Below, piece by piece: positions 1 through 64,000 of a DNA stretch of 64,000 nucleotides (positions within the stretch are counted from its first letter, which is position 1; every line of letters begins with the position of its first letter). Both the position numbers and the translations under genes were made by a program. The notes below the pieces were generated by a model. That model made no database searches and had not been told where the DNA came from. It saw only the letters and a list, made by a program, of their open reading frames with translations. The stretch spans positions 3,883 through 67,882 of the forward strand of contig CAIXBR010000123.1 in assembly GCA_903917735.1 (NCBI GenBank), read 5' to 3'. The stretch is from an uncultured Elusimicrobia bacterium. Its GTDB lineage: Bacteria; Elusimicrobiota; Elusimicrobia; Elusimicrobiales; UBA9959.

Positions 1-1361
1 AAAATAAAATTGTCGCTTAAGTTATATTTCGCGGCCGACTGCGCAAAGAAACTTCTGTCGACAGGATTGATCTGCACAAGGTTCGTCAGGTCCAGTTTCT
101 TGGTGAAAGCCTCCTGCCACTGGTTGCGGATGAAGAGCTGCTGGCTGGATGCGGGCTCCATGCTCCTTTGGGCGTAGTCGCGTATGGACCAGAGCGCGGC
201 GTTGGCCTTATCGAAAAGAGGGGCGAGCTCCGGGTAATTATAGATCCTTTGCAGATAGCCCGAGGCGAACCAGTTATGCCAGTCACTGGGCGTCATCCCG
301 GCTTCGTTATAATGGTATTCCACAAAGGTGCTCCGCTTGTGCCCGCTTTCGGTGAATGAAAAGCCGGCCACCGCTTCGTTGCGGGCGCGCATGCTGGAAT
401 CGCCGGGCAAGTAGCCTGCATAGGGCTTAGCGTCGACCCCGAACGATCTTGCGTCGTAGAGCAGCGCTTCGGCCGACAGGCTGCGGCGCTTGCCGCGGCT
501 CCATTCGGCGTAGACAACCAGCTTCTCGCCGATGCCGCGGGACAGGTCGGCGCCAAAAATAGGCTTGGCCGTTTCGCTGTAGTAAAGCAGGTCATAGCTA
601 AGGCCCTTATATGAAGAACTGAACTTGGCCAGATAGCGCGGGCGGGCGTTGGTCCGGTTCAGCGAGAAAGCGAAACTCGACTTATCCGTTATTACCAGGC
701 CGGTCCTATCCGATATCCTCGGGGCGGCGGCTAGGGTCAAGGAACCGAACGGTAGTATGCTCTGCGCCCTGGCCATGACCGTGCCCAGACGGTTCTCCCT
801 CAGTACGAGGGGGTCTTCGGAAGTGCGCAGGCTCACGGCGTCCTTCCTGAAAAAATCTACGGGGTTGAAGCCGATGGCCACACCGCTTTTGAGGTTTATC
901 CTCCCGGCGTCCAGGTAGTTCTCCCCGAAAGCGTTCCAGCTCAGGAAGGCTTCGTTCAGGTCGTTCTGTACCCGGCCGGAGGGAAAGTCGGTGCGGTTGC
1001 TGGAGAGGTGGTTGAGCCGGTCTACCAGCGTAAAGTTCAGCGACGGCAGGATCCGGATATCGGCTTTGCCGTAGAAAGTGAACCGGTTGGAGCAGCCGGG
1101 AGCATAATTGCGCGGCAGGGGGATGAGCGGGCTGTGCCGGCTGGAATTCACCTGCATTTCGTCTTCAAGGAAAAATCTATAGGAATTCCTGCCGCCGGCC
1201 GTGCCGGTAGAAACGGCCGGCTGCGCGGCGGAGACGGACTCCGGGATCAGGTCCAGGTCGTCATCCTGCCCGGCCGCGGCGTTTTGCCAGGCCAGGGACA
1301 GGACGACCGCGCCAAGGGTTAATCCCCTTTGAACCGCGGGAGATATTCTTTTTGGAACCAT
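1..1361 (-). CDS. Exported hypothetical protein (possible outer-membrane barrel), 3' end beyond window
   Basis: Hand translation of the minus strand. ATG at 1359-1361 (MVPKRISPAVQRGLTLGAVVLSLAWQNAAAGQDDD, signal-peptide-like) stays open to base 1. It is absent from the ORF track because it has no stop in the window. Overlaps the upstream LolA-like gene by 43 nt, so it is the last gene of that operon. Confidence 0.5.
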   Translation of the reverse strand, partial: MVPKRISPAVQRGLTLGAVVLSLAWQNAAAGQDDDLDLIPESVSAAQPAVSTGTAGGRNSYRFFLEDEMQVNSSRHSPLIPLPRNYAPGCSNRFTFYGKADIRILPSLNFTLVDRLNHLSSNRTDFPSGRVQNDLNEAFLSWNAFGENYLDAGRINLKSGVAIGFNPVDFFRKDAVSLRTSEDPLVLRENRLGTVMARAQSILPFGSLTLAAAPRISDRTGLVITDKSSFAFSLNRTNARPRYLAKFSSSYKGLSYDLLYYSETAKPIFGADLSRGIGEKLVVYAEWSRGKRRSLSAEALLYDARSFGVDAKPYAGYLPGDSSMRARNEAVAGFSFTESGHKRSTFVEYHYNEAGMTPSDWHNWFASGYLQRIYNYPELAPLFDKANAALWSIRDYAQRSMEPASSQQLFIRNQWQEAFTKKLDLTNLVQINPVDRSFFAQSAAKYNLSDNFI

Positions 1362-2092
1362 TCTTCCGGTATCTTCCTGTTGTTGTAGCTGTCGAAGATC
1401 ATTTTTGTAACGAGCTTCGGATCGACGCCGTCGATAATGATGGCTTCGGTGGGCCGTTCTCTGCCCAGTTCCGTCCTGTAGCCGCCATAGTAAACTATCT
1501 TCAGCAGGCGGCCGCTATCCGAATAGAATTTTCCTTTCAACGGGCGGGAATCCGCTTTGTCTACCCAGTATTCCACGCGGTAGTAATTCGAGTCGCCCCG
1601 GGAGGTCAGGTTCAGCTTATAGCAGGGGACCTTGGCCTTTGCGGAATCCATGATCGTTTCCTCGCCGGCCAGCTCGGCCTTGTAATCCTTATGCATGTTG
1701 GCCGTCATCACGTCGCCGTTCGAGGCCTGTCCCATCAGCCGCTGCTGGGGGGAAATGCGCACGCTGGATTTAGAGGTGGGGTCATAGAACCACAGTTCCG
1801 TCCCGTTCTTCAGCATTACTTTGCCCTGGTCCTTGGGCGGTTTCAGGAAAAGCGCCAGGGTGCGGTACTGCCCGGTAGCGGTATTTTCCTTCGAATAGAC
1901 GTTCAGCGCCATCGAGTTCTCCTGCTTGCCCGCCCGGTACTCCGTCAGGGAAACTACGATGCTGAAGGGGTTGTCCGGGTTGCGGACCGCGTCGGCTTGC
2001 GCAACTATCCCGTCCGCCGTCTTGGGTGTTTGCACCGCGTAAGACGGCAGCGCGAAAAAAGTAAGGACCACGGCCGAGATCATAGTTCTCAT
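1319..2092 (-). CDS. LolA-like outer-membrane lipoprotein-sorting family protein
   Basis: 257 aa with a signal peptide (MRTMISAVVLTFFALPSYA). Size and blocks (LWFYDP, YYRVEYWVD) resemble the LolA-like proteins that follow FtsX-type ABC pairs. Confidence 0.7.
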   Translation of the reverse strand: MRTMISAVVLTFFALPSYAVQTPKTADGIVAQADAVRNPDNPFSIVVSLTEYRAGKQENSMALNVYSKENTATGQYRTLALFLKPPKDQGKVMLKNGTELWFYDPTSKSSVRISPQQRLMGQASNGDVMTANMHKDYKAELAGEETIMDSAKAKVPCYKLNLTSRGDSNYYRVEYWVDKADSRPLKGKFYSDSGRLLKIVYYGGYRTELGRERPTEAIIIDGVDPKLVTKMIFDSYNNRKIPEEWFQKEYLPRFKGD

Positions 2093-2149
2093 ATATTCTC
2101 CTACTGCTGCGCCGTCCCGTTCCCCGGGTTGCTCCGGCAGTCTTGCCGC

Positions 2150-3544
2150 CTAATTGTGCCGCAGCGCGTCCACTATCGCCATCCTGGAAGCGTTGCGCGC
2201 CGGAAATACCGAAGAAAGCGTGGCCACGGATATAAGCCCAAGCCAGCAGACCGGCAGGAAAAAAGGCTGCAGGAACATATGGATGGACAGAAGTATCGGG
2301 GTGGCGTAATCCGGCGGGGTCCATGTCACTTCCATCAGGTTTATCGTGAAACTGACCACCAGCGCCAGTACTACTCCAAGGGTCGAGCCCAGTGTTCCCA
2401 GCAGAAAACCTTCGCCCACGAACTGGCTGATAATGGCGGAGCGCCGCAGCCCTAAGGCCCGGGCCGTGCCGATCTCGCTGATGCGCTCCATAACGCTCAT
2501 CGACATGGTGTTTATGGTGGTGAAAAGGACTATCACGCCCATGATGAGAGCTATGAACCCGAAGATGGTGGTGAACATCGAGATGGTCTGCCCGTACATG
2601 GGGCGGACCTCGCCAAACGTTTTCACTTCATAGTCGTCCGGCGGAAGGATCTGCTGCAGCCGCTTTTTGACCATTTCCATGTCGTCGGTGCGGTTCAGCT
2701 GAAGCATCAGCCCGGTCACTTTTTTCGCGCCCCGCCCGCTGATCAGTTTCTGCGCAAGGTCCAGGTTCATTATGATAAGACCGTCGTTGAAAGCTTTCGT
2801 GCCCATCATTATGGCTTTGCGAAGGCTCACCGAAACCACATTAGGCGCGCCGCCGGAAGTGGCGGCCAGGAGGTCGAGATGCGCCGTATCGCCGGTTCCC
2901 TCGGTATTCTTCTCCGGAAAATCCTCCCGGGTCAGCGCGCTGAAATCCTCGGTCGGCGCGCTGGCGGCAGTTTCCTTCTTTACCTGCGGCCGGGCAGCGC
3001 AATTATCCAGCTTGAGAGCGCCGCAAAGGTCCATCCTTTCGGCCATACCGTAGCCTATCACCCCGCCCGACAGGTCCGGATCCTGAAGCCCGGTAGAGAC
3101 GTCGGTCTTGGTGACCTTCATATGGTACTGGTCCCACGTCATAAGTTTCTCGAACAGCGAGGGCACTATGCCCATTCCGAAGAAAGACTGCGAAGTGTCC
3201 GCCACGAAATTGCCGGCTATTCCCTGAAAAGCCAGGAAAGGCATTACCAGCCGCAGCTGCGGCTTTATGACCGGGTCCGCGGTTATCAGCTGCGTCACAC
3301 GCCCGTAATCCTCCATCCCGTAAGCCGAGGGATTGGCCGAGCCGTACTGGGAATAACCTTTCCTGTAAATATGGATATGACCCGCCGATCTTACGTAGCC
3401 GGTCTGTAGCGTGTAGATTATAGAAGAAATATTACCGCCGAAAAGAAGGACCGAGAGGCTGCTCACGGCTATGGCGAGAATGGTCATCAGCGACCGCCGC
3501 TTATTGCGGCAGATGTTGCGGTAGGCTATCTTTAAGATTGTCAT
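2150..3544 (-). CDS. ABC transporter permease, FtsX/MacB/LolCE type
   Basis: 464 aa: N-terminal TM, large periplasmic loop, C-terminal FtsX-type TM bundle. 4-nt overlap with the upstream ATPase gene. Confidence 0.85.
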   Translation of the reverse strand: MTILKIAYRNICRNKRRSLMTILAIAVSSLSVLLFGGNISSIIYTLQTGYVRSAGHIHIYRKGYSQYGSANPSAYGMEDYGRVTQLITADPVIKPQLRLVMPFLAFQGIAGNFVADTSQSFFGMGIVPSLFEKLMTWDQYHMKVTKTDVSTGLQDPDLSGGVIGYGMAERMDLCGALKLDNCAARPQVKKETAASAPTEDFSALTREDFPEKNTEGTGDTAHLDLLAATSGGAPNVVSVSLRKAIMMGTKAFNDGLIIMNLDLAQKLISGRGAKKVTGLMLQLNRTDDMEMVKKRLQQILPPDDYEVKTFGEVRPMYGQTISMFTTIFGFIALIMGVIVLFTTINTMSMSVMERISEIGTARALGLRRSAIISQFVGEGFLLGTLGSTLGVVLALVVSFTINLMEVTWTPPDYATPILLSIHMFLQPFFLPVCWLGLISVATLSSVFPARNASRMAIVDALRHN

Positions 3545-4221
3545 AGAATTACCCCGTCCATTATCATAAACAGGTCCTCGGCGTTGGTTATGAGGTTGCG
3601 GTCGTGGGAGGAAAAGATGAAGGTAGTGTTCTCCTGCGCCTGAATCTTCTGCATAAGCTCTATTATCTCGGTCCCGGTCCTGTGGTCCAGGTTCGCCGTA
3701 GGCTCGTCGGCCAGTACCAGTTCGGGCTGTTTTACCAGGGCGCGGGCGATGGCCACCCGCTGCCGCTGGCCGCCGCTCAGCTCGTTCGGGAATTTGTCCC
3801 TGTGGTCGGCAAGCCCCACTTTTTCCAGCGTGGCCAGCACGCGCTCCCGGCGTTCCGCGGACGGGGTCTTCATCACAAGAAGGGGATACTCTACGTTCTC
3901 ATACGCGGAGAACACAGGCATGAGATTGAACGTCTGGAAGATAAAGCCTATATGCCTGGCGCGGAAATCCGACATCTCGTCGTCGGACATCAGCGCCGTG
4001 TTCTTGCCGCACACTTCAATGCTCCCGGTGGTGGGCGTATCTATGCAGCCGATGAGGTTTAAAAGGGTTGACTTGCCGCTGCCCGACTGACCTATTATGA
4101 CGTTGAACTTGTTGCGGGGGATCTCCGCGGTGATGCCCTTCAAAGCCTGTATCTCCACTTTGTCCAGCATGTGGGTCTTGGTGACGTTATTGAGCCGCAC
4201 CACAAATTGTGTTTCTGCCAT
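3541..4221 (-). CDS. ABC transporter ATP-binding protein (LolD/MacB-like)
   Basis: Walker A GQSGSGKST, signature LSGGQRQR, Walker B LVLADEPT, H-loop SSHD. Start moved to the internal ATG at 4221, which is preceded by GGAGGAAGG. The track start at 4308 has no RBS. Confidence 0.9.
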   Translation of the reverse strand: MAETQFVVRLNNVTKTHMLDKVEIQALKGITAEIPRNKFNVIIGQSGSGKSTLLNLIGCIDTPTTGSIEVCGKNTALMSDDEMSDFRARHIGFIFQTFNLMPVFSAYENVEYPLLVMKTPSAERRERVLATLEKVGLADHRDKFPNELSGGQRQRVAIARALVKQPELVLADEPTANLDHRTGTEIIELMQKIQAQENTTFIFSSHDRNLITNAEDLFMIMDGVIL

Positions 4222-4382
4222 ACCTTCCTCCGGAACTTGGAATTGAGCTGAACGGTAAATCCTACTGGGTCCTTTATGTATTGTAGCGAATTTACGAAGC
4301 CCGTCCAACGTATAGAATTATCCTGTAGCGAATTATCACGTATGCGAGCGCGGCGGAGCTTTTCCATATTCCGAAAAAACAC

Positions 4383-4498
4383 CGCGCTTTATGTTACTAC
4401 TAATAATTTGGGGGGATTGAAGCTGATTTTCGGGAAATTTTCAAGCGGGAAAAATGTCAGGCGAAGGGGAAACAACAATAACAGCACGTATGTGTCCT
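4383..4498. repeat. Direct repeat R1 (pairs with 5772-5889)
   Basis: Hand alignment gives roughly four of five positions identical over ~115 bp with R2. Shared blocks: CTTTATGTTA..., GAAAATTTTCA.GCGGAAAAA.ATGTCAG.CGAAGGGGAAAC. Confidence 0.7.
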
Positions 4499-4617
4499 AC
4501 TCTGCGTCTCCGTGAGGAGATTCTCCATCTCTATCCGAATCATTTTTGATAGCCACTATAAGGCATAAAAGGCACAATTGATTTTCTTTTGTGCTTTATG
4601 TGCATTTTTGGGGGACA

Positions 4618-4646
4618 ATAAAAAGCCGGGTGAACCGGCTTTTTTG
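4618..4646 (-). terminator. Rho-independent terminator of the ParA operon
   Basis: AAAAAGCCGG-GTGAA-CCGGCTTTTTT, with A/T runs on both sides, 26 nt after the stop at 4672. Confidence 0.75.
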
Positions 4647-4671
4647 AGTAATGCGTTTTGCAAAAACGCCT

Positions 4672-4869
4672 TTACCGGCCGAACATCGAACGGATAAGCC
4701 CCGTGATGCCCTTCTTCCTGGCCGGCGGCTTGAGGATAGCTTCCTGTATCTCCGCGCGGACGCCGCCGCTTTGGGCCGGCTTCCTGGCTTTCTTATCTTT
4801 CCCGCCCTTTTTTTCTTTCGGAATATCCAGCTGGTCCAAAGGGTTGAATCCTATAGTTTTTCTAGCCAT
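4672..4869 (-). CDS. 65-aa basic ParA-partner candidate
   Basis: ATG lies 4 nt after the ParA stop and a terminator follows. N-terminus MARKTIGFNPLDQL, Lys/Arg-rich middle, C-terminus KKGITGLIRSMFGR (amphipathic). Confidence 0.6.
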   Translation of the reverse strand: MARKTIGFNPLDQLDIPKEKKGGKDKKARKPAQSGGVRAEIQEAILKPPARKKGITGLIRSMFGR

Positions 4870-4873
4870 GGTT

Positions 4874-5638
4874 TTAGTTCTGCTTGTTCCGCTTGAGCAA
4901 TTCCCTGGCGAGGCTGCGGTAGTCCTCTGCCCCGGTGCTGCTGGAAGCGTACATTGTGATAGGCTTTCCGAACGAGGGACATTCGGCCAGCCGGACGTTC
5001 TCGCGGATGCTGGTCTTGTAGACCAGCTTCCCGAACTTTTGATGCAGGCTCTCCACCACTTCCCTGGAGTGATTCGTACGCTGGTCCACGCGGCAGGCGA
5101 GTATCCCGCAGATAAAAAGACCGGGATTGAGCCGCTCCTGCACCACCTCTACGGTCTGGGTAAGAGAGTACAGCCCGCCCAGCGCCATGATGTGCGCTTC
5201 CACGGGTATCAGCACTTCCTGGGCGGCGGAGAGCGCGTTGATGGTCAAAAGGTCCAGGGAGGGAGGGCAGTCTTTTATGAGGAAATCCCAGCGGTCGGCC
5301 GGGAGCTTGGCTATGCGCTTGCGCAGCACGGTTTCCACGCCTATCTCGCCGGCCAGGGCTTTGCCGGCGCCGGAGAGCGACATGGAGGAAGCGATGATGT
5401 CCAGATTGGGGATGGCGGTCGGCTGGACCAGATCGACGAGATTTTTACCCTCGGTTAGGACTTCCAGCAGGCCCCGGTTGGCGTCCTTAAAGCCCAGCCA
5501 GGAGGACGCTGCGGCGGCGGGGTCCAGGTCCATGATCAGGACACGCCGGCCGGATTCGGCCAATGAGGCCGCGAGATTTACGGCGGTTGTGGTCTTTCCG
5601 CTTCCGCCTTTCTGATTGAGGATTGCAATCGTGCGCAT
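4874..5638 (-). CDS. ParA/Soj-family P-loop ATPase
   Basis: Deviant Walker A NQKGGSGKTTTAVNLA, and ParA-type blocks DLDP, IPVE. Start set at MRTIAILNQKGG (track start 5713 adds 25 implausible residues). Confidence 0.85.
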   Translation of the reverse strand: MRTIAILNQKGGSGKTTTAVNLAASLAESGRRVLIMDLDPAAAASSWLGFKDANRGLLEVLTEGKNLVDLVQPTAIPNLDIIASSMSLSGAGKALAGEIGVETVLRKRIAKLPADRWDFLIKDCPPSLDLLTINALSAAQEVLIPVEAHIMALGGLYSLTQTVEVVQERLNPGLFICGILACRVDQRTNHSREVVESLHQKFGKLVYKTSIRENVRLAECPSFGKPITMYASSSTGAEDYRSLARELLKRNKQN

Positions 5639-5771
5639 GAAGGTAATATACATTATTATGGTTTGCGCTGAGAAGCGAGCGCTACGATAAAAGCCCCGCT
5701 TTGTAAGGAACATGTGAAAAGATAAATCTATTTTTATTGCGCGGCTTGAGCCGCGGAGGAACGCCGGTGCT

Positions 5772-5889
5772 TCGCGACTTTATGTTATTATAAATCAATT
5801 GGCGGATGGAAGCGGATTTCTGAAAATTTTCATGCGGAAAAAAATGTCAGACGAAGGGGAAACTAACAACAACAGCGCTTATGTTTCCA
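5772..5889. repeat. Direct repeat R2 (pairs with 4383-4498)
   Basis: See R1. Lies between the ParA start (5638) and the divergent MBL-fold gene (5942). Confidence 0.7.
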
Positions 5890-5941
5890 GTTTTAACAGG
5901 ACAGCTGTAATTATTGGCAGAAGATAAGGGGGCCGGACGCG

Positions 5942-6886
5942 ATGCATGTACATTTCTGGGGCACGAGAGGGTCGCTTCCTTATTCAATGACGGCCACTAC
6001 CGTAAGGGCGAAGATCCGCGCCGCCCTGCTTTTGTGGCGGGAAGAAAAGGGAACGGACGTTGATAGTTTTATCGACGGAAAGCTCCCCTTCCATATGCGC
6101 GGCGCCTACGGCGGGAATACATCCTGCGTGGAGATAGGGGGCTGCTCCGAGCCCGTGATCTGCGATGCCGGCACCGGCCTTAGGGACCTCGGGGCGGGGC
6201 TTGCCGGCGGCGCCCCGGCGGCAGCCAAGGTCTATAATATTTTCATTTCACATCTCCACTGGGACCATATTCAGGGTTTTCCCTTTTTTCCCCCGCTCTT
6301 CGATCCGGCTGCGGAAATAAATATTTTCGGCGGCCATGAAGATCTGCGCGAGGCTTTTACCGCCCAGCAGGAAGCCCCGTTCTTCCCGGTTCCCCTCAAG
6401 GCCGTCAGGGCGCGTTTGAATTTCCGAACGCTGAAACCGGACCGTCCCTACGATATCGCAGGCTGCAAGGTGCGTCCGATCGCCCAGTCTCATCCGGGTG
6501 GTTCGTACGGCTATATTTTTGAGCGCGGCGGCAAGAAGGTGGTTTACTCCACCGACTCCGAGCACAAGAGCCAGTCCGACAACGCCGGATATCCTTTTCT
6601 CAAGCACTTCAAGGACGCCGATCTCCTTATCCTTGACGCCCAGTACACACTGCTTGATGCGATAGACAAAAAGGAGAACTGGGGCCATTCCAGCAATCTG
6701 CTGGCCGTTGAACTGGCGGTGCGGTCCGGAGCCCGGAGTCTCTGCCTCTTCCACAACGAGCACACGTTCGACGATGAAAAGCTCTATAAATTCCTTTCCA
6801 ATACGGAAAAATATCTGCGGCTCTACGCTCCTTCCTCCCGGATAGAAGTTTTGATGGCTTATGACGGTCTGCATCTGATGCTCTGA
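5942..6886 (+). CDS. MBL-fold metallo-hydrolase
   Basis: HxHxDH motif (ISHLHWDHIQG). N-terminus MHVHFWGTRGS is typical of this superfamily. Confidence 0.8.
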   Translation: MHVHFWGTRGSLPYSMTATTVRAKIRAALLLWREEKGTDVDSFIDGKLPFHMRGAYGGNTSCVEIGGCSEPVICDAGTGLRDLGAGLAGGAPAAAKVYNIFISHLHWDHIQGFPFFPPLFDPAAEINIFGGHEDLREAFTAQQEAPFFPVPLKAVRARLNFRTLKPDRPYDIAGCKVRPIAQSHPGGSYGYIFERGGKKVVYSTDSEHKSQSDNAGYPFLKHFKDADLLILDAQYTLLDAIDKKENWGHSSNLLAVELAVRSGARSLCLFHNEHTFDDEKLYKFLSNTEKYLRLYAPSSRIEVLMAYDGLHLML

Positions 6887-6910
6887 AAAACATAAAAACC
6901 GCCGTCCCAG

Positions 6911-7166
6911 CGCCTGTTTTATCTATAATAACAAAACGCGGGCGTTTTTATGGATTTTGCGCGGTCCCCCCAGCGGCCGGCTGACCGGGCGTGTTTGCGC
7001 AGGGTTGTTGGTTTGTCAGTCGTCGGCCGGGGCGGGTTCTATATCTTAAATATAAGTCCGCGCGCAGGTCTAACCGGCATTCTTCGTCCGGCGGACCGCA
7101 GATTTGGGCTGTTTTGAGCGCGGGCTTGAATGTCGGGAATTCAGCCGGCAGGCCCAAGTGGGTTAA
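6911..7166 (-). mobile_element. IS91-family 3'-end relic, copy A (short form, diverged)
   Basis: Minus strand encodes GLPAEFPTFKPALKTAQICGPPDEEC. CTATAATAAC block at 6923-6932. Ends at GGGTTAA (7166). Confidence 0.65.
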
Positions 7167-7213
7167 ACTGGAAAAAAGGTTCAGGCAAATATCACGCCCG
7201 GGAGAGCTGAATT

Positions 7214-7828
7214 ATGGGATTCTCATTATTCCCTAGAAATATAAAGTTTTTCGAATATTTTCAGCGGCAGCAGAAGCTCGTGGCGCAAGCCGCCGGGGTG
7301 CTGCTGCTGCTGTGTTCCGGCGGGGGCGCGGCGGCGGAGCACTGCGGGCGCCTCCACGCGCTCGAAGACGAAGGGAACCGTCTGGTCCGGGAGATCTCCC
7401 GGCTCCTGGCGGAAACTTTTATAACTCCCATCGACCGCGAAGATGTCTACCGCATTGCGAACGGCTACGAAGAGCTGCTGAACCAGGCCCGCTCTATCGG
7501 CGTGCGGATCGGACTGTACCGCCTGGAGAAAAATAACGCGACGGTGCAGGAGCTGGCGGACTGTTTCAAGCAGATGACCGCGGGCTGCGGCGCCCTGCTC
7601 GACGGCATCTCCGCTGACAGTTATTCCGAGGCGCCGATGAACGACATCATCCGGCTTAAAACGGAAAGCGACAATCTGCTGCTCGTCGCGATGGGCGAGC
7701 TGTATGAAAAAACCGCAAGCGGGGACACTCTGACCGTAGCGCAGCTCCTTGACCGCTGCGAGGCGCTGCTAGTCGTCACGGAGCGCTTCGCTTATACGCT
7801 GGAAGCGATCGGCATTAAGAATGTTTGA
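7214..7828 (+). CDS. DUF47/PhoU-like protein associated with PiT transporters
   Basis: 204 aa, N-terminus FPRNIKFFEYF. 8-nt overlap with the downstream PiT gene, the usual pairing. Confidence 0.75.
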   Translation: MGFSLFPRNIKFFEYFQRQQKLVAQAAGVLLLLCSGGGAAAEHCGRLHALEDEGNRLVREISRLLAETFITPIDREDVYRIANGYEELLNQARSIGVRIGLYRLEKNNATVQELADCFKQMTAGCGALLDGISADSYSEAPMNDIIRLKTESDNLLLVAMGELYEKTASGDTLTVAQLLDRCEALLVVTERFAYTLEAIGIKNV

Positions 7829-8834
7829 GATCCCGGCTCTGCTGCTGGCCGTCATAATTATCGCGCTGGTCTTTGATTATACCAACGGGGCCCATGACAC
7901 GGGCAATGTCATAGCCACGGTGATAGCGACGCGCGCCCTCACGCCCATGCAGGCCGTAGCCATGGCCTCCGTCTTGAATTTCGCTGGGGCGATGGTAGGG
8001 AATAAAGTGGCGCTGACGGTCGGCACCGGCATCCTGAACACCGCGCTGATCATGAATTGCAGGCTGCTGGTGCCGGCCGCGCTGCTCGGAGCGATTTTCT
8101 GGAATGTCCTGACCTGGATCCTCGGACTGCCTTCTTCTTCCTCGCACGCGCTGGTGGGCGGGCTTATCGGCGCCGGCCTGGCTTACGGCGGCTGGGGAAC
8201 GCTGGAATATGCCAGCATTTTCTGGAAAGTCCTTGTGCCGATCTTCGCGTCTCCGCTGGCCGGGTTTATTGTCGGCTATTTCACCACCCTGAGCCTGGCC
8301 TGGGCTTGTACGAAGGCGAAGCCCAGGCCGGCCAACCGCGCCTTTCGCAGGCTGCAGATCCTGTCGTCCTCGGTGATGGCGTTCAGCCACGGGATGAACG
8401 ACGCCCAGAAGACCATGGGTATTATCACGCTTGCCCTGTTTATTTTCGGGAGGATCCCGGCGATCGTAGTGCCGCTGTGGGTCAAGATCGCCTGCGCAAC
8501 AGTGATGATGCTGGGGACCATAACGGGGGGCTGGAAGATAGTTAAGACGATGGGAAGCAAATTCTTCCACATGGAGCCGCTGCACGGCTTCGCTATCCAG
8601 ACCGCCTCGGCGCTGGTGATAGAGGGGGCGACTCATTTCGGCGCTCCCATCAGCACCACGCACGTGATCTCTTCGGCGGTGCTCGGTTCCGGCTCCGTGC
8701 GGAATTTTTCCGCGGTGCGCTGGGGCGTAGCAAAAAAGATGGTAACCGCGTGGGTTTTGACCCTGCCCGCCGCCGCGGTGGTGGGCGCGCTGATGTTCCG
8801 GCTACTGCAGTTCCTGGCCGGCTTTTCTAAATAA
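7821..8834 (+). CDS. Inorganic phosphate transporter, PiT (PHO4) family
   Basis: 337 aa polytopic protein with a GAHDTGNVIAT motif near the N-terminus and a second SHGMNDAQKTMG repeat. Confidence 0.85.
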   Translation: MFEIPALLLAVIIIALVFDYTNGAHDTGNVIATVIATRALTPMQAVAMASVLNFAGAMVGNKVALTVGTGILNTALIMNCRLLVPAALLGAIFWNVLTWILGLPSSSSHALVGGLIGAGLAYGGWGTLEYASIFWKVLVPIFASPLAGFIVGYFTTLSLAWACTKAKPRPANRAFRRLQILSSSVMAFSHGMNDAQKTMGIITLALFIFGRIPAIVVPLWVKIACATVMMLGTITGGWKIVKTMGSKFFHMEPLHGFAIQTASALVIEGATHFGAPISTTHVISSAVLGSGSVRNFSAVRWGVAKKMVTAWVLTLPAAAVVGALMFRLLQFLAGFSK

Positions 8835-8889
8835 GACTTTTCTATCCTGCCGGGACTGCAGCCGAAACCATTTTTGGCGTTCGATAGCC

Positions 8890-9312
8890 TTAGTGTTTTG
8901 TATTTCCCAGGTTAAAGACCAGGGTAAGGACATTGAACCCGGGGAGGCGGCGGTAGCTTACGCCATCGGTTACTTTTTTAATGAGATAAGCCCCGAGCCC
9001 GCCAATGGGGCGCTCGCTTATGTCCATGGACAGGTCGGGGTCCGGAAGTTTGGTTATATCGAATTCCCTGCCGGAGTCGCGGATCTCCACGCTGAACTTC
9101 CCTTCGGCTGAGGCGCAGTCGATCTCTATTTCTCCGGGATTTCCGGGGTTCGCGTATTTGAAAACGTTGGTGACGGCCTCTTCGAGAGCGAGCTCCATGT
9201 CCCCGATGCGCGCGGAGAACCCCGCGGCCGCGGCCGCCCCGGTCACGCACTCCGTTATCACCGGGAGGCTTTCGAGGACCGCCGGTATTTTTATGTGCCC
9301 CGTGGAGGACAT
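8890..9312 (-). CDS. RsbW/SpoIIAB-like anti-sigma serine kinase (HATPase_c_2)
   Basis: 140 aa. N-box ALEEAVTNVFKYA, G-boxes RDSGREFD and GGLGAYLI. Confidence 0.8.
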   Translation of the reverse strand: MSSTGHIKIPAVLESLPVITECVTGAAAAAGFSARIGDMELALEEAVTNVFKYANPGNPGEIEIDCASAEGKFSVEIRDSGREFDITKLPDPDLSMDISERPIGGLGAYLIKKVTDGVSYRRLPGFNVLTLVFNLGNTKH

Positions 9313-9316
9313 TCTT

Positions 9317-9652
9317 CTAAAAATCCTTCAAGCCTTCCGCTTCGGTATCATGGATCTTGAATATCCCGTGGAAACCGGAAATGGAAAAAACTTCCTTGAC
9401 GTGCCCCTGAAGCCCGGAAAAAACCAGCTTTCCGTTCTGTTCTTTAAGGCGCTTCGCCGAAGCCAGAATACTTCGCAGGCCCGCGCTGCTGATATACTCC
9501 AGCGCGCTCAGATCTATAAGGAAGTTCTTTTCGCCCTGCGCTATTAATTCGGAAACGCTTTTTTCGAATTCCGGAGCCGTTACGGCGTCCATACGGCCGC
9601 TGACCGTTAAGACCAGCGCGTTCGGTTCTTTTTTTGTGGAGATAGTCATCAT
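9317..9652 (-). CDS. STAS-domain anti-sigma-factor antagonist
   Basis: Start set at ATGATG after GAGGTG. DLSALEYISSAGLR motif contains the phosphorylatable Ser. Confidence 0.8.
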   Translation of the reverse strand: MMTISTKKEPNALVLTVSGRMDAVTAPEFEKSVSELIAQGEKNFLIDLSALEYISSAGLRSILASAKRLKEQNGKLVFSGLQGHVKEVFSISGFHGIFKIHDTEAEGLKDF

Positions 9653-9753
9653 GCACCTCGTATTCTCTTGTCTCTGGTATAATTGTAATACACTGCGCGT
9701 CGGAAAATACAGCCGTCCGGTGGTAAAGATCGCTCCGGCGGCAGCTCCGCTGG

Positions 9754-11466
9754 TCAATGATCGAAATGCAGAACTATACGCTGCCGGCCGTCTTTTTCGG
9801 CGGAATCTATCCTGTCCGCGTCTTTGCGGATCATGCAGAGGGAGAGCTGCATCCCGGAGATGGTCCTCTCCAGGGACTGGGGCTTCACATAAGTCCCGGT
9901 AAGATCGATAGGCTTTCCTGTGTATTGAAGGACCAGGTCCAGGTTGAATTCATCGAAGCTCATGTCCAGCTGGACCGGCTCCTTCGTCAGCTCCTCCGCG
10001 GCTAACATCTCCATGAGTTCGTTCAAGGCGGAGACGGCCCGGCTCACCACCTCCCGCCGCGCGCCCCAAAGGGCGCCATGTTGTTCCAGCAGGTCCTGGA
10101 GCTGTTCATACGTTGTTTTACCGGTCTCAAGGAGCTGGCGGCTTCTTTTCGTCAGGCCGATCTGAAAGATCAGCGTCAGCAGGATAGCGAGCAGGGTGGA
10201 TATATAGAGCGGCGAGGTTACAACAGGATGCAGCCAGTGATTCTCGATCCCGGCATAGATCTGCGGCAGGGCCGCGACGCTCAGGCCGAATATCAGGGAG
10301 ACCCCCAGAATGAATATCTTGCGCGGGTCCAGCATCCGCGACATCATGATCTGGAATCCGGTAAAGATTATGAAACAGACGGCGAACAGCGGCGCCGCGC
10401 CCATGACCGGCTGCGGCATCACGATGAAGATTTCGGCGAAGCGCGGGAAGAACGCCAGCGCGATAAGGATCCCGCCCGTAGTAAAAGCTATCTTGCGGCT
10501 TGTAGCTCCGGTGCCCAGGGAGAGACCTATATTGCTGGTAGACGTGGACTGTCCCATGCCGCCTATTAGGCCGCTGAGGCTCATCCCCAGGCCGTCCGCC
10601 AACAGGCCGTTCCTGATGCTTGCCATATTCGGCCGCTTCCAATCCGCGTCGTTGATCTTCTGGCACGTAGTCAGGTTGCCGATAGTTTTCACCGAAACAC
10701 AAAGACTGGCAATGGCGAAGGGCAGTAGCATGGAGGAGTCGAAGGACCAGCGAAGCAGTGTAATATCGGGCAGGGCCAGCAGGGGTTTGCCGAATATCTG
10801 CTGAATATGCGCCGCCGGCAGCAGGCCTGTGAAATAAGAAATGACATAGCCCGTTACCATGCCGATAATGACGGAATATAGGCGGAGCTTCCCCTTGCTC
10901 CACACGGTAATGGAGACCATCGTGCCCAGGGTGATGATGGATACCATTAACACGTGCGGGTTGATGGCGGGGCTGAGGTCCGTGATGCCGAGGAAATTCC
11001 GGACCGCGACAGGAATAACGGTGATGCCGACCATGGCCACCACCAGCCCCATGACCTCGGGCGTGAAAACCTTGCGCAGGCGGTGAACTATCCTGGAAAT
11101 GGCCATTTCAAAAATGCCGCTCAGGGCCGTCATCCCAAGGACCAGCGGGAGGCCGCCAAGCTTAGCGGCCATCAGAGAAGCGGAAATATAGGCGGGTTCG
11201 CAGACGGAGGGCATGAAATATCCGGAGCCGACGCCTTTTTTATTCAGCGCCTGCAGTAAAGTCCCGATCCCGCCTGCCAGAAGGGACATGCTGATAAAAA
11301 AACCCGCTTCCCCCTGCGAGCCGCCCATCCCCTGCACTACGATCAGGCCGAAGATTAAGGCCGTAGTAACCTGGAAGCTGTGCTGGAGCCCCAGCAAGAA
11401 GCAGGTGGGGAAAGGTACGGGATCATCCACGCCGTAGATAAGATTGGAAGGTTTGCGTCTTTTCAT
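9754..11466 (-). CDS. NCS2/SLC23-type (xanthine-uracil family) permease with C-terminal RsbW-like degenerate domain
   Basis: 570 aa polytopic protein with a QSTSTSNIGLSLGTGATSRK block typical of the family. The last ~125 aa are cytosolic and align by eye with the neighbouring RsbW-like protein. Confidence 0.7.
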   Translation of the reverse strand: MKRRKPSNLIYGVDDPVPFPTCFLLGLQHSFQVTTALIFGLIVVQGMGGSQGEAGFFISMSLLAGGIGTLLQALNKKGVGSGYFMPSVCEPAYISASLMAAKLGGLPLVLGMTALSGIFEMAISRIVHRLRKVFTPEVMGLVVAMVGITVIPVAVRNFLGITDLSPAINPHVLMVSIITLGTMVSITVWSKGKLRLYSVIIGMVTGYVISYFTGLLPAAHIQQIFGKPLLALPDITLLRWSFDSSMLLPFAIASLCVSVKTIGNLTTCQKINDADWKRPNMASIRNGLLADGLGMSLSGLIGGMGQSTSTSNIGLSLGTGATSRKIAFTTGGILIALAFFPRFAEIFIVMPQPVMGAAPLFAVCFIIFTGFQIMMSRMLDPRKIFILGVSLIFGLSVAALPQIYAGIENHWLHPVVTSPLYISTLLAILLTLIFQIGLTKRSRQLLETGKTTYEQLQDLLEQHGALWGARREVVSRAVSALNELMEMLAAEELTKEPVQLDMSFDEFNLDLVLQYTGKPIDLTGTYVKPQSLERTISGMQLSLCMIRKDADRIDSAEKDGRQRIVLHFDH

Positions 11467-11650
11467 TTTTTACGCTCTTGGCCCATTGGTGCTGGTTCTC
11501 TAACGACAGTGGGCGAGTGGCCGATTTGTCTGATAGACTATAGCAAAATCTATCTGGCGGATGAACCCGCTTTCAGCCGGGGGGTCTTGGGGGATTCTGG
11601 GATCAAACCCCAGGGCCTAATCACAATTTCCCCTGAACTTCAACGACCCA

Positions 11651-13519
11651 TCAGAATGCGATTGAGACCGTACCAGTAACACCGCGTTGGTTCCCGTTCT
11701 TACGCGAGAATGTTGTGTCAAATGTAAGATCCAGCGCTTTATTGCGCGACAGTCTCGCGTCCACTCCCGCAACCAGCTTACCATAGGTACCTGCAAGGCT
11801 GGACACTGGCGTGTGGACGGGCAAGGCCGAGTTCGGATCCTCACCCGTAGTTGTAATGACCCTCGACCCGGTCGAGAAGTAGTGTTCATCCGTAACATTA
11901 AGAAAGGATGTCAATCCATGCAAGCTGGCGCTCAGTTGGAGACCAGCCCGCCCGAGCAGCGTAGCCGACCGTTGTCTGCCCACGATCTGGGCAAGAACGA
12001 TGTCGCCGGACTCGTGGTATGAATCCACCGATACATGGGCGTATGTCAGGCCGGCGATCGGCCCAACCCGCAGGGCCTTGAGATCGAACAGATAACCTCC
12101 CTGCGCATCTGCGGCAAAACTGCTGCCGTCGGGCGAGGAGGTAAGGCTGCCTATCACACCAGGGCGGCGCAGGGAATAGCGGTTAAGCGCGCCGCTCAAC
12201 ACGGCATCTGCGAACCAATGCCGGCTGTTGAATGATGCATAACCGGCCAATTGATAGGAATCAAAAGCGATGGTCCCCATTCCGGCGTTCAGGTCTGAAG
12301 TCGGTCTGGCATAACCCGCGGCCAGGCCTAGCCGCAAGTTCGCCGCGGCCAGATATTCGGCGCCGGCAATTCCTTCGCCCTGGTTCCAGTCCATGCCATA
12401 GGTGTTTGTCCCATCCTTTCTGGTTCCGGTATTGTAATTTCCGGCAAGGAAAAGCGACAGTTTTCCTATGGTTAACTTAGCCGGCATATTTCCCGCCGAA
12501 TCGGCTGCCTGAGCAGCTTTAACCTTAGCCGCACGGAGGCGCCCGTTGTTAAGCCGCGCCAAAAGCGACGAGGAAAAGGCTTGCGCGCTTGCCGCTGCCA
12601 GGTCGGACTGGGCGGGCACCTGATAGGCCGAATTGAGCAGGTTCTGGATGTATTTGGCGATTATAAGGGCGAACGCATCCGACGGGTGGCCTCTGTAAAA
12701 CGCGTATTGGTTCTGAACGGAAAGCGGCGCCGCGGTGCAGCCTGAAATTCCGTAGCAATCCCCGGAAATAAATCCGTACATGGACGGCTCGTCCAGAACG
12801 CGGTTGGCCAGCGTGTTTACGTCCAGGATGCGCAAATGGACGCTGGTGCTTTCGTAAGGGGCTAAAGTGGCCGGAAGGACGGAGTTCAGCGTTGTGTAAT
12901 AGGCGTTGTCGGCGCTGTTCGCAACGCCGACTAAGTTTGCAAGACTGAACCCGCCAAGAGTCATCCTATCAAAGGGCATTCCGCCAAAAAGGATAAAGTT
13001 GCGCCCGCCCAGGGCGATAAGGTTGCCAACATCGGTTGAGATATAGCCGGCGACAGTATAACCCAGCCCCGCGCCTACGGTCACAGCGTATGACGCCGTG
13101 ATATCGTTCCCAGCGAAAGAAATACTGACCAGATCGCTCGCGCCTATGGTGCGGCCCAGCGCCTGGAACTCCGAGATCTGCCCGAACATGTTCGGATAAG
13201 TGCCGGCCGGGGAATCTGGATAGACGGGATAGGATAACGCGACGCTTTTGGTCCCCGGGCCGGCGGCAGTGCCGCCGATAGCGAAATCGTTGGTTTGCAC
13301 GAACTGGTACGGGGAAATAGCGCCCAACTGCATTGGCGTGTTGCGATAATTGGAGCAGACTCCAAGCGGCGTGCTCCAGACGGCGCAATCGTAACGAGCG
13401 TCCTGGAAACTGTCACCGAACTCATAGATGCTGCCTGCCTGGACAACTTGTGCATCCGCCCTTGGGATCCATGCGAACGAACAAACGGTGGCAACGGCGC
13501 CGATGAAAAAATATTTCAT
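11651..13519 (-). CDS. GDSL/SGNH esterase autotransporter (EstA-like)
   Basis: Signal peptide, block I FGDSFQD near the N-terminus, C-terminal beta-barrel ending TGTVSIAF. Confidence 0.8.
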   Translation of the reverse strand: MKYFFIGAVATVCSFAWIPRADAQVVQAGSIYEFGDSFQDARYDCAVWSTPLGVCSNYRNTPMQLGAISPYQFVQTNDFAIGGTAAGPGTKSVALSYPVYPDSPAGTYPNMFGQISEFQALGRTIGASDLVSISFAGNDITASYAVTVGAGLGYTVAGYISTDVGNLIALGGRNFILFGGMPFDRMTLGGFSLANLVGVANSADNAYYTTLNSVLPATLAPYESTSVHLRILDVNTLANRVLDEPSMYGFISGDCYGISGCTAAPLSVQNQYAFYRGHPSDAFALIIAKYIQNLLNSAYQVPAQSDLAAASAQAFSSSLLARLNNGRLRAAKVKAAQAADSAGNMPAKLTIGKLSLFLAGNYNTGTRKDGTNTYGMDWNQGEGIAGAEYLAAANLRLGLAAGYARPTSDLNAGMGTIAFDSYQLAGYASFNSRHWFADAVLSGALNRYSLRRPGVIGSLTSSPDGSSFAADAQGGYLFDLKALRVGPIAGLTYAHVSVDSYHESGDIVLAQIVGRQRSATLLGRAGLQLSASLHGLTSFLNVTDEHYFSTGSRVITTTGEDPNSALPVHTPVSSLAGTYGKLVAGVDARLSRNKALDLTFDTTFSRKNGNQRGVTGTVSIAF

Positions 13520-13601
13520 ATGCCTTCTTGCCGCTATGGCAGGACGGTTCCTAATACCTTAATATTCATCCGTCGGCTAAACGCGGAGGGGGCGGAAATT
13601 T

Positions 13602-16028
13602 TCATTCCGCCATTTTTGTAACCACCAGCCGCCACTGGGTGCCGTGAATTCCTACGCTGGTCCAGAATGTTTTTTTCTGCGCCGGCTTCTCCAGGCCCAA
13701 GCCGAGGAATTCATAGCTGCCCGTGCCGGCTTCCTTAGCTGCTATTTTCCTGCCTATCTCCAGCAGACCGGGGAAAGGTTTGTACAGCGGATCTTCGAAC
13801 AGCATCCGCCCTACCTCTTCATGGTCCTGGTCGTACAGGATACGCCCATCCGTCTGCATCAGCCAGGCCTCCGCCGGGAGCCCCTGCAGCGCCGGCGTAA
13901 TTATCGCCTCAAGTATAAATTCCGGCCTGAGCAGCAGGCTCACAGCTCCGGCCAGACTGCCGTCGGGAGAGAATACCGGGTATTCCAGGTCCACAGCCTC
14001 AAAACCTTCCACCGAACGGAACACTTTGCTTAACACCGGCTTTTGGGTCCGGTGCAGTTCGGCCACCTGTTCCTGGGCGCTGATGTCAGCTCCTTCCACG
14101 TTCTTGTATTCGCCGGGCTCTACCGTAACCATTATGCCTTTGGGGTCGACCGCGGCACAGTCAATAATTTCCGGGTTCGCGGAGCACAGGCCATATAAAA
14201 CCTTTACCGCTTCGGTTCCTGTAAGCCCGGTCTTGGAAAGGTCCACCCCGGCCTGGCCCAGCGCCTTGTCCAGTTTATTGAACTGCAAGTCTATTTGGTC
14301 CTTCAGTCCGGCCAGCAAGGCTTCTGGCTTAACCGCTGCTTTTTTCTCAGGCGTTACGGCCGTCTCCTGGAACCCCAGCGCATAATGCCAGCCGGTCAGC
14401 GGTGATACTTTGTAAAAGACCGTTTTTTCCATCCCATCGAATGAATACTCTATGACGCCTTCTGGCTTGGAAATTATCTCTGCCGCCGCCTTGGTGAGCG
14501 TAAGGCTGTTCTGAGTACCGGGCAGTTCAAGCATCTTGGCGGGGTCGCGGTGCAGGGCTGTCCGGCCCTGGCCGTCCAGAGCGTAAAAGACCATGCTCTC
14601 AGGCAAGTCCAGTTTCTCATTTATCAGCCCGGCCATGCTTTCTACTGAAAGCGAAACTCCTAAAGCGCCCGTAACCCGGCCGTCTTTCAGCACCGGCGCC
14701 GCCATGACAGCAGATTTTTTTCCGGTAGAGCGGCTTACGACAAGTTCGCCGGTGATGAGCTGACCTTTCATCAGGGGGCCGAAATACGGGCGGTCGCTGA
14801 GGTTCTGGTCGGCCAACCCTTTCTCCACCGTAAAATAAGTCCCGTCCGGACGCGCGAACCATACCGTGCCTGAAACATCACCTGCGTATTTGGCGAGCAG
14901 CGGTTTCATAGCTTCCCAGTCCCCGCTCTGTACCGGCTCGGTCACTGAAAGCAGCCGCAGCCCGTTGAGCGCCGCTGCGATATGCTCATCCGCGAAAGCT
15001 ACAAGAGCGGAAAGCGTTACACGCGGATCGGTTTTAAGGCCGGAGACTATCCTGTCGGCGGAGCTAAGTACCTGGTCGGGAACGGTCACGCCGAGGGCCG
15101 CCGCCGCGGAGGGGTTGATCAGCCTGAGCCCTTTCGCGGTGGTCACTACGGGGATGTCTTTTGCCGTTTTTCCCGCAGCGATCATTTGCAGTGTCATTTC
15201 TCCCGCCATCATGCCGTATTCCTCGGCCGACTCCGCAACGCCGCAAAGGGCGCCGTCCTCTACGTTGAAGTCAAGCAGGCCGGCCGTGGGTTTTTTGTTA
15301 TTGGCGAGGGTCCATTTTATCACTTCACCAGGCGCCATGCTCAGCTGGCCAGTCCTGCCGCGCACGGTGTGGTAGGTGTTGAAAATAACCGTGTCGGCCG
15401 TAAGCTGGGCCTTGGTCACGGCTGCCTGCCAGGCCTTGAATGTTTCCGGCTGTTCTATCATCACCAGTTTCAGCGGAAGGTTCTTAAGTGACTTGATATA
15501 TTCAATAACGCCTTCGGAGGTTTCGTTCCTATCCGTAATTAAAGCGGCGGTCCGGGCCCGGGGGGAAATTTCCCTGAGCAGGTTCATGGTCTCGGTCACA
15601 AAAGGGCGTTCTAGTATCCCGGTCACGTTCACCGCCGGGTAACCGTACTTGGCGGGGTCGGCGTTCACCCCGACGAAAACTACCTGGGGCTTTGTCCACC
15701 CGGCCAGTTTTTTAGCGAAAAATTCCTGCGCGTTATCATCGGCGGCGATAACTACGTCCGGCTGCAAGACCTTCACCCGTTCCAGCGCCATTTCGCCCGC
15801 CTTTATTTTCCAGTCCAGGCCGGGATAACGTTTGGTGTCCATGTAGAAGGTTTCGAGCTGTATGCCGCTGCCGGCCAGCTTGCTTTTTACGCCGCTGGTA
15901 ATGCCGTCCACCCAGGGGTAGCCGGTGTTATAGCTGTGCACCAGCAGCACTTTGCCGCCGGCCGCCGCCGCGGCCCCGGCCGAGAAAGCTATGATCGCTG
16001 CTGAAATGACACAGGATATTCTTTTCAT
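13602..16028 (-). CDS. Periplasmic protein: ABC-type substrate-binding domain fused to two Cache-like sensor modules
   Basis: Signal peptide. N-terminal VLLVHSYNTGYPWVDG is typical of the ABC_sub_bind family. Two PDC/Cache-like segments follow. No TM helix or output domain is seen. Confidence 0.6.
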   Translation of the reverse strand: MKRISCVISAAIIAFSAGAAAAAGGKVLLVHSYNTGYPWVDGITSGVKSKLAGSGIQLETFYMDTKRYPGLDWKIKAGEMALERVKVLQPDVVIAADDNAQEFFAKKLAGWTKPQVVFVGVNADPAKYGYPAVNVTGILERPFVTETMNLLREISPRARTAALITDRNETSEGVIEYIKSLKNLPLKLVMIEQPETFKAWQAAVTKAQLTADTVIFNTYHTVRGRTGQLSMAPGEVIKWTLANNKKPTAGLLDFNVEDGALCGVAESAEEYGMMAGEMTLQMIAAGKTAKDIPVVTTAKGLRLINPSAAAALGVTVPDQVLSSADRIVSGLKTDPRVTLSALVAFADEHIAAALNGLRLLSVTEPVQSGDWEAMKPLLAKYAGDVSGTVWFARPDGTYFTVEKGLADQNLSDRPYFGPLMKGQLITGELVVSRSTGKKSAVMAAPVLKDGRVTGALGVSLSVESMAGLINEKLDLPESMVFYALDGQGRTALHRDPAKMLELPGTQNSLTLTKAAAEIISKPEGVIEYSFDGMEKTVFYKVSPLTGWHYALGFQETAVTPEKKAAVKPEALLAGLKDQIDLQFNKLDKALGQAGVDLSKTGLTGTEAVKVLYGLCSANPEIIDCAAVDPKGIMVTVEPGEYKNVEGADISAQEQVAELHRTQKPVLSKVFRSVEGFEAVDLEYPVFSPDGSLAGAVSLLLRPEFILEAIITPALQGLPAEAWLMQTDGRILYDQDHEEVGRMLFEDPLYKPFPGLLEIGRKIAAKEAGTGSYEFLGLGLEKPAQKKTFWTSVGIHGTQWRLVVTKMAE

Positions 16029-16233
16029 TGTTCCTCCAGGAACTTCTGATCAGGAAAGATAACGGGAACCGCCCAGGCTGCAAAAACCCGGTTTGGTATT
16101 ATAATACAAAAAGTCGACGCCGCTTCCGGAATCACATGGCGGTTAGAGTGTTAATTGTGCTTTCTGCAATGACAAGACTATCCGGTTTTGATAAACTAAA
16201 GTGTAAAGTCGAAGTTACGGAGGAATCTGATAA

Positions 16234-17469
16234 ATGAAAACAGCAATAGGACTGGCTGCAATTCTTGGCTTCGTCGCCGCAATGGCGAGCGCGCAGGTCA
16301 ACAACTTCAAGTATGAGGGGCTTCTTGAGGTAAACAAGTACTATTCAAACAACACGCGCGATTATAACAGCAAGGCTGGCGACAAGGTCAATGACCAGGA
16401 CTTCCGCGCCAATATCGGCCTCATTTTTGAAGCCGGCCAGAACGTAAATGTGCAGGTCAACCTGATAAATTCGTCGGCTACCCCCCACACCGTTGATTTC
16501 GGCCAAGCTTACCTGGGAGTAAACAACCTGCTGGGCGGGAACCATAAATTCGGCCGCATGTTCTACGGTAACCCCGGCGACATGATCATATACTTCGGCC
16601 CGGACGCCTGGTACGTGAGCGGCATGGACTACACCGCCCTAGAAGGCTGGACCGGCAACTGGAAAAAGGACAAGCTTGAAGTCAACGCCCTCATCGCCAA
16701 GATGATAGACGGCAGAGGCAGCAGGACTGACGTGGATATTTACGGCGTTACCGCCAACTACGCCCTTAGCGAATACTTCAACCCCACCGCCTATGAGTAC
16801 CAGGGCACGGAGTATAATAACGCCTTCGCCGACAGCACCACCACCGCGTCGGTCGGGATCAACCGGTTCAACGTCTACGGCCTGAAAGCCAGCGGCAAAT
16901 ATAAGGGGGTGGAATATTCCGGCGAATATGCCATGAACAGCGGCAAGTATGTTCGCGCCAGTTCCCTCAAAAAGTATACCTACGAAGGCACGGCCATGCG
17001 GTTCAACGCCGCCTACGGCTTCGATCTGATGGGCAAGGCCAAAGTCAGCGGCGAGTACCTCTCCACCTCCGGGGACAAGAACGCCGCCGATTCCAAGGAC
17101 AAGAACTTCTACGGGCTCAACGGGAACTACAGGCCCGGCATCATAAACGGCGCCTTCAACAACCCCATCGGCAATACTACCACCTGGAACCTGGGCGCCA
17201 AATGGACCCCGGAAAAGCTGGCCAAGCTTGCCCTGGAAGCCAAGTATTATGATTACGCCGCCACCGAAAAAGTGACCATCGGCGCCAACAGCTATGATTC
17301 CTTTGGCACTGAATTCGATTTCACCGCCACCTGGAACTATAACGAGAAGCTGGCCCTCACAGGTTATTTCGCAACTGCCATGCCCGACAGCAAGTACTCG
17401 AAAGCGGTACTTGCCGGCAAGGACGATAATGCCCTGCAGGTCGGTCTGCTCGCCAGCCTGAAGTTTTAA
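16234..17469 (+). CDS. Outer-membrane beta-barrel (porin-like) protein
   Basis: Signal peptide ending ASAQ, alternating Y/G-rich strands, C-terminal ..LLASLKF. Confidence 0.65.
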   Translation: MKTAIGLAAILGFVAAMASAQVNNFKYEGLLEVNKYYSNNTRDYNSKAGDKVNDQDFRANIGLIFEAGQNVNVQVNLINSSATPHTVDFGQAYLGVNNLLGGNHKFGRMFYGNPGDMIIYFGPDAWYVSGMDYTALEGWTGNWKKDKLEVNALIAKMIDGRGSRTDVDIYGVTANYALSEYFNPTAYEYQGTEYNNAFADSTTTASVGINRFNVYGLKASGKYKGVEYSGEYAMNSGKYVRASSLKKYTYEGTAMRFNAAYGFDLMGKAKVSGEYLSTSGDKNAADSKDKNFYGLNGNYRPGIINGAFNNPIGNTTTWNLGAKWTPEKLAKLALEAKYYDYAATEKVTIGANSYDSFGTEFDFTATWNYNEKLALTGYFATAMPDSKYSKAVLAGKDDNALQVGLLASLKF

Positions 17470-17477
17470 TTAAGGTG

Positions 17478-17512
17478 AACCCCGGGGTTTTACGACCCCG
17501 GGGTTCTTATTT
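17478..17512 (+). terminator. Rho-independent terminator
   Basis: AACCCCGGGG-TTTTACG-ACCCCGGGGTT followed by a T-rich run. Confidence 0.6.
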
Positions 17513-17580
17513 GTAGATTAAAATAAATTAAAGTGACAGTATATTTAACTTGTCTTGAACTGCGTGGGACTACACTGAGG

Positions 17581-17983
17581 TTATCCCCAGCGCAAAGTTA
17601 TGGAGATACGGTGGGCATTGCCGATGCCGCCCATCGGGACGAAGGCGTAGTCGATGCTCTCGGACTTGAACTGATAACCGAAACCCGCGGTGATCTCTAT
17701 CCCGGCCTCGTTGCGTGTGCTGAAACCTAAACGTAACGCCAGCGGTTCCAGTAATCGCGTTTCGCCACCCGCGGCCAGCAGCGCGCCCTGGCCGCGCTCT
17801 TCGGTTATATCGAGCGCGATCAGGTTCTCATGGCCACACGCCTTGAAGCGATAGGCGGCCCCGGCCCGCAGGTTCAAAGGCAGATTTTCGTTCTTTTTAT
17901 CGAAACGCACGGCGGGCCCGAGATTCTGCAGAACAAGGGCGGGCCAGGCTGAGAATGACCGCGGCAATAGTAAATATTTTCAT
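17581..17983 (-). pseudogene. PorV-like outer-membrane protein, internally deleted and frameshifted
   Basis: ATG at 17983 overlaps the S41 stop (ATGA) and gives the signal peptide MKIFTIAAVILSLARPCSAE, then stops after 28 codons. A second frame retains only the last ~125 aa (..LPLNLRAGAAYRF..DYAFVPMGGIGNAHRISITL). Intact paralogs are 314-345 aa. Confidence 0.7.
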
Positions 17984-20454
17984 CGGATCACCAACAGCTT
18001 TTTCACCAAGTCAGCGCTCCCCGGGCTGCTGATGACCGCCAGATAGCCGCCCGTAGCGACATCCTGCCCCGAAGCGTTGCGGACGTCCCAGCGCAGTTTT
18101 CCATTAGAATTATCGGACCTGAAGCTCGTCACCAGCTGGCCGGTCACTGTGTAGATCTTTATCCCCGCGCGCTGCGGCAGATTGTCGAAGATGATACCCG
18201 AGTTAGGGTCGCAGGAAGAGTAAGTCTTGCCTTTGTCCGGATCGCCGCTGCCGGGCCGGTAGGGAATGGGATAGACCCGTAGCGTGGACAAGCCGGCTGC
18301 GGCCCCCGTACCAAAGGCGGTGAAGATGGACAAGTGGCGGATCTGCCCCGTAACTACCTTGCGCGCCGTGTCAGCCTTAGAGCCCGGCACCTCTTCCCAC
18401 AGCCCGCTCGTCTCGTCTATCACGTAAAGCCGCAGTGTGTCGGCGCGAACAGGCGGGGAAGTTCCGTCCACAAATCCCGTGTTGTTCGCGTCGGGGTAAG
18501 GGATTTTCACAGTGACCGGCAGTTCGAGCGTTCCCGTGGCGCGGCATCCGGCCACCACGATGAGGAACTCGGTCAGGGAACTGCCAGCGCCCCGCATTCC
18601 CGCCGGCACTACGGCCGCAGAAATCAGTGCGGTGGTGTTGCTCATCAGGGGGCGTTGCAGCGGAGAATCAGAAAGCATCCAGCCCGTGGCGGCTCCCAGA
18701 AGCGACAGGGGGATATCCAGCTCCGTAATGCCGTTGTTCCCCGTCAGAGTGCTGCTGTCCGTTCCCGTAATGTAGGACCCAAGCGCGGGCGTAAACACGG
18801 TCACAGTCCTTGAGAAGGCCTCCCCGGCGGGGTTGGAGGCCCGCAGGCAGCGGGAATAAGCTGTGGCCGGGGGAAGGCCGGTTTCAAGGTAATAAGTGGC
18901 GGAGCCTGGGAGCGAGGCCAGCAGGCCGCCGGTGGAAGTGAAAAGATCGAAAGTGCCCGTTAGCCCGCCGATAGGCGTCCAGGCCCAGCGTATCGCGGCG
19001 CTTGAAACCACGAGCGCTCTCAATCTTGGCGGAACGGGCGCTATCGTGTCGAGGGCGAAGGCAAGCTCGGGATCGTCGCCGTTAGCGAAGGCGATAGCCG
19101 TTTCTTTGGTTAGGGGGACGCGGATAGTCGGCGACACGCCGCCCGCGCCGTTGCGACTGTCGAGCTGGACGGTCTGGCTTTCGTCCAGCGATTGGCCGTA
19201 TGGGAACCCTATCTTAACGCCGCCGGGAAGCAAAACGCCGTCGCCCACCATGCCGAACGAACCGTTCGTGCCGTAGAACCCGATTATTTCCCCGTGGGAC
19301 GACCGTGCTATCCCCATAGCCACGCCCTCCCCCGAACTGATGGTTCCCGGGCTCACCAGGGCCCTTACCGGGCCGCCGTAGCGCGGCAGCTGCGGCACTA
19401 TAGAGATGGAACCGCCGCTAGTGATTGCACCGTTGTTGTCGATGCCTATCTCGTATACCCCGGTCTGCGTGTTGTAGTATTTCTGGTACTCATAGAAGGA
19501 GGCGGCCTGGTAAAAGAACCCGGAGTAGCGGGCGGCCATATCGTCGCTACCGCCGTGGTTGCCGCGCAGGTCGACTATCACGCCTGGGACGTCCGCGTCA
19601 ACAAAGGTCTGGATCGCAGTTTTGAAATCGTCATAGACGCGCTGCAGGTCCGCCTCCATCGTCAGCCTTATGTAGCCGTGCCCGCTGGGGAGTATCCTGA
19701 AGGCGACTGGCCACACCGCCATATCGGCGCCGGCGGCGAAATCCGCGCGCGCGAGGGTGGCGAAGTTGTCGCTTACGGCGGTGAGGACGGCGGTCTGCGC
19801 AGAGGACTCTCCGTCGTTGCGGAAGATGATGGTGGCCTGGGTCCCTACCGGGGCGCGGGCGAGGTTGTTGAATTGTTCTATGCGCACATTCTCGTCCGTA
19901 GCAAGCGGGCTGTTCCCGCCCCGCCAGGTCAGGTCCAGCTGTGAGAGCGCGGTAGAAATACCGACCCCGTTCCACTGGGTGATCTCCGCTCCGGGCAACA
20001 TTCCGGCGGCCGCAGCGGGGCCTCCTGGCAGAACCAGGTGGGCTATCACGTGCCCGTCGTCAAGTTCCGCGACGGCAAGCCCGAAGCCGCCGCCGATGCG
20101 ATTTCCGATCACTTCGTTTATAGCGGCGCCTTTTACACTGATGTGCCCGTCCGGCACGGAGAAGCCGTAACGGCGGAGAGCAGTCAGATACGCCAAAGTG
20201 TCGTTCGCCGACTCTGCCGCCGCTATCTGCGGGAGATACATTGTTCTGAGCCCCGCCCAGTCCACGGCCTTCCATTGTGTAAACGCGTATTCGCGGGAAA
20301 ATTTGGCATGGGCGGCTTCGAAGGCCTGCGTCCAGGTCATGGTACTGAAGTCTTCTTCCTGAGGGAGATGGATAATATCGCCGGCGTACCCGCTGGCGGC
20401 CGGTGCGGCAACCGCCAGGGCGAAAATGGCCACAGCTTTTTTAACTATTTTCAT
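17980..20454 (-). CDS. S41-family peptidase with PDZ, Fn3-like region and T9SS-type C-terminal domain
   Basis: Signal peptide, PDZ-like GLAVAELDDGHVIAHLVLPGGPAA, and DLRGNHGGS. The last ~90 aa match the CTD pattern (YPIPYRP..IKIYTVTGQLV..GGYLAVI..KKLLVIR). Confidence 0.8.
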   Translation of the reverse strand: MKIVKKAVAIFALAVAAPAASGYAGDIIHLPQEEDFSTMTWTQAFEAAHAKFSREYAFTQWKAVDWAGLRTMYLPQIAAAESANDTLAYLTALRRYGFSVPDGHISVKGAAINEVIGNRIGGGFGLAVAELDDGHVIAHLVLPGGPAAAAGMLPGAEITQWNGVGISTALSQLDLTWRGGNSPLATDENVRIEQFNNLARAPVGTQATIIFRNDGESSAQTAVLTAVSDNFATLARADFAAGADMAVWPVAFRILPSGHGYIRLTMEADLQRVYDDFKTAIQTFVDADVPGVIVDLRGNHGGSDDMAARYSGFFYQAASFYEYQKYYNTQTGVYEIGIDNNGAITSGGSISIVPQLPRYGGPVRALVSPGTISSGEGVAMGIARSSHGEIIGFYGTNGSFGMVGDGVLLPGGVKIGFPYGQSLDESQTVQLDSRNGAGGVSPTIRVPLTKETAIAFANGDDPELAFALDTIAPVPPRLRALVVSSAAIRWAWTPIGGLTGTFDLFTSTGGLLASLPGSATYYLETGLPPATAYSRCLRASNPAGEAFSRTVTVFTPALGSYITGTDSSTLTGNNGITELDIPLSLLGAATGWMLSDSPLQRPLMSNTTALISAAVVPAGMRGAGSSLTEFLIVVAGCRATGTLELPVTVKIPYPDANNTGFVDGTSPPVRADTLRLYVIDETSGLWEEVPGSKADTARKVVTGQIRHLSIFTAFGTGAAAGLSTLRVYPIPYRPGSGDPDKGKTYSSCDPNSGIIFDNLPQRAGIKIYTVTGQLVTSFRSDNSNGKLRWDVRNASGQDVATGGYLAVISSPGSADLVKKLLVIR

Positions 20455-21112
20455 TATTCGGGCAGTTCAATAAAGAACTCGGTTCCCGCCCCCTCTTTTG
20501 ATTTAACCCGGATCCTGCCGCCATTTTTTTCCGCCATACACTTTGCCATGGCCAGTCCAATGCCCTCCCCTTCTTCAACAGCAGGATCCTGCGCGTGTTC
20601 CCTGTAAAATACCTGCCAGATCTTATCCAGGTTCTGCGCTTTTATGCCGAGGCCGTTGTCGGAGAGTATAGATAACGGTATTGGCGCCCGTCCTTTCTCC
20701 TCTCACGATTATTTCCAGTTTCCGGCTCCGGTCCCGGTATTTTACGGCGTTATCCAGCAGGTTGGCGAAAAACTGACTTACAACTCCTGTGTCGCCCTTG
20801 CAGGGCGGCAGCGTTTCGACTTTTACCGCGCCGCCGGCAGCATCCAATTTATAGGTTAGCGAAGCCAGCAGAATTTTCAAAGGTGGTCTTTTGGGGAAGG
20901 ATGGTTTCCAGTAGTTCCCGGAGCTTCGGGATATCCCATTGTTTGTTGCCCAGATCATAGATAAACTGCCCTATGGTCTCTGCAGGCTTTACTTTAAAGC
21001 CTGCATAGAAAGAGCGGCTGGCGGAAACCACCCGCAGATCCTGGTCAAGAACTATCAAAGGTTCCCGAACGGTGTTAATTATGCTCTCGGCATATTCTTG
21101 GGATGGCACCAC
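20454..21112 (-). pseudogene. PAS/histidine-kinase relic
   Basis: PAS block IINTVREPLIVLDQDLRVV..WDIPKLRELLE. An N-box (FFANLLDNAVKY) and G-boxes (GEGIGLAMAK) follow in other frames. No H-box segment. At least two frameshifts. Confidence 0.65.
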
Positions 21113-21354
21113 AGTTCTTATCCAGAAACATTATTTCCTTAGTCTCTACCCCGGCCGCCGTTTAGAACGGGACATCAAACTATACTAAACAAAAAAACTT
21201 TTACAGCGTCAAAAGTCCCCGAGTTTACCCGGGCCGCAATACTTTTTGCTGCGCATCGCTTCCAGGATAGTTTTTCCGCTAAGTTCCTCTTTCGCTGTCA
21301 TCGGTTCTGCCCGTCCGTATGCGGCCGCCGCGCGTTATCGCGGGCAGACCGGGC

Positions 21355-22191
21355 TTACTTAAAGCCCAGACTCTTCCTGATAAATTGCGCGCGCTTAAAA
21401 TATTCCCGGGATAAAACCGGGTCTCCCTTTTTATCGAATAATCTGCCTAGTCCTTCAAGGCCCTTTGCCAGCCCCGGCGAATACTCCGCCAGGCGGTCTT
21501 CCTCTACGGACCCACTGAAGCCGGCGATAGCTTCGTCCAGCTTCCCTTCGCGCTCCGCCAGGCTGCCCAGATTTTGCAGACAGGCCGCGGCCAGCCGATG
21601 TTGTTTCAGACGTTTGGCTGAGCTCAGGGCCTCTTCAAAATATTTCCGCGCCCGGGCGGCTTCGGCCTGATCAAGCGCCAGGAGGCCCAGATTATTGGTA
21701 ATGACCGCGTAGCCGCTCTTGTCGCCGGCTTCCCGGGCCAGCCCTAGGGCCTTTTCAAACTCGGCTGCGGCTGCTTCGTAATTTCCCTGCAGGCGGAGAA
21801 CATTGCCTGAATTGTTCAGGTTTACGGCCAGCCCCTTGTTATTTTTTATTTCGCCGTTGAGCAGGCCGGCCTTTAAAAACTTTTCCTGCGCCGAGGGAAA
21901 CTCGCCCGCCTCCACATACAACTGCCCGAGATTGTTCAGGCTTTCGGCCATGCCGGCCCTGTCGTCTATTTCCATGGCCAGGGTCAGCGCTCTGTCATAA
22001 AGCTTCGCCGCGGCTGCGTAATCGCCGCGGAAATACGATTCGTTGCCGCGTAAATTCAGGCTTTTCGCTGCGTTATGCCGGTCGCTGACCACGTAAGAAC
22101 GGGTAGAACAGGCCGTGAGCAGGAGCAGGAAGATAAACAGCGCTTTCTGAGCGCCCCCGGCAACCCGCTTTTGAGATTTGAAAGTCAGCAT
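21355..22191 (-). CDS. TPR-repeat lipoprotein
   Basis: Lipobox LLLTACS and about six TPR units (AEFEKALGLARE, YFEEALSSAKR). Confidence 0.75.
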   Translation of the reverse strand: MLTFKSQKRVAGGAQKALFIFLLLLTACSTRSYVVSDRHNAAKSLNLRGNESYFRGDYAAAAKLYDRALTLAMEIDDRAGMAESLNNLGQLYVEAGEFPSAQEKFLKAGLLNGEIKNNKGLAVNLNNSGNVLRLQGNYEAAAAEFEKALGLAREAGDKSGYAVITNNLGLLALDQAEAARARKYFEEALSSAKRLKQHRLAAACLQNLGSLAEREGKLDEAIAGFSGSVEEDRLAEYSPGLAKGLEGLGRLFDKKGDPVLSREYFKRAQFIRKSLGFK

Positions 22192-22197
22192 TTTTAA

Positions 22198-23067
22198 TTA
22201 GGGAGTTCTCCCTTCGAAACCAAGGGAAGCGTCTTCCTTCAGGCGTTTCTCGATATTGCCCCTTATTAAAAGATTCTTCTGCAGCGAGCGGATCACTTTT
22301 TCCGATTCTTCCAGGTCCGTCCTGGCCGCCGAGATCGAAGCCTTGAACTCCGGCGTGGATTCTTCCATGCCCGCCAGGATATTGTCCAAATGAAGCGCGG
22401 AGGAGCTGAGTTTGTCATAAAGCTCGCGTTTCTCCACCAGCATTCCGATAGTCCCGGTTTCCGAGCCGAGCGCGTCCGCCAGCTTTTTTGTGGCGGTGTT
22501 GACATTGGTAAGGGCCTGCATGAGGTCTCCCTGCGGATTTGCTACTCTACTTGTGGCCGAATTGACGTTGGCGAGGGTCTGCATGAGGTCGCCCCGCGGG
22601 CTTTCCAGGTTCGCGATAAGCCGTGCGGTATTGTCGATGAGCGCTTTGAGGTCGACCTTTCCCTCGTCTACGGAGGGGATGACCCCTCCCTTGGGCAGGG
22701 GCGGGGCGTTGTCTGGACCGGGGATGATCTCCAGGCTGTTCGATCCCAGCATAGGCTGGACGAGGGAAATTTTGGCGCCGGTATTTATTTTGCGCGCATA
22801 CTGGCGAAAGACCTTGACCCCGACCTCCACCCGGTTGTCGGGGCCCAGCCCGACGGAAGAAATCTTGCCTGCATCCAGGCCTTTGATGGTGATGCTGGTC
22901 CCTATCCGCAGCCCCCTCCCCTCTTCGAAATACGCGATATACTGGGAATAGGACTGCAGCCATTTCTGTCCGCGCGCCACTATGGCAAGCAGGATGAGTA
23001 CTATCGCGCAGGATAACAGGAAAAATGCGCCGATGATCTTCTGCCGGTTTTTAAATTTAAAGTGCAT
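22198..23067 (-). CDS. mlaD: MlaD/MCE-domain protein
   Basis: N-terminal TM, MCE fold block GLRIGTSITIKGLDAGKISSV, long helical tail. Confidence 0.75.
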   Translation of the reverse strand: MHFKFKNRQKIIGAFFLLSCAIVLILLAIVARGQKWLQSYSQYIAYFEEGRGLRIGTSITIKGLDAGKISSVGLGPDNRVEVGVKVFRQYARKINTGAKISLVQPMLGSNSLEIIPGPDNAPPLPKGGVIPSVDEGKVDLKALIDNTARLIANLESPRGDLMQTLANVNSATSRVANPQGDLMQALTNVNTATKKLADALGSETGTIGMLVEKRELYDKLSSSALHLDNILAGMEESTPEFKASISAARTDLEESEKVIRSLQKNLLIRGNIEKRLKEDASLGFEGRTP

Positions 23068-23089
23068 AGGTCGTCCGTAATATTATGGT

Positions 23090-23830
23090 CTAATATTTCC
23101 GGTTTATCAAGGTCAACCGCTTGCAGCGGAAGTCCGCCACCATTCCCGCGTCCTTCAAAGGGCCGTAATAAGTGATCCTGCCGCCGTCCAGCGTAAGCAC
23201 TTTGTCTGCGGACTTGAGCAGCAGCTCCCTGTCCTGCGTGGTCAGGATCTGGCCGGCGCCTTTTCGCTTCTGCTGAAGTATTTCGGCCTCGATCAGCCCG
23301 GTAAATTCGGAGTCCGCGTTCTGCGTGGGCTCATCCCAGAAAAAAAAGTCGCGCCCGAGTAGCATCGTCCTTATGAAAGAGACCTTTTGCCGCACATCCG
23401 TAGACAGCGCGGCCGGGAGCGACTCGGCGACAGGAGCGAGGTTCAGCCGCTCAAGCCAGGCGTTAATCGAGCTCGAGATCCCGGCTTCCGTCGTCTCCCC
23501 GTAATACCGCAGCGGCAGGGCGAGGTTATCGAACACGTTCAGATTGGCGATGAGCACTGCCTCCTGAAAATATAAACCCATCCTGTACCTGAGTTCGTTC
23601 TGCTCTATCATGGAAAGGTCGCTGAATACTTTTCCGTCTATCAGCAGCTCGCCTTTGACCGGTGTTAAAAGCCCGGCGCAAAGTTTCAGCAGGGTGCTCT
23701 TGCCCGTGCCGATCGGCGCCACTATCGCCAGAACCTCACCGGGGCAAACTGAAAAAGAGGCCGACTCTATGAGATTCTCGCCCCCGTCATAGGCAAAAGA
23801 GACGTCTCTCAGTTCAAGTTTGAAGGGCAT
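23090..23830 (-). CDS. ABC ATPase of Mla-like system with degenerate signature and H-loop
   Basis: Walker A APIGTGKST, Walker B FFFWDEPT. The signature reads LSTDVRQK instead of LSGGQ, and the H-loop position reads TTQD. Confidence 0.75.
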   Translation of the reverse strand: MPFKLELRDVSFAYDGGENLIESASFSVCPGEVLAIVAPIGTGKSTLLKLCAGLLTPVKGELLIDGKVFSDLSMIEQNELRYRMGLYFQEAVLIANLNVFDNLALPLRYYGETTEAGISSSINAWLERLNLAPVAESLPAALSTDVRQKVSFIRTMLLGRDFFFWDEPTQNADSEFTGLIEAEILQQKRKGAGQILTTQDRELLLKSADKVLTLDGGRITYYGPLKDAGMVADFRCKRLTLINRKY

Positions 23831-23833
23831 GGG

Positions 23834-24619
23834 TTAAATATAAAAAAACGCCGTTATGATGATGTTGACGGCGAAACACGCGTATATCGACCAAACCACG
23901 GCGCGCGTAGCCACCTGGGGGATCTCCGTAAAAGAGAATTTAACGGAGAAGCCCTGGTAGCAGCAGATTACGGCCACTATTATCCCGAAGAGAAAGCACT
24001 TGATGCCGCTGACGGCCACGTCCCAGAAACCCAGGGCCCGGCTGAGATCGTCGAGATACAGGGTAAACGGGTAATGTATGATGAATCTCGAGACCAGATA
24101 GCCGCCGAATAAAGCCACCATGTTGAAAAAGAAAGAGAGACAGAACACGGCGACCGACATCCCGACTATCCTGGGAAACACCACGTAGCGCATCGGGTTT
24201 ATCCCCATCATCTCAAGCGCCTGTATTTCATGGTTCACCATCATATACCCTATTTCCGTGGCGATCGCGGTGCCCGATCGGCCTATCACTATGAACGCCG
24301 TTATTATAGGCCCCAGTTCTCTTACCACCACTACGACCATTATCTTGCCTATCAGGGAGTCCCCGCCCAGATCCGGCACCAAAGAAAAGGTTTCGATAAT
24401 GGTCACCCCGCCTAAAAGCAGGGCGATGACGGCCACTATCTTCATGGCTTCAACGCCGGTAAAAAGTATCTGGTTCATTACCACGCCGAAAACCACGCTG
24501 TCGCCGCGGCCGCGCTTGCCCATCCCCACCCTGAACGACTCCAGGAAAAGGGTGCCCATGTCGAGCAGATCAGAAATATACTGCCAGATAGCCGAACCCG
24601 TTCTTTCTAAAATATCCAT
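23834..24619 (-). CDS. mlaE: MlaE-family ABC permease
   Basis: 261 aa, ~5 TM. Blocks ELGPIITAFIVIGRSGTAIATEIG are typical of MlaE. Confidence 0.8.
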   Translation of the reverse strand: MDILERTGSAIWQYISDLLDMGTLFLESFRVGMGKRGRGDSVVFGVVMNQILFTGVEAMKIVAVIALLLGGVTIIETFSLVPDLGGDSLIGKIMVVVVVRELGPIITAFIVIGRSGTAIATEIGYMMVNHEIQALEMMGINPMRYVVFPRIVGMSVAVFCLSFFFNMVALFGGYLVSRFIIHYPFTLYLDDLSRALGFWDVAVSGIKCFLFGIIVAVICCYQGFSVKFSFTEIPQVATRAVVWSIYACFAVNIIITAFFYI

Positions 24620-24907
24620 TGGTGATTGTTTCCGCTATAATACCAAATCCGCGTACAGGACCCGGCCGGACTACGGCTTCGCGGCAATGACTAGAAACAA
24701 GTGCAGTGTGAATTCCGCTTTTATACGGCTATTTCGTCCCCCCTGGTTCGTCCTGTTTATTATTTCTGAAGCGAAAGCGCCAGCCCGGATAATACAGCAA
24801 ATCCAAGAGATAAAATTTTTTTATAAAAATACCCGGGACACAATATTTTGCTCCTGTCTTCGGACGGACACCGCCGCCTGAAGATAACATAGTAAATACG
24901 GATTGAG

Positions 24908-25196
24908 CAGAAAACACAAAGCTAATTATCGACTGTTTTTCCAGAGAGCCGCACCTTTTTCTTCTCCTGAAAGTTGCTAAAACTGCACCCTACCGCTATA
25001 ATAACAAAAAGCGTGGCTTTTCTTTGAAATTTTACTGAGTTCCCCGCGCCCGGCAGTGGCCGGGCGGGTTCTATTGCTTCGTATAAGTCGCCTTTCGGGT
25101 CCCGCTGGCAGTCTTCGTCTGGTGGACCGCAGGTTTGCGGCGCTTCAGGGGCAGGTTTAAACTTCGGGGAATCAGCGGGAGCCCCAGGTGGGTTAA
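24908..25196 (-). mobile_element. IS91-family 3'-end relic, copy B (short form)
   Basis: Minus strand encodes LTHLGLPADSPKFKPAPEAPQTCGPPDEDCQRDPKGDLYEAIEPA. TTGCTA-17-TATAAT at 24974-25002. Ends at GGGTTAA (25196). Confidence 0.8.
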
Positions 25197-25264
25197 ACAA
25201 GTATTGTATCATAGCGATAGAGGTATGTTTTTTGTAGATCCTTTTAGACGATCAGAAGTTTAAG

Positions 25265-25948
25265 ATGAGGTGGGAACCAACGATAAGTGCCCTTATGTTT
25301 ACTATAGATTTTCGGATCAGAGTCGGGTTTATGATCGTCGCCATGGTCTGGAATGTGGGGGCATTGGCGGCGGCGCAGCCGCAGGATGACGATCCTGTCA
25401 TCGAACTGCAAAAGACCCTGGAAGAGCAGGGAAAGCCTTATCAGGCGATAAACAATCTTAATCCTTTTAGTGATGACTACGGCAAGACAGATCCGCTTAC
25501 CCATACAAACTCATCAGGCGCCGTGGTCGTTTCATCCCAGTCGGCCAAGCAATTGGCGCAATTACAAAAGCTATTGTCCACCCCGGTCGTGCATGGCTAC
25601 TTGAGTCTGTTTTCTAAACCGGTTTTATCAAGCGGCATAAACAAGGTTATCAAACGTCCTAACCGCAAGATCCTTTTATATTCGGAAATAGGCTTACTGC
25701 TCTGCATGATCGTTTTTCGGGCTTGGCGACAATCCAAGGCGAAGCATTGGTACCGCAAGCTGTGGATAACTTTTTATTGCCTGGTTTTGGGCATGGGTCT
25801 TGGCGTGTTTGTGGTTCCGGCCGTTGTCATGGGGCGAAGTTATTTTGGTACGCTAAAGGAAATCGCGCAAAGCCTGCTGCCTTCGCATCATCGATATATT
25901 TTTAAAATTCCGGCCTTTGGAAACAATAAAGGACTCGGGGGAAGATAG
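25265..25948 (+). CDS. Hypothetical membrane/exported protein
   Basis: 227 aa with an N-terminal hydrophobic segment plus two C-terminal TM helices. No recognisable motif. Confidence 0.5.
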   Translation: MRWEPTISALMFTIDFRIRVGFMIVAMVWNVGALAAAQPQDDDPVIELQKTLEEQGKPYQAINNLNPFSDDYGKTDPLTHTNSSGAVVVSSQSAKQLAQLQKLLSTPVVHGYLSLFSKPVLSSGINKVIKRPNRKILLYSEIGLLLCMIVFRAWRQSKAKHWYRKLWITFYCLVLGMGLGVFVVPAVVMGRSYFGTLKEIAQSLLPSHHRYIFKIPAFGNNKGLGGR

Positions 25949-26038
25949 GCGGGAATACTTCAAGCACCCGCGCCAGACAGGCGGCCCAGGAATTAGCCTT
26001 CTTGTTCTGATGGTCTAGCAGGCGTTCCATGATTTATC
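25925..26038 (-). pseudogene. IS91-family transposase fragment
   Basis: Minus strand reads ..DHQNKKANSWAACLARVLEVFPPIFP. It matches KKKANSWAACLARVF.EIFPLICP of copy I. Confidence 0.6.
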
Positions 26039-26084
26039 AAGGCTATGCTAGTGCCGGAACAAGGCCTATGGCCATCAGACGACC
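26039..26084 (+). repeat. 46-nt hairpin mini-repeat, copy m1 (diverged)
   Basis: AAGGCTATGCTAGTGCCGGAACAAGGCCTATGGCCATCAGACGACC aligned to copies m4/m5. Confidence 0.6.
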
Positions 26085-26189
26085 ATGCCTGCGCTGCTGC
26101 CTCCATAGGTTGGAGCGCTCTCCTGAAAATAGGTTAGAATATAATAGATATTTATCGGGGGCTCTTTAGCATGGAAAACATTTAAGCGC

Positions 26190-27872
26190 ATGAAGAAATT
26201 TTTAATGTCAGGCCTCGTTCTGCTCGGTGTTTCCATTCCCGTTTCCGGGATGCAGCGCCCGTCCCCAGAGCAGCTCTCCGCCTACCGCAAGGACGGCACT
26301 TTTACCGAAAGGCTCGCCTTTGCCCGCACTATCGGCAACGACAAATTCTCTCCCGAAGTGGTGGCGCGCGTTAAGAACGCTCTCCGCATAAAGGCGCTCA
26401 TGCAGCAGGGGCTTACCCGCGAAAAGGCGATTTCTCTGACGCCTCCTCCCGCCTGGCGGGGGCTGCCCACCACCGGTACGCCTAAAATATTCGTCCTCCT
26501 CATCGACTTCAACGATTATGCCGGCGTGAATTCCTCGACCACGGTAAATACCAGGATCTTCGGAGCCGGCACCGGCGGCTATCCTTATGAAAGCCTCACT
26601 AACTATTACCTCAGGTCCTCTTACGGCCTGCTGAACATCCAGGGCGCTACGCTGGGCTGGTTTCACGCCGGAGTTGCGCGCGCGACCGTCCCTCAGACTA
26701 CCGCCGGCCGCGAGGCGCTCATAGAGCAGGCCGTCTCCTATTTCGCCGCGCATGGGCACGATTTCGCGCAATACGATAATAACGGCGACGGTACGGTGGA
26801 TTATTTTGCCGTTATATGGACCGGACCGGACAACGGCTGGGCTAATTTCTGGTGGGGGTATGAAACCTCTTTCACGGACCCGATCTATACTGTCAGCGGC
26901 AAGAAGCTGGGGAAGTACTCCTGGCAATGGGAATCCAGCCCCCCCGGCCAGGCGTACAGTCCCAGAGTGCTTATTCACGAGACCGGCCACGCGCTCGGCC
27001 TGCCCGACTACTACGACTATTACGCTGCCGCAGGCCCCGGTGGTGGCGTGGGCGGGCTGGATATGATGGATGCCGATACGGGGGACCACAACGCCTTCAG
27101 TAAATATATGCTGAACTGGCTCGCCCCCGTAAATTCCCCCTCGGGCACCCTGACCGGGACGCTCCGTCCCTCGGACGCCTATCCTGATGCCGTAAAAATG
27201 ATGCCGGAGTCCGTGGCCGGGGACGTTTTTAATGAATATTTCATAGTGCAGAACCGCCGGCAGACGGGCAACGACCAGGACTTTCCTTCCAGCGGGCTCC
27301 TTATCTGGCACGTGGACGCGCATCTGGACGCGAGCGGCCAGAATTTTCTTTTCGACAATTCCTATACGTCCCATAAGATCCTTCGCCTGATGGAAGCGGA
27401 CGGCCTGGAGTCCATCGAGGCCGGTTTTTCCGCCGAAGCAGGTGATTATTATACTCCGGGCAAGACCTTCACTCCGACCTCGGTGCCGAACAGCAATAAC
27501 TATTCCGGCGCTTATACCGGCATCAATATCGGAGATATCGCCGGGACTTCCGACTCCAGGACCTTCAATTATTATGTAATGGACGCAAACAAACTTGTCT
27601 CCCCCACGGATAATGTCTTTAGGCCGCTAAAGGGCGGCAAATGCAGGCTGGACGTGACGCCCTTAAAGGCCGGGAACTTTACCCTGAAGGTCTATACCGT
27701 TAACGGAAGTTTTGTTAAGACGATCTATACCGGCCCGGCGCCTATGGGCGTGAACACTTACAACTGGGCCGGGGATGCCGAAAGCGGGCGGATCGTGGCA
27801 AGCGGACTTTACCTGGTCCATGTCGCCGGGCCCGGACTGGACATAACGGAGAAAGTGGTGGTGATCAAATGA
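26190..27872 (+). CDS. M6-like (immune inhibitor A type) zinc metallopeptidase with T9SS-type C-terminal domain
   Basis: Signal peptide and HETGHALGLPDYYDY zinc motif. The last ~90 aa match the CTD pattern (FRPLKGG..LKVYTVNGSFV..SGLYLVHV..KVVVIK). Confidence 0.8.
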   Translation: MKKFLMSGLVLLGVSIPVSGMQRPSPEQLSAYRKDGTFTERLAFARTIGNDKFSPEVVARVKNALRIKALMQQGLTREKAISLTPPPAWRGLPTTGTPKIFVLLIDFNDYAGVNSSTTVNTRIFGAGTGGYPYESLTNYYLRSSYGLLNIQGATLGWFHAGVARATVPQTTAGREALIEQAVSYFAAHGHDFAQYDNNGDGTVDYFAVIWTGPDNGWANFWWGYETSFTDPIYTVSGKKLGKYSWQWESSPPGQAYSPRVLIHETGHALGLPDYYDYYAAAGPGGGVGGLDMMDADTGDHNAFSKYMLNWLAPVNSPSGTLTGTLRPSDAYPDAVKMMPESVAGDVFNEYFIVQNRRQTGNDQDFPSSGLLIWHVDAHLDASGQNFLFDNSYTSHKILRLMEADGLESIEAGFSAEAGDYYTPGKTFTPTSVPNSNNYSGAYTGINIGDIAGTSDSRTFNYYVMDANKLVSPTDNVFRPLKGGKCRLDVTPLKAGNFTLKVYTVNGSFVKTIYTGPAPMGVNTYNWAGDAESGRIVASGLYLVHVAGPGLDITEKVVVIK

Positions 27873-28813
27873 GGCTTCTCTCTGCCGGCCTGGCCTTCTT
27901 TCTGGGCGCGGTCCTGTTTGCCGCCGCGCGGGCCGAAAATGGTCTTACCGGAGCCCCTATTCTTAACAGGCCCGTAGGCGCCCGGTCTTCCGGTATGGGC
28001 AGGGCTTTTACCGCCGTGCCCGGTGACGTGGAAGATATCATGTACAACCCTGCGGGGCTGGCTTTCGCTCCAAGCCTGAAGGCCTATGCCGCGTATATGA
28101 ACGGTTTTGGCGGGGGAAATTATGGTTTTGCCGGGATCCCGCTCAAGCTCTGGAATTTTGTTCTTACCCCCGCTTTCTTGTATTACAATTCGGGCGGCAT
28201 GGACCTGAATCTTTCGGACGGGACGACCGGGAATGTCGTCGGCGAGATGGATAAGGTTTCCATGTTGTCGGCCGCCTACCAGCCCCTGCACGGGCTTGCT
28301 TTGGGCGCTACTGTCAAGCGCACCGAGATAGATCTGGCTGAAACGGCCTCGGCTTCGGCGATGAGCTATGATTTCGGCGCCCTTTACTCCATAGAGGACG
28401 GGCTCAGCTTCGGGGCGGCATCGTTGAATAATGGCGCCGCCATAAAGTTCGAGGACAAGGGCGACCCGTCACCGGCTACGTTCCGCGGCGGGGTTTCCTA
28501 TAAATTTGTTTTTAATCCGGCCAATTTCCTGGATCATTCTTCACCAGTTACCTACTGCGACCTGGTTTTCGCATCGGATTGGAGCAAGGTCAATAAGGAA
28601 GCTGGCCACTACCAGTCCGGCCTGGAGATGAATATGAAGATGCCGGAATCCATATTCTTAAGCTTGCGCGTAGGCTATCTGTTTAACCGGGCCGAAGACG
28701 GCTTTACCTTCGGCCTGGGCCTGAGGAACGGACCTTGGGATTTCGGGTTCGGCTTTGAAACGGCGAAAAAGCTGGATTCCCGTCATCCGGTTTCCGTTTC
28801 TTACGAGTTCTGA
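27869..28813 (+). CDS. PorV-like outer-membrane barrel protein
   Basis: ATGA overlap with the M6 gene. Signal peptide, SGMGRAFTAVPGDVEDIMYNPAGLAF near the N-terminus, ends ..HPVSVSYEF. Paralog of 46791-47828. Confidence 0.65.
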   Translation: MRLLSAGLAFFLGAVLFAAARAENGLTGAPILNRPVGARSSGMGRAFTAVPGDVEDIMYNPAGLAFAPSLKAYAAYMNGFGGGNYGFAGIPLKLWNFVLTPAFLYYNSGGMDLNLSDGTTGNVVGEMDKVSMLSAAYQPLHGLALGATVKRTEIDLAETASASAMSYDFGALYSIEDGLSFGAASLNNGAAIKFEDKGDPSPATFRGGVSYKFVFNPANFLDHSSPVTYCDLVFASDWSKVNKEAGHYQSGLEMNMKMPESIFLSLRVGYLFNRAEDGFTFGLGLRNGPWDFGFGFETAKKLDSRHPVSVSYEF

Positions 28814-28988
28814 TACTACCTCCCTTGCAGTATCAGCCTGCCACGTTTTGGTAAAATAACTACGATGTGTGGTTTTAACGCAGGGAGAATCCAGGAGAAT
28901 CCAGTTACATAGCGCTTAATTCCAGTAATGGGTATTATGTCGCCGGATTAGCACTACAAGCGTAAATTAGGATCAAAGGAATTCACAA

Positions 28989-29876
28989 ATGAAAATAAAC
29001 AAGTTGGTATCGATACTGGTATTAGCAGGGATGGCGGCAGCGCCTTCAGCAGTGTTTGCGCAAGCGCAGAAAGCGAAATCCCCAAAACAGGAAGCCGCCG
29101 CAACAAAAGCAGCAAAGCAGGATTATTCTTTTTTGAACGGCAAGACCGGGGCTGTGACCTTCATTAACTTGAGCGAGGAAAATTTCAAAGCTATCATTAA
29201 TAAACGGCTTGGCAGCAAGATCGAGAAATTCATATATAACGATTCCTTGACGGGGAATTTATCCATGCTAAAATCAGGCAGAGTTGATTTTGTGCTGACA
29301 CCTAATATTTCCGCGGATTATATCACTCAAAGAAATATGGATTTTAAATCCGTTATTTTTCCTATTGATAATAATCTGGTGATGATGTTGAGAAATTCCG
29401 ATGTAAAGCTCAGAGATTCGTTCGATTCGGCCATAGGCAAACTTAAAGCTTCCGGCAAGCTTAATGAGTTGTATAAAAAATGGATCACGGAACTGCCTGC
29501 CGGACAGGAACCCGCTATGCCGAAAGTTGAGAAAACATCGTATCCGGAAACCATTTATGTGGGCGTATCCGGCGATTTGCCGCCACTTGATTATGTCGCG
29601 GCGGACGGGAAACCAGCCGGTTATAACATCGCATTATTGGCTGAAATCTCTAAAACCATCGGAAAGAACATTGAAATTATATCCGTTGATTCGCAGGCAA
29701 GATTGACCGCTCTGCAATCCAAAAAGATCGATGTTTTTTTCTGGACGGTGAGGCCGAACAGCAAACTTCAGGAAAACTTTAACAAAAAAATGGCCGGCGC
29801 CGGGCAGGTCACACAAAAGTATATAATCACAAAACCGTATTGCGTGGTCAAGGCAGCTGTTCTGCTGAAAAAATAA
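28989..29876 (+). CDS. Family-3 solute-binding protein (amino-acid type), apparently circularly permuted
   Basis: Signal peptide. The canonical N-terminal block (IYVGVSGDLPPLDYVAADGKPAGYNIALL) sits in the C-terminal half, and the canonical C-terminal block (GRVDFVL..ASGKLNELYKKW) sits in the N-terminal half. The gene is visibly AT-richer than its flanks. Confidence 0.6.
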   Translation: MKINKLVSILVLAGMAAAPSAVFAQAQKAKSPKQEAAATKAAKQDYSFLNGKTGAVTFINLSEENFKAIINKRLGSKIEKFIYNDSLTGNLSMLKSGRVDFVLTPNISADYITQRNMDFKSVIFPIDNNLVMMLRNSDVKLRDSFDSAIGKLKASGKLNELYKKWITELPAGQEPAMPKVEKTSYPETIYVGVSGDLPPLDYVAADGKPAGYNIALLAEISKTIGKNIEIISVDSQARLTALQSKKIDVFFWTVRPNSKLQENFNKKMAGAGQVTQKYIITKPYCVVKAAVLLKK

Positions 29877-29895
29877 ACCGAGCCGGTATACACAG

Positions 29896-29939
29896 AAAAA
29901 GGGACAGGCTGCTTTATAAAAGTAGCCTGTCCCTTTTTC
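29896..29939. terminator. Bidirectional terminator
   Basis: AAAAAGGGACAGGCT-loop-AGCCTGTCCCTTTTT between convergent genes. Confidence 0.75.
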
Positions 29940-30003
29940 TACCCCGGAAATAAAACGCAGACCGGCTTTTTAGCAGGCCCGCGTTCTATACCGAAGACAG
30001 ACT

Positions 30004-31374
30004 TCAAAACTTCATTATCATTTCAACTTTTCCGGAGAGGCCGTTCATTTCGGAGGGGGCCGTGGAAGAGAGCGACTTTGAGATTATCCGGCGGACCGTC
30101 AGATCAAGCGCGGTGTTGTCAGTTAAATGCAAACCGCCGCCCAGCGCAAAGACGTCGTCCGTATATTTATAGGAAGAGAAGCCGTACCTGGAGTTGAGGT
30201 GCCTGGCGCTGGCCCGGATAGCTAAACGGGCTGACGGCAAAACCTCCACCCCGCCCGCAAAAGAATCCTGTGTGGTATTGGAAGGGCTGCCGCTGTTGTG
30301 GTCCGTATATTCCCACTTTGAATTTCCGGCCTCCGCTCCGATAAGAACGCGGCCGCCAAAAAGGCGCAGAGCCGCGCCGCCGGCCAACGCCCTGTTTGTT
30401 CGCAGGATGTTGATATAGCTGCTGCCGGCAGAATCGTCACGGCTCTCTTCGGTCTTGTTCGCGGTTTCTGCTCCGATGGTGAGCGCTCCCAGCGCAAGCA
30501 CAACGCGCGCGCCGAACTCCTTCGGCCCCGTTTTGTAGCCGTACGCCGACGAGGGTGAGGTCCAGTCTCCCCGCAATTTAGCCGCCGAACCGCGCAGCCC
30601 GAGCTTGAGCAGATTGCCGAAAGAGGCTACAAGCTGCGCGCCGTATTGCATCCCGGCAGAAGGGCGCTCGTAGGAACTGCTCCCCATGCTGCTGGAATAG
30701 CCCCTGTCCACATAATCGGCCGTTCCGCCGAAAGCCACGCCGGCCGGGCCGATATCCGTCTTATAGGCTATAGCTCCGCCGGCGGCATGCTGTCTGTCCG
30801 CGTACTTGTAAGTAGCCGCGCCGCTAGAATTATCAGTATCGGTTTCCTTGTAAGAGTTAAGACTGGCATGAAGTCCGAGCATAATCCTGCCGACGGTACA
30901 ACCATATCCGGCTCCGCCCGAGGGGCTCTTGGACAGCCATGTTTCGTTCATATAGGAAGGGGCAAATTTATCCCTTTCAGCCGTATCGGCAGCTTCCAGC
31001 TCGAACGATTTCAGCTGGGTGTGAACTCCCGACTGAAACTCGGTGTAGGAAGCTATATTGTGGTTGCCGGTGCCGCCCGTGGATTTTTCTTGGCCGTTGA
31101 AGTAGCTGCCTTCCGCTTTCAGCGTCTTCGACGATTCTTTAGCCAGCCAGGCGCGGTTATCGCCCCAGGAATTAAGATCAAGCGCGTTCGAGTCGTCTTC
31201 AATGGCGGCGCTCATCTGCAGCGCATCGAGACGACTGTCGGAAAATCTAACGTTCCTGTCCCTGATGCGCAGATCCTGGACCAGAGAGATGGAGCCGGAG
31301 AACTGAGCCTGAGCCAAAGCCGGAAAAAGAATGGCGGCAGCAAAGCCGGGCATTAATAGTTTAATTTTCATCAC
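30004..31374 (-). CDS. Outer-membrane beta-barrel hypothetical protein
   Basis: Signal peptide ending ALAQAQ, G/S/A/Y-rich alternating strands, C-terminal ..KVEMIMKF. Confidence 0.6.
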   Translation of the reverse strand: MMKIKLLMPGFAAAILFPALAQAQFSGSISLVQDLRIRDRNVRFSDSRLDALQMSAAIEDDSNALDLNSWGDNRAWLAKESSKTLKAEGSYFNGQEKSTGGTGNHNIASYTEFQSGVHTQLKSFELEAADTAERDKFAPSYMNETWLSKSPSGGAGYGCTVGRIMLGLHASLNSYKETDTDNSSGAATYKYADRQHAAGGAIAYKTDIGPAGVAFGGTADYVDRGYSSSMGSSSYERPSAGMQYGAQLVASFGNLLKLGLRGSAAKLRGDWTSPSSAYGYKTGPKEFGARVVLALGALTIGAETANKTEESRDDSAGSSYINILRTNRALAGGAALRLFGGRVLIGAEAGNSKWEYTDHNSGSPSNTTQDSFAGGVEVLPSARLAIRASARHLNSRYGFSSYKYTDDVFALGGGLHLTDNTALDLTVRRIISKSLSSTAPSEMNGLSGKVEMIMKF

Positions 31375-31635
31375 AGACTCTCCTCGCGCAATATTTTAGT
31401 TACTAATTATACCATGGCGGCGGCCGGCGGAACAGGTCGGGTAGTGCACTGAATAGACATGCGGCAGGGTGGCCTATCCGCTTCCGTCCTTTCGATTGAC
31501 GGTGCCTCAATAACCATTCCATTGCCATGTATCCGGATAGCAGAGTTAATCTGAATGAATTTGCCTGGTTCGCTTGTTTGGCAGGGGACAAATAAATTTA
31601 GCCAGTTTTCTAGTATCGCGCTGGGGCCTCTGTAC

Positions 31636-33195
31636 TCAGGCCAGGCCCACCAGCGGGAGCAGCAGCCGCAGTACCACCCAGATCACCAAGCCGCCTGCCA
31701 GGTCGAAAAGGAAGCCCGCACGCATCATTTTAGTGATAGGCACCAGCCCCGACCCGTACACGATGGCATTCGGCGGAGTGGAGACCGGCAGCATGAACCC
31801 CCAGCTGCAGCCGAAAATGGAACCCAGGGCCGGAGGCACCGGGTTTACGCCGGCTGCCAGGGCCAGGGAAATAACCACCGGCACCACCATATTGGTGGCG
31901 GCGGTGTTGGAGGTTGCTTCGCTGACGGCGATGGCGATGTAGATGGCCATAAAAGTGATGGTCCACAGAGAAGTGGCGCCGGACAGCTGCAGCAGCCCGC
32001 GACCGACATGCTCGGCCAGCCCGGTCTCGAACATAAGGCTGCCCAGGCTCAGGCCCCCGCCGAAAAGCAGCAGCGTACCCCAGTCAATCTCTACGGCCTG
32101 CCGCCAGGTGATAGTGAACTTCCTGTTCTTCCAGTCCACCGGCAGGATAAAAAGGAGGCCCGCGCCTATCAGCGCTGCGGCGGCTTCCGGCAGCCTCTGG
32201 CCGTACAGTTTCGTGAGCGGGGCGGAACTGCCGCAGAGAACCGCTAGGAAGCCGGGGATCACCCACAGGCAGACCGTTACCAGGAAGGCCGCCAAAGCGT
32301 TCTTCTGCCCGCGGGTCCAGGGCCCGAGCCTGGCCAGCTCTATGCGCACGAACTCCCGGCCGCCTTCCAGCGCCGGCATTTCCGGCCTGTGCAGGAAATA
32401 AAGCAGCAGAAAAAGCAGCCCGTACATCACCAGCAGCATGGGCACGGCAAACAGCATCCACTGGAAGAACGCTATCCTAACCCCGGCGAATTTCTCTATC
32501 ATGGCGATGCCGATAAGGTTGGGCGGGGTGCCCACCGGCGTACCGATGCCGCCGGCCGAGGAGGCGTAGGCGGCCATCAGCATCATGCCGGTGGCGAAGC
32601 GGAGCCGCGCAGGGTCGGGTCTCGTTCCGTTTTTCTTCTCCATCATGTCGGCCATGGCGGCAACTATCCCCACGCCGATGGGGAGCATCATGGCCGTGGT
32701 GGCCGTGTTGCTGAGCCACATGGAGATGAACGCCGTGATGGCGCCGAAGGCGAACAGGATGCGCCAGGACCGGTCGCCGATCCAGCCCAGGGACAGGATA
32801 CCGTAGGCGAGCCTGCGGTCCAGGGCGTGCACGCTCATGGCCCGGGCCAGGATGAAGCTGCCGAGAAACAGAAAAACGGTGGGCTCAGCGAAAGGGGCAA
32901 GCACTGTTCTTGCGTCGGCCACTCCGGCCAGTACGCAGAGCACGGCGCCCAGCACCGCTGTTACCGGGAGGGGAACGGGTTCGCCTATCCACCAGACCAC
33001 TACCCAGCCGATAATGGCGGCCAGGGTATGGGCGCCGCCGCTCAGGGCTGGCATGGGGACCAGCTGAAGGACCACGGCCAGCAGCGGCCCCAGGAAAAGG
33101 CTGATTTTCTGCCGCCATACTTCGAATTGTTCTTCGAGCGGGGAAATCACGGACGGTGAACCGTCTTCCTGCTGGCTGTTTTCCACATTTTCCAT
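31636..33195 (-). CDS. DASS/SLC13-family anion:sodium symporter
   Basis: 519 aa polytopic protein with two hairpin motifs, GTPVGTPPNLI and VSTPPNAIV. Confidence 0.8.
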   Translation of the reverse strand: MENVENSQQEDGSPSVISPLEEQFEVWRQKISLFLGPLLAVVLQLVPMPALSGGAHTLAAIIGWVVVWWIGEPVPLPVTAVLGAVLCVLAGVADARTVLAPFAEPTVFLFLGSFILARAMSVHALDRRLAYGILSLGWIGDRSWRILFAFGAITAFISMWLSNTATTAMMLPIGVGIVAAMADMMEKKNGTRPDPARLRFATGMMLMAAYASSAGGIGTPVGTPPNLIGIAMIEKFAGVRIAFFQWMLFAVPMLLVMYGLLFLLLYFLHRPEMPALEGGREFVRIELARLGPWTRGQKNALAAFLVTVCLWVIPGFLAVLCGSSAPLTKLYGQRLPEAAAALIGAGLLFILPVDWKNRKFTITWRQAVEIDWGTLLLFGGGLSLGSLMFETGLAEHVGRGLLQLSGATSLWTITFMAIYIAIAVSEATSNTAATNMVVPVVISLALAAGVNPVPPALGSIFGCSWGFMLPVSTPPNAIVYGSGLVPITKMMRAGFLFDLAGGLVIWVVLRLLLPLVGLA

Positions 33196-33420
33196 CTGTT
33201 GCCCTATTTAGACCAAAAAACGATACAGGGTGCGCATACGGCCGCGCCATGTAAAAATGATACAAAAAGCCGCGGACATCCACTAGTGCCCGTACGGTAA
33301 CTCGCATTTTTATATCCTTTTTTGATATACCCCTAACGTTACAATACCAAAAGTCACGACGCTTCCGTAAAATTTAAAAAGCCATTCGTGTAAAGGGTGG
33401 GCTTTTTAATCGGGGGCGTC

Positions 33421-33523
33421 GGTAGGAAACATAAAGCTAATTAATGCCTGCTTTTCCGGAGAGCCATACCTTTTTTTCGCCTGAAAACGTGTGCAGCCGA
33501 AACCGTTTTTTGGCATAATAGAG
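33421..33523 (-). mobile_element. IS91-end relic, copy F (outer ~100 bp only)
   Basis: GGTAGGAAACATAAAGCTAATTAATGCCTGCTTTTCCGGAGAG.. aligns with the outer ends of copies D, E and I. It ends at the CATAAT box. Confidence 0.65.
33491..33519 (+). promoter_or_regulatory. Promoter-like motif within copy F facing the STAS gene
   Basis: GTGCAG-17 nt-CATAAT, 36 nt upstream of the ATG at 33555, with a GAAAGGGGG Shine-Dalgarno between. Positionally homologous to the TTGCTA-17-TATAAT of other copies. Confidence 0.4.
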
Positions 33524-33554
33524 CTATATCTTCGGCAGTTGAAAGGGGGCATAA

Positions 33555-33935
33555 ATGGAACTTGAACTGAAATCGGTAGAAAGGAAGCCGTGCTTTTTTG
33601 AGATATCGCTGTCCGGCAGGCTGGACAGTTCCACCTATATCCGGCTTGAGCAACTGATAGCCTCCCTCATGCAAACCGTGGTGAAAGCGATAGTGCTTGA
33701 TCTGAGCGGGCTGGAGTATATCAGCAGCATGGGGCTGCGGGTCATCTTCAAAACGATGAAAGATCTGAAGGCCGGCGGCGGCATTCTGCTGGTCACTAAC
33801 GCCCAGCCGCAGGTAAAGAAGGTTTTTGAAATAGCCCACGCGCTGCCCGACGATTCCATTTTCACCAGCGTCCGGGAGGCCGACGAGTACTACGATATGA
33901 TCCAGGAAAAGGTGAAAAAAGAGAACCGCCCCTGA
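33555..33935 (+). CDS. STAS-domain anti-sigma-factor antagonist
   Basis: 126 aa, DLSGLEYISSMGLRVIF motif. Confidence 0.8.
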   Translation: MELELKSVERKPCFFEISLSGRLDSSTYIRLEQLIASLMQTVVKAIVLDLSGLEYISSMGLRVIFKTMKDLKAGGGILLVTNAQPQVKKVFEIAHALPDDSIFTSVREADEYYDMIQEKVKKENRP

Positions 33936-34141
33936 GGAATAGTCCGCGTTCCCTCTTCGTTGTTTCCTCGGGATTCCAGGGTTTTTTGTGTAAAATATTA
34001 GAGTGTATCAAGCTGCCCGCCGCGTAAAAGCCGGGGGGCAGGGTTTATTTTGGTTATAACTCCCCCGTTGCCCCGTGCAAGCGACATTTACAGTCTAACA
34101 GGCGAACCCGTAAATTTCAATATTCGACCGCGGGGAAGCGG

Positions 34142-34800
34142 TCATTTCTCCGTATGGCGGGTTACGGCTTCGTAGTTTCTGTGATTCCCCCCCGCCGCTT
34201 TTTCAGCGCCCGCCGCCCGCTCAGCAGCGCCGCGCCGTACAAGCTCTATGAAAGCGGGAGGGTTAATGACCCCGCCATTGCCGCCGGTAGCCGAGCGCGG
34301 AGAGGTCTTTCACCTGGGCGGCCGTTAGCTCCGGGTCTGCCTGCCAGCCCAGGGCCGCCACGCCGGCTACATAAGGGATGGACCAACTGCAGCCGCCCTG
34401 CCCCCAATAAGAATAAGTGCGCCGGATGAATTCCGTATCCTCGGCGACAGTGCGCCCCGAGGCGGGAGCCAGCAGCTGGTACGGCCCGTCGTAAGAAGGC
34501 AGGTTGGGCAGGCCTTTTTTGCATTTCGCGGGATTTTCAGGGTCGACGGGGTCGTAGGTGCAGGGCCCTATAAAGCCGCGGTTATCCTCGCAGTCGAGCA
34601 CCAGTAAACCGGCCTTCTCCGCTCGCGCGAACGCCTAGTCCCATTTCTTATTGTTCTTTTTACCGGCGAACCTGGCTATCTACCGGGAACACCTGGTAAA
34701 AGCCATAAATCTGGCGTCCATCTACAGTAATAGCGATGAAGACCTGAAGGACTCCGCCATCTATTCGATGGACGCGGGGATATACCAGATGATCCCCAAG
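34142..34800 (-). pseudogene. Peptidase-like gene relic (S8-type serine motif), N-terminally truncated
   Basis: GGCSWSIPYVAGVAALGW has the same spacing as the subtilase GTSMAAPHVAG. There is an in-frame TAG and at least two frameshifts. The upstream part is cut off by copy C. Confidence 0.4.
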
Positions 34801-34808
34801 GCTTAAAT

Positions 34809-35080
34809 CTGCAGGAAACATAAGTGAGGCTATCGCCTGATTTTCCGGAGAATCTCCCCTTTTCCTTCGCTGAATTTTGCCGGGTTCCCCCTCGTCCGGC
34901 GGTTTGCCGGGCATGCGTATCCAGCTGGCATTGTTCATCGGGCGGGCCGCAGTTTTGCAGTGCTACAGGGGCAGGTTTGGACTATGGAAAATCGGCGGGC
35001 AACCCCAGGCAGGTTAAGAGCCGCATTAGCTCTTTATCATTGAGAATAACAGCCACCGGCTTTATTTCTCTTTTGCATTT
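34809..35080 (-). mobile_element. IS91-family 3'-end relic, copy C (long form, internally deleted)
   Basis: Outer end CTGCAGGAAACATAAG. Minus strand encodes KCKREIKPVAVILNDKEL.. Lacks the TATAAT block and part of the tail. Confidence 0.65.
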
Positions 35081-35889
35081 TTTTCCGGGGGCTTGCTGAC
35101 TTGCCCGGCCGCAGGCACCACGTATATTGACCCTTCGTAAGAGCCGCCGTGCTCGCCCCGGGCCTTGACTAAGAGCACCCAGCAGGACTCTTCAGAAACG
35201 GCCGCGTCCTTTGGAAGGACTGCCGTAACGCGGTACTCCCAGCCGGCCGCGGTCTGCGCCGCGGACCCCGCTTTGGCCGGCCGTGTCGCGGTCGGGCTGT
35301 CGCCTTCCCCGTACAGTTCCAGGACAGCCTCCACCGAAGCCGCTCTTTTCTCCAGCGTCAGTACACCGGCCGCCTCGGCGCCGGGCGCGCACCGTATCTC
35401 GTCCGGCTCCAGCTTCACCTTGCCGAAATGGATGCGGTCCATAAGGGAACTCCCGCTTAGCCACAAGCTCGACCCCGTACCCGCCAGCAGGAAGATGGCG
35501 CCGAGAGCCATATTGAAAGCATCTTTAGGGTCCAGGGACGCCCGCAGCTGCCAGCCGGCGTACCCGGCCAGCCCCAACATCACTATCGACACCAGCCAGA
35601 TTTTGGAGAGCAGTAAATCCGCGTAGTTGGCGGCCTTAGCCGGCACCCGCAGAAAGAGGAGCAGGAAAGGCAGCCCGAAAGGCCCGGTCCAAATCCCGAT
35701 CCCGCCGAAAAGCATCCCCACGCCCAGCACGAACCAGTGGTTGTAATTCTCAAGGAAGGCGGCGGGGTGCAGCAGGCCCGCCGCTACCAGCAGCAGCCAC
35801 AGGGAAGCCGGCAGCAACAGCGAGGAAAAAGCCAGCCCGGCTACCACCCCGCCCATGGACCCAAAATTTTCTTTAAACCAGTTCATCAA
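35062..35889 (-). CDS. Hypothetical polytopic membrane protein
   Basis: 275 aa, ~5 N-terminal TM helices and a soluble C-terminal half. Its last codons and stop lie inside relic C. Confidence 0.55.
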   Translation of the reverse strand: MMNWFKENFGSMGGVVAGLAFSSLLLPASLWLLLVAAGLLHPAAFLENYNHWFVLGVGMLFGGIGIWTGPFGLPFLLLFLRVPAKAANYADLLLSKIWLVSIVMLGLAGYAGWQLRASLDPKDAFNMALGAIFLLAGTGSSLWLSGSSLMDRIHFGKVKLEPDEIRCAPGAEAAGVLTLEKRAASVEAVLELYGEGDSPTATRPAKAGSAAQTAAGWEYRVTAVLPKDAAVSEESCWVLLVKARGEHGGSYEGSIYVVPAAGQVSKPPEKNAKEK

Positions 35890-35958
35890 AACCTCCGCGC
35901 GGCTTCAGTCCTGGAAAGTCAGATTCTTCTATCCCCCAAAAGTCATATTCCGGACTAT

Positions 35959-36085
35959 CTGTAGGAAAGATAAAGCTAATTATCGCCTCTTTTTCCGGAG
36001 AACCGCTCTTTTTGCTGCCTGAAAAATTTGCAAAAAGTCTTTCTTTACCGTTATAAAAAAGTCGGCGTGGTTTCTTTAAAAAAAG
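35959..36085 (-). mobile_element. IS91-end relic, copy D (outer ~125 bp only)
   Basis: CTGTAGGAAAGATAAAGCTAATTATCGCCTCTTTTTCCGGAGAACCGC..TTGCAA-17-TTATAA. Confidence 0.65.
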
Positions 36086-36129
36086 CCCTCTTGGTACGAT
36101 GTACGGTTTAAGGCCGTGGGATGGCGGCA

Positions 36130-36522
36130 TCACTGTCCGGTTCGCGGATCGCTCCACACCACGGTGCTGCTGGAGGTATCGCAGCAGAACTCAGGACATT
36201 TTCCGTCCCCGCCGCCGGTCATTCCGCCGTCCGGAGCGCAGAGCCGGAGCCCGTTCACGTCGTAAAGGGCGCTGTACTGATCGCAGCAGACCGGCGGCAC
36301 ATAATAAGCAACCGCGCCCTTATACCCGCATTTATATATTTTACGCGGAGGGTTAGCGACAGGTTCCCGCTGGAACCCGGCTATCATCTGTTGAAGCCAA
36401 TCCCCTTTAGATCGTTCTGGAATGCCGGGACGCGAACATCCGCATAGCGGAACCAAAAGGATAATGACCGCGGCACGGATAAATCCCCGATTCAGATCCT
36501 TACTTAATGACGTTTTAACCAT
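36130..36522 (-). CDS. Cys-rich lipoprotein, hypothetical
   Basis: Lipobox LVPLCGCS and paired Cys motifs (PPVCCDQY, GKCPEFCCD). Confidence 0.6.
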   Translation of the reverse strand: MVKTSLSKDLNRGFIRAAVIILLVPLCGCSRPGIPERSKGDWLQQMIAGFQREPVANPPRKIYKCGYKGAVAYYVPPVCCDQYSALYDVNGLRLCAPDGGMTGGGDGKCPEFCCDTSSSTVVWSDPRTGQ

Positions 36523-36786
36523 AGCCTCATATTCAGCCGGAGCAGATTCGGTTGATCGGAAGGACTGCCGCTTTATTGTCCTGTAATAGCGTCGTAAACT
36601 TCCCTGTTAACAAATACCATTGCGGCGAATGGATATCTTGTCAGTTTCGGTGCGGCATCTTCGGCATAGGCCGCAGAACCGTCCAGGATGAACATATCCT
36701 GGTAGCCCTGCCCGTCGCTGAGAGGCTTGACCTTAAAACCGGCTAATGCCAGCTCCCGGACTGCACATAAGTGTCCAGGCCTTCAT

Positions 36787-37194
36787 CTGTAGGAAATATA
36801 AGAGCGGTTATTGCCTGTTATTTTCTTTTTTTTCGGAGAACCGCCCCTTTTTCTTCGCCTGAAATTTGTCGAAAACTTCCCTTACCGCTATAATAACAAA
36901 AAGCGGGGCTTTTCTTTGAAATTTTGCCGAGTCCCCCCGCGCCCGGCGGTTGCCGGGCGTATCGGGCGGTTAGTGGTTGGGTCAGTCGTCAGCCGGGGCG
37001 GGGTCTATTGCTTCGTATAAGTCGCCTTTGGGGTCCGGCTGGCTGTCTTCGTCTGGCGGGCCGCAGGTTTGCGACGCTTTTGCGTCAGGCTTTAACTTCG
37101 GGAAATCAGCGGGCAGGCCCAGGTGGGTTAAAAGCCGCACAAGTTCTTTATCATTGAGAATAATAGCGGCCGGCTTCATTTCCAGTTTACATTT
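36787..37194 (-). mobile_element. IS91-family 3'-end relic, copy E (long form, best preserved)
   Basis: Minus strand encodes KCKLEMKPAAIILNDKELVRLLTHLGLPADFPKLKPDAKASQTCGPPDEDSQPDPKGDLYEAIDPAPADD then stop, then the hairpin GCCCGGC-AACC-GCCGGGC, an AT-rich block, and the outer end ..CCTACAG. Confidence 0.85.
36866..36894 (+). promoter_or_regulatory. Conserved sigma70-like motif inside the relic end (reads antisense to the transposase relic)
   Basis: TTGTCG-17 nt-TATAAT. The same spacing is found in copy B (24974-25002, TTGCTA), copy I (49252-49280, TTGCTA), copy D (TTGCAA/TTATAA), and copy H on the opposite strand (48071-48099). Confidence 0.45.
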
Positions 37195-37196
37195 GA

Positions 37197-37850
37197 TTAT
37201 GGAACCTGTGGGGGCTCGTGACTAGCAGCTGATGGCAAGATTTTGGGTGTTGTATTCTTATCAACCTGCTCCCCTATCCCGGGATGGTCTTTTTTCAACT
37301 GCGCCATTTCGGCTTTATTGGCGTCCCGCAGTGCTTTGAGAGATGCGCTTTGGCCGGCTTTCCTGGCTTTCATGGCCCTGCGTATTTCCGACTGAGGCTT
37401 CGACTTCAGACTTTCCCTGAGCACCGCTATTTCCTCTGCCTGACTGTTTTTTAATTCGGTGATAGCAGCTCTGTGCTTTTTCCTGAGTTCATAAACGGTG
37501 CTTATTTTCTCCTGCCGGGCCGGCTCCTGCTTAACCGGGGTTCCGGACAACTCAGGCGGGAGCAAAGCACCGGCCGGCTCAGACTTAATCGGAGCTCCTG
37601 CCGGCTCGGACTTGAGGAGGGTTCCGTTCGGCTCTGACTTGACCGGGGCTCCGGCCAGTTCGGGTTTGAGCAGCGCTCCGGACGGCTCAGACTTAAGCGA
37701 GGTTCCGGCAGGCTCGGATTTGAGCGGGGTTCCGGGCTGATCGGACTGTACCGGGGTGGTGGATATTGCAGGCCTGCTCTCCTGGGTGTTTTGCGCGCAG
37801 GAAGGCGCAGCGAACCAGACCGCTGTCATTACCGCAAATATCGTTTTCAC
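37197..37850 (-). CDS. Secreted protein with 9-aa tandem repeats and a basic helical C-terminal half
   Basis: Signal peptide MKTIFAVMTAVWFAAPSCA, eight LKSEPAG(A/T)x-type units, then an ELKNSQAEEIAVLRESLK.. helical region. Confidence 0.65.
   Translation of the reverse strand: MKTIFAVMTAVWFAAPSCAQNTQESRPAISTTPVQSDQPGTPLKSEPAGTSLKSEPSGALLKPELAGAPVKSEPNGTLLKSEPAGAPIKSEPAGALLPPELSGTPVKQEPARQEKISTVYELRKKHRAAITELKNSQAEEIAVLRESLKSKPQSEIRRAMKARKAGQSASLKALRDANKAEMAQLKKDHPGIGEQVDKNTTPKILPSAASHEPPQVP
37533..37748 (-). repeat. 27-nt in-frame tandem repeat (about 8 units)
   Basis: Repeated GGCTC(A/G)GACTT(A/G)A..GG..C(C/T)(G/C)C units encoding (L/V)KSEP(A/S/N)G(A/T)(L/P/S). Confidence 0.7.
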
Positions 37851-38044
37851 GTTTCCCTCCTGATGGTATTGCTTGATATTACAAAAATCCGGCCGCCTCA
37901 GTTCTTCCGGAATACTACCGAGCGCGGCCAGCAGAATTCCTAATAGATGCCGAACCGGCGATGGGCTATACTTATAATATTCGGAGGCCGGGCCGGGCTT
38001 CGGAGTAATGAGTTTAAAAGACGACTCAATAGGGAGAATATTCC

Positions 38045-38317
38045 ATGAATGCGATATTTTTTATATCTCTTCTGGCGCTCGCGCTCAGCGGATGTTTTGT
38101 GACGGGCAAGCCCGGAGGCGGGATGGAAATTATCCCGATCCTGCCGGCGGTCGTAGAAGTGGATATGGATTCCCATTATGAATACAACGGGTATCACTAC
38201 TACTATGACCATGACCGCTGGTACTACTCGAATTCAATGGGGGGCTCCCGGAGGGAACTGCCGAGAAACCGATGGCCCAGAGAGGTCCGGCACGGGAACG
38301 GGAATCCTCATCGGTAA
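38045..38317 (+). CDS. Small Tyr/His-rich lipoprotein, hypothetical
   Basis: Lipobox LALSGC, then HYEYNGYHYYYDHDRWYY. Confidence 0.55.
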   Translation: MNAIFFISLLALALSGCFVTGKPGGGMEIIPILPAVVEVDMDSHYEYNGYHYYYDHDRWYYSNSMGGSRRELPRNRWPREVRHGNGNPHR

Positions 38318-38321
38318 AAAG

Positions 38322-38626
38322 CCGCCTTTATAATAACTAGCCTATGGCCATGCCGTAACAAGAGCTATGTGCATCAGACAGCCAAAAATCGCGGTTTTTC
38401 TTTAAAATTTTGCTGAGTTCCCCCGCGCCCGGCGGTAGCCGGGCGTATCGGGCGGTTAGTGGTTGGGTCAGTCGTCAGCCGGGGCGGGGTCTATTGCTTC
38501 GTATAAGTCGCCTTTCGGGTCCGGCTGGCAGTCTTCGTCCGGCGGGCCGCAGGTGTGTTCATATAACGTCGCTTGCGGGGCCGGTTTAAACTTCGGGAAT
38601 TCAGCAGGCAAGCCTAAGTGAGTTAA
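38322..38626 (-). mobile_element. IS91-family 3'-end relic, copy G (short form, carries mini-repeat m2)
   Basis: Minus strand encodes LTHLGLPAEFPKFKPAPQATLYEHTCGPPDEDCQPDPKGDLYEAIDPAPADD then stop. Hairpin GCCCGGC-TACC-GCCGGGC. Ends at GAGTTAA (38626). Confidence 0.8.
38338..38383 (+). repeat. 46-nt hairpin mini-repeat, copy m2
   Basis: TAGCCTATGGCCATGCCGTAACAAGAGCTATGTGCATCAGACAGCC. It interrupts TATAATAAC | AAAAATCGCGG, which is contiguous in copies B, E and I. Confidence 0.65.
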
Positions 38627-38715
38627 CTATGTCGAAGGGTTTTTCTTAAATCTGGCTCCCCCGATTGAATGATTTCCGCAACTTTATGAAAGAAGAAACG
38701 GATTTATTTCAGACC

Positions 38716-38740
38716 TCAATTGTGCAGTATACACAATTGA
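38716..38740. promoter_or_regulatory. Perfect inverted repeat, candidate operator
   Basis: TCAATTGTG-CAGTATA-CACAATTGA (9-bp arms) in an AT-rich spacer ~640 nt upstream of the giant gene. Confidence 0.35.
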
Positions 38741-39375
38741 AGCACTAATATTCATTTGGCCGGATTTTCACGGGAGAAGGTCAATATTTATCCGTAACCG
38801 TATACAAACGTTTACGCCCTCTAATAACTTTTGCCGAAGGTTTTTAACGCCGTTGAACAGCTTTTCCGTGAAGGGAAGGCCGTTCGGCGCCCTGGGCGCG
38901 GGCCAGCGGTTGACGCTGGCGTTCAAGTTCGGGAAAGAACTTGAAGGTTCCGGCCGGAAGCCCGCAGACTCCCCTGTTACCCGCGGGAAGCGCGCGGAGC
39001 ATGAAAAGGCCGCGCCGCTCCCCTTGCGAAAGAGAGCGGAAAAACGCTGCTCGAACAGCAGCTGGAAGAAAAGTTCCTGACGTGGTAAAAGTTCGCCTTT
39101 CCTGGCGGCCGTTCCGACCCCCATTAAGCAACAATCATCTGAGAATGTAAGAGTTCCTCCGCGGAACTCCTTCTGTACTCAACTTTCCCTTGAAAATTAC
39201 CGGTTTATCACGTATAACATCCGATAATATTGTTTGGTAAATGTTTGATGATTTGATGGTTTTTCCCTGATTTTTATCCGACACATTACAAACGGTAAAA
39301 AAATAAGGGTGTTCTTGTGGCCTCGGGAATTAACAGAGGTTGATTTGCGGCGTTTTACGGCGCGGCATCCGGCCT

Positions 39376-42300
39376 ATGAAAAGGATAATATTGTTTTTAG
39401 CGGCAACGGTACTCCTGTCGGCGGCGGTTTCCGCCGAACCGGAGTTGTTCCCGTTCAAGAACGGCATCCGGCCGCTCACCCCCGATCAGGAAGCGTACTT
39501 GAAGGACAGGGTGGTCCGGATAAATTCCATCAAGCCCAACAGACTGGCTCTGGCCAGGAGCGCCGCCGCGTCCGCGCCCCAGGCCGGACTGCCGCCCTCC
39601 GTCAGCAACTGGCAATACCTTCCCAAGGTCGGCAACCAGGGCGGCCAGGGCAGTTGCGCAGCGTGGTCCACCTGTTACTATTACAAAACCTACCAGGAAG
39701 CCAAGGAGCATGGCTGGAATAACCCCGATTACGGCGTGAATCCGGACCATGTCATGAGTCCGGCGTTCTGTTACAATCTTGTCAATGGTGGGGAGGACGG
39801 CGGGAGCATGCCCTCCTGGATAATGCAGATGATAGCGGATCACGGCGACGCTACCTGGCAGGATATGCCGTACGACCAGGGGGACTATCTCTCATGGCCG
39901 TCCCAGGCGGCATGGAAGAACGCCCTCCTCTACCGGGCGCAGAGCGCGGCGACCATAGATATTACCACCGATGCGGGAATAACGGCGCTTAAACAGCAAC
40001 TGGCCAACGGGGATATAGCCGTCATCGCGTTCAACGTCACGGCCAGCTTCGACCATTATCCCAGCGACTATCCCGGGGTCAACAGCCAGGTGCTTTATGA
40101 TAATTCCGGCGGCTCGCGCGGCGGGCATGCTGTGACGGTGATGGGCTATGACGACACCAAATCCTATGTGGGCGGTAACGGCGTTACCCAGCACGGCGCG
40201 TTCAAGATAGTAAATTCCTGGGGCAATACATGGGGAATAACCGACCCCGACATCGGGACCAAGGGATTTGTGTGGATGGCTTACGCATACCTGAAGAGCA
40301 AGACCGGCTACGGGCAGGCCTGGACTATGGTCGACAGGACGGGATATCAGCCTACCGTCTACGGAACCTTCGGCCTGGAGCATCCCAGCCGCGGGGACCT
40401 TAACGTTTATTTCCTTGGCGGCAGCAATAACGACAGTCCGGATTGGTCTTTTAACGCGCTGCCCAGCATGGGCGGGACGCATGCAGTTGCGCAGAAGGTC
40501 ACCGTGGACCTGTCATTGTACAGTCCCGATCTTAATGGTAAATTCTGGCTTAAGGTCAGCGATTCCCTGTCCAATTCCGCCACGGGACAGATAACATACA
40601 TGGGCGTTCAGCAGGCCGGTGGTCAGGAAGAAGTCTCGGCGGACACCCCGAAAAATACGCAGAACGGCAGCTATGTCTATGTACAGCTTTCCAACGGCGG
40701 AGGGGTAGGGTATACCGCGCTCGATCCTTCGTTCACCCAGGTTAACATTACAAGCCTCACGGTGACCTGGGACCTGATACCCGGCGCTAATTATACGGTA
40801 GTGCTGAGTTCGGACAGTTATTACACCGGCATTCTGTCTTCCGGGACCCAGGCCCAGAATTCCATCAACTTCCCCGGCCTTTCGGCAGGCGCAAGATATT
40901 ATTTCCAGGTCAAGATATCGACCGAATCGGACATGGGTTATTTTTACAACCGTTCTTCGGCCAGGACCCTGGTGGGGACATGGTCGGCCGCGACTGCGAT
41001 GTCAACGCCGCGGGGTTATCATGCCGCCATACTGCTGCCGGACGGCCGGGTGCTTGTTGCCGGCGGCTCCAGCGGCTCCTATCTCTCCTCCGCGGAAGTG
41101 TACGATCCGGGCGCAGGCACCTGGTCAAGCGCGGGTTCGATGGCGGCCGCGCGGACCTTTCCCGGCGCCGTGCTGCTGTCCGACGGCCGGGTGCTTGTCT
41201 CCGGAGGTTCCGGCTCCGGCGGTTTTCTTTCTTCCTCCGAACTCTACGACCCGGAGACCAATGCCTGGTCCGGCGCGGGGTCCATGTCCTCTCCGCGCGG
41301 GCGCCACACCGCCACGTTGCTACCTAACGGTAAGGTGCTTGTGACCGGCGGTTATTATTATGATAGTGAATGGCATTATCTTTCTTCCGCCGAGTTCTAC
41401 GACCCGAAAACCAATGTCTGGTCGAGCGCGGGCTCCATGTTTTCTGAGCGGGTATTTCATACCGCCACGCTTTTGCCTAACGGCAAAGTGCTGGTGGCAG
41501 GCGGGGATAACGGCTATCTCCCTCTCGCTTCGGCCGAGCTCTACGATCCCGTCACCAACAGCTGGTCAGCCGCTGCCGCGCCGCTATATGCGCGATATGC
41601 CCACACCGCCACGCTGCTGCCCGGCGGCAAAGTTCTGGTCGCGGGCGGGGGGGGAGGCGGATCCACCTCAGAACTCTACGATTCGAATACGAACAGCTGG
41701 TCGAGCGGGGGAGACATGCTGTCCTCGGGCCGTCAGTCTTCCACTTCGGCATTGCTGCCCGACGGCAAGGTTCTTGTGGCCGGCGGCCAGGGAGGCGGTT
41801 CCTCGACCGAGCTCTACGATCCGAAGACTAACGGCTGGTCGAGCGCTGGTTCGATGCTGTCTTCGGAGCGGGCCTACGGCACAGCCTCGCTGCTGCCCGA
41901 CGGCAGGGTTCTTGTGGCGGGCGGATACAGCAGCGGCTACCTTTCCTCCACCGAACTCTTCTCCCCGGCCGATCTGGTTTTGACAAAGTTGGCCCCGGTC
42001 TTTGCACAGGTGGGGGTTTCAAACCTTTCTGTTACATGGACGCCCGTTCAGGGCGCTAATTACACGGCTGTGCTTTCTTCGGACGCGAGTTTCATGAACC
42101 TTGCATCTTCAGCGACCCAGAGCGGAAATTCGGCCGGCTTTACGGGGCTTTCGCCCGCTACGCGGTATTTCTTCGAGGTCAAGCTTTCCACCGAGACCGA
42201 ATGGGCCTATGCGGGGAACACGATCTCCACCGCGACGCCTTCCCCCGCGGTCCTGTCCTGGACCGGAGAAACTAATTATGCCGCCGACGGACTGGACCCC

Positions 42301-45300
42301 GAAACCGGAACATCCACGATGACATTCACATACCGGGTTAAATTTACCGACGCCAACGGCAAAGCCCCGGCGGCCGGTTATCCGAAGCTCCATATACGGA
42401 AAGGCGGCGATGAAATAGTCGGCAGCCCGTTCACGATGGATCACATCAGCGGCGGTCCCTTAGCCGGCGCGATATATGAGTATTCGCGAAAGTTAAGCGC
42501 GGGAACGGATTATTCCTGCTATTTCGAGGCTTATGATTCCGATAATAACAGGGCCGCGGGGCCGCCCGTCTCGGCGGTGGACTCCCCGGACGTCTATGAC
42601 GGCGTCTGGGCGGTTGCGAATCATATGTCGTTGGCGCGAAGCGCCCATGCCGCAGTGCTGCTGCCCGGGGGCCGCGTGCTTATGGCCGGCGGTTCCAACG
42701 GATCTTACATTTCCTCCGCGGAGCTCTATGACCCGAACACTAACGCTTGGTCAAGCGCGGGTTCCATGTCATCAGCGCGCACCTATCACAGCGCCACGCT
42801 GCTGTCAGGCGGCAAAGTGCTGGTAGTAGGAGGGGCAGGAGGCGGCTCTTCTTCCGAGCTCTACGACCCGGACGCGAACAGCTGGTCGGGCACGGGCTCT
42901 ATGGCGTCGGCGCGGTATTATCACACCGCCACGATGCTGCCCAGCGGAAAGGTGCTTGTGGCGGGCGGCTCAGGCAGCGGCTGTCTTTCCTCGGCCGAGC
43001 TCTACGATCCCAATACGAACACCTGGTCAAGCGCGGGTTCCATGTCGGCGGCCAGGGAGTTCCATGCCGCCGTGCTGCTGTCTAACGGCAAGGTACTGGT
43101 GACAGGGGGGTATAACGGCAGTTCATATCTTTCCTCGGCCGACCTCTACGACCCTAATACGAACAGTTGGTCGAGCGCGGGTCCGATGTCTTATTCGCGC
43201 GGGTCGCACACCGCTACCTTGCTTCCCGGCGGGAAAGTGCTTATCGCGGGCGGAGGCTCCACGGCCGAGCTTTACGATCCGAACACCAATACCTGGTCGA
43301 GTGCGGGCTCTATGTACGTGACGCGCTACGACCACACGGCCACGCTGTTGCCCGACGGCAGGGTGCTCGTCGCCGGCGGTTCGGGCAGCGGTTATCTTTC
43401 CTCGACCGAGCTTTACGACCCGAACACGAATACCTGGTCAAACGCTGGGGCCATGTCGGCGGCACGATATTATCACACCGCCACCCTTCTGCCGTCCGGC
43501 AAGGCGCTGGTTGCCGGCGGTTATTATTATGAAAACAACACGTGGCATTATCTCTCATCCGCCGAACTCTACACTCCTGTCGGTTTAATGTTGACAAAGG
43601 TGACCCCGTCCCTTACGCAGGTGGGATTTTCGAGCTTTACCGTGACATGGACGCCGGTCGCCGGCGCGAATTACACGGCGGTCCTTTCCACAGACGCGAA
43701 TTTCATAAGCCTTGATTCTTCTGTGACCCAAGGCGGGAATTCAGCGACCTTTACGGGTCTCGCGCCGCTGACGCGGTATTTCTTTGAGGTCAAACTCTCC
43801 ACTGAAGCGGAATGGGCTTACTTCGGAAACAGAATATCCGCCGCGACGCCTTCTCCCGCGACCGCGCTGCATCCGCAATTCTTCCAGGTTTACGCGGCGA
43901 GCGCGACCGTGACCTGGGATGCTGTTCCCGGTTCCGCTTATACGGTGGTCCTGGGTTCCGATAGTTTCTACACGAATATCGTGTCGTCCGCGGGCCAGGC
44001 CGCGAACACAAAGACCTTTACGGGACTCAGTGCGGGAACAAGCTGGTATTTTGAGGTCAAGCTTTCTTCCGAAACCAATGCGGCTTACGCCTTCAATAGG
44101 ATATCCACGGCCACTCTTGCGGTCATGCCCTATCTCTCCGCCGGGCCGGTGTTTACGCATCTCTGCGCCAGCAGCATGACCGTGAACTGGTCTTCCGGAA
44201 CGGCCGCAATCGGTTTTGATCCTGCCGGCACGCTTTACACAGTGGAGCTCTCTACGGACGCCGGCTTCCAACCGGTGCTGGCTTCATCGCAAACTTACGG
44301 CCTGAGCGGAGTATTTGAGGATCTATCCCCTAACACATCCTATTATGCCCGTGTGCAGGCAATGAACGGCGGCGGTACGGGTACGGATTTCACCGCATTG
44401 GGCGCAACAGCCACTCTGGCGGTCATGCCCGGCCGGCCGGCGGGCGATGTGTACACGAAAATCTTCGCCGGCAGTATGACGGTCAACTGGTCTTCGGGGA
44501 CTGCTGCGACCGGCTACGATCCGGCCGGCACGCGTTACAAAGTGGAATTTTCAACATCAGCCGGATTCATCCCGATCTGCGGTTCCTCGCTGACATACGC
44601 TTTGAGCGCGGGCCTTACCGGTCTCGAGCCGGATACCATCTACTATTCAAGGATCGCGGCGGTAAACCGCTCAGGTGAGCCCTCTCTCTGGCTCGTCGCT
44701 CCGTCCACGGCCACCCTTCCCAACCCGCCGGCGGACGATAGTTCCCCGGTGAGGGACATGTCGGCCGGCAGTTTTGAATATCGATGGTCGGCCAACGACA
44801 ATCCTTCCGGAACGCTCTACGTGGCCCAGCTCTCGACCGCCCCGGGTTTTTCCGGGAGCGGCGATCGGCCGACCGCGACTGCCGGGACTTCCGCCAATTT
44901 CGCGGGTTTGACCGGCAATACGGCTTATTATGCGAGGGCGTATGCCATAGGCCGCGCAGGGCACATAACTCAGTTCAATACCGTAGTTTCCACTGTCACG
45001 CCGCCCCAGGCCCCCGCCGCCGGGGTTTTCAGCGTAGCCGGCTCGTCCGCGCTAACCGCCAACTGGGGGTTGGGCCTTAACAACGCCGCCGGGTTGACCT
45101 ATCTGGCACAGCTTTCCGTTTCGAATGTTTTTGCGGACGTCCTCGCGTCATCCGCTACGGCGGGAGTCTCGGCGGTATTCGGGCTTGGCGGACAGGGAGC
45201 CCCGCTCACTCCCGACACTTCCTACTACGTGCGCGTACTGGCGCTCGGTTATAGCGGTGCAGGGAACTTTTCGGACCTCGGGGGGATAGCAACGCTGGCT

Positions 45301-46794
45301 AACGCGCCGTCCCGGATGGAGGCTGTCGCCATAACCTCAGTGTCGGTGAGCCTGGACTGGTTGCCCAACGGCAATCCCGAGCCCGGCGCGGCATATGAAC
45401 TATGGCGGGATGTTGCCCCGGGCTTTACCGCGCCGCTGAAGACCAGCGTCTCCGGAAGCGGGTGTCTTGCCGGCGGTTTGTCCCCGCTGACGACCTATTA
45501 TTTCAAGGTTCGCGCGGTCAACAAGGCGGGGGTATATACGGATTTCGACTCGGATCTGTCCGTTCTGACTCACCCTCCCGCGCCGGGAGCAATCGTAATG
45601 AACGGAACGGCGGCGGGAGTGTCGTCCGTCAGATGGGCCTGGAACGACGCCGGAGCTGGAACGGCATACAGGGTCGTGAGCGCCGCGGGAGCGGACCTGT
45701 CGGGAGAGCTTGAGGCGGGGAGTACGTTCTGGGTCGAACCGCAGCTCTCCACTAATACCGCTTACTCCCGCATGGTGGTGGCGTCCAATCTTTCCGGGAT
45801 CTCCACTTCCGCTGCCGTTACCCGTTTTACGCTGGCTGCGGCGCCGGCCGGTTCCGGATTCCTCGAGGTCTGGCACAGCTCGGCCTCCATGAAATGGTCT
45901 GAGAACGGCGATCCGCCCGGAACCTCTTTCGAGGCGCAATACTGGACAATGGGCGGTTCAACGTCTTCAGTTGTGGCCGGTTCTACCTGTGCCGTGCTGA
46001 CCGGCCTGGCGCAGGAGACCACGGTCTATGCGCGGGTCAGGGCTCTTAACGGAGACGGCATTCCTTCCGCGTACGACGGGACGGCTTCCACCTTTATTCC
46101 GAACACGATGGTCGTTATCCAGCCCGGCAGCGGCTATACGCTTGTTTACGATCAAATATCATTGAATATCGCTCCCGACACTTTTAATGAGACCGTGAAT
46201 CTCCTTGTGAAACGGCCCGCCCAGGCACCGCCTGACAGCGGCGGACTTGCGGGTTTTTCGGCAAGTGTCCTGGTGGACATCTCAGCGCTGAACCCGTTAA
46301 CGCAAAAGCTCCAACCGTTAAAGGAAGTGATAGTCGCGGCGGATTACCGGAACATGGACCTGGAGGGAGCCGATGAAGGCACCTTGGTCATGGCGACTTA
46401 TAATGAAAGCCGCGCCGTCTGGGTCCCGCTTCCCTCGGTAAGGGACAGGAACGCTAAAACGGTGACGGCGAGGACCGGTCATTTCTCCCTGTTCCAGCTC
46501 ATGCATTCGTTCGCCCCGGAGAGCATTTCGGGGATAACGGTCGGGCCGAACCCTCTGAGGCCGGTAAGGAACCCGGGGCAAGCGTTCACGTTCAGGCATC
46601 TGCCTTCCGGCGCGAGCGTTAAAATTTACACTTGTCTCGGAGAACTGCTGTACGAAACGGCCGCTGACACGTCCGGCATGGCCGTCTGGGACGGAAAAAA
46701 CAAGGCGGGCAGGCTGGTCGGGAGCGATGTTTATCTGGCGCTGTTAAAATGGAAAGGCGAGAGAAAAGTCCTTAAACTGGTCATGGAAAAATGA
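39376..46794 (+). CDS. Giant secreted protein: C1 (papain-like) peptidase + two Kelch propeller blocks + many Fn3-like domains + T9SS-type C-terminal domain
   Basis: Start set at MKRIILFLAATVLLSAAVSAE (signal peptide). C1 triad context: QGGQGSCAAWS, GGHAVTVMGYDD, IVNSWGNTWG. More than 20 Kelch units (LLPDGRVLVAGG..ELYDP.TN.WS.AGSM). CTD GPNPLRP..VKIYTCLGELL..DVYLALL..LKLVMEK. Confidence 0.85.
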   Translation: MKRIILFLAATVLLSAAVSAEPELFPFKNGIRPLTPDQEAYLKDRVVRINSIKPNRLALARSAAASAPQAGLPPSVSNWQYLPKVGNQGGQGSCAAWSTCYYYKTYQEAKEHGWNNPDYGVNPDHVMSPAFCYNLVNGGEDGGSMPSWIMQMIADHGDATWQDMPYDQGDYLSWPSQAAWKNALLYRAQSAATIDITTDAGITALKQQLANGDIAVIAFNVTASFDHYPSDYPGVNSQVLYDNSGGSRGGHAVTVMGYDDTKSYVGGNGVTQHGAFKIVNSWGNTWGITDPDIGTKGFVWMAYAYLKSKTGYGQAWTMVDRTGYQPTVYGTFGLEHPSRGDLNVYFLGGSNNDSPDWSFNALPSMGGTHAVAQKVTVDLSLYSPDLNGKFWLKVSDSLSNSATGQITYMGVQQAGGQEEVSADTPKNTQNGSYVYVQLSNGGGVGYTALDPSFTQVNITSLTVTWDLIPGANYTVVLSSDSYYTGILSSGTQAQNSINFPGLSAGARYYFQVKISTESDMGYFYNRSSARTLVGTWSAATAMSTPRGYHAAILLPDGRVLVAGGSSGSYLSSAEVYDPGAGTWSSAGSMAAARTFPGAVLLSDGRVLVSGGSGSGGFLSSSELYDPETNAWSGAGSMSSPRGRHTATLLPNGKVLVTGGYYYDSEWHYLSSAEFYDPKTNVWSSAGSMFSERVFHTATLLPNGKVLVAGGDNGYLPLASAELYDPVTNSWSAAAAPLYARYAHTATLLPGGKVLVAGGGGGGSTSELYDSNTNSWSSGGDMLSSGRQSSTSALLPDGKVLVAGGQGGGSSTELYDPKTNGWSSAGSMLSSERAYGTASLLPDGRVLVAGGYSSGYLSSTELFSPADLVLTKLAPVFAQVGVSNLSVTWTPVQGANYTAVLSSDASFMNLASSATQSGNSAGFTGLSPATRYFFEVKLSTETEWAYAGNTISTATPSPAVLSWTGETNYAADGLDPETGTSTMTFTYRVKFTDANGKAPAAGYPKLHIRKGGDEIVGSPFTMDHISGGPLAGAIYEYSRKLSAGTDYSCYFEAYDSDNNRAAGPPVSAVDSPDVYDGVWAVANHMSLARSAHAAVLLPGGRVLMAGGSNGSYISSAELYDPNTNAWSSAGSMSSARTYHSATLLSGGKVLVVGGAGGGSSSELYDPDANSWSGTGSMASARYYHTATMLPSGKVLVAGGSGSGCLSSAELYDPNTNTWSSAGSMSAAREFHAAVLLSNGKVLVTGGYNGSSYLSSADLYDPNTNSWSSAGPMSYSRGSHTATLLPGGKVLIAGGGSTAELYDPNTNTWSSAGSMYVTRYDHTATLLPDGRVLVAGGSGSGYLSSTELYDPNTNTWSNAGAMSAARYYHTATLLPSGKALVAGGYYYENNTWHYLSSAELYTPVGLMLTKVTPSLTQVGFSSFTVTWTPVAGANYTAVLSTDANFISLDSSVTQGGNSATFTGLAPLTRYFFEVKLSTEAEWAYFGNRISAATPSPATALHPQFFQVYAASATVTWDAVPGSAYTVVLGSDSFYTNIVSSAGQAANTKTFTGLSAGTSWYFEVKLSSETNAAYAFNRISTATLAVMPYLSAGPVFTHLCASSMTVNWSSGTAAIGFDPAGTLYTVELSTDAGFQPVLASSQTYGLSGVFEDLSPNTSYYARVQAMNGGGTGTDFTALGATATLAVMPGRPAGDVYTKIFAGSMTVNWSSGTAATGYDPAGTRYKVEFSTSAGFIPICGSSLTYALSAGLTGLEPDTIYYSRIAAVNRSGEPSLWLVAPSTATLPNPPADDSSPVRDMSAGSFEYRWSANDNPSGTLYVAQLSTAPGFSGSGDRPTATAGTSANFAGLTGNTAYYARAYAIGRAGHITQFNTVVSTVTPPQAPAAGVFSVAGSSALTANWGLGLNNAAGLTYLAQLSVSNVFADVLASSATAGVSAVFGLGGQGAPLTPDTSYYVRVLALGYSGAGNFSDLGGIATLANAPSRMEAVAITSVSVSLDWLPNGNPEPGAAYELWRDVAPGFTAPLKTSVSGSGCLAGGLSPLTTYYFKVRAVNKAGVYTDFDSDLSVLTHPPAPGAIVMNGTAAGVSSVRWAWNDAGAGTAYRVVSAAGADLSGELEAGSTFWVEPQLSTNTAYSRMVVASNLSGISTSAAVTRFTLAAAPAGSGFLEVWHSSASMKWSENGDPPGTSFEAQYWTMGGSTSSVVAGSTCAVLTGLAQETTVYARVRALNGDGIPSAYDGTASTFIPNTMVVIQPGSGYTLVYDQISLNIAPDTFNETVNLLVKRPAQAPPDSGGLAGFSASVLVDISALNPLTQKLQPLKEVIVAADYRNMDLEGADEGTLVMATYNESRAVWVPLPSVRDRNAKTVTARTGHFSLFQLMHSFAPESISGITVGPNPLRPVRNPGQAFTFRHLPSGASVKIYTCLGELLYETAADTSGMAVWDGKNKAGRLVGSDVYLALLKWKGERKVLKLVMEK
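40975..42245 (+). repeat. Intragenic segmental duplication, copy 1 (Kelch block + Fn3)
   Basis: Ends ..LTKLAPVFAQVGVSNLSVTWTPVQGANYTAVLSSDASF..RYFFEVKLSTETEWAY..TPSPA. Colinear with 42600-43860. Confidence 0.7.
42600..43860 (+). repeat. Intragenic segmental duplication, copy 2 (Kelch block + Fn3)
   Basis: Ends ..LTKVTPSLTQVGFSSFTVTWTPVAGANYTAVLSTDANF..RYFFEVKLSTEAEWAY..TPSPA. Confidence 0.7.
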
Positions 46795-47828
46795 AAACGG
46801 GCAAATTAGTGGATTGGCGCTATGTCCTGGTCTTTCCGGCGATCTTCGCCGTAATATGTCCGTTACGCTCCTTCGCGGGTTTTGACGCCGGCGACAAAGG
46901 CACATCCGCGGCGCAATTCCTTAAATTGGGCGCCGGGGCGAGGGCGGCCGGAATGGGGGAGGCATATTCGGCGGTCTGCGCCGACTCCGGAGCCGTTTAC
47001 TGGAATCCGGGAGGCCTCGGCTTTCTGAACGGCGTTTCCGGGACCTTCACGCACGCGGACCTGTTCGGCGAGCTGAACTATGAGTACCTGGGGTACGCGC
47101 AGTCCTTCGGGAACGCCGGAACCGCCGGGCTGGGCGTCCAGTACCTGTCGTCCGGGCGCATACCCGAAACGGACGCCGCCGGTTTTGAGACCGGAGCCGC
47201 TATGGCGCCGGTGCAGTACGCCGTCTCCCTTGCTTATGCGCGCAAGGTCGGCGGCTTCGGGATAGGCGCGGCAGCCAAGTATATAAGGTCCCGGCTCTCG
47301 GCGACCGCCTCCGCCTTAGCCGCCGACGCCGGCGTTCTAAGCCCTGCCCTGATGGATAATAAGCTCCGGCTGGCGTTCGTGGTCCAGAACGCGGGCGGCG
47401 GATTGAAATACGGGCAAAGCACCGATCCCCTGCCTTTAAATTTGAAACTGGGCGGCGCTTTCTCTTTTTCGGACAAGCTGATCTTCGGCCTCGATGTTAA
47501 TTCCCCGCGCGATAACAGGATCTATGCCGGCGCCGGCGCTGAATACCTGCTCCGCTATTCCGGGGTCTCTTTCGCCCTCCGCCTCGGTTATAACAGCAGG
47601 ACTTCTGGAGACATCGACGGGATGACCGGAGTTTCTACGGGGCTCGGGGTTGTGTTCCACGACATGGTCCTGGACTACGCTTTTATTCCGTTCGGTCCCC
47701 TCGGTTTCGCGCACAGGATCTCGCTGAGCTTCAAATTAGGCGGAAAGGCTCCGTTCCCGGCCCCCGCAGCGCTGAGAAAACCAGGCTCTCCGGTCCTTGG
47801 CGGGGCGGACGTGCAAAAATCGCGGTGA
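46791..47828 (+). CDS. PorV-like outer-membrane barrel protein
   Basis: ATGA overlap with the giant gene. Signal peptide, AAGMGEAYSAVCADSGAVYWNPGGLGF block, ends ..VLDYAFIPFGPLGFAHRISLSFKLG plus a short tail. Confidence 0.7.
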   Translation: MKTGKLVDWRYVLVFPAIFAVICPLRSFAGFDAGDKGTSAAQFLKLGAGARAAGMGEAYSAVCADSGAVYWNPGGLGFLNGVSGTFTHADLFGELNYEYLGYAQSFGNAGTAGLGVQYLSSGRIPETDAAGFETGAAMAPVQYAVSLAYARKVGGFGIGAAAKYIRSRLSATASALAADAGVLSPALMDNKLRLAFVVQNAGGGLKYGQSTDPLPLNLKLGGAFSFSDKLIFGLDVNSPRDNRIYAGAGAEYLLRYSGVSFALRLGYNSRTSGDIDGMTGVSTGLGVVFHDMVLDYAFIPFGPLGFAHRISLSFKLGGKAPFPAPAALRKPGSPVLGGADVQKSR

Positions 47829-47833
47829 CGAGC

Positions 47834-48137
47834 TTAACCCACCTGGGCCTACCCGCTGATTTCCCGAAGTTCAAGCCTGCCGCAAAAGCGTCGCAAACCT
47901 GCGGCCTGTCAGACGAAGACTGCCAGCCGGACCCGAAAGGCGACTTATACGAAGCAATAGACCCCGCCCCGGCTGACGACTGACCCAACCACTAACCGCC
48001 CGATACGCCCGGCAACCGCCGGGCGCGGGGGGACTCGGCAAAATCTCAAAGAAAAGCCCTGCTTTTTGTTATTATAGCGGTAGGGCGCGGTTTTAGCAGA
48101 GGATAACAGGCGATAATCGCACTTATGCTGCCTACAG
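47834..48137 (+). mobile_element. IS91-family 3'-end relic, copy H (short form, opposite orientation)
   Basis: Plus strand encodes LTHLGLPADFPKFKPAAKASQTCGLSDEDCQPDPKGDLYEAIDPAPADD then stop, hairpin, and outer end CCTACAG at 48131-48137. Starts 5 nt after the PorV-like stop. Confidence 0.85.
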
Positions 48138-48146
48138 ATCGGATTC

Positions 48147-48210
48147 AAGGCTATACCGTGTTAGGCCAATGGCAATGCCGCAACGGACGCTATGCGTATC
48201 AGACAGCGGC
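48147..48210 (+). repeat. Hairpin mini-repeat, copy m3 (longer, diverged)
   Basis: AAGGCTATACCGTGTTAGGCCAATGGCAATGCCGCAACGGACGCTATGCGTATCAGACAGCGGC, 9 nt beyond the outer end of copy H. Confidence 0.45.
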
Positions 48211-48220
48211 GCCCTGCGGT

Positions 48221-48985
48221 TTATCTGCTGTGGCCCTCGAACACGACAACATTAGCCATCACATCTGACGAAACTATCATATCCGGGAATTGTTTTTTCA
48301 GTTTGGCGGCAACGGCTTTGGGCTGGTCCATGCCTTCGGTGGACAGTTCTATCCACACCTGACCGGCCATGGCCGAGTTTTTTCGCGGGAGCGCTAAGGT
48401 CAGATCGGGATACGCCGAGAATATTTCACGTATGCGCTGCTCGTATAAAAAATCCCCGGAAAAAAATACCACGCAGCTGTCATCGTTGGCATGGCATGAC
48501 ACATTTTTCACTTCCGGAAGTTCCTTTATCTTTTTCAGGTTTTGACTTTTGATATAGGCCAGCTTCACGGAGTCAACCATCCCCGTAGATTTTCTGGGAT
48601 TCAGTTCTGCCGCCCGGATCGCGTCATTATCCTGATAGAATATTATTTTAAATCCGAGTTTGCCGAAAAAAGTCTCCACATTAATTCTGGTTTCCCGCGC
48701 TGTTTTTCCCCCTATCCTGGCGCTTAGCAGCTCTACATTAATGAATGGTTTGGAGTCCTCATCCTGGCCGAATACATCCGCCAGCTGCGCGGATTTCTGT
48801 GGCACGGCCGGAATAGGCGGCTTAGAGGTATTTTCCGTGATAACAGGAATGGCGGTGCTGAACTCCCCGCCTCCCTCAGCTATAGCGTCCCTGAAATCGG
48901 AGGGCAGCGCGGTTTTTTGCCGCGTGAAGATCAGCGTCCCAAGGGTTACTGCCACCGCTATAAGCGCCAGTGTTTTAGTTCTCAT
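48221..48985 (-). CDS. Hypothetical exported protein
   Basis: 254 aa with the signal-anchor MRTKTLALIAVAVTLGTLIF. No recognisable motif. Confidence 0.55.
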   Translation of the reverse strand: MRTKTLALIAVAVTLGTLIFTRQKTALPSDFRDAIAEGGGEFSTAIPVITENTSKPPIPAVPQKSAQLADVFGQDEDSKPFINVELLSARIGGKTARETRINVETFFGKLGFKIIFYQDNDAIRAAELNPRKSTGMVDSVKLAYIKSQNLKKIKELPEVKNVSCHANDDSCVVFFSGDFLYEQRIREIFSAYPDLTLALPRKNSAMAGQVWIELSTEGMDQPKAVAAKLKKQFPDMIVSSDVMANVVVFEGHSR

Positions 48986-49536
48986 AAAAGGATACCCCTG
49001 TATTTGTGGCGCCTTTCCGCTAGTACGCTACAACAATGGCTATCGGCATAACAGCTAGCGGCACCTGTATTCCTGAACTTCAGATATTCAATTGTAGCGT
49101 CACAACCCGGATTTGTCAAGGGCCGTAGGACCCCGTAGGACGATTGTCACGAAAAGGTAAAGCGTCAAAATATGTAGGCAACATAAAGACGGTTATCGCC
49201 TGTTATCCTCTGTTTTTCCCGGAGAACCGCACCTTTTTCTTCGCTTGAAAGTTGCTAAAACCGCGCCCTACCGCTATAATAACAAAAAGTGGGGCTTTTC
49301 TTTGAAATTTTACCGAGTCCCCCCCGCGCCCGGCGGTTGCCGGGCGTGTCGGGCGGTTAGTGGTTGGGTCAGTCGTCAGCCGGGGCGGGGTCTATTGCTT
49401 CGTATAAGTTGCTTTTTGGGTCCGGCTGGCAGTCTTCGTCGGGCGGGCCGCAGGTTTGCGGCGCTTTTGCGGCAGGCTTGAACTTCGGGAAATCAGCGGG
49501 CAGCCCCAGATGGGTTAAGAGACGCACAAGTTCCTT

Positions 49537-49582
49537 GGCCGTTTGACGAGCATAGCTCTTGATACGGCACTGGCATAGCCTT
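49537..49582 (-). repeat. 46-nt hairpin mini-repeat, copy m4
   Basis: AAGGCTATGCCAGTGCCGTATCAAGAGCTATGCTCGTCAAACGGCC, inserted between ILND and KELVRLL codons that are contiguous in copies C and E. Confidence 0.75.
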
Positions 49583-49633
49583 GTCATTGAGAATAACAGC
49601 CACCGGCTTCATTTCTAGTTTGCATTTAGGGCA

Positions 49634-49653
49634 TTATGCCGATATCGGCATAA
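49634..49653. repeat. Perfect 20-bp palindrome inside the transposase relic
   Basis: TTATGCCGATATCGGCATAA, immediately upstream (sense direction) of the point where long-form copies C and E begin. Confidence 0.8.
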
Positions 49654-49677
49654 GGGGCAGATAAGCGGGAAGATCTC

Positions 49678-49723
49678 GGCCGTTTGATGGCCATAGGCCT
49701 TGATACGGCACTGGCATAGCCTT
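49678..49723 (-). repeat. 46-nt hairpin mini-repeat, copy m5
   Basis: AAGGCTATGCCAGTGCCGTATCAAGGCCTATGGCCATCAAACGGCC, splitting ..CLARVF | EIFPLICPLC. Confidence 0.75.
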
Positions 49724-50270
49724 GAAAACCCGGGCCAGACAGGCGGCCCAGGAGTTGGCCTTCTTTTTGAGCTTATCAACTTTTTCTTGCACGATAATGC
49801 GGTCTGTTTCCTTTGCCGCTTTCGCGGCAAGCAGCGGCCGCAGCGGGGACCTGGGCGCCAGCGCGCCGTAATAGTGAATTATATTTTTATTTTTTTTGGG
49901 GGGGCGGCATAAGCAGGCCCCAGCGCCGCATGAACTCGATGGGCGTCATGGTCAGCAGTTCCGATTTCCCCTCCCTTGTATCAGTGCGGTAGATGACCAG
50001 ATTGCTTTTGACCGCATAGATAAGCCGCGCCAGCGAAATGGCGGGGCGGGGACCGGTGTAAAAACCAGTTCACACCTGCCCAGGGAGCCTGCTTTCATAT
50101 CAAAGAGCCCGTCCGAGACCACCGCGTGCACATGGATGTGCAGGTTCAGCGAGCCGCCGAACCGCTGTATAAAATGCAGTTGGGCGGGCGCCCCGCCGCC
50201 GTTCTTCCGCAGGAAGCGGTCTATTTCACGCGTGAATATTTTACAGCGTAGTGTCGCTCATTAGAGGGTC

Positions 50271-50673
50271 ATTTTTCAAGAAAAAAAGGTCCCTTCCACA
50301 GTTTTGTGGCATATTTTTAGCTAAAATTCGCTACGACATCCCTCCGTTCAAGGCTTTTACGCGGCCGGGTTCTCTTTTATTTGACGTCGGACGAAGCCGC
50401 GCCAGTCACTCATCAGGATCAAGGCGCAGGCGTAACAGTTGCCTTTGCCCCTGCCTTCCATGGGAGGCCCAGAAAACCTTTGGTTCACTGCCGTATCCAT
50501 TTAACGGCGGATTTCTCCGCCTTCAGGTTTTTGGCTTCGGATTTTCATCCGGCCAACGCTCCGCTGGCTTACGGCCGTGGCGTCCTCGCCCAAAAAGAAG
50601 GGCGAAGGAAGCTGCTAATCGGGACGTGTGGTTGTTCCAACACTACGCATAGCTCACTTCCTTCGCCAAATCT
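50271..50673 (-). ncRNA. Candidate IS110/IS1111 bridge (seek) RNA region
   Basis: 403 nt without an ORF, downstream of the transposase stop. Contains an 11-bp stem GGCGAAGGAAG...CTTCCTTCGCC and a GGCGGAGAAATCCGCC hairpin. The call rests on position and structure only. Confidence 0.3.
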
Positions 50674-51693
50674 TTACGCGAAAGCCAGCGCCTCATCGAA
50701 CACTTCCTGGTCTTTCAGCACGTGGTAGCAGGCGCGCGCCAGTTTATGCGCCACCGCCTTGGCCGCCACTATCTTGTTCGTCTTGGTCATCTTGCGTTGA
50801 TAGAAATTCCTGATACGCTCGTTATACCGTATGGCAAAATGTGCAGCTTCAATAAACGCCCAAGCCAGGTATTTATTCCCGTTCTTCCGATTGCCTTCGC
50901 CTTTCTTTTTGCCGTTGCTCCAGCGGGAACTGCCCACACAGCTCGCATAGGAAGCGAAGTGCCCGACTTTCTTAAAGCGCTTCATGTCGCCGGCTTCGTA
51001 CATTATCGTCATGCCGAGGACCTCCCAGATCCCGTCGATCGTTAGGATCTTCCTGAATTCCGGTTTTAACCTGGCCTGCTTAAGAACCACTTTTTCAAGC
51101 GCAACAACCTGTTCGTCCAGGCAACGCATAACTGATAGATTGCTTTTTACTGCCAGCTCAAGCACGCTGTTCCCGCGGCAGTACTGGCCGATTGTCTCGT
51201 CATCCAGCTTCCGGACACCGTCCGTGTTTATTTTTTTGCCGCTGTTCCGGCTCACCAGGCCTTGTATGCTCAGTATCTGCGTGGTGCGGCAGCGCACCAA
51301 CTGGGCGCGCTTGCGCAGCAGGTCCCGCACGGCCCGGTCTTCCTTCGGCTGTATGTAGCCTGTCGGCAATACGCCCAGCCGCAACAGGTGCGCCAAGTGC
51401 CGGGCATCGTGTTCGTCCCCGGTGTATTTAAGCCCTTCATAAACTTTCACCGCCGCAGTGTTCACAAGCTTTACATCGTAGCCCTCGTCCATCAGCCCAT
51501 CGACCAGCCAGTACCAGTTATACGTCGATTCCACAGCTATCGCCTGGATCCTTTTCTTGTACGGCGCCAGTCCGGCCAATATGGTCTTCAGATCATTGGG
51601 GTAGCGTTCTTCAAGCACAACCCAGTCCTTTTCGTTCAGTATTACCAGCACGCTGTTATTGGAATGCAGGTCTATTGCCGAGTATAATTTCAT
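50674..51693 (-). CDS. IS110-family (DEDD) transposase
   Basis: Start set at MKLYSAIDLHSNN after AAGGAGGGG. Blocks AIDLH, AVESTYNWYWL, and C-terminal FASYASCVGS..GNKYLAWAFIEAAHFAIR are typical of the family. Confidence 0.85.
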   Translation of the reverse strand: MKLYSAIDLHSNNSVLVILNEKDWVVLEERYPNDLKTILAGLAPYKKRIQAIAVESTYNWYWLVDGLMDEGYDVKLVNTAAVKVYEGLKYTGDEHDARHLAHLLRLGVLPTGYIQPKEDRAVRDLLRKRAQLVRCRTTQILSIQGLVSRNSGKKINTDGVRKLDDETIGQYCRGNSVLELAVKSNLSVMRCLDEQVVALEKVVLKQARLKPEFRKILTIDGIWEVLGMTIMYEAGDMKRFKKVGHFASYASCVGSSRWSNGKKKGEGNRKNGNKYLAWAFIEAAHFAIRYNERIRNFYQRKMTKTNKIVAAKAVAHKLARACYHVLKDQEVFDEALAFA

Positions 51694-51783
51694 ACAAGTC
51701 CCCTCCTTAGCTGTTTTGTAATTGCTTCTAGACAAAGCAATGTTACAAACTGCGGGAGGGGACCCTCTATATGATTATCGGGC

Positions 51784-51818
51784 AAAAAAAGCCCCGGGGT
51801 TATCCCCGGGGTTTTTTT
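51784..51818. terminator. Terminator after the thiolase gene
   Basis: AAAAAAAGCCCCGGGG-TTAT-CCCCGGGGTTTTTTT. Confidence 0.8.
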
Positions 51819-51831
51819 ATTGGTCGTGCGT

Positions 51832-53010
51832 TTACCGCTCTACGCAGATGGCTATGCCCATGCCGCCGCCTATGCAGAGGGTGGCCAGACCTTTCTTCAC
51901 GTTGCGCTTCTTCATCTCGTGCAGCAGGGTGACCAGGATGCGCGCGCCCGAGGCGCCCACGGGGTGGCCCAGCGCTATGGCGCCGCCGTTCACGTTGACG
52001 ATGTCTGTATTGAAGCCGAGCTCCTTGGCTACCGAGAGGCTCTGGGCCGCGAAGGCCTCGTTGGCCTCTATCAGCTCAACGTCCTTCAGTTCCCAATTGG
52101 CCTTCTTCAGGGCTTTGCGCACGGCTTCGGCCGGGCCTATGCCCATGATGGAGGGGTCCACGCCGGCCCAGGCGTAGGAAACTATCTTCGCCATGGGCGT
52201 GAGATTGTGCTTCTTCACCGCGTCGGCGGAAGCCACCAGCACGCAGGCGGCGCCGTCGTTAATACCTGAGGCGTTGGCGGCCGTAACCGTGCCGTCTTTC
52301 TTGAACGCTGGGCGGAGCTTCGCCAGGCCCTCGGCGGTAACGCCGGCTTTGGGGAACTCGTCCTTCGCGAACATTATGGGATCGCCCTTACGCTGCGGTA
52401 TTGCCACAGCTACTATCTCGTCGGCGAAGCGGTTCTCTTTCAGGGACTTCTCAGTTTTGTTCTGGGAGCCGGCCGCGAATTTATCCTGCTCTTCGCGGGT
52501 CAGGCCGTACTTTGTCGCCAGGTTCTCGGCGGTAACGCCCATGTGGTAGTTATTAAAAACGTCCATCAGGCCGTCGTTGATCAGGGAATCGACAAGTTCG
52601 CCGTTGCCCATCTTGTAGCCGTAACGGGCTTTCTTCAGCAGGTACGGGGCATTGGTCATGCTCTCAGCGCCGCCGGCTATTATCATTTCTGCGTCGCCGC
52701 ACATGATGTTCTGCGCAGCCATCGCCACCGTGCGCATGCCGGAACCGCAAAGCATGTTCAGCGTCACGGCGGTCTTCTCGGCCGGGATGCCGGCCCCTAT
52801 GGCCATCTGCCGCGCGGGGCCCTGGCCCACGCCGGCCTGGTAAATGCTGCCCATCAGCACCTCGTCGATGTCGGCGGGGTTCACTTTAGCCCGCTCCATA
52901 ACCGCTTTAACAACCACCTTCCCGAGTTCCACAGAGCTGAAATCAGCCAGGCTTCCCCCGAAGCTGCCTATCGCCGTCCTGACGCCTTCCACTATGAACA
53001 CTTCTTTCAT
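51832..53010 (-). CDS. Acetyl-CoA C-acetyltransferase (thiolase II)
   Basis: 392 aa. Active-site contexts LNMLCGSGMR, NVNGGAIALGHPVGASG, and CIGGGMG at the C-terminus. Confidence 0.9.
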   Translation of the reverse strand: MKEVFIVEGVRTAIGSFGGSLADFSSVELGKVVVKAVMERAKVNPADIDEVLMGSIYQAGVGQGPARQMAIGAGIPAEKTAVTLNMLCGSGMRTVAMAAQNIMCGDAEMIIAGGAESMTNAPYLLKKARYGYKMGNGELVDSLINDGLMDVFNNYHMGVTAENLATKYGLTREEQDKFAAGSQNKTEKSLKENRFADEIVAVAIPQRKGDPIMFAKDEFPKAGVTAEGLAKLRPAFKKDGTVTAANASGINDGAACVLVASADAVKKHNLTPMAKIVSYAWAGVDPSIMGIGPAEAVRKALKKANWELKDVELIEANEAFAAQSLSVAKELGFNTDIVNVNGGAIALGHPVGASGARILVTLLHEMKKRNVKKGLATLCIGGGMGIAICVER

Positions 53011-53046
53011 TTTAGTTTCCTCCGTTAAGTTAATTAAAAAACAAAT

Positions 53047-54375
53047 TCACAAATAGCCGAGTTTCGCTGCCTGCTCCGCCAGCTGCGTCCTGAAATCCGG
53101 GTGCGCCACGCCTATCAGCGCCGCGGCCCTTTCGCGCACGGTGCGGCCGCGCAGGCGCGCTATGCCGAACTCGGTGACGATAATGTCCGTGTTGGCGCGG
53201 TGCAGCGTTACCGCGGTGCCCTCGGCCAGCACGGGCACGATGCAGGATACCGTCCCTTTTCTGGCGGTGGAGCGGCAGGCTATTATCGACTTACCCAACC
53301 CGTCGTAAGCTTCTTTCGCGCCTACGGCGGTATCTGTCTGGCCGCCGGTACCGGAATACTGCACGGTCCCTATGGACTCGCTGGCCACCTGGCCGGTCAG
53401 GTCCACGGTAAGGCAGGTGTTGATGGATACCATGCGGGAATTCTGCCGTATCACGGCGGGGTCGTTAACCCAGGCGCCGCGGCGGAACTCCACGGCGGGA
53501 TTGTCGTCCAGCCAGTCGTAAAGCTTGCGGGATCCCATCGCGAAGGTGCAGACGAACTTGTCCTTGCAGAGTGCCTTCCTCTTGTTGGTGATAACGCCGG
53601 CCTCGTAAAGCTCCATCATCGAGTCCACCATCATTTCGGTGTGCACTCCCAGATCTTTCTTGCCTTTCAGCGCCAGGGCCGCGGCGTTGGGGATGCCACC
53701 TATACCCAGCTGTATGGTGGAGCCGTCCTCTACAAGCTCGGCTATATGGTTGCCGATGGCCGTTTCAATCTGGTCCGGGTTGGGCGAAGGCAGCGCCGGC
53801 ACTTCCTGGTCGTGTTCCACGAACCAGTCCACGTCGTTCATGTGCAGGTGTGTGTCGCCGAAGGTGCGCGGAAGATTCCTGTTTATCTCCAGGACAACAG
53901 TGTCGGCGGCTTCGAGAATGTCTTTTTCGTAGGTGACTCCAAGAGAAAGCGACACAAAACCATGGGCGTCGGGCAGGGTGCAGGTCCCGAAGAAAATATC
54001 GGGCTTGCGGGCCTGCAGCCGGTCCAGCGCGGCGCGGTGCAGCATGTTGGGCACGTAGGTCACAGTGCCTGCGCCGGCGGCCAGCGCCTGGCGCGAGCCG
54101 GGGGCGTGGAACCAACTGGCCAACTCAAAATGGCCCTTCATCTCCGGCTTTATGTAAAAATCGTAGGGTTTCAGCGTCAGCACCGAGAATACCCGGGCGT
54201 CTTTCACGCGCGGCGCGGCTGTGTGAAAGCGGCTCATGCAGCCCTGCGGCTCGGAGGCGCACTGCGCCACTATTATGTCGTCACCGCTCTTTATTTTAGC
54301 CACGGCTTCGTCCGCGGTTATCAGCTTGGCGGCGTACGCCTTACTGTGTTCCTGTTTTTTTCCCATGGTTACCAT
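53047..54375 (-). CDS. Acetyl-CoA hydrolase/transferase family protein (4-hydroxybutyrate/butyryl CoA-transferase type)
   Basis: 442 aa. Blocks IQLGIGGIPNA, SGTGGQTDT and VTEFGIARLRG are characteristic of the family. Confidence 0.8.
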   Translation of the reverse strand: MVTMGKKQEHSKAYAAKLITADEAVAKIKSGDDIIVAQCASEPQGCMSRFHTAAPRVKDARVFSVLTLKPYDFYIKPEMKGHFELASWFHAPGSRQALAAGAGTVTYVPNMLHRAALDRLQARKPDIFFGTCTLPDAHGFVSLSLGVTYEKDILEAADTVVLEINRNLPRTFGDTHLHMNDVDWFVEHDQEVPALPSPNPDQIETAIGNHIAELVEDGSTIQLGIGGIPNAAALALKGKKDLGVHTEMMVDSMMELYEAGVITNKRKALCKDKFVCTFAMGSRKLYDWLDDNPAVEFRRGAWVNDPAVIRQNSRMVSINTCLTVDLTGQVASESIGTVQYSGTGGQTDTAVGAKEAYDGLGKSIIACRSTARKGTVSCIVPVLAEGTAVTLHRANTDIIVTEFGIARLRGRTVRERAAALIGVAHPDFRTQLAEQAAKLGYL

Positions 54376-55010
54376 TAATCCCCCGTCTTGCGCGCTAGTA
54401 TCCCTCTTTTGAAGATCCTCGCGAACAGCTTCACGGCTTCCGTGTCCGGCAGGCCGTAATGTCCCTTCACCTTGAAAAGCTTTTCCATTATGAAATAGTT
54501 ATAGTAGTTCCAGGTCACCATCATCAGGGCGGCTACCGGGTCCACATCGGGGGCTATCTTCTCCAGGCCGCCGGCGCCCCGCGTCTTCATGGCGGCGGCG
54601 TAGCCAGCCCGCATATTAGCGAACAGCTTCGCCACGTGCTTAGCCTCAAACTCCACCACGTCCACATATATAAGGAGGATATAGGCCGAGAACTTCTCCA
54701 CGGTAGCGCGGGAGGCGAAGCCCAGCGCCTCGATATTGTCGGGAAAAGAGGACGAGAGCAGCGCCTTGATCAGCGGCTGGTCGGGCTGGAAATATTCTTT
54801 CTCACAGGTTTCCAGCAGGGAGACGAAGATCTCTTCCTTGGTGGCGAAATAGTTGTAAATATTGCCCAGCGATACCCCGGCCTCCGCGGCGATGTCGCGG
54901 GTGGAGGTGCCGTGGAAACCCTGTTTGGTAAAAAGCTTGGAGGCCGCGGCCAGTATGCGGCCCAGGTTGGCCTTCTGCGCTGGCTTTTTTTTGCCGGGGA
55001 TTGTTTTCAT
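54375..55010 (-). CDS. TetR/AcrR-family transcriptional regulator
   Basis: N-terminal HTH FTKQGFHGTSTRDIAAEAGVSLGNIYNYF. 1-nt overlap with the CoA-transferase gene. Confidence 0.85.
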   Translation of the reverse strand: MKTIPGKKKPAQKANLGRILAAASKLFTKQGFHGTSTRDIAAEAGVSLGNIYNYFATKEEIFVSLLETCEKEYFQPDQPLIKALLSSSFPDNIEALGFASRATVEKFSAYILLIYVDVVEFEAKHVAKLFANMRAGYAAAMKTRGAGGLEKIAPDVDPVAALMMVTWNYYNYFIMEKLFKVKGHYGLPDTEAVKLFARIFKRGILARKTGD

Positions 55011-55034
55011 ATATGAACGATCGTTCGTTCATAT
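55011..55034. promoter_or_regulatory. Candidate TetR operator
   Basis: ATATGAACGA-TCGT-TCGTTCATAT (perfect 10-bp arms), immediately upstream of the TetR start codon. Confidence 0.5.
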
Positions 55035-55074
55035 AAATTCTAGCAAACCCTTTTTAAAAAAGCAACAGTCAAAT

Positions 55075-55103
55075 AAAAAGCCCCCGCTACCGGGGGCTTT
55101 TTA
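55075..55103 (-). terminator. Rho-independent terminator
   Basis: AAAAAGCCCCCG-CTAC-CGGGGGCTTTTT after the stop at 55119. Confidence 0.75.
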
Positions 55104-55118
55104 GCGCGGTTGGGCCGC

Positions 55119-55586
55119 CTATAGCTTCCGGAGCACATAATACTCCGGCGTCCGGTGCCTTATGGTGTAGTCGCCGCTCTTCCATTCGAAGAACATGTAC
55201 GTACGGCCTTTTATCTCCGTTATCGTATAGCGGGACGCGGTCTTGTCCCCGTTATGGGTAACCACGCCTTTGCTCCACCTGAACCACGGAGCGCCCCCGG
55301 GGGAGAAAGGCATTACGGCCATGGCGCCGTTCGGCAGGAACTTGAAGCCGCCCAGGTAGAGGTTTTCCTGGAAGCTCTTATACCCCGGGACGAAGTCCCC
55401 GGGCATCCTTACGAAATCAACGCTAACCCATTCGCCCAGCACGGCGGGGTCGTTCACGAAGGGCAGGTTTATATCGTCCACCAGCCTGCCGTTAACTTCT
55501 GTGGTGTTTATTTTTACATCTTCGGCGCATGCCAGCGTGCCGAAACCCGCAAGAACCGCTATAACCGCAAGTATTCCAAGTTTCAT
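55119..55586 (-). CDS. Secreted single-domain paralog of 55694-56476 (unknown family)
   Basis: Signal peptide. Shares DDINLPFVNDP..W.SVDFV..P..F.PG, GDKTAS.Y.I.EI.G..YMFFEWKSGDY.IR and YYVLRK with both halves of the neighbour. Confidence 0.65.
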   Translation of the reverse strand: MKLGILAVIAVLAGFGTLACAEDVKINTTEVNGRLVDDINLPFVNDPAVLGEWVSVDFVRMPGDFVPGYKSFQENLYLGGFKFLPNGAMAVMPFSPGGAPWFRWSKGVVTHNGDKTASRYTITEIKGRTYMFFEWKSGDYTIRHRTPEYYVLRKL

Positions 55587-55614
55587 AAAGCCTCCTTGTT
55601 ATTCGCTTCCAACT

Positions 55615-55645
55615 GTTATTACGCACAGGCCCCGAAAGTATTACA
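55615..55645 (-). promoter_or_regulatory. Candidate ECF-type promoter
   Basis: Minus strand TGTAAT-16 nt-CGTAATAAC, followed by an AAGGAGG SD and the ATG at 55586. Near-identical motif at 57301-57331. Confidence 0.45.
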
Positions 55646-55649
55646 AAAG

Positions 55650-55677
55650 AAAAAGCCCCCGCGCAGGGGGCCTTTTC
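55650..55677 (-). terminator. Rho-independent terminator
   Basis: AAAAAGCCCCC-GCGCA-GGGGGCCTTTT after the stop at 55694. Confidence 0.75.
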
Positions 55678-55693
55678 TTGCGGCAGGATAATT

Positions 55694-56476
55694 TTATTTT
55701 TTCTTCAGCACGTAATAGAAGGGCTTCGCGCCGCGCAGCACGTAATCGCCGCTCTTCCACTCGAAGAACATATAGCGGGCGCCCTTTATTTCCTTTATCA
55801 CATAGGCGCTGGCCGTCTTGTCGCCGTGGTGCATTACCACGCCCTTGGTCCAAGTCCACCAGGGCTTGCCGCCCTTGCCCTTAGGCAGGAACACCATTTC
55901 CTTAAGATAGAGGTCGTCGCCCCAGGCTTTGGCCGCCGGGTCGAACCGCTCCGGGCTCGCCACGAAATCCACGCTTTCCCATTTCCCTATCACGGCTGGG
56001 TCGTTCACGAACGGCAAATCTATGTTGTCGCGCCGTATAGCTGCCTCTTTCCTGAGCACATAATAATGCGGCTTCTGGTGCCGTATAGAATAGTCGCCGC
56101 TCTTCCACTCAAAGAACATATACTTCGCGCCGCTTATTTCCTTTATTTCATAGCGGCTGGCTGTTTTGTCGCCATGGTGCATCACCACACCTTTGGTCCA
56201 GGTAAGCCAGCCGTTAGGACTTTTGCCGTCCGGCAGGAAAACCAGTTCTTTCAGATAGAGTTCCCCACCAAAACCCTGGCGGCCCGGGGTAAAATCCCCC
56301 GGCTTTTCCACATAATCCACAGCGCGCCAGGTGCCGATCACTCCGGCATCATCGACAAAAGGCAGGCTGATATCGTCCACCGTACGTCCGTCCTTGTCGA
56401 TATAACTTTTTATTTCCTGTCCCAGCGCGGGCCCCGCGGCCAGCAGCGCGGCCAGTATTATGATCTTTATTTTCAT
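55694..56476 (-). CDS. Secreted protein with two tandem copies of the same unknown domain
   Basis: Start set at MKIKIIILAALLAAGPALGQ (signal peptide, GAGGGAAGG upstream). Two ~120-aa repeats, each ending YYVL(R/K)K. Confidence 0.65.
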   Translation of the reverse strand: MKIKIIILAALLAAGPALGQEIKSYIDKDGRTVDDISLPFVDDAGVIGTWRAVDYVEKPGDFTPGRQGFGGELYLKELVFLPDGKSPNGWLTWTKGVVMHHGDKTASRYEIKEISGAKYMFFEWKSGDYSIRHQKPHYYVLRKEAAIRRDNIDLPFVNDPAVIGKWESVDFVASPERFDPAAKAWGDDLYLKEMVFLPKGKGGKPWWTWTKGVVMHHGDKTASAYVIKEIKGARYMFFEWKSGDYVLRGAKPFYYVLKKK

Positions 56477-56477
56477 A

Positions 56478-56801
56478 TCAGTACCTTCCCTCGGCCATAT
56501 AATCCCCAAGCCCTTGGCGCCCACATTCCCCGTACCCGTCCGCGGTTAGGTTATAGGAAGCGGCCGGCGCCGGGGCCGCCAGCGGCTTCTGCCGCACGTT
56601 CACCATCAGAAGGACCGCCGCCAGCGCCGCCACCGGCAGCAACCAAACGAAAGGTCTCCTGCGGCCGCGCCGTTCGGCCCTGTCCAGCAGGCTTCCTTTC
56701 AGCGTGTCACGCACGCGGCTTTCACCGCTGAAGTCCGCCCTCTTCAGCCTTCCGGCCAAACCGGAAAAATCCTTAAAATCTTCTTCGTCCTTGTAGCTCA
56801 T
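56478..56801 (-). CDS. Single-pass anti-sigma factor candidate
   Basis: 107 aa. 4-nt overlap with the ECF sigma gene, one TM (FVWLLPVAALAAVLLMV), short periplasmic tail. Confidence 0.6.
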   Translation of the reverse strand: MSYKDEEDFKDFSGLAGRLKRADFSGESRVRDTLKGSLLDRAERRGRRRPFVWLLPVAALAAVLLMVNVRQKPLAAPAPAASYNLTADGYGECGRQGLGDYMAEGRY

Positions 56802-57295
56802 AAATTCTCCGGCCCCAGCCGCTCTTTCAGTTTCTTCATGGCCCGAAACAAGATCACCGCCACATTGCTTTCGCCCAGCCCCGTCTCCCCGGCTATGTCC
56901 CGGTTGGTCATCTCAAGCGTGAATTTCATAGCTATCAGTTCGCGCTCAACCTCTGAAAGTTCAGCCAGCGCGGCCAGCAGCAGGGCGTTCTCCTCGCTCC
57001 GCTGCGCCGAACCTTCCACCGATTCTCCGGAAGCTATGTTCTCCTCCCGGTCGGTTATGGTGAACCAGCCCCGCACCTTCCTGCGCCTGAAATAGTCGTT
57101 CAGCGTGTTGCGCGCTATGGCGAACAACCAGGGCTCAAGGCCGTGCCGCTCCGGGTCGAAACTGTCGTACTTGTCCAGCACCTTTTCAAAGACCGCCGAC
57201 ACCAGGTCGTCCGCCGCGCCGCGCTCCAGTACCCTGTAGCGGATATAGTTGTATATCCGCGCAAAGTATTTGTCGTATAGTTCTTCGAAGCCCAT
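56798..57295 (-). CDS. ECF-type RNA polymerase sigma factor
   Basis: 165 aa. Region 2 (YNYIRYRV..ADDLVSAVFEKV) and region 4 HTH (TNRDIAGETGLGESNVAVILFRAMKKL). Confidence 0.85.
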   Translation of the reverse strand: MGFEELYDKYFARIYNYIRYRVLERGAADDLVSAVFEKVLDKYDSFDPERHGLEPWLFAIARNTLNDYFRRRKVRGWFTITDREENIASGESVEGSAQRSEENALLLAALAELSEVERELIAMKFTLEMTNRDIAGETGLGESNVAVILFRAMKKLKERLGPENL

Positions 57296-57300
57296 TTTAT

Positions 57301-57331
57301 GTTATTACGCGCCGCAGGCCGAAGTATTACA
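57301..57331 (-). promoter_or_regulatory. Candidate autoregulated ECF-type promoter
   Basis: Minus strand TGTAAT-16 nt-CGTAATAAC, ending ~8 nt before the sigma ATG (near-leaderless). Confidence 0.45.
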
Positions 57332-57347
57332 AAAAGGCGCGGTCAAC

Positions 57348-58019
57348 TCAGACATTTGTCCTGGCGGCCCGTACCTGGCGCACCGTCTCGATTATAGCCG
57401 GCAGTATGGAAACTAAGATAATGGCCATTATCATCAGGGAGAAGTTGTTTTTGATAATGGGGAGGTTCCCGAAGAAATAGCCGGCGAAGGTTATAAGGGT
57501 AACCCAGGTGAAGCCGCCTATAACGTTAAACATCAGGAACCTCGGGTAGGTCATAGAACCCACGCCAGCCACGAAAGGCGCGAAGGTGCGGATTATCGGC
57601 ACATACTTGCAGAGAATTATGGCTTTCCCGCCGTATTTTTCGTAGAAAGCGTGGGTCTTCAGCAGGTATTCCTTCTTGAAGATCCTGGAATTTTCGTAAT
57701 GGAACACCTTGGGGCCTATATAATTCCCGATGGCGTAATTGGTGTTATCCCCCAGCACCGCAGCGAAGACCAGCAGCGGCCAGACCTTGTGGATGTCCAG
57801 ATAGCCCAGCGCGGAGAACGTGCCCACTACGAAAAGCAGGGAATCTCCCGGCAGCATCGGAGTGACCACCAGGCCGGTCTCGCCGAAGATTATCAGGAAA
57901 AGTATCAGGTAGGTCCAGGCTCCGTAATCCTGTATAACGGCCCCCAGCGTACGGTCCAGGTGAAGCAGGACGTGAAGCGCGTGCATGAACCAGCCGCCTA
58001 TCTGCGAGATCATTTCCAT
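57348..58019 (-). CDS. DedA-family membrane protein
   Basis: 223 aa. Blocks FGETGLVVTPMLPGDSLL and KYVPIIRTFAPFVAGVG. Confidence 0.85.
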   Translation of the reverse strand: MEMISQIGGWFMHALHVLLHLDRTLGAVIQDYGAWTYLILFLIIFGETGLVVTPMLPGDSLLFVVGTFSALGYLDIHKVWPLLVFAAVLGDNTNYAIGNYIGPKVFHYENSRIFKKEYLLKTHAFYEKYGGKAIILCKYVPIIRTFAPFVAGVGSMTYPRFLMFNVIGGFTWVTLITFAGYFFGNLPIIKNNFSLMIMAIILVSILPAIIETVRQVRAARTNV

Positions 58020-58077
58020 TGTTTAACCTTCCCGGCGGGCCGCCCCGCTTTTCCACAATGATATTTTACAACTTGCG

Positions 58078-58134
58078 TGGGTGCCGTACCAAGCGCTATG
58101 CTCATCAAACGGCCGATACCAAGCGCCGTCAGCC
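58078..58134 (+). repeat. Hairpin mini-repeat, copy m6 (partial, with extra half-unit)
   Basis: GTGCCGTACCAAGCGCTATGCTCATCAAACGGCC plus GATACCAAGCGCCGTCAGCC, in an ordinary intergenic spacer. Confidence 0.5.
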
Positions 58135-58156
58135 TTTTTAGGGTTATAATTTAACT

Positions 58157-58975
58157 ATGGAAAGAGATTACGGAAAGGTCCCGCTGGAACGCGCGCTCTC
58201 AAAGCTGGGGGCCGCTTCGCGCAGCCAGACCAGGGAATGGATACTGAAAGGCCGCCTGCAGGTGAACGGCAGGACCGTGCGCGACACTCAGTTCATGGTC
58301 TCCCCGGAAAAAGACAGGTTCACGGTGGACGGCAAGCCCATGCAGAACGACGGCTGGCAGGCCATAGTCCTGAACAAGCCGAAGGGGATAGTCACCACCA
58401 AGAGCGACGAGCAGGGCCGCCGCACAGTTTTCGACCTGCTGCCCTCCGAACTGCAGACCCTGCACCCGGTGGGCCGCCTGGACATGGCCACCACGGGCCT
58501 GCTGATACTCACCAACGACACACGTCTCTCCTCTTACCTGACCGACCCGGCCAACGCCATCTTGCGCACCTATATAGTTACCGTAACCGGCGAAATGACC
58601 GAAGCCGCCCTGGCGAAAGCTGCGGCCGGAATAATGGACGAGGGAGAACTCCTGAAGCCTTCCGGCATAACGCTGCGCAAGACCAGCGGCCGGGAATCCC
58701 ACCTTACGGTGGAACTGACAGAGGGCAAGAACCGCGAGATCCGCCGGCTCTTCGGAGCGCTGGGCCACGAGGTCACCAGCCTGAAGAGGGTGGCTTTCGG
58801 GCCGCTGCAGCTGGGCGCCCTGGAGCCCGGCAAGTTCCGCCGCCTGACAAGGGAAGAACTGAAGATAAAAGAAATTTCCGCGCCGGTAGTAAAGAAACTG
58901 GAGCCGCCCCACCCCTGGAGACAGGAAAATAAACGTTTTAAAAGAAAAATGCCGCCCGGAAGGCGGCACTTTTGA
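58157..58975 (+). CDS. RsuA/RluB-family pseudouridine synthase
   Basis: S4 domain (LSKLGAASRSQTREWILKGRLQVNG), catalytic HPVGRLDMATTGLLILTND, basic tail. Confidence 0.85.
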   Translation: MERDYGKVPLERALSKLGAASRSQTREWILKGRLQVNGRTVRDTQFMVSPEKDRFTVDGKPMQNDGWQAIVLNKPKGIVTTKSDEQGRRTVFDLLPSELQTLHPVGRLDMATTGLLILTNDTRLSSYLTDPANAILRTYIVTVTGEMTEAALAKAAAGIMDEGELLKPSGITLRKTSGRESHLTVELTEGKNREIRRLFGALGHEVTSLKRVAFGPLQLGALEPGKFRRLTREELKIKEISAPVVKKLEPPHPWRQENKRFKRKMPPGRRHF

Positions 58976-58978
58976 CTT
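58945..58978. terminator. Bidirectional terminator between convergent genes
   Basis: AAAAATGCCGCC-CGGAA-GGCGGCACTTTT, overlapping the last codons of the synthase gene. Confidence 0.55.
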
Positions 58979-58987
58979 TCTGCCAGG

Positions 58988-61555
58988 TTAATCCACTGTT
59001 ATAGATTTGCTGACATTTTTGGGCGAGTCGGGATGCACCCCGTGGTCCATTATCTCCAGCCGGTTCAGGAAGTTCATCTTCCGCACGCTCATCTCAAGGG
59101 CCAGCAGTTGCAGCGCCACCGAACTGGTGAAAAAGACAAGCAGGTCGTCGTCCGTCTTCGGAAGCACGATGTAGCCGGATTTGTAGGTCTTCGAATACAT
59201 CGAGGGCACGCTTTTTTCCGCGGCGTCGCGCAACACCTTGTTCTCCTCGGCTATCACGTAAATATTCGCACCGCGTATCTTGTGCGTATTTATCTGCGAG
59301 ATAGTGAGGTTTATGTCCCTGGAATTGGGGCCGGTCACGAAGACAAGCGGGTAATTGGTATACATGCTTTCGAAAAAATTATGCTCCTTGAGTATCCCGT
59401 CCAATATACCTGACTCTTCCGCGGAAAGCCCGATGGGCTTGATATCGAAAAAAGCGTAGTCGGACACGGCGTGGAAGATCCTGGCCAGGCTTTCCGCCGT
59501 TAAGTTCTTGCCGTCTTTTCTCTTTATCGCGTACTTTATGGTGTCCGAAAGCTTGTTCACCAGCCCGCCCACGCCCTCCATCCCGAAAATAGTATTCACG
59601 CCCAGTATGGTGTTGGGCCCGTGCTTGAACTCCGGGGCTTCGAAACCTTCGGTGTGGTTCAGCACCACCTCGCGCACCTTCAGCGCGCCTTCCCTTGCGA
59701 TGCCCTGCATCCCCGTGGCGAGTATATGTATACTCGGCTCAAGGAACAGGTCTATCCCGGCCTGCTCCACCGCATCGCGCGTGTTCTTGATGACGGCGCC
59801 TATCAGCTCCGGCACAAGGTAGAGGTTCTCGCGGGCTTTTTCAAGGGTCTCTTTTGAAACGGCCCTTATCTTCTCTTTTGAAAAATGCCCGGCCAGGTAA
59901 ACGGCCAGGACGTACAGCACCAGCAGCTGGTTAATGAAGCTCTTCGTCGCGGGCACGGCTATTTCGGGCCCGCAGTGCAGCGGTATAAAAATATCCGATT
60001 TCTCCAGGGCTATAGTGGAGTTGACGTTGTTCAGGATATTTACATTTACGACTTTTTTGCCGGCTTCTTTCACCTGGTTGAAGACGTCTATCAGGTCTTT
60101 CGTTTCGCCGCTCTGGCTTATGCCTATAATGATGTCACCGTTCTCTACGGAATCCAGGCATTGCGCGCGGAAATCTCCCGGCAGGCAGGCCGTAATGTTT
60201 ATCCCGGCTATCTTGTTGAAGAAGACCGACGCGCATTTGGCAGCGTTATAGGAAGTGCCGCAGGCTACGAAATAGGCGGTGTTGCCGCTCTTGTAGCAGG
60301 CGGCCATTTTCTGCACAAAGCCGGCCACCCTTACGTTAATATCCTCTATCTCTTCCAGCATGAACAGCGCGTCCATGAATTTTATGGCCGGGTTGTTCTT
60401 AGCCGAACCGCCGGAAGCGCGCATCTCGCCGAAAAAGTCGGCGAGGTAGGACTCGAAAGGCAGCGTATTGAGTGAAGGGCGATAGCCCTTGATAAAGGGC
60501 AGCGCTTTTTCCGCCGCCGTCTCCAGGAAAGCGGCCGAAGCCGCTTTAAGCTCGCCAATCTGAGTCAGCGCGGCCAGCCTGAGTATTTCAGCCTTCAGTC
60601 CTGCTACGAGCCTGGGATTTTTGGCAGTGGCTTTCCTGACCAGGTCTATCAGGGGCGACTTATCGGCGAAATAGTTAAGGACCCTGTTGGATGCGTCTAC
60701 TTCGCTAAAGATCTCCTGTTCCATAAAATACTTAAACGGCTTTTTCAGCTCGGTTTCCTCTACCTTCAGGTGGCTGCGGACGGCGGTCTTTTCTATGCGC
60801 GCGCCGGTCTTGATGTTATAGAAATCGGCCTTGGCGTGGGTATAAAGGGCGAACTCGTCCTCTTTAAGCGGGTAAATTATTTTGGTCAGCGAAAGCACGC
60901 TGGCGAGGTCCGAGGAGGCGATGATGAAACCGCCGTGCGCGTCAGCACCTTCACCCATGTAGAGGCTGCTGCCGGCCTTGATGCAGGCCATAAGTTGCGT
61001 GACGGGGTCCACTACCACGGCGGCGAAGGAGCCCACCATCTTTTTCGAAGCTTCCATTATGGCGGTTTTCAGCGCGGCGTATCTTTGCCGGCCATCGCCT
61101 CCTTTCTTCAGTTTCTTCAGCTCTATCGCGAAGAAATGCTCGATGGTGTGCACCAGCATTTCCCCGTCGTTATCGCTTTTTACGTCATGGCCGCGGCTTA
61201 CCAGCCACTCTTTGAGCTGGTCGCAGTTGGTGATATTGCCGTTATGGGCGCCGTACAGGTGGGTATGGCAGCGCACCTCGTGGGGCTGCGCGTTTTCCTT
61301 GGTTACCATGCCGAAAGTGGCCCAGCGCACCTGGCCGCAGAACAGTTTCCCGGCCAGCTTGTCGATGCCGAGTTTTTTAGTGATTATGGTGGGGGCGCCG
61401 ACGTCTTTTCTTAGCGCTATCCTCCCCGCGGCGTTCTGTATGAGGGCGCCGGTGGAATCATAGCCGCGGTATTCAAGCATCCTCAGAAGCCTAGAAGCCA
61501 CCGCCCCAAGGTCTTCTCTGTCCTTTTCGCACCGCAGGCCTATAACTCCGCACAT
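58988..61555 (-). CDS. glmS: Glutamine-fructose-6-phosphate aminotransferase-like protein, unusually long (855 aa)
   Basis: N-terminal MCGVIG class-II amidotransferase, two SIS-type regions (ACGTSYNAA, ISQSGETKD), C-terminal ..SKSITVD. Extra segments compared with the roughly 600-aa length I recall for canonical GlmS. Confidence 0.7.
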   Translation of the reverse strand: MCGVIGLRCEKDREDLGAVASRLLRMLEYRGYDSTGALIQNAAGRIALRKDVGAPTIITKKLGIDKLAGKLFCGQVRWATFGMVTKENAQPHEVRCHTHLYGAHNGNITNCDQLKEWLVSRGHDVKSDNDGEMLVHTIEHFFAIELKKLKKGGDGRQRYAALKTAIMEASKKMVGSFAAVVVDPVTQLMACIKAGSSLYMGEGADAHGGFIIASSDLASVLSLTKIIYPLKEDEFALYTHAKADFYNIKTGARIEKTAVRSHLKVEETELKKPFKYFMEQEIFSEVDASNRVLNYFADKSPLIDLVRKATAKNPRLVAGLKAEILRLAALTQIGELKAASAAFLETAAEKALPFIKGYRPSLNTLPFESYLADFFGEMRASGGSAKNNPAIKFMDALFMLEEIEDINVRVAGFVQKMAACYKSGNTAYFVACGTSYNAAKCASVFFNKIAGINITACLPGDFRAQCLDSVENGDIIIGISQSGETKDLIDVFNQVKEAGKKVVNVNILNNVNSTIALEKSDIFIPLHCGPEIAVPATKSFINQLLVLYVLAVYLAGHFSKEKIRAVSKETLEKARENLYLVPELIGAVIKNTRDAVEQAGIDLFLEPSIHILATGMQGIAREGALKVREVVLNHTEGFEAPEFKHGPNTILGVNTIFGMEGVGGLVNKLSDTIKYAIKRKDGKNLTAESLARIFHAVSDYAFFDIKPIGLSAEESGILDGILKEHNFFESMYTNYPLVFVTGPNSRDINLTISQINTHKIRGANIYVIAEENKVLRDAAEKSVPSMYSKTYKSGYIVLPKTDDDLLVFFTSSVALQLLALEMSVRKMNFLNRLEIMDHGVHPDSPKNVSKSITVD

Positions 61556-61637
61556 AGTGTCACCTCGTTAGAATTCACCGTAGCGCAATATTATTATATT
61601 ACTTTCGCGCTTGAGACACCTGACTAGGGATTCCGGA

Positions 61638-61771
61638 GGGGGTGTCGAGGGCATAGGTTCGGCGGGCCCTGTCGCAAGGAGCCGCTTGCGTAAGCGCGGC
61701 GACTGAGAGAGGAGGTGCGCGCACGGTGTGCGCGACGCCGTGCCCGACGGGCCCATGCCCTCGACACCCCC
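61638..61771. repeat. 134-bp GC-rich element with perfect 17-bp terminal inverted repeats
   Basis: GGGGGTGTCGAGGGCAT ... ATGCCCTCGACACCCCC enclosing further hairpins (GCGCAC-ACC-GTGCGC). Lies in the leader between tRNA-Val and the GlmS-like gene. Confidence 0.7.
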
Positions 61772-61805
61772 GACCACGCTAACCTGCAAAGGCTTCTCTA
61801 TATAA

Positions 61806-61834
61806 TAAAAATGCCGCCGGAAGGCGACATTTTA
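61806..61834 (-). terminator. Terminator after tRNA-Val
   Basis: Minus strand AAAATGTCGCC-TTCC-GGCGGCATTTTT. Confidence 0.65.
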
Positions 61835-61842
61835 ATTAAATC

Positions 61843-61917
61843 TGGTGGGTGATACAGGATTTGAACCTGTGACATCTGTCGTGTGAGGACAGCGCTCTAC
61901 CGCTGAGCTAATCACCC
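61843..61917 (-). tRNA. tRNA-Val (anticodon CAC), CCA encoded
   Basis: Hand-folded cloverleaf: acceptor GGGTGAT/ATCACCC, D stem GCTC/GAGC, anticodon stem CTGTC/GACAG with loop CTCACAC, T stem ACAGG/CCTGT with loop TTCAAAT. 75 nt. Confidence 0.9.
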
Positions 61918-61978
61918 GAAAACAACCCGCTGCCTTAATTTTACCACATTTGCGTCATTTACTGAAAACCGCGGGCTT

Positions 61979-62602
61979 TTAAATATAGAACAGCACGGCG
62001 AAGTAATGGCACAGGCTGCCGGCCAGCACGAACAGGTGCCAGATGCCGTGAAAATACCGGAAGCGCTTGTCCATAACGTAAAAAACCACACCAGAAGTGT
62101 AGAACAGCCCGCCGCCCATCAGCCAGCCCACGCCCCAGTGCGGCATGGCGCGCATCAGCGGCCCAAGGGCGATGGTTATAAGCCAGCCCATCATCAGGTA
62201 TATCACCAGCTGCGGCACGCGGCTGCCCTTGCCATGGACCGCGTCCAGCACTATGCCGAATACGGCCAGAACCCAGATAATTATGAATAGGGACCAGCCC
62301 AAAGTCCCGCGCAGGGTCACCAGCATGAACGGCGTGTAGGTTCCGGCTATAAGGAGATAAATGGACTGGTGGTCTATTACCCGGAAGATATTCTTTGCGC
62401 GCCCGCCCAGGCTGTGATAGAGCGCCGAAGAGAGGTACAGCATGAAGAGCGTGGCTCCGTAAATAGAAAAACTAGTTATGCGCCAGGCGTCCCCGCGCCG
62501 CGCGGCCGATACCACCAGCACCACCAGGCCGGCCAGCGCCAGGACCGCGCCCACGATGTGGGTAACGCTGTTAAAAACGTCCTCTTTTCCCATGTCTGTC
62601 AT
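61979..62602 (-). CDS. Hemolysin III / PAQR-family membrane protein
   Basis: 207 aa, 7 TM. Blocks HSLGGR, DHQSIYLLIAGTYTPF and FHGIWHLFVL. Confidence 0.85.
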   Translation of the reverse strand: MTDMGKEDVFNSVTHIVGAVLALAGLVVLVVSAARRGDAWRITSFSIYGATLFMLYLSSALYHSLGGRAKNIFRVIDHQSIYLLIAGTYTPFMLVTLRGTLGWSLFIIIWVLAVFGIVLDAVHGKGSRVPQLVIYLMMGWLITIALGPLMRAMPHWGVGWLMGGGLFYTSGVVFYVMDKRFRYFHGIWHLFVLAGSLCHYFAVLFYI

Positions 62603-63519
62603 GCGGTTATGACCTTAACCGCGCGCGGCAGGGTCTCGAACACCGCCGGGAACATCCCGTCCGCTTCGCCGTCTATATTAAGGTAAACGGTTTCGTCGGA
62701 CTCGGCCTCTAGCCTGCGCACGCTTGTAACGGTTATGCCGGAGGAATTGATGTGTGTGCCCTTGTAGAGCCTGGGGAAATTTTTTACCAGCTCGAAGCGG
62801 CTCATGTCCGGCACCAGCACCAGGTCCATCAGCCCGTCGTCGTCCTTCGTGCCGGGGGCGATCCTCATGCCGCCGCCCATGGACGAAGTGTTGGCCAGCA
62901 CGCCCAGGTGGTAGCGGCCCGAAAGGTCACGCCCGTCGGCTTTAAGCCTGACGGTTTTAGCCCGGGCGCCCAGGATAACCCGCGCCGAGGAAACCGCGTA
63001 CGAGACGGTGCCGCCCAGCGCCTTGCCCATTCTTTTTATATGGTGGGCCACGTCGCCTGCCAGGCCGAAGGCCGCTATATTTATAAAATGCCGCTCCCGG
63101 GGCGCACCGTCCAGCCCGCTGTAATTTATTCTGCCCACGTCCAGCGGCCGGCTCTTCCCGGAGGCTATAAGGGCTAACAGCGCGCTGCCGTCTTTCGGGT
63201 AGCCGAGGTGGCGGGCCAGGTCGCAGCCCGAGCCGGACGGCATGGCGGCAAGCGTCAGCGCCGCGCGGCGCGCCGCGGGAAGGCGCATTACGCCCTCAAG
63301 CATTTCGCTAAAAGTGCCGTCGCCGCCGACCGCCACTATTTTCAGCGCTCCGTCGACGGCGGCCTTAACCGCAAGTTCGGTCGCGTGGCCGGGTTTCTCG
63401 GTGATAAGACAAAGCGCGCCGGGGAAGGCGCGCAGTATTTTCGGGCGAAGGCCGGCCCAGACCCGCGCGGCGCGGCCGTGCCCGGCGGCGGGATTCATTA
63501 TAAAAACCGTTTCAGCCAT
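62599..63519 (-). CDS. Diacylglycerol-kinase-family lipid kinase (YegS-like)
   Basis: NPAAGHGRA, and a VAVGGDGTFSEM catalytic loop. ATGA overlap with the downstream gene. Confidence 0.85.
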   Translation of the reverse strand: MAETVFIMNPAAGHGRAARVWAGLRPKILRAFPGALCLITEKPGHATELAVKAAVDGALKIVAVGGDGTFSEMLEGVMRLPAARRAALTLAAMPSGSGCDLARHLGYPKDGSALLALIASGKSRPLDVGRINYSGLDGAPRERHFINIAAFGLAGDVAHHIKRMGKALGGTVSYAVSSARVILGARAKTVRLKADGRDLSGRYHLGVLANTSSMGGGMRIAPGTKDDDGLMDLVLVPDMSRFELVKNFPRLYKGTHINSSGITVTSVRRLEAESDETVYLNIDGEADGMFPAVFETLPRAVKVITA

Positions 63520-63632
63520 AACGATATGTTATCAAAATTGGGTATTTAGCACGACGGCGGGACAAAACAGAGGCGGCACTGAAAGCCGTTGAACCGCGCT
63601 TTAGTGCCGCCTTCTTACGCCAAGAAGCGAAG

Positions 63633-63719
63633 TTACTTCTTCTTCGCTTTCTTTACGGCTTTCTTCGCCACTTTCTTCACGGCGACTTTCTTGGCAACTG
63701 CTTTTTTAGCTTTAGGCAT
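63633..63719 (-). CDS. 28-aa Lys-rich peptide (below the track's smallest listed ORF, 60 aa)
   Basis: MPKAKKAVAKKVAVKKVAKKAVKKAKKK. AAGGAGA lies 10 nt upstream, and a 9-bp-stem hairpin (GGCGGCACT...AGTGCCGCC) plus a T-run lies downstream. Confidence 0.45.
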   Translation of the reverse strand: MPKAKKAVAKKVAVKKVAKKAVKKAKKK

Positions 63720-63857
63720 TGTTCTTTTTTTCTCCTTGCGCCTACTTTGCGCGTGAATTGATTCTATATATTGTTCTATGCAATTGCAATAGAAATCTTC
63801 GTTTTTTTAAAAATATTTTTCGCTGGCGGGCGCGGCAAGGTTTCATATAATGAAGAA

Positions 63858-64000
63858 ATGGACCGGTTAACAGAGGTTTTAGAACTCTCCAAGCTTCCGG
63901 AAGGAAAGCTCTCCGCGGTTTTCCCGAAAGGCCTGCCCGTTATCCTGATACGACGGGGAGCGGAGGTTTTCGCGCTTGAGAACCGCTGCGCCCACATGGG
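63858..64000 (+). CDS. Rieske [2Fe-2S]-type ferredoxin domain protein, 5' part only
   Basis: MDRLTEVLELSKLPEGKLSAVFPKGLPVILIRRGAEVFALENRCAHM.. The CxH box arrives at the expected distance. The ORF runs off the window. Confidence 0.5.
   Translation, partial: MDRLTEVLELSKLPEGKLSAVFPKGLPVILIRRGAEVFALENRCAHM

Follow-up and report, generated by a model that had tools for sequence, protein, structure and literature searches.

Small hairpin repeats, known as REPs, are common in bacteria, and their mode of movement is poorly understood. They can take on roles as mRNA stabilisers, terminators or protein-binding sites. Clean insertion footprints of REPs are, to our knowledge, rare, and most of the work we know of has been done on Proteobacteria. 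A signature of HUH single-strand transposition has been established for IS200/IS605 and IS91: insertion is precise and free of duplication, a short motif lies on one side only, the ends carry hairpins and the process is strand-biased.

Several described systems bear on the repeat reported here. The TnpA-REP enzyme cleaves at CA and CT dinucleotides (PMC8266576). CGTC-tagged REPs are small hairpins without an adjoining dedicated transposase that occur in several phyla, sometimes inside genes; they have stems of 8-9 bp starting with AT, an unpaired CGTC and a CCA tail, mostly form head-to-head dimers, and the phyla reported for them do not include Elusimicrobia (PMC3733652). Elements of the IS91 family insert without duplication at a target CTTG or GTTC beside oriIS, have one or two palindromes at oriIS and one by the terIS cleavage site, and use a bottom-strand single-stranded circle (PMC13181058). 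For IS801, CAAG is among the targets, the transposase acts in trans, and the miniatures retain the ori end and begin with a target-like tetranucleotide; its mobile fragments measure 229, 360 and 679 nt (PMC3189936).

Here we describe a 46-nt unit that occurs six times in one 64-kb window, the whole stretch of DNA that was analysed. We conclude that it is a non-autonomous mobile DNA element of REP type, widespread in Elusimicrobia. A literature search found no description of these repeats in Elusimicrobia.

Comparison with described elements

The unit is a hairpin mini-element of two modules that carries no tag, targets itself and is specific to Elusimicrobia. It resembles a REP or a PATE in its working and an IS91 miniature in its end and target rule. 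Like the repeats of REP and REPIN-RAYT systems, it is a tiny G+C-rich hairpin repeat with many intergenic copies and with stems under compensatory change. Both are presumed to be single-strand substrates of an HUH enzyme acting in trans, both have CT or CA beside a hairpin (the cleavage site in REPs), and both persist for long within a lineage. Unlike those repeats, the unit lacks a GTAG or CGTC tag, consists of two modules, one of them nested within an outer stem, and forms no inverted dimers, and the 110 listed loci yielded no RAYT gene with the unit at its flanks. Its insertion footprints are unusually clean and its target can be defined. Of the traits of CGTC-tagged REPs (AT-start stems, CGTC tag, CCA tail, dimers) it has none.

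With IS91 and its miniatures the unit shares the absence of duplication, a preference for CTTG (CAAG on the other strand) beside one end, a target-like start at the other end and a palindrome by each end. IS91 miniatures are moved by a transposase in trans, and the tandem and partial products of the unit are such as rolling-circle read-through would give. In contrast to these miniatures, the unit accepts a looser target and is conserved throughout a phylum instead of accompanying a single insertion sequence. The mobile IS91 derivatives reported so far exceed it 5-15 times in size, and no homology to the co-resident ori and ter ends could be detected. PATEs, which derive from IS200/IS605, likewise carry subterminal hairpins at both ends, are strand-biased and insert through single-stranded DNA on one side of a short motif without duplication, but they are longer and keep the recognisable ends of their parent. 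In IS200/IS605 itself the target and right-end tetranucleotides usually differ, whereas those of the unit tend to match, and no IS200/IS605 element was met in the listed loci. A classical MITE was also considered and rejected: the two ends of the unit do not form terminal inverted repeats, and insertion leaves no target duplication.

The window holds six copies of the unit

The copies in the window, with their covariance model scores, and the IS91-like relics that host or adjoin some of them are as follows.

49537..49582, minus strand: copy c1 of the 46-nt unit (70.2 bits)
49678..49723, minus strand: copy c2 of the 46-nt unit, inner stem GGCC/GGCC (68.4 bits)
38338..38383, plus strand: copy c3, decayed (55.9 bits)
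26039..26084, plus strand: copy c4 (52.9 bits)
48147..48210, plus strand: copy c5, diverged (29.6 bits)
58067..58134, plus strand: copy c6, of a 47-nt subtype (49.9 bits)
49170..50270, minus strand: relic I, host of c1 and c2; match to PF04986 (Y2_Tnp), E 3e-11
38384..38635, minus strand: relic G, host of c3, a mini-derivative of about 310 bp of an IS91-like element
47833..48139, plus strand: relic H, the same derivative of about 310 bp as relic G; its ori-side end adjoins c5

The initial annotation had quoted c1 and c2, and both sequences are exact at 49537-49582 and 49678-49723 on the minus strand. It had also listed diverged further copies, one of them away from any relic. The covariance model of the family returned exactly the six listed copies (matches at 49535-49585, 49676-49726, 38335-38385, 26036-26086, 58065-58116 and 48160-48210, E 2e-19 to 7e-7), and the next match in the window had an E value of about 0.04. 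Copy c1 is composed of CAAGGCTATGCCAGT GCCGTATCAAG AGC TAT GCT CGTCAAACGGC and is 88% identical to c2. Dinucleotide-preserving shuffles of the window gave zero matches to the c1 and c2 sequences.

Of the six copies, five are located within an IS91-like relic or next to one. Copy c4 directly adjoins an IS91-like fragment (25938-26033) at its truncated end, and c5, a composite of an additional 5' hairpin and a TTAGGCC-type unit, begins 8 nt past the end of relic H. The relic-free copy is indeed c6, which ends in a partial repeat and is located between two divergent ordinary genes.

Relic I is a frameshifted, 5'-truncated pseudogene of an IS91-family transposase with its downstream (ori-side) end, ...CCTACATAT. 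The Pfam match was obtained with a conceptual protein assembled after removal of both units, and this protein is 64-90% identical to metagenomic IS91-family proteins. The annotation had read c1 and c2 as insertions into this relic, and intact homologues agree: the sites ARVF|EIF and ILND|KEL are unbroken in them. Copy c1 lies between the codons for ILND and KELV, at a site that read AATGA^CAAGGAAC before insertion (the caret marks the insertion point) and that is empty in intact homologues and in L126, L130 and L118 (loci are cited by L numbers). Copy c2 lies between ARVF and EIFPLICP, where the pre-insertion site was GTTTT^CGAGATC. Among eight aligned close homologues, six read ARVFE(V/I)(F/Y)P and five read VAVIL(N/A)DKEL(V/E)RLL without interruption, the remaining sequences ending before the respective sites. 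Both sites are uninterrupted in metagenome copies as well. Against the paralogous relic at 36898-37194 (relic F), c1 is a clean gain of 46 nt, the offset between the two relics being 12387 before the unit and 12433 after it. The boundaries of c1 can be slid by 1-5 nt because CCTTG is present at both of its junctions. We considered whether the repeated CAAGG at c1 is a 5-bp target duplication and rejected this: c2, c3, the L032 units and the nested copies gain 46 nt without such a repeat.

The insertion site of c3 in relic G, TATAATAA^CAAAAA, belongs to the region downstream of the gene. As the annotation had described, this third copy splits TATAATAA|CAAAAAGCG; the other relics read through this sequence without a break. 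In L040 a copy of a different subfamily sits at the same site. Four relics in the window share a 5' boundary, (T)TTAACCCAC, and look like the spread of one derivative of about 310 bp. Such spread argues for past activity in trans.

The unit is widespread in Elusimicrobia

The window is part of a metagenome scaffold from the BUCK21 project. We searched with a degenerate core pattern, GCCGNANCAAGNNCTATGNNCNTCARAC, that has about 21 fixed bases. Among the matches listed, it was present at more than 110 loci from 48 species-level assemblies, and all named assemblies belonged to Elusimicrobia, Elusimicrobiales or Elusimicrobiaceae. By estimate, about 0.5 matches would be expected by chance in the 596 Gb searched on both strands. 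The viral contigs searched gave no match to the core pattern. In the 110 listed loci, nhmmer found 172 copies.

Most copies are intergenic, and the apparent cases within open reading frames fall at the edges of crudely called frames. The neighbours are ordinary housekeeping genes, and in 150 neighbouring ORFs the 25 commonest Pfam families include no recurrent transposase. Of 58 copies located between co-directional genes, 41 are antisense to these genes when read as CAAGGCTATGCCAGTGCCGTATCAAG...ACGGC (p about 0.002 by a binomial estimate on rough ORF calls), which we take as tentative indication of an orientation bias relative to genes. An enrichment of the unit in IS91-like DNA was considered and set aside, since such DNA holds about 4% of copies and makes up about 5% of non-coding DNA by rough estimate, which is no clear excess. 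The association with IS91-like relics in the window may reflect tolerance of insertions in dead DNA.

Two small stems are maintained by compensatory change

In the orientation used throughout (CAAGGCTATGCCAGTGCCGTATCAAG...ACGGC), the unit starts with two variable bases, C or T and then A or T. Hairpin 1 has a stem of 3-4 bp and the loop TAT, and is followed by a linker of 2-3 nt with a final T. An outer stem, GCCGT/ACGGC, then encloses hairpin 2 between two (A/T)TCAR loops, of which the left reads A(T/A)CAA and the right NTCA(G/A). Hairpin 2 itself consists of G-N-G/C-C, TAT and then the complement. The outer stem is nearly invariant, partly because the search pattern fixed it. The small stems vary: hairpin 1 occurs as GGC/GCC, GACC/GGTC, GGCC/GGCC, GGGC/GCCC, AGCC/GGCT and GCGC/GCGC, and hairpin 2 as AGC/GCT, CGC/GCG, GGC/GCC, GCC/GGC, TGC/GCA and CAC/GTG.

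Across 109 distinct copies, standard pairs fill 90% of the pair cells. The covariation score was 0.283, compared with 0.082 ± 0.006 in shuffled alignments, and none of 500 shuffles reached the observed value. When the partners were slid by 1-3 columns, the score fell to 0.02-0.07. Changes on both sides were seen at pairs 5-15, 6-14, 7-13, 29-37 and 30-36. The search cannot have created this covariation, since its pattern did not cover hairpin 1 and left the variable positions of hairpin 2 unconstrained. We conclude that both small stems are maintained by compensatory change. The compensatory changes that the annotation had noticed between window copies are thus real and run through the whole family, and the fold that it had predicted is also the one of minimum free energy on either strand of c1 and of c2. 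DNA folding of these copies gave a z of about -2.5, while the folding calculation indicates that c3 has lost the predicted fold through decay.

The mismatches in the stems are balanced (22 G-T and 16 A-C) and so single out neither one strand nor RNA. At the gathering score of Rfam only a tRNA matched, and at E values up to 10 nothing meaningful matched over 49300-49900.

Filled and empty sites show precise gains

The joined flanks of each copy were blasted against all fetched DNA for empty sites, and the junctions were then read. This gave many empty sites, and in all there are at least 12 filled/empty pairs, orthologous or paralogous. Each pair shows a gain of exactly 46 nt, or of 47 nt in the CAATACTTGCGTAGGT subtype, and target duplication was absent from the pairs examined. 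The nested unit of L015 corresponds to a bare host unit in L055, and a unit of L055 to a remnant at most in L015, so that between these closely related genomes the differences run both ways. Similarly, the nested unit of L059 faces a bare host in L009, and two units of L032 are missing from L024 and L096.

Ten independent insertions fall in IS91-like genes or their downstream regions (c1, c2, c3, L040, L046, L034/L020, L155, L142/L154 and two in L166), and all of these sites are empty in other copies. Boundaries are unambiguous where the unit start differs from the start of the right flank, as in c3, L032 and all nested cases; there the unit extends from the base before the 5' tag of hairpin 1 to ...ACGGC. 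The suggestion of a very small REP/MITE-like mobile hairpin, for which a check of paralogues and related genomes for empty sites had been proposed, is therefore backed by at least 12 insertions with empty counterparts and by nested self-insertions.

Insertion favours CA-type targets that resemble the left end

The usual insertion point is immediately 5' of CA(A/G)N, that is, 3' of YTTG on the complementary strand. In 109 copies, the right flank has C at +1 in 91%, A at +2 in 65%, and either A (55%) or G (28%) at +3. Among the flanking tetranucleotides CAAG (18 of 109) comes first, followed by CAAA (13) and CAGA (11), and many further flanks read CAGC, CGCA or CACC. A CAAG-type flank is thus a preference and not a strict tetranucleotide, CA being its only strong part. 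The pre-insertion sites read as follows.

^CAAG: c1, L155, L059
^CAAA: c3, L040, L046
^CAGA: L015
^CAGC: L032, L096
^CGCA: L032
^CACC: L034
^CGAG: c2
^CAAT: L142
^CAAC and ^CGAA: L166

One sequence in the IS91-like downstream region, TATAATA(A)^CAAAA, was struck independently by two subfamilies, in the window and in L040. At the c1 site the paralogous relics read GATAAAGAA and the hit copy reads GACAAGGAA, which indicates that the CAAG was acquired there.

The first four bases of the unit are most often CAAG (24 copies), TAGG (14), CTAG (13), CTGG (9), TAGA (8) or GTGG (6). Several copies start with the same bases as their right flank: CAAGG in c1 and L155, CAATA in L142, CTGGCC in L012, CAGGCC in L075 and CGAAGC in L166. 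We compared starts and flanks in the 77 copies whose flank is not another unit, using shuffled unit-flank pairings, which preserve the general consensus. Matches at position 2 numbered 44, against 31.2 ± 3.6 in the shuffled pairings; positions 3 and 4 each gave p of about 0.02, and the sum over positions 2-8 gave p = 0.0005. The excess implies that target choice is partly dependent on subfamily. A match between left end and target is favoured without being required, and to judge from these sequences the two appear to be recognised alike.

Units insert into one another at two fixed positions

The two internal loops of the unit, GTAT^CAAG and NAT^CAGA, display its own target motif. Hence copies insert into one another. 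In composite clusters the nested units always lie at these two positions, with host and insert in the same orientation: either between GCCGTA(T) and CAAG (L003, L052, L059, L066, L072 and L101) or between the base after hairpin 2 and CAGACGGC (L015, L045, L047, L105 and L108). The orthologous pairs L059/L009 and L015/L055 establish that nested arrangements arise by insertion.

Some copies are followed by 2-4 tandem CAGACGGC octamers (L039, L090, L109 and L004), and this octamer is the exact segment from the internal site to the right end. Direct tandems of about 2.2 units occur in L012, L013, L075 and L082. Tandems and octamer tails could stem from repeated cutting and joining at equivalent sites, or from rolling-circle read-through.

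Candidate mechanism

The annotation had raised the possibility that an HUH enzyme acts on the hairpin as a single strand. We think it probable that the unit is moved in trans by an HUH-type single-strand transposase. The absence of duplication, the short motif on one side, the hairpins at both ends and the orientation bias all fit this idea. The unit would fold as single-stranded DNA, and the enzyme would cut and rejoin it in trans. It would make its cuts at the target and the left end, whose likeness would come from their being recognised in the same way.

As the mover, an IS91-family Y2 enzyme is our first candidate, a tentative choice to which we give somewhat less than an even chance. We place it first on account of the CTTG/CAAG target, the lack of duplication, the target-like left end, the palindromes at the ends and the presence of IS91-like genes in the same genomes as the unit; the metagenome-assembled genome JAUSCK has both a near-intact IS91-like gene and the repeats. 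The complementary strand of the unit runs 5'-CTTG^GCCGT(C/T)TGA...GGCATAGCCTTG^, which can be read as a target CTTG, a nested-palindrome end and a single-palindrome end that finishes in CTTG.

Several observations count against an IS91-type enzyme. The units in IS91-like DNA are roughly, by estimate, what non-essential DNA collects. The conservation of the unit in 48 species is more easily reconciled with a domesticated enzyme passed on vertically than with an insertion sequence of patchy distribution. We defined the IS91-like ori end by aligning nine relic ends and about 14 metagenome copies; no conserved tetranucleotide was found beside it in these copies. Comparison of L114 with RAYT homologues leaves the ori boundary ambiguous to a few bases. 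Homology of the unit to the local ori end, ...CCTTATGTTTCCTACAGAT, was limited to a loose TATG..CAGA resemblance, and the upstream ends inspected yielded nothing convincing between the unit and the IS91-like left hairpin, CGACAC...GTGTCG.

A bolder proposal, and one that we consider doubtful, is that the unit is the smallest rolling-circle transposon (IS91/Helitron-type, Y2 HUH) yet seen. Its 46 nt would then join an ori-like nested hairpin to a ter-like hairpin, with the IS91 target CTTG/CAAG and with targets chosen by their likeness to its own left end. The two copies of the target in its loops would let the unit colonise itself.

Alternative explanations

A REP-type element could instead be served by a Y1 enzyme, either a domesticated RAYT/TnpA-REP or an IS200/IS605 TnpA, a reading that we regard as possible but rather unlikely. 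Hairpin 1 with its 5' tetranucleotide (CTAG, TTAG, CAAG or CTGG) would then stand for the GTAG tag and palindrome of a REP, and cleavage would occur at CA/CT. The junction dinucleotides CA and CT are indeed those cleaved by TnpA-REP, the size, intergenic spread and stem covariation are REP-like, and persistence in 48 species resembles that of long-lived REPIN-RAYT pairs. RAYT-like genes also occur in related metagenomes, one of them from the same sampling project as the window. However, those in L164, L165 and L114 have another repeat, AAAGGYASCAGGNNCCTTT, at their flanks, and this repeat is also present in four Elusimicrobia loci. A tblastn search that used full RAYT-like proteins as well as a fragment gave no RAYT-like gene in the 110 listed loci. 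No Y1 family is among the 25 commonest Pfam families of the 150 neighbouring ORFs, a survey in which a single Y1 neighbour could be missed. A conserved GTAG or CGTC tag beside the hairpin is lacking, too, and the copies are singleton, direct tandem or nested, not inverted dimers. It is highly improbable that the IS110-family (DEDD, RNA-guided) recombinase encoded 530 bp away moves the unit. The IS110 family inserts without sizeable duplications and needs a short core common to donor and target, a part that the CA or CT shared by element start and flank could play. The conserved 3' non-coding region of the neighbouring element also resembles part of the unit (50471-50511, 13.8 bits, E 0.05), but this resemblance is marginal, and the segment probably does not represent a true copy. 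No guide RNA could be encoded in 46 nt, the targets of the unit are too varied for a programmed site of 10-14 nt, and in both the window and L134 the IS110 element sits at the IS91-like left hairpin and not at the mini-repeat.

The precise 46-nt gains bear on two further readings. Were the unit a structural motif selected by the host, such as an mRNA 3' stabiliser, a terminator or a protein-binding site, and spread by recombination, one could understand why its core is conserved across a phylum and why its copies are mostly intergenic and biased in orientation relative to genes. Yet it was gained precisely at unrelated sites, in dead transposase genes and within other copies, at a shared target motif; it has no T-run and matches no Rfam family, and the balance of G-T and A-C mismatches means that the signal is not RNA-specific. 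We consider this origin very unlikely, and the unit may have a secondary host role. That the hairpins are ancestral parts of the IS91-like sequence or chance palindromes is close to impossible in our view. The location of five of the six window copies in or beside IS91-like relics would suit an ancestral part, but neither site in relic I is broken in paralogous relics or in those intact homologues that extend far enough, copies outside the window mostly have ordinary genes on either side, and shuffling the window never produced a match. Ancestry within IS91, which had been named beforehand as the finding that would overturn insertion, is ruled out by the empty sites. We retain a mobile element, probably moved in trans by an HUH-type enzyme.

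Uses of the family

The family offers exact filled/empty pairs, a definable target, known nesting positions and natural stem variants in 48 species. With these data, recognition rules become directly testable with oligonucleotides, in a phylum that has been little studied. If the enzyme is of IS91 type, the unit would be a minimal Y2, or rolling-circle, substrate and a bacterial equivalent of non-autonomous Helitrons. On the practical side, the unit breaks up genes and complicates the annotation and assembly of metagenome-assembled genomes of Elusimicrobia, and it could serve as a lineage marker.

A putative IS91-like derivative with a common boundary

Four of the decayed IS91-like transposase relics in the window begin at the same 5' boundary, (T)TTAACCCAC, which falls within the LLTHLGL codons:

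6923-7166, IS91-like relic with the common 5' boundary
24909-25196, IS91-like relic with the common 5' boundary
38384-38626, IS91-like relic with the common 5' boundary
47833-48139, IS91-like relic with the common 5' boundary

The four also have their ori-side (downstream) end in common. They look like copies of a non-autonomous derivative of ~310 bp which spread, paralleling the one-ended products described for IS801. Other boundaries are found in the longer relics (34831-35080+, 36801-37194+ and 49170-50270).

The relic near 25000 is in two pieces: ~740 bp, containing an unrelated 227-aa ORF (25265-25948), separates its C-terminal part (24909-25196) from the upstream part (25938-26033). Adjoining another relic, F, is a 217-aa ORF (37197-37850) that holds a tandem repeat of 27-nt period and about nine units (37521-37763).

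An IS110-family element at the IS91-like left end

The left-end hairpin (CGACAC...) of an IS91-like element directly abuts an IS110-family element both in the window and in another contig, L134:

Window 50251-51782, minus strand, IS110-family element (DEDD_Tnp_IS110 and Transposase_20)
L134 711-2240, second copy of the IS110-family element

Overall, the two copies are only 77% alike; their 3' non-coding regions of ~430 nt are near-identical in parts. This conserved region, together with the same placement of both copies, suggests that the IS110-family element targets the IS91-like left-end hairpin and carries a guide-type RNA. Within the conserved region lies GAAAACCTTTGGTTCACTGCCGTATCCATTTAACGGCGGA (50471-50511, plus strand), which resembles the 46-nt mini-repeat minus its inner hairpin and scores 13.8 bits (E 0.05) in the covariance-model search of the window. 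It could be an old captured mini-repeat copy, mimicry or chance.

Tails of the mini-repeat

Some mini-repeat units are trailed by two to four tandem CAGACGGC octamers (L039 6160-6195; also L090, L109 and L004), the octamer being the mini-repeat segment from the internal target site to the right end. In the window, GATACCAAGCGCCGTCAGCC (58114-58134) comes directly after the copy at 58067-58113 and partially repeats that copy's inner portion.

A second hairpin repeat

In related metagenome contigs, RAYT-like (Y1_Tnp) genes are flanked by AAAGGYASCAGGNNCCTTT, a hairpin repeat that is unrelated to the 46-nt unit and is also present in Elusimicrobia genomes:

L164 1650-1900 and 3203, AAAGGYASCAGGNNCCTTT repeat
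L165 700-1110, AAAGGYASCAGGNNCCTTT repeat
L114 5285-5305, AAAGGYASCAGGNNCCTTT repeat
L026, L043, L046 and L091, AAAGGYASCAGGNNCCTTT repeat

Repeat and genes are probably a separate REP-RAYT system within the same lineage. In L114, an IS91-like element inserted into the RAYT-like gene truncates it (4889-5278; junction ...GGACTACAAGT|CAGGCGGAC).

A giant ORF in the window

A 2484-aa ORF (39340-46794), with internal DNA repeats of 130-300 nt, combines a papain-like peptidase domain with numerous Kelch/beta-propeller repeats. The next gene is:

46791-47828, PorV-like gene

Given this neighbor, the giant protein is probably secreted or surface located.

Follow-up and report, generated by a model that had tools for sequence, protein, structure and literature searches.

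The relics of a predicted IS91-type rolling-circle element scattered over the window, a stretch of 64,000 nt of DNA from an uncultured Elusimicrobia bacterium, are cut at two exact nucleotides of the transposase gene, and the same two cuts are found in dead copies of this genome and of at least 15 related genomes. The shared breakpoints are the result of non-random decay. The best explanation of the cuts is a site-specific process tied to rolling-circle transposition from the ori-type end of the element. Next to one of the two cut sites the longest relic carries a perfect 20-nt palindrome, which is neither a part of the IS91-type element nor the cause of the cuts; judged by its sequence, it most probably represents a solo site or scar of recombinase-in-trio (RIT) type, left by RIT-type recombination at a pseudo-site. 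The account that combines recurrent premature termination of rolling-circle transposition at internal sites with a separate RIT-type scar beside the long-form cut is the one on which we place most weight, though with considerations for and against it evenly balanced.

Methods

Loci of the family were sought in a genome scan restricted to one genome per species, with the C-terminal 49 residues of the transposase as the query. Each locus was mapped to full-length proteins by tblastn and its boundaries were then read at the nucleotide level. Since the query lies downstream of both cut sites, the retrieval could not by itself create the pile-ups of boundaries described below. The breakpoint census comprised about 42 truncated copies with the inner end inside the contig, the copies of the window being counted. 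Relationships among copies were established by nearest-neighbour comparison of their shared ~350 nt. Metagenome contigs were also scanned for exact matches to the 20-mer palindrome, which were found in more than 120 contigs.

Results

A predicted IS91-type element and its relics in the window

The repeat family is represented in the window by at least nine copies or fragments (Table 1). The conceptual translation of the longest of them, copy I, with its frameshifts repaired, matches the Pfam family Y2_Tnp (PF04986, E = 8.6e-14). Its protein has 65 homologues, Elusimicrobia for most, among which are many intact proteins of 375-433 aa with both Zn_Tnp_IS91 and Y2_Tnp; Zn_Tnp_IS91 (PF14319) is the precomputed N-terminal domain on the intact homologues P0001-P0003, P0007 and P0014. 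The HUH motif HIHVH is seen in the transposase of the family and a contiguous C-terminus is visible in the alignment. By virtue of the Y2_Tnp match and of homologues combining the two domains the family is classified, on its predicted protein, as an IS91-type rolling-circle element with an HUH/Y2 transposase, so that the assignment assumed in the original prediction has been borne out. The Zn_Tnp_IS91 domain is gone from all copies in the window because each of them is truncated. Neither Rfam, at its gathering thresholds, nor a tRNA scan found anything in the window but tRNA-Val; the repeat is therefore not a known RNA.

Copy I has lost its 5′ part, lies beside an IS110-family element and is damaged by frameshifts, a ~60-codon internal deletion, two 46-nt insertions and the palindrome. 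Relic A represents a different lineage, its nearest relative being the full-length copy L007 from another genome. Relic H, although of the short form described below, is 96% identical to the long relic E and 95% identical to copy I. A 46-nt segment (A-seg) at 38342-38385 breaks the non-coding part of relic G. The left-part fragment of the transposase gene near 26 kb holds the codons just upstream of the long-form start (KKANSWAACLARV.EVFPPI).

Table 1 Features of the IS91-type relics and their surroundings in the window (^ marks a cut or insertion point; a dot in the strand column stands for a feature given with no strand)
Feature	Position	Strand	Remarks
Relic A, short form	6923..7166	-	
Relic B, short form	24909..25196	-	
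Left-part transposase fragment	~25937..26003	-	about KKANSWAACLARVLEVFPPI; ends ...ATCTTCCCCC^
Relic C, long form	34807..35080	-	~127-nt internal deletion in the non-coding part
Relic E, long form	36785..37194	-	410 nt
Relic G, short form	38300..38626	-	outer coordinate provisional
Relic H, short form	47834..48139	+	inverted
Copy I, longest relic	49170..50250	-	transposase alignment columns ~170-502 and ~200 nt of non-coding ori-type end (...CCTACATAT^)
Sigma-70-like promoter match	49252..49280	+	TTGCTA-N17-TATAAT; conserved in relics
G+C-rich hairpin	49327..49346	.	C-GCCCGGC-GGTT-GCCGGGC-G; just 3′ of the transposase stop; conserved in relics; part of the ori-side end
Copy I equivalent of the short-form boundary	49518..49519	-	CTC^TTAACCC, codons L^LTHLGLP
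46-nt A-seg	49534..49579	-	after GACAAG (ILNDK^ELVR)
Copy I equivalent of the long-form boundary	49627..49628	-	CCT^AAATGCAAA, codons CP^KCK
Palindrome with flanking 6-nt direct repeat	49628..49659	-	plus strand AGGGCA ... GGGGCA; transposase sense TGCCCC-palindrome-TGCCCT
Perfect 20-nt palindrome	49634..49653	.	TTATGCC-GATATC-GGCATAA = TTATGCCGATATCGGCATAA, 10+10
Second 46-nt A-seg	49675..49720	-	after TTTTCAAG (ARVF^EIFP)
IS110-family transposase gene	50674..51735	-	adjoins the upstream truncation of copy I

Breakpoints in the window and in other genomes

Read in the transposase sense, the inner starts of relics A, B, G and H (7166, 25196, 38626 and 47834) are all ^TTAAC(C/T)C, and those of relics C and E (35080 and 37194) are ^AAATG(C/T)AAA; we refer to these as the short and the long form, respectively. 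Beyond the boundaries the sequences are unrelated among the relics and consist mostly of the ends of host genes. The antisense strand reads ...CCAGGTGGGTTAA^GAGCC at the short-form site and ...CCAGGTTGCATTT^GGGGCA at the long-form site. Copy I continues past both boundaries, upstream to ~50250. The four short-form boundaries with their unrelated flanks, the two long-form boundaries and the continuation of copy I had all been described in the original prediction and were confirmed. It had also placed the break of the ~26-kb fragment in the same short interval, and the end of this fragment proved to be the exact nucleotide at which the long form starts and the palindrome of copy I is inserted. 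The further claim that the relics are cut at only two positions stands for most copies but not for all: two older relics in the window, at ~33418-33500 and ~35957-36080, retain the non-coding outer end alone, and part of the truncated copies in the census ended elsewhere.

The scan yielded 55 loci in ~20 metagenome-assembled genomes, mostly labelled Elusimicrobia, and eight of the copies are full-length at the DNA level. When the breakpoints were mapped beyond the window, as had been proposed, they piled up at the two sites already known. Twenty-two of the ~42 truncated copies (18 loci and the four from the window, in 11 genomes) start at the short-form site ^YTAACCC, with similarity lost at once upstream, and eight (L013, L017, L040, L041, L047, L051, C and E, in six genomes) start at the long-form site ^AA(A/C)TG(C/T)AA. 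The remaining ~12 end at other positions, three of them near the KKKA codons, where they form a weaker cluster. The accumulation of 22 and 8 copies at two single nucleotides of a gene of ~1.3 kb is far beyond chance. The same nucleotides recur across many genomes and separate lineages of the element, and the earlier view that random decay would not give such breakpoints is thus upheld.

One locus, L049, is an internal-deletion derivative in which the upstream hairpin and the ori end are both kept. A third hot spot considered at the YYGAL codons was dropped, the boundaries there being heterogeneous, and an upstream stretch of L015 that resembled a left-part fragment ending ...CTGCCCC^ turned out to belong to a host macro-domain gene.

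Recurrence of the two cuts

In the nearest-neighbour comparison the copies clustered by genome or lineage and not by form, and this held in at least five genomes. The long L017 and the short L023 from a single genome are 99.4% identical, and the long L041 is 95% identical to the full-length L039 on one contig. The short copies L006, L012 and L025 group with the longer L009 of the same genome, and the long form L047 groups with a longer copy on its own contig. Grouping by genome or lineage instead of by form implies that both cuts have occurred repeatedly; the alternative, old lineages of mini-elements kept alike by concerted evolution, we rate below recurrent cutting.

The alternative can be put more fully. 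The short and long forms might be self-propagating mini-elements resembling MITEs, each of which originated in one or a few chance deletions, was mobilised in trans and was kept close to the local full-length copies by gene conversion. This would suit their high copy numbers and mostly intergenic sites, the near identity of short forms within a genome (90-97% among L006, L012 and L025) and the existence of a true internal-deletion derivative, L049, with ter hairpin and ori end. We regard it as rather unlikely all the same, given that clustering by genome or lineage prevails over clustering by form in at least five genomes, that the short and long forms do not have the terIS hairpin which correctly terminated trans-mobilisation would need, and that identical boundaries in lineages of ~70% identity would call for very old origins and pervasive gene conversion.

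Recurrent cuts might also have been made after insertion. According to this explanation full-length copies came first and then broke in place at both sites, with loss of the upstream part and of adjacent host DNA. The relics adjoin apparently intact host genes, a stop codon lying 1 nt from E and a gene end 6 nt from H, and intact genes hard against the relics make it unlikely that host DNA was removed each time; nor is there an upstream-part relic nearby in the other 29 cases. The exception is the left-part fragment, which ends at the long-form site and lies in the same order and orientation as short form B, 0.7 kb away, around ORF 25265-25948, so that the two look like one old copy in which columns 429-449 were replaced. 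One fixed and one variable end are, moreover, the signature of adjacent deletion. On balance breakage in place seems to us improbable, though it accounts better for the left-part fragment and stays in contention.

L005, L007 and L042 from the closest genome showed no synteny with copy I. Exact-protein look-ups of two flanking genes, made in search of empty sites, gave same-species assemblies only, all with the relics. Joining the flanks of relics and seeking an open frame across the junction revealed no convincing case of gene interruption.

Ends of the element and a possible mode of cutting

The region 3′ of the transposase stop codon is common to all copies and terminates ...CTTATGTTTCCTACAGAT^. 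This common end downstream of the gene (...CCTTATGTTTCCTACA-GAT^) resembles the oriIS of IS91-type elements. The putative sigma-70 promoter within it is directed antisense to the transposase gene, outward via the truncated end. The flank after ...CTACA is biased, with GAT in 12 copies and AGT, ATG or ATT in others, and the border between element and target is provisional; no clear conserved target tetranucleotide was seen at the ori flank among the copies compared.

At the opposite end, full-length copies have a hairpin, CCCGACAG-N4-CTGTCGGG; it was seen 5′ of the start codon in L007, L018, L030, L011, L189 and L190, and its fold in L030 gave z = -3.5. The two ends of the element differ, in that the upstream hairpin end is unrelated to the ...CCTTATGTTTCCTACA end and there are no terminal inverted repeats. 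The ends of full-length copies showed no direct repeats. AACCCAC at the short-form start resembles AACCCGAC at the ter hairpin, which suggested that the short form begins with a duplicate of the genuine left terminus; this idea was dropped: L018 and L189 have ~45 nt in common upstream of this hairpin, hence the true left end is not at the hairpin and the likeness is unusable.

Truncation removes the hairpin end and spares the ori end, and the abundance of the truncated copies decreases from the short (22) through the long (8) to longer forms, which is the pattern expected if strand displacement stops at the first permissive sites. In IS91 the antisense (bottom) strand is the functional circular intermediate, a tetranucleotide that marks the target flanks oriIS, terIS consists of a subterminal palindrome with the cleavage tetranucleotide beside it, and termination is error-prone, failing in 1-50% of events (PMC13181058). 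If the present element behaves as IS91 does, its antisense strand would be nicked at oriIS and displaced toward terIS. Transposition that stopped early would leave ori-anchored pieces, and if stopping were favoured at two internal hairpin-less sites, these pieces would become mini-elements of fixed length. Recognition of the sites would then rest on short sequence, like that of the IS91 tetranucleotides.

Neither internal site gave a significant fold (z between -1.1 and +0.8, as against -3.5 for the true terIS hairpin). Internal sites without a terIS-like hairpin imply that the transposase, if it is the cutter, recognises short sequence only, and we infer premature termination or cleavage by the transposase as the cause of the cuts. 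On the displaced strand the short form (~350 nt) ends 5′-...CCAGGTGGGTTAR^ and the long form (~410 nt) ends 5′-...CCAG(G/T)TTGCATTT(G)^. When CCAGGTGG-GTTAA^ is set beside CCAG(G/T)TTG-CATTT(G)^, CCAG(G)T is equidistant from the cut in both, an unexplained resemblance which does not amount to a motif. The mini-element products are mostly intergenic. Simple premature termination would not produce the left-part fragment near 26 kb, whose end coincides with the long-form site.

The palindrome of copy I as an insertion

The perfect palindrome lies at the position given for it in the original prediction. Palindromes with arms of at least 10 nt arose in 17 of 200 Markov-1 simulations of the window, and its occurrence alone is for this reason unremarkable and weak evidence. 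Copy I reads ATCTGCCCC-TTATGCCGATATCGGCATAA-TGCCCTAAATGC at the site, for which the native IS91-type sequence is CTTATCTGCCCCAAATGC. The insertion thus comprises 26 nt, namely the 20-mer and a second copy of TGCCC(C/T); it is placed in the codons I-C-P^K-C and breaks the frame. The intact homologous proteins are uninterrupted at this site (...SWAACLARVFEVFPLICPKCKLEMKPVAVILNDKELVRLLTHLGLP...), the intact relatives read ...FPLICPKCKLEMKP... there and the eight full-length DNA copies ...CTTATCTGCCCCAAATGCAA..., in both cases without the palindrome.

It had been proposed that the palindrome is a cryptic hairpin at which the HUH transposase nicks or terminates, giving the ~0.4-kb long form, and its presence in intact IS91-family relatives had been named as a check. 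Hairpins are indeed used by HUH enzymes and at the terIS of IS91 (PMC13181058), the palindrome stands 6 nt from the long-form boundary, and three diverged copies carry it without a single change. Yet none of the intact proteins and none of the eight full-length DNA copies has it, and it breaks the frame as an insertion accompanied by a 6-nt direct repeat. None of the eight long forms contains it, their starts lying 6 nt toward the ori side of its position; they stop short of the palindrome, whereas a terIS hairpin of the IS91 type would lie inside the element. Long forms also arise where the full-length parent has no palindrome (L039/L041), which leaves the proposed mechanism unsupported, and the 20-mer belongs to RIT elements of unrelated bacteria. 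We attach almost no credence to the proposal. The match of relic E to the last nucleotides of the palindrome, mentioned in the original prediction, holds for CATAAT only; this overlaps the TAA stop of ORF 37197-37850 and is at chance level.

The palindrome is not unique to copy I. The same 26 nt, the 20-mer with the TGCCCC repeat, occupy the same codons in L010 and L011 from two other genomes, in copies equally decayed. L010 and L011 are not syntenic with copy I, so the palindrome is not simply inherited with an orthologous locus. In the ~240 nt around the insertion, copy I shares 90.7% identity with the palindrome-less L005, 84.8% with the full-length L018 and 72.6% with the palindrome-bearing L011, and at the divergence of copy I and L011 the probability that 26 nt stay identical by common descent is ~3 x 10^-4. 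Identity of the 26 nt despite surroundings of 72.6% indicates independent gain at the same site, and the sequence comparison as a whole points to the insertion having been acquired separately by at least two IS91-type lineages that have diverged from each other.

Relation of the palindrome to RIT elements

Among the matches listed in the 20-mer scan, CGGCATAA arm repeats stand on one side of the palindrome in 93 of 121 cases, in the arrangement CGGCATAAT-N8-CGGCATAAT. In 52 cases the contig extends 1.5 kb or more beyond the palindrome in the direction of the arms, and 45 of these encode homologues of tyrosine recombinases. In L078 two palindromes enclose three overlapping Phage_integrase genes, and the same recombinase trio is found beside the 20-mer in L071, L081, L128 and L153. 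A palindrome with arm repeats and three tandem recombinases is, as far as predicted genes and repeats tell, the RIT architecture, and the layout TTATGCC-GATATC-GGCATAA would be that of a tyrosine-recombinase core site. RIT elements are described with 34-bp inverted repeats and with palindromic terminal repeats of 42-51 bp (PMC3414803, PMC10214605, PMC5737581), the latter located at the ends of the elements (PMC5737581).

The outward side of these RIT ends is occupied by interrupted genes of mobile elements, namely of an ArdC-like metallopeptidase, an IS256-type transposase and an IS66-type transposase. A similar repeat also occurs on a plasmid annotated for Agrobacterium, no more than ~4 kb from a DUF1738 (ArdC-type) gene and the integrase gene overlapping it. 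Three of the listed contigs have distant IS91-type genes nearby, the palindrome being at the CPxC site in none of them, and no RIT element at the CPxC site of an IS91-type gene was found among the palindrome contigs listed. No set of three adjacent tyrosine-recombinase genes was found in the window or among the Elusimicrobia loci retrieved, the arm repeats are absent from the window, and 6-nt direct repeats were not found around other solo copies of the 20-mer. The window thus has at most a solo RIT site or scar and not an RIT element.

Events at the CPKC codons and the A-seg insertions

Events of three kinds, unrelated to one another, fall no more than ~10 nt from the CPKC codons: the long-form boundary or fragment end, the palindrome and a MITE. 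Eight long-form boundaries and the fragment end fall there, and the palindrome is there in three copies. The MITE, found at the same codons in L001, is ~280 bp long, with 21-nt inverted repeats and a 9-bp duplication, GCCCAAAAT. The CPKC stretch is thus a hot spot at which events of different kinds coincide. Its native CTTATCTGCC is similar to the RIT arm TTATGCCG, and such a sequence preference may explain part of the hot spot, though the coincidence stays notable.

The convergence of the palindrome and its TGCCCC repeat in three genomes, the 280-bp MITE of L001 and the long-form boundary on the same codons could be taken to mean that the boundaries themselves were made by other mobile elements, of RIT type or MITEs, which inserted at preferred targets, the two halves being later rearranged apart. 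A remnant of such an element was found at none of the eight long-form and none of the 22 short-form boundaries, and the short-form site has no known inserted element; we therefore judge this origin very improbable. A bolder proposal reverses the order of events: the transposase would cut its own gene at two or three hairpin-less sites, giving rise to promoter-bearing mini-elements, and the nicked CPKC stretch would admit the RIT site twice and the MITE. We offer it as a speculation that is probably wrong, but if it were true, an internal 'fragile site' of one transposon would be used by other mobile elements.

The two A-seg insertions of copy I were not set apart in the original prediction. 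At least nine Elusimicrobia genomes contain the A-seg, a small structured repeat with two small hairpins that show compensatory changes, and it is present in many copies, mostly non-coding. It always follows (C)AAG or TAG and terminates CCAAG/CCAAA, a context that also fits a 4-bp target duplication or the CTTG logic of IS91-type elements. In being short, hairpin-forming, multicopy and mostly non-coding the A-seg is like the REP elements mobilised by RAYT, from which it differs in that no RAYT gene is linked to it here.

Discussion

The choice of the stop site by elements of the IS91 family, which includes the resistance-moving ISCR elements, is poorly understood, and read-through alone has been studied so far. 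The pile-ups at two exact nucleotides without hairpins provide defined candidate cleavage sequences for such work. The second part of the findings concerns RIT elements, whose mobility and target choice have never been demonstrated experimentally (PMC10214605). An invariant 20-bp palindrome marks RIT ends across very different bacteria, beside interrupted ArdC-like, IS256-type and IS66-type genes and here beside an IS91-type gene, and a conserved core site together with natural targets makes mobility and target choice testable. For annotation the case carries a warning, as a hairpin beside the breakpoint of an HUH element may belong to something else.

The 20-mer of the window is identical to the core of the RIT terminal palindromes in metagenome contigs. 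It differs from a RIT element in being a bare 20-mer, with neither recombinase genes nor arm repeats, and in having a 6-nt direct repeat. The palindrome probably represents a sequence type already known, the terminal palindrome of RIT elements, met here in a setting not reported before.

The element itself shares with IS91, IS801 and IS1294 an HUH/Y2 transposase with a zinc-binding domain, unlike ends, a hairpin upstream and a downstream end common to its copies. Termination errors have been documented for IS91 and IS1294 (PMC13181058). The known errors are read-through of terIS and give longer products, whereas here the products are shorter and have two fixed, hairpin-less internal ends. The nucleotides at the ori flank also differ, being CA-GAT, CA-AGT and similar in the present copies and CTTG/GTTC in IS91.

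ISCR elements are likewise members of the IS91 family with oriIS located 3′ of the gene, and ori-proximal remnants of them are common. Their truncations are usually attributed to recombination involving sequences of integrons or islands, and the end points vary, in contrast to the two exact nucleotides that recur here in many genomes. An outward promoter in the ori region is reported for ISCR1 (PMC6218425). Helitrons have an HUH/Y2 transposase as well and terminate by means of a short terminal sequence and a hairpin. Where the hairpin is lacking, alternative short end signals are used by Helitrons. They are, on the other hand, eukaryotic, with a transposase-helicase fusion and another logic of orientation. 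Set against these systems, the relics represent IS91-type behaviour with short products ending at fixed points instead of read-through.

Genes at RIT ends and at a MITE-like insertion

The genes next to recombinase-in-trio (RIT) elements were read on the metagenome contigs that carry the 20-mer, the perfect palindrome shared by copy I (the longest IS91-family relic) and the RIT termini. Among the matches listed (L060-L179), RIT ends with the invariant 20-mer adjoin interrupted mobile-element genes: transposase genes of the IS256, IS66 and IS5 types, a tyrosine recombinase gene and an ArdC-like zincin metallopeptidase gene, the last interrupted at its H-E-x-x-H-W-T-G-H motif. In these listed matches a CAY (His) codon usually lies 4-5 nt past the palindrome and the flanking 5-13 nt on each side are often mirror images. 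Neighbouring genes, CAY spacing and mirrored flanks suggest that the core site of RIT elements is conserved and that genes of mobile elements are preferred.

An IS91-type transposase gene is split by a MITE-like insertion of about 280 bp in locus L001, found also in L002 and L003. In L001 it is inserted at the same CPK codons as the long-form boundary (one of two recurrent inner cut points of the relics) and the palindrome, has terminal inverted repeats of 21 nt (CACAGCTGTCCGGAGAAAGTTTT) and a target duplication of 9 bp (GCCCAAAAT), and the called protein P0016 terminates within it.

Structure and surroundings of the IS91-type relics

In locus L049 the upstream hairpin ACCCGACATCCTTTGTCGGGT of an IS91-type element is joined directly to the last ~30 codons and the ori end (downstream of the transposase gene); this internal-deletion derivative is a true two-ended miniature element. 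In the window, the short form B, a predicted membrane protein ORF (227 aa; G+C of the region ~0.50 vs 0.57 elsewhere), a left-part transposase fragment and an A-seg follow one another in the order and orientation of one old copy. If they do derive from a single copy, ~0.7 kb would have taken the place of the 63 nt that separate the two hot spots. An IS110-family element adjoins the break in copy I beyond which its upstream third is missing, an arrangement identical in all same-species assemblies (L184-L186).

The ori-side region holds a sigma-70-like promoter match, TTGCTA-N17-TATAAT, directed outward through the truncated end and conserved at equivalent positions of relics A, B, E, G and H. 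The next downstream gene is co-oriented with it in A (a PhoU_div/PHO4 operon at 7214) and B (ORF 25265); the promoter-gene association is inconsistent, because the neighbours in E and H are convergent.

Two ORFs of the window bear repeats: one of 2484 aa, annotated in L184 as Peptidase_C1 with many Kelch/beta-propeller repeats, has diverged repeats within it (period ~140 nt), and the other a 27-nt tandem repeat coding for (K/P)SEP(A/S)G(A/T)(L/P)(L/V).

Features of the window and of other loci
Feature	Location	Remarks
2484-aa ORF	39340-46794	
ORF with 27-nt repeat	37197-37850	repeat at 37521-37763
Short form B to A-seg	24909-26085	membrane protein ORF at 25265-25948
Promoter match	49252-49280	
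IS110-family element	50251-51800	
IS110-family transposase gene	50674-51735	DEDD_Tnp_IS110 + Transposase_20
MITE-like insertion	L001 6948-7225	
Internal-deletion derivative	L049 ~3985-4140	
A-seg, window	49534-49579; 49675-49720; 26042-26085; 38342-38385; 58081-58114	
A-seg, outside window	L024, L028, L030, L034, L035, L042, L049-L051, L053, L054, L056, L058	
A-seg site PPPK/KNLVHYYG	L028, L030, L035	inserted after PPPK
A-seg site ILNDK/ELVR	window, L051	inserted after ILNDK
A-seg site TATAATAAC/AAAAA	window relic G, L049, L056	inserted after TATAATAAC

A small hairpin repeat and a possible candidate mobiliser of such repeats

A-seg is a 46-nt repeat present in at least nine Elusimicrobia genomes, with the consensus GCTATGCCAGTGCCGTATCAAG-GNNC-TAT-GNNC-ATCA(A/G)ACGGCCAAG. 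Changes in its hairpin are compensatory (GAGC/GCTC, GGCC/GGCC, GCGC/GCGC, GGGC/GCCC), and its copies are preceded by (C)AAG or TAG and have a terminal CCAAG/CCAAA. Insertion sites are shared between genomes. A-seg is possibly REP-like, or else a tiny element that targets CTTG. Immediately downstream of an IS91-type element in locus L004 (6440-6780) lies a coding fragment, ...LLRYVHMNPVKAGI..., which is a possible candidate mobiliser for small hairpin repeats in this clade; the encoded sequence is characteristic of Y1 transposases, whether IS200-like or REP-associated.
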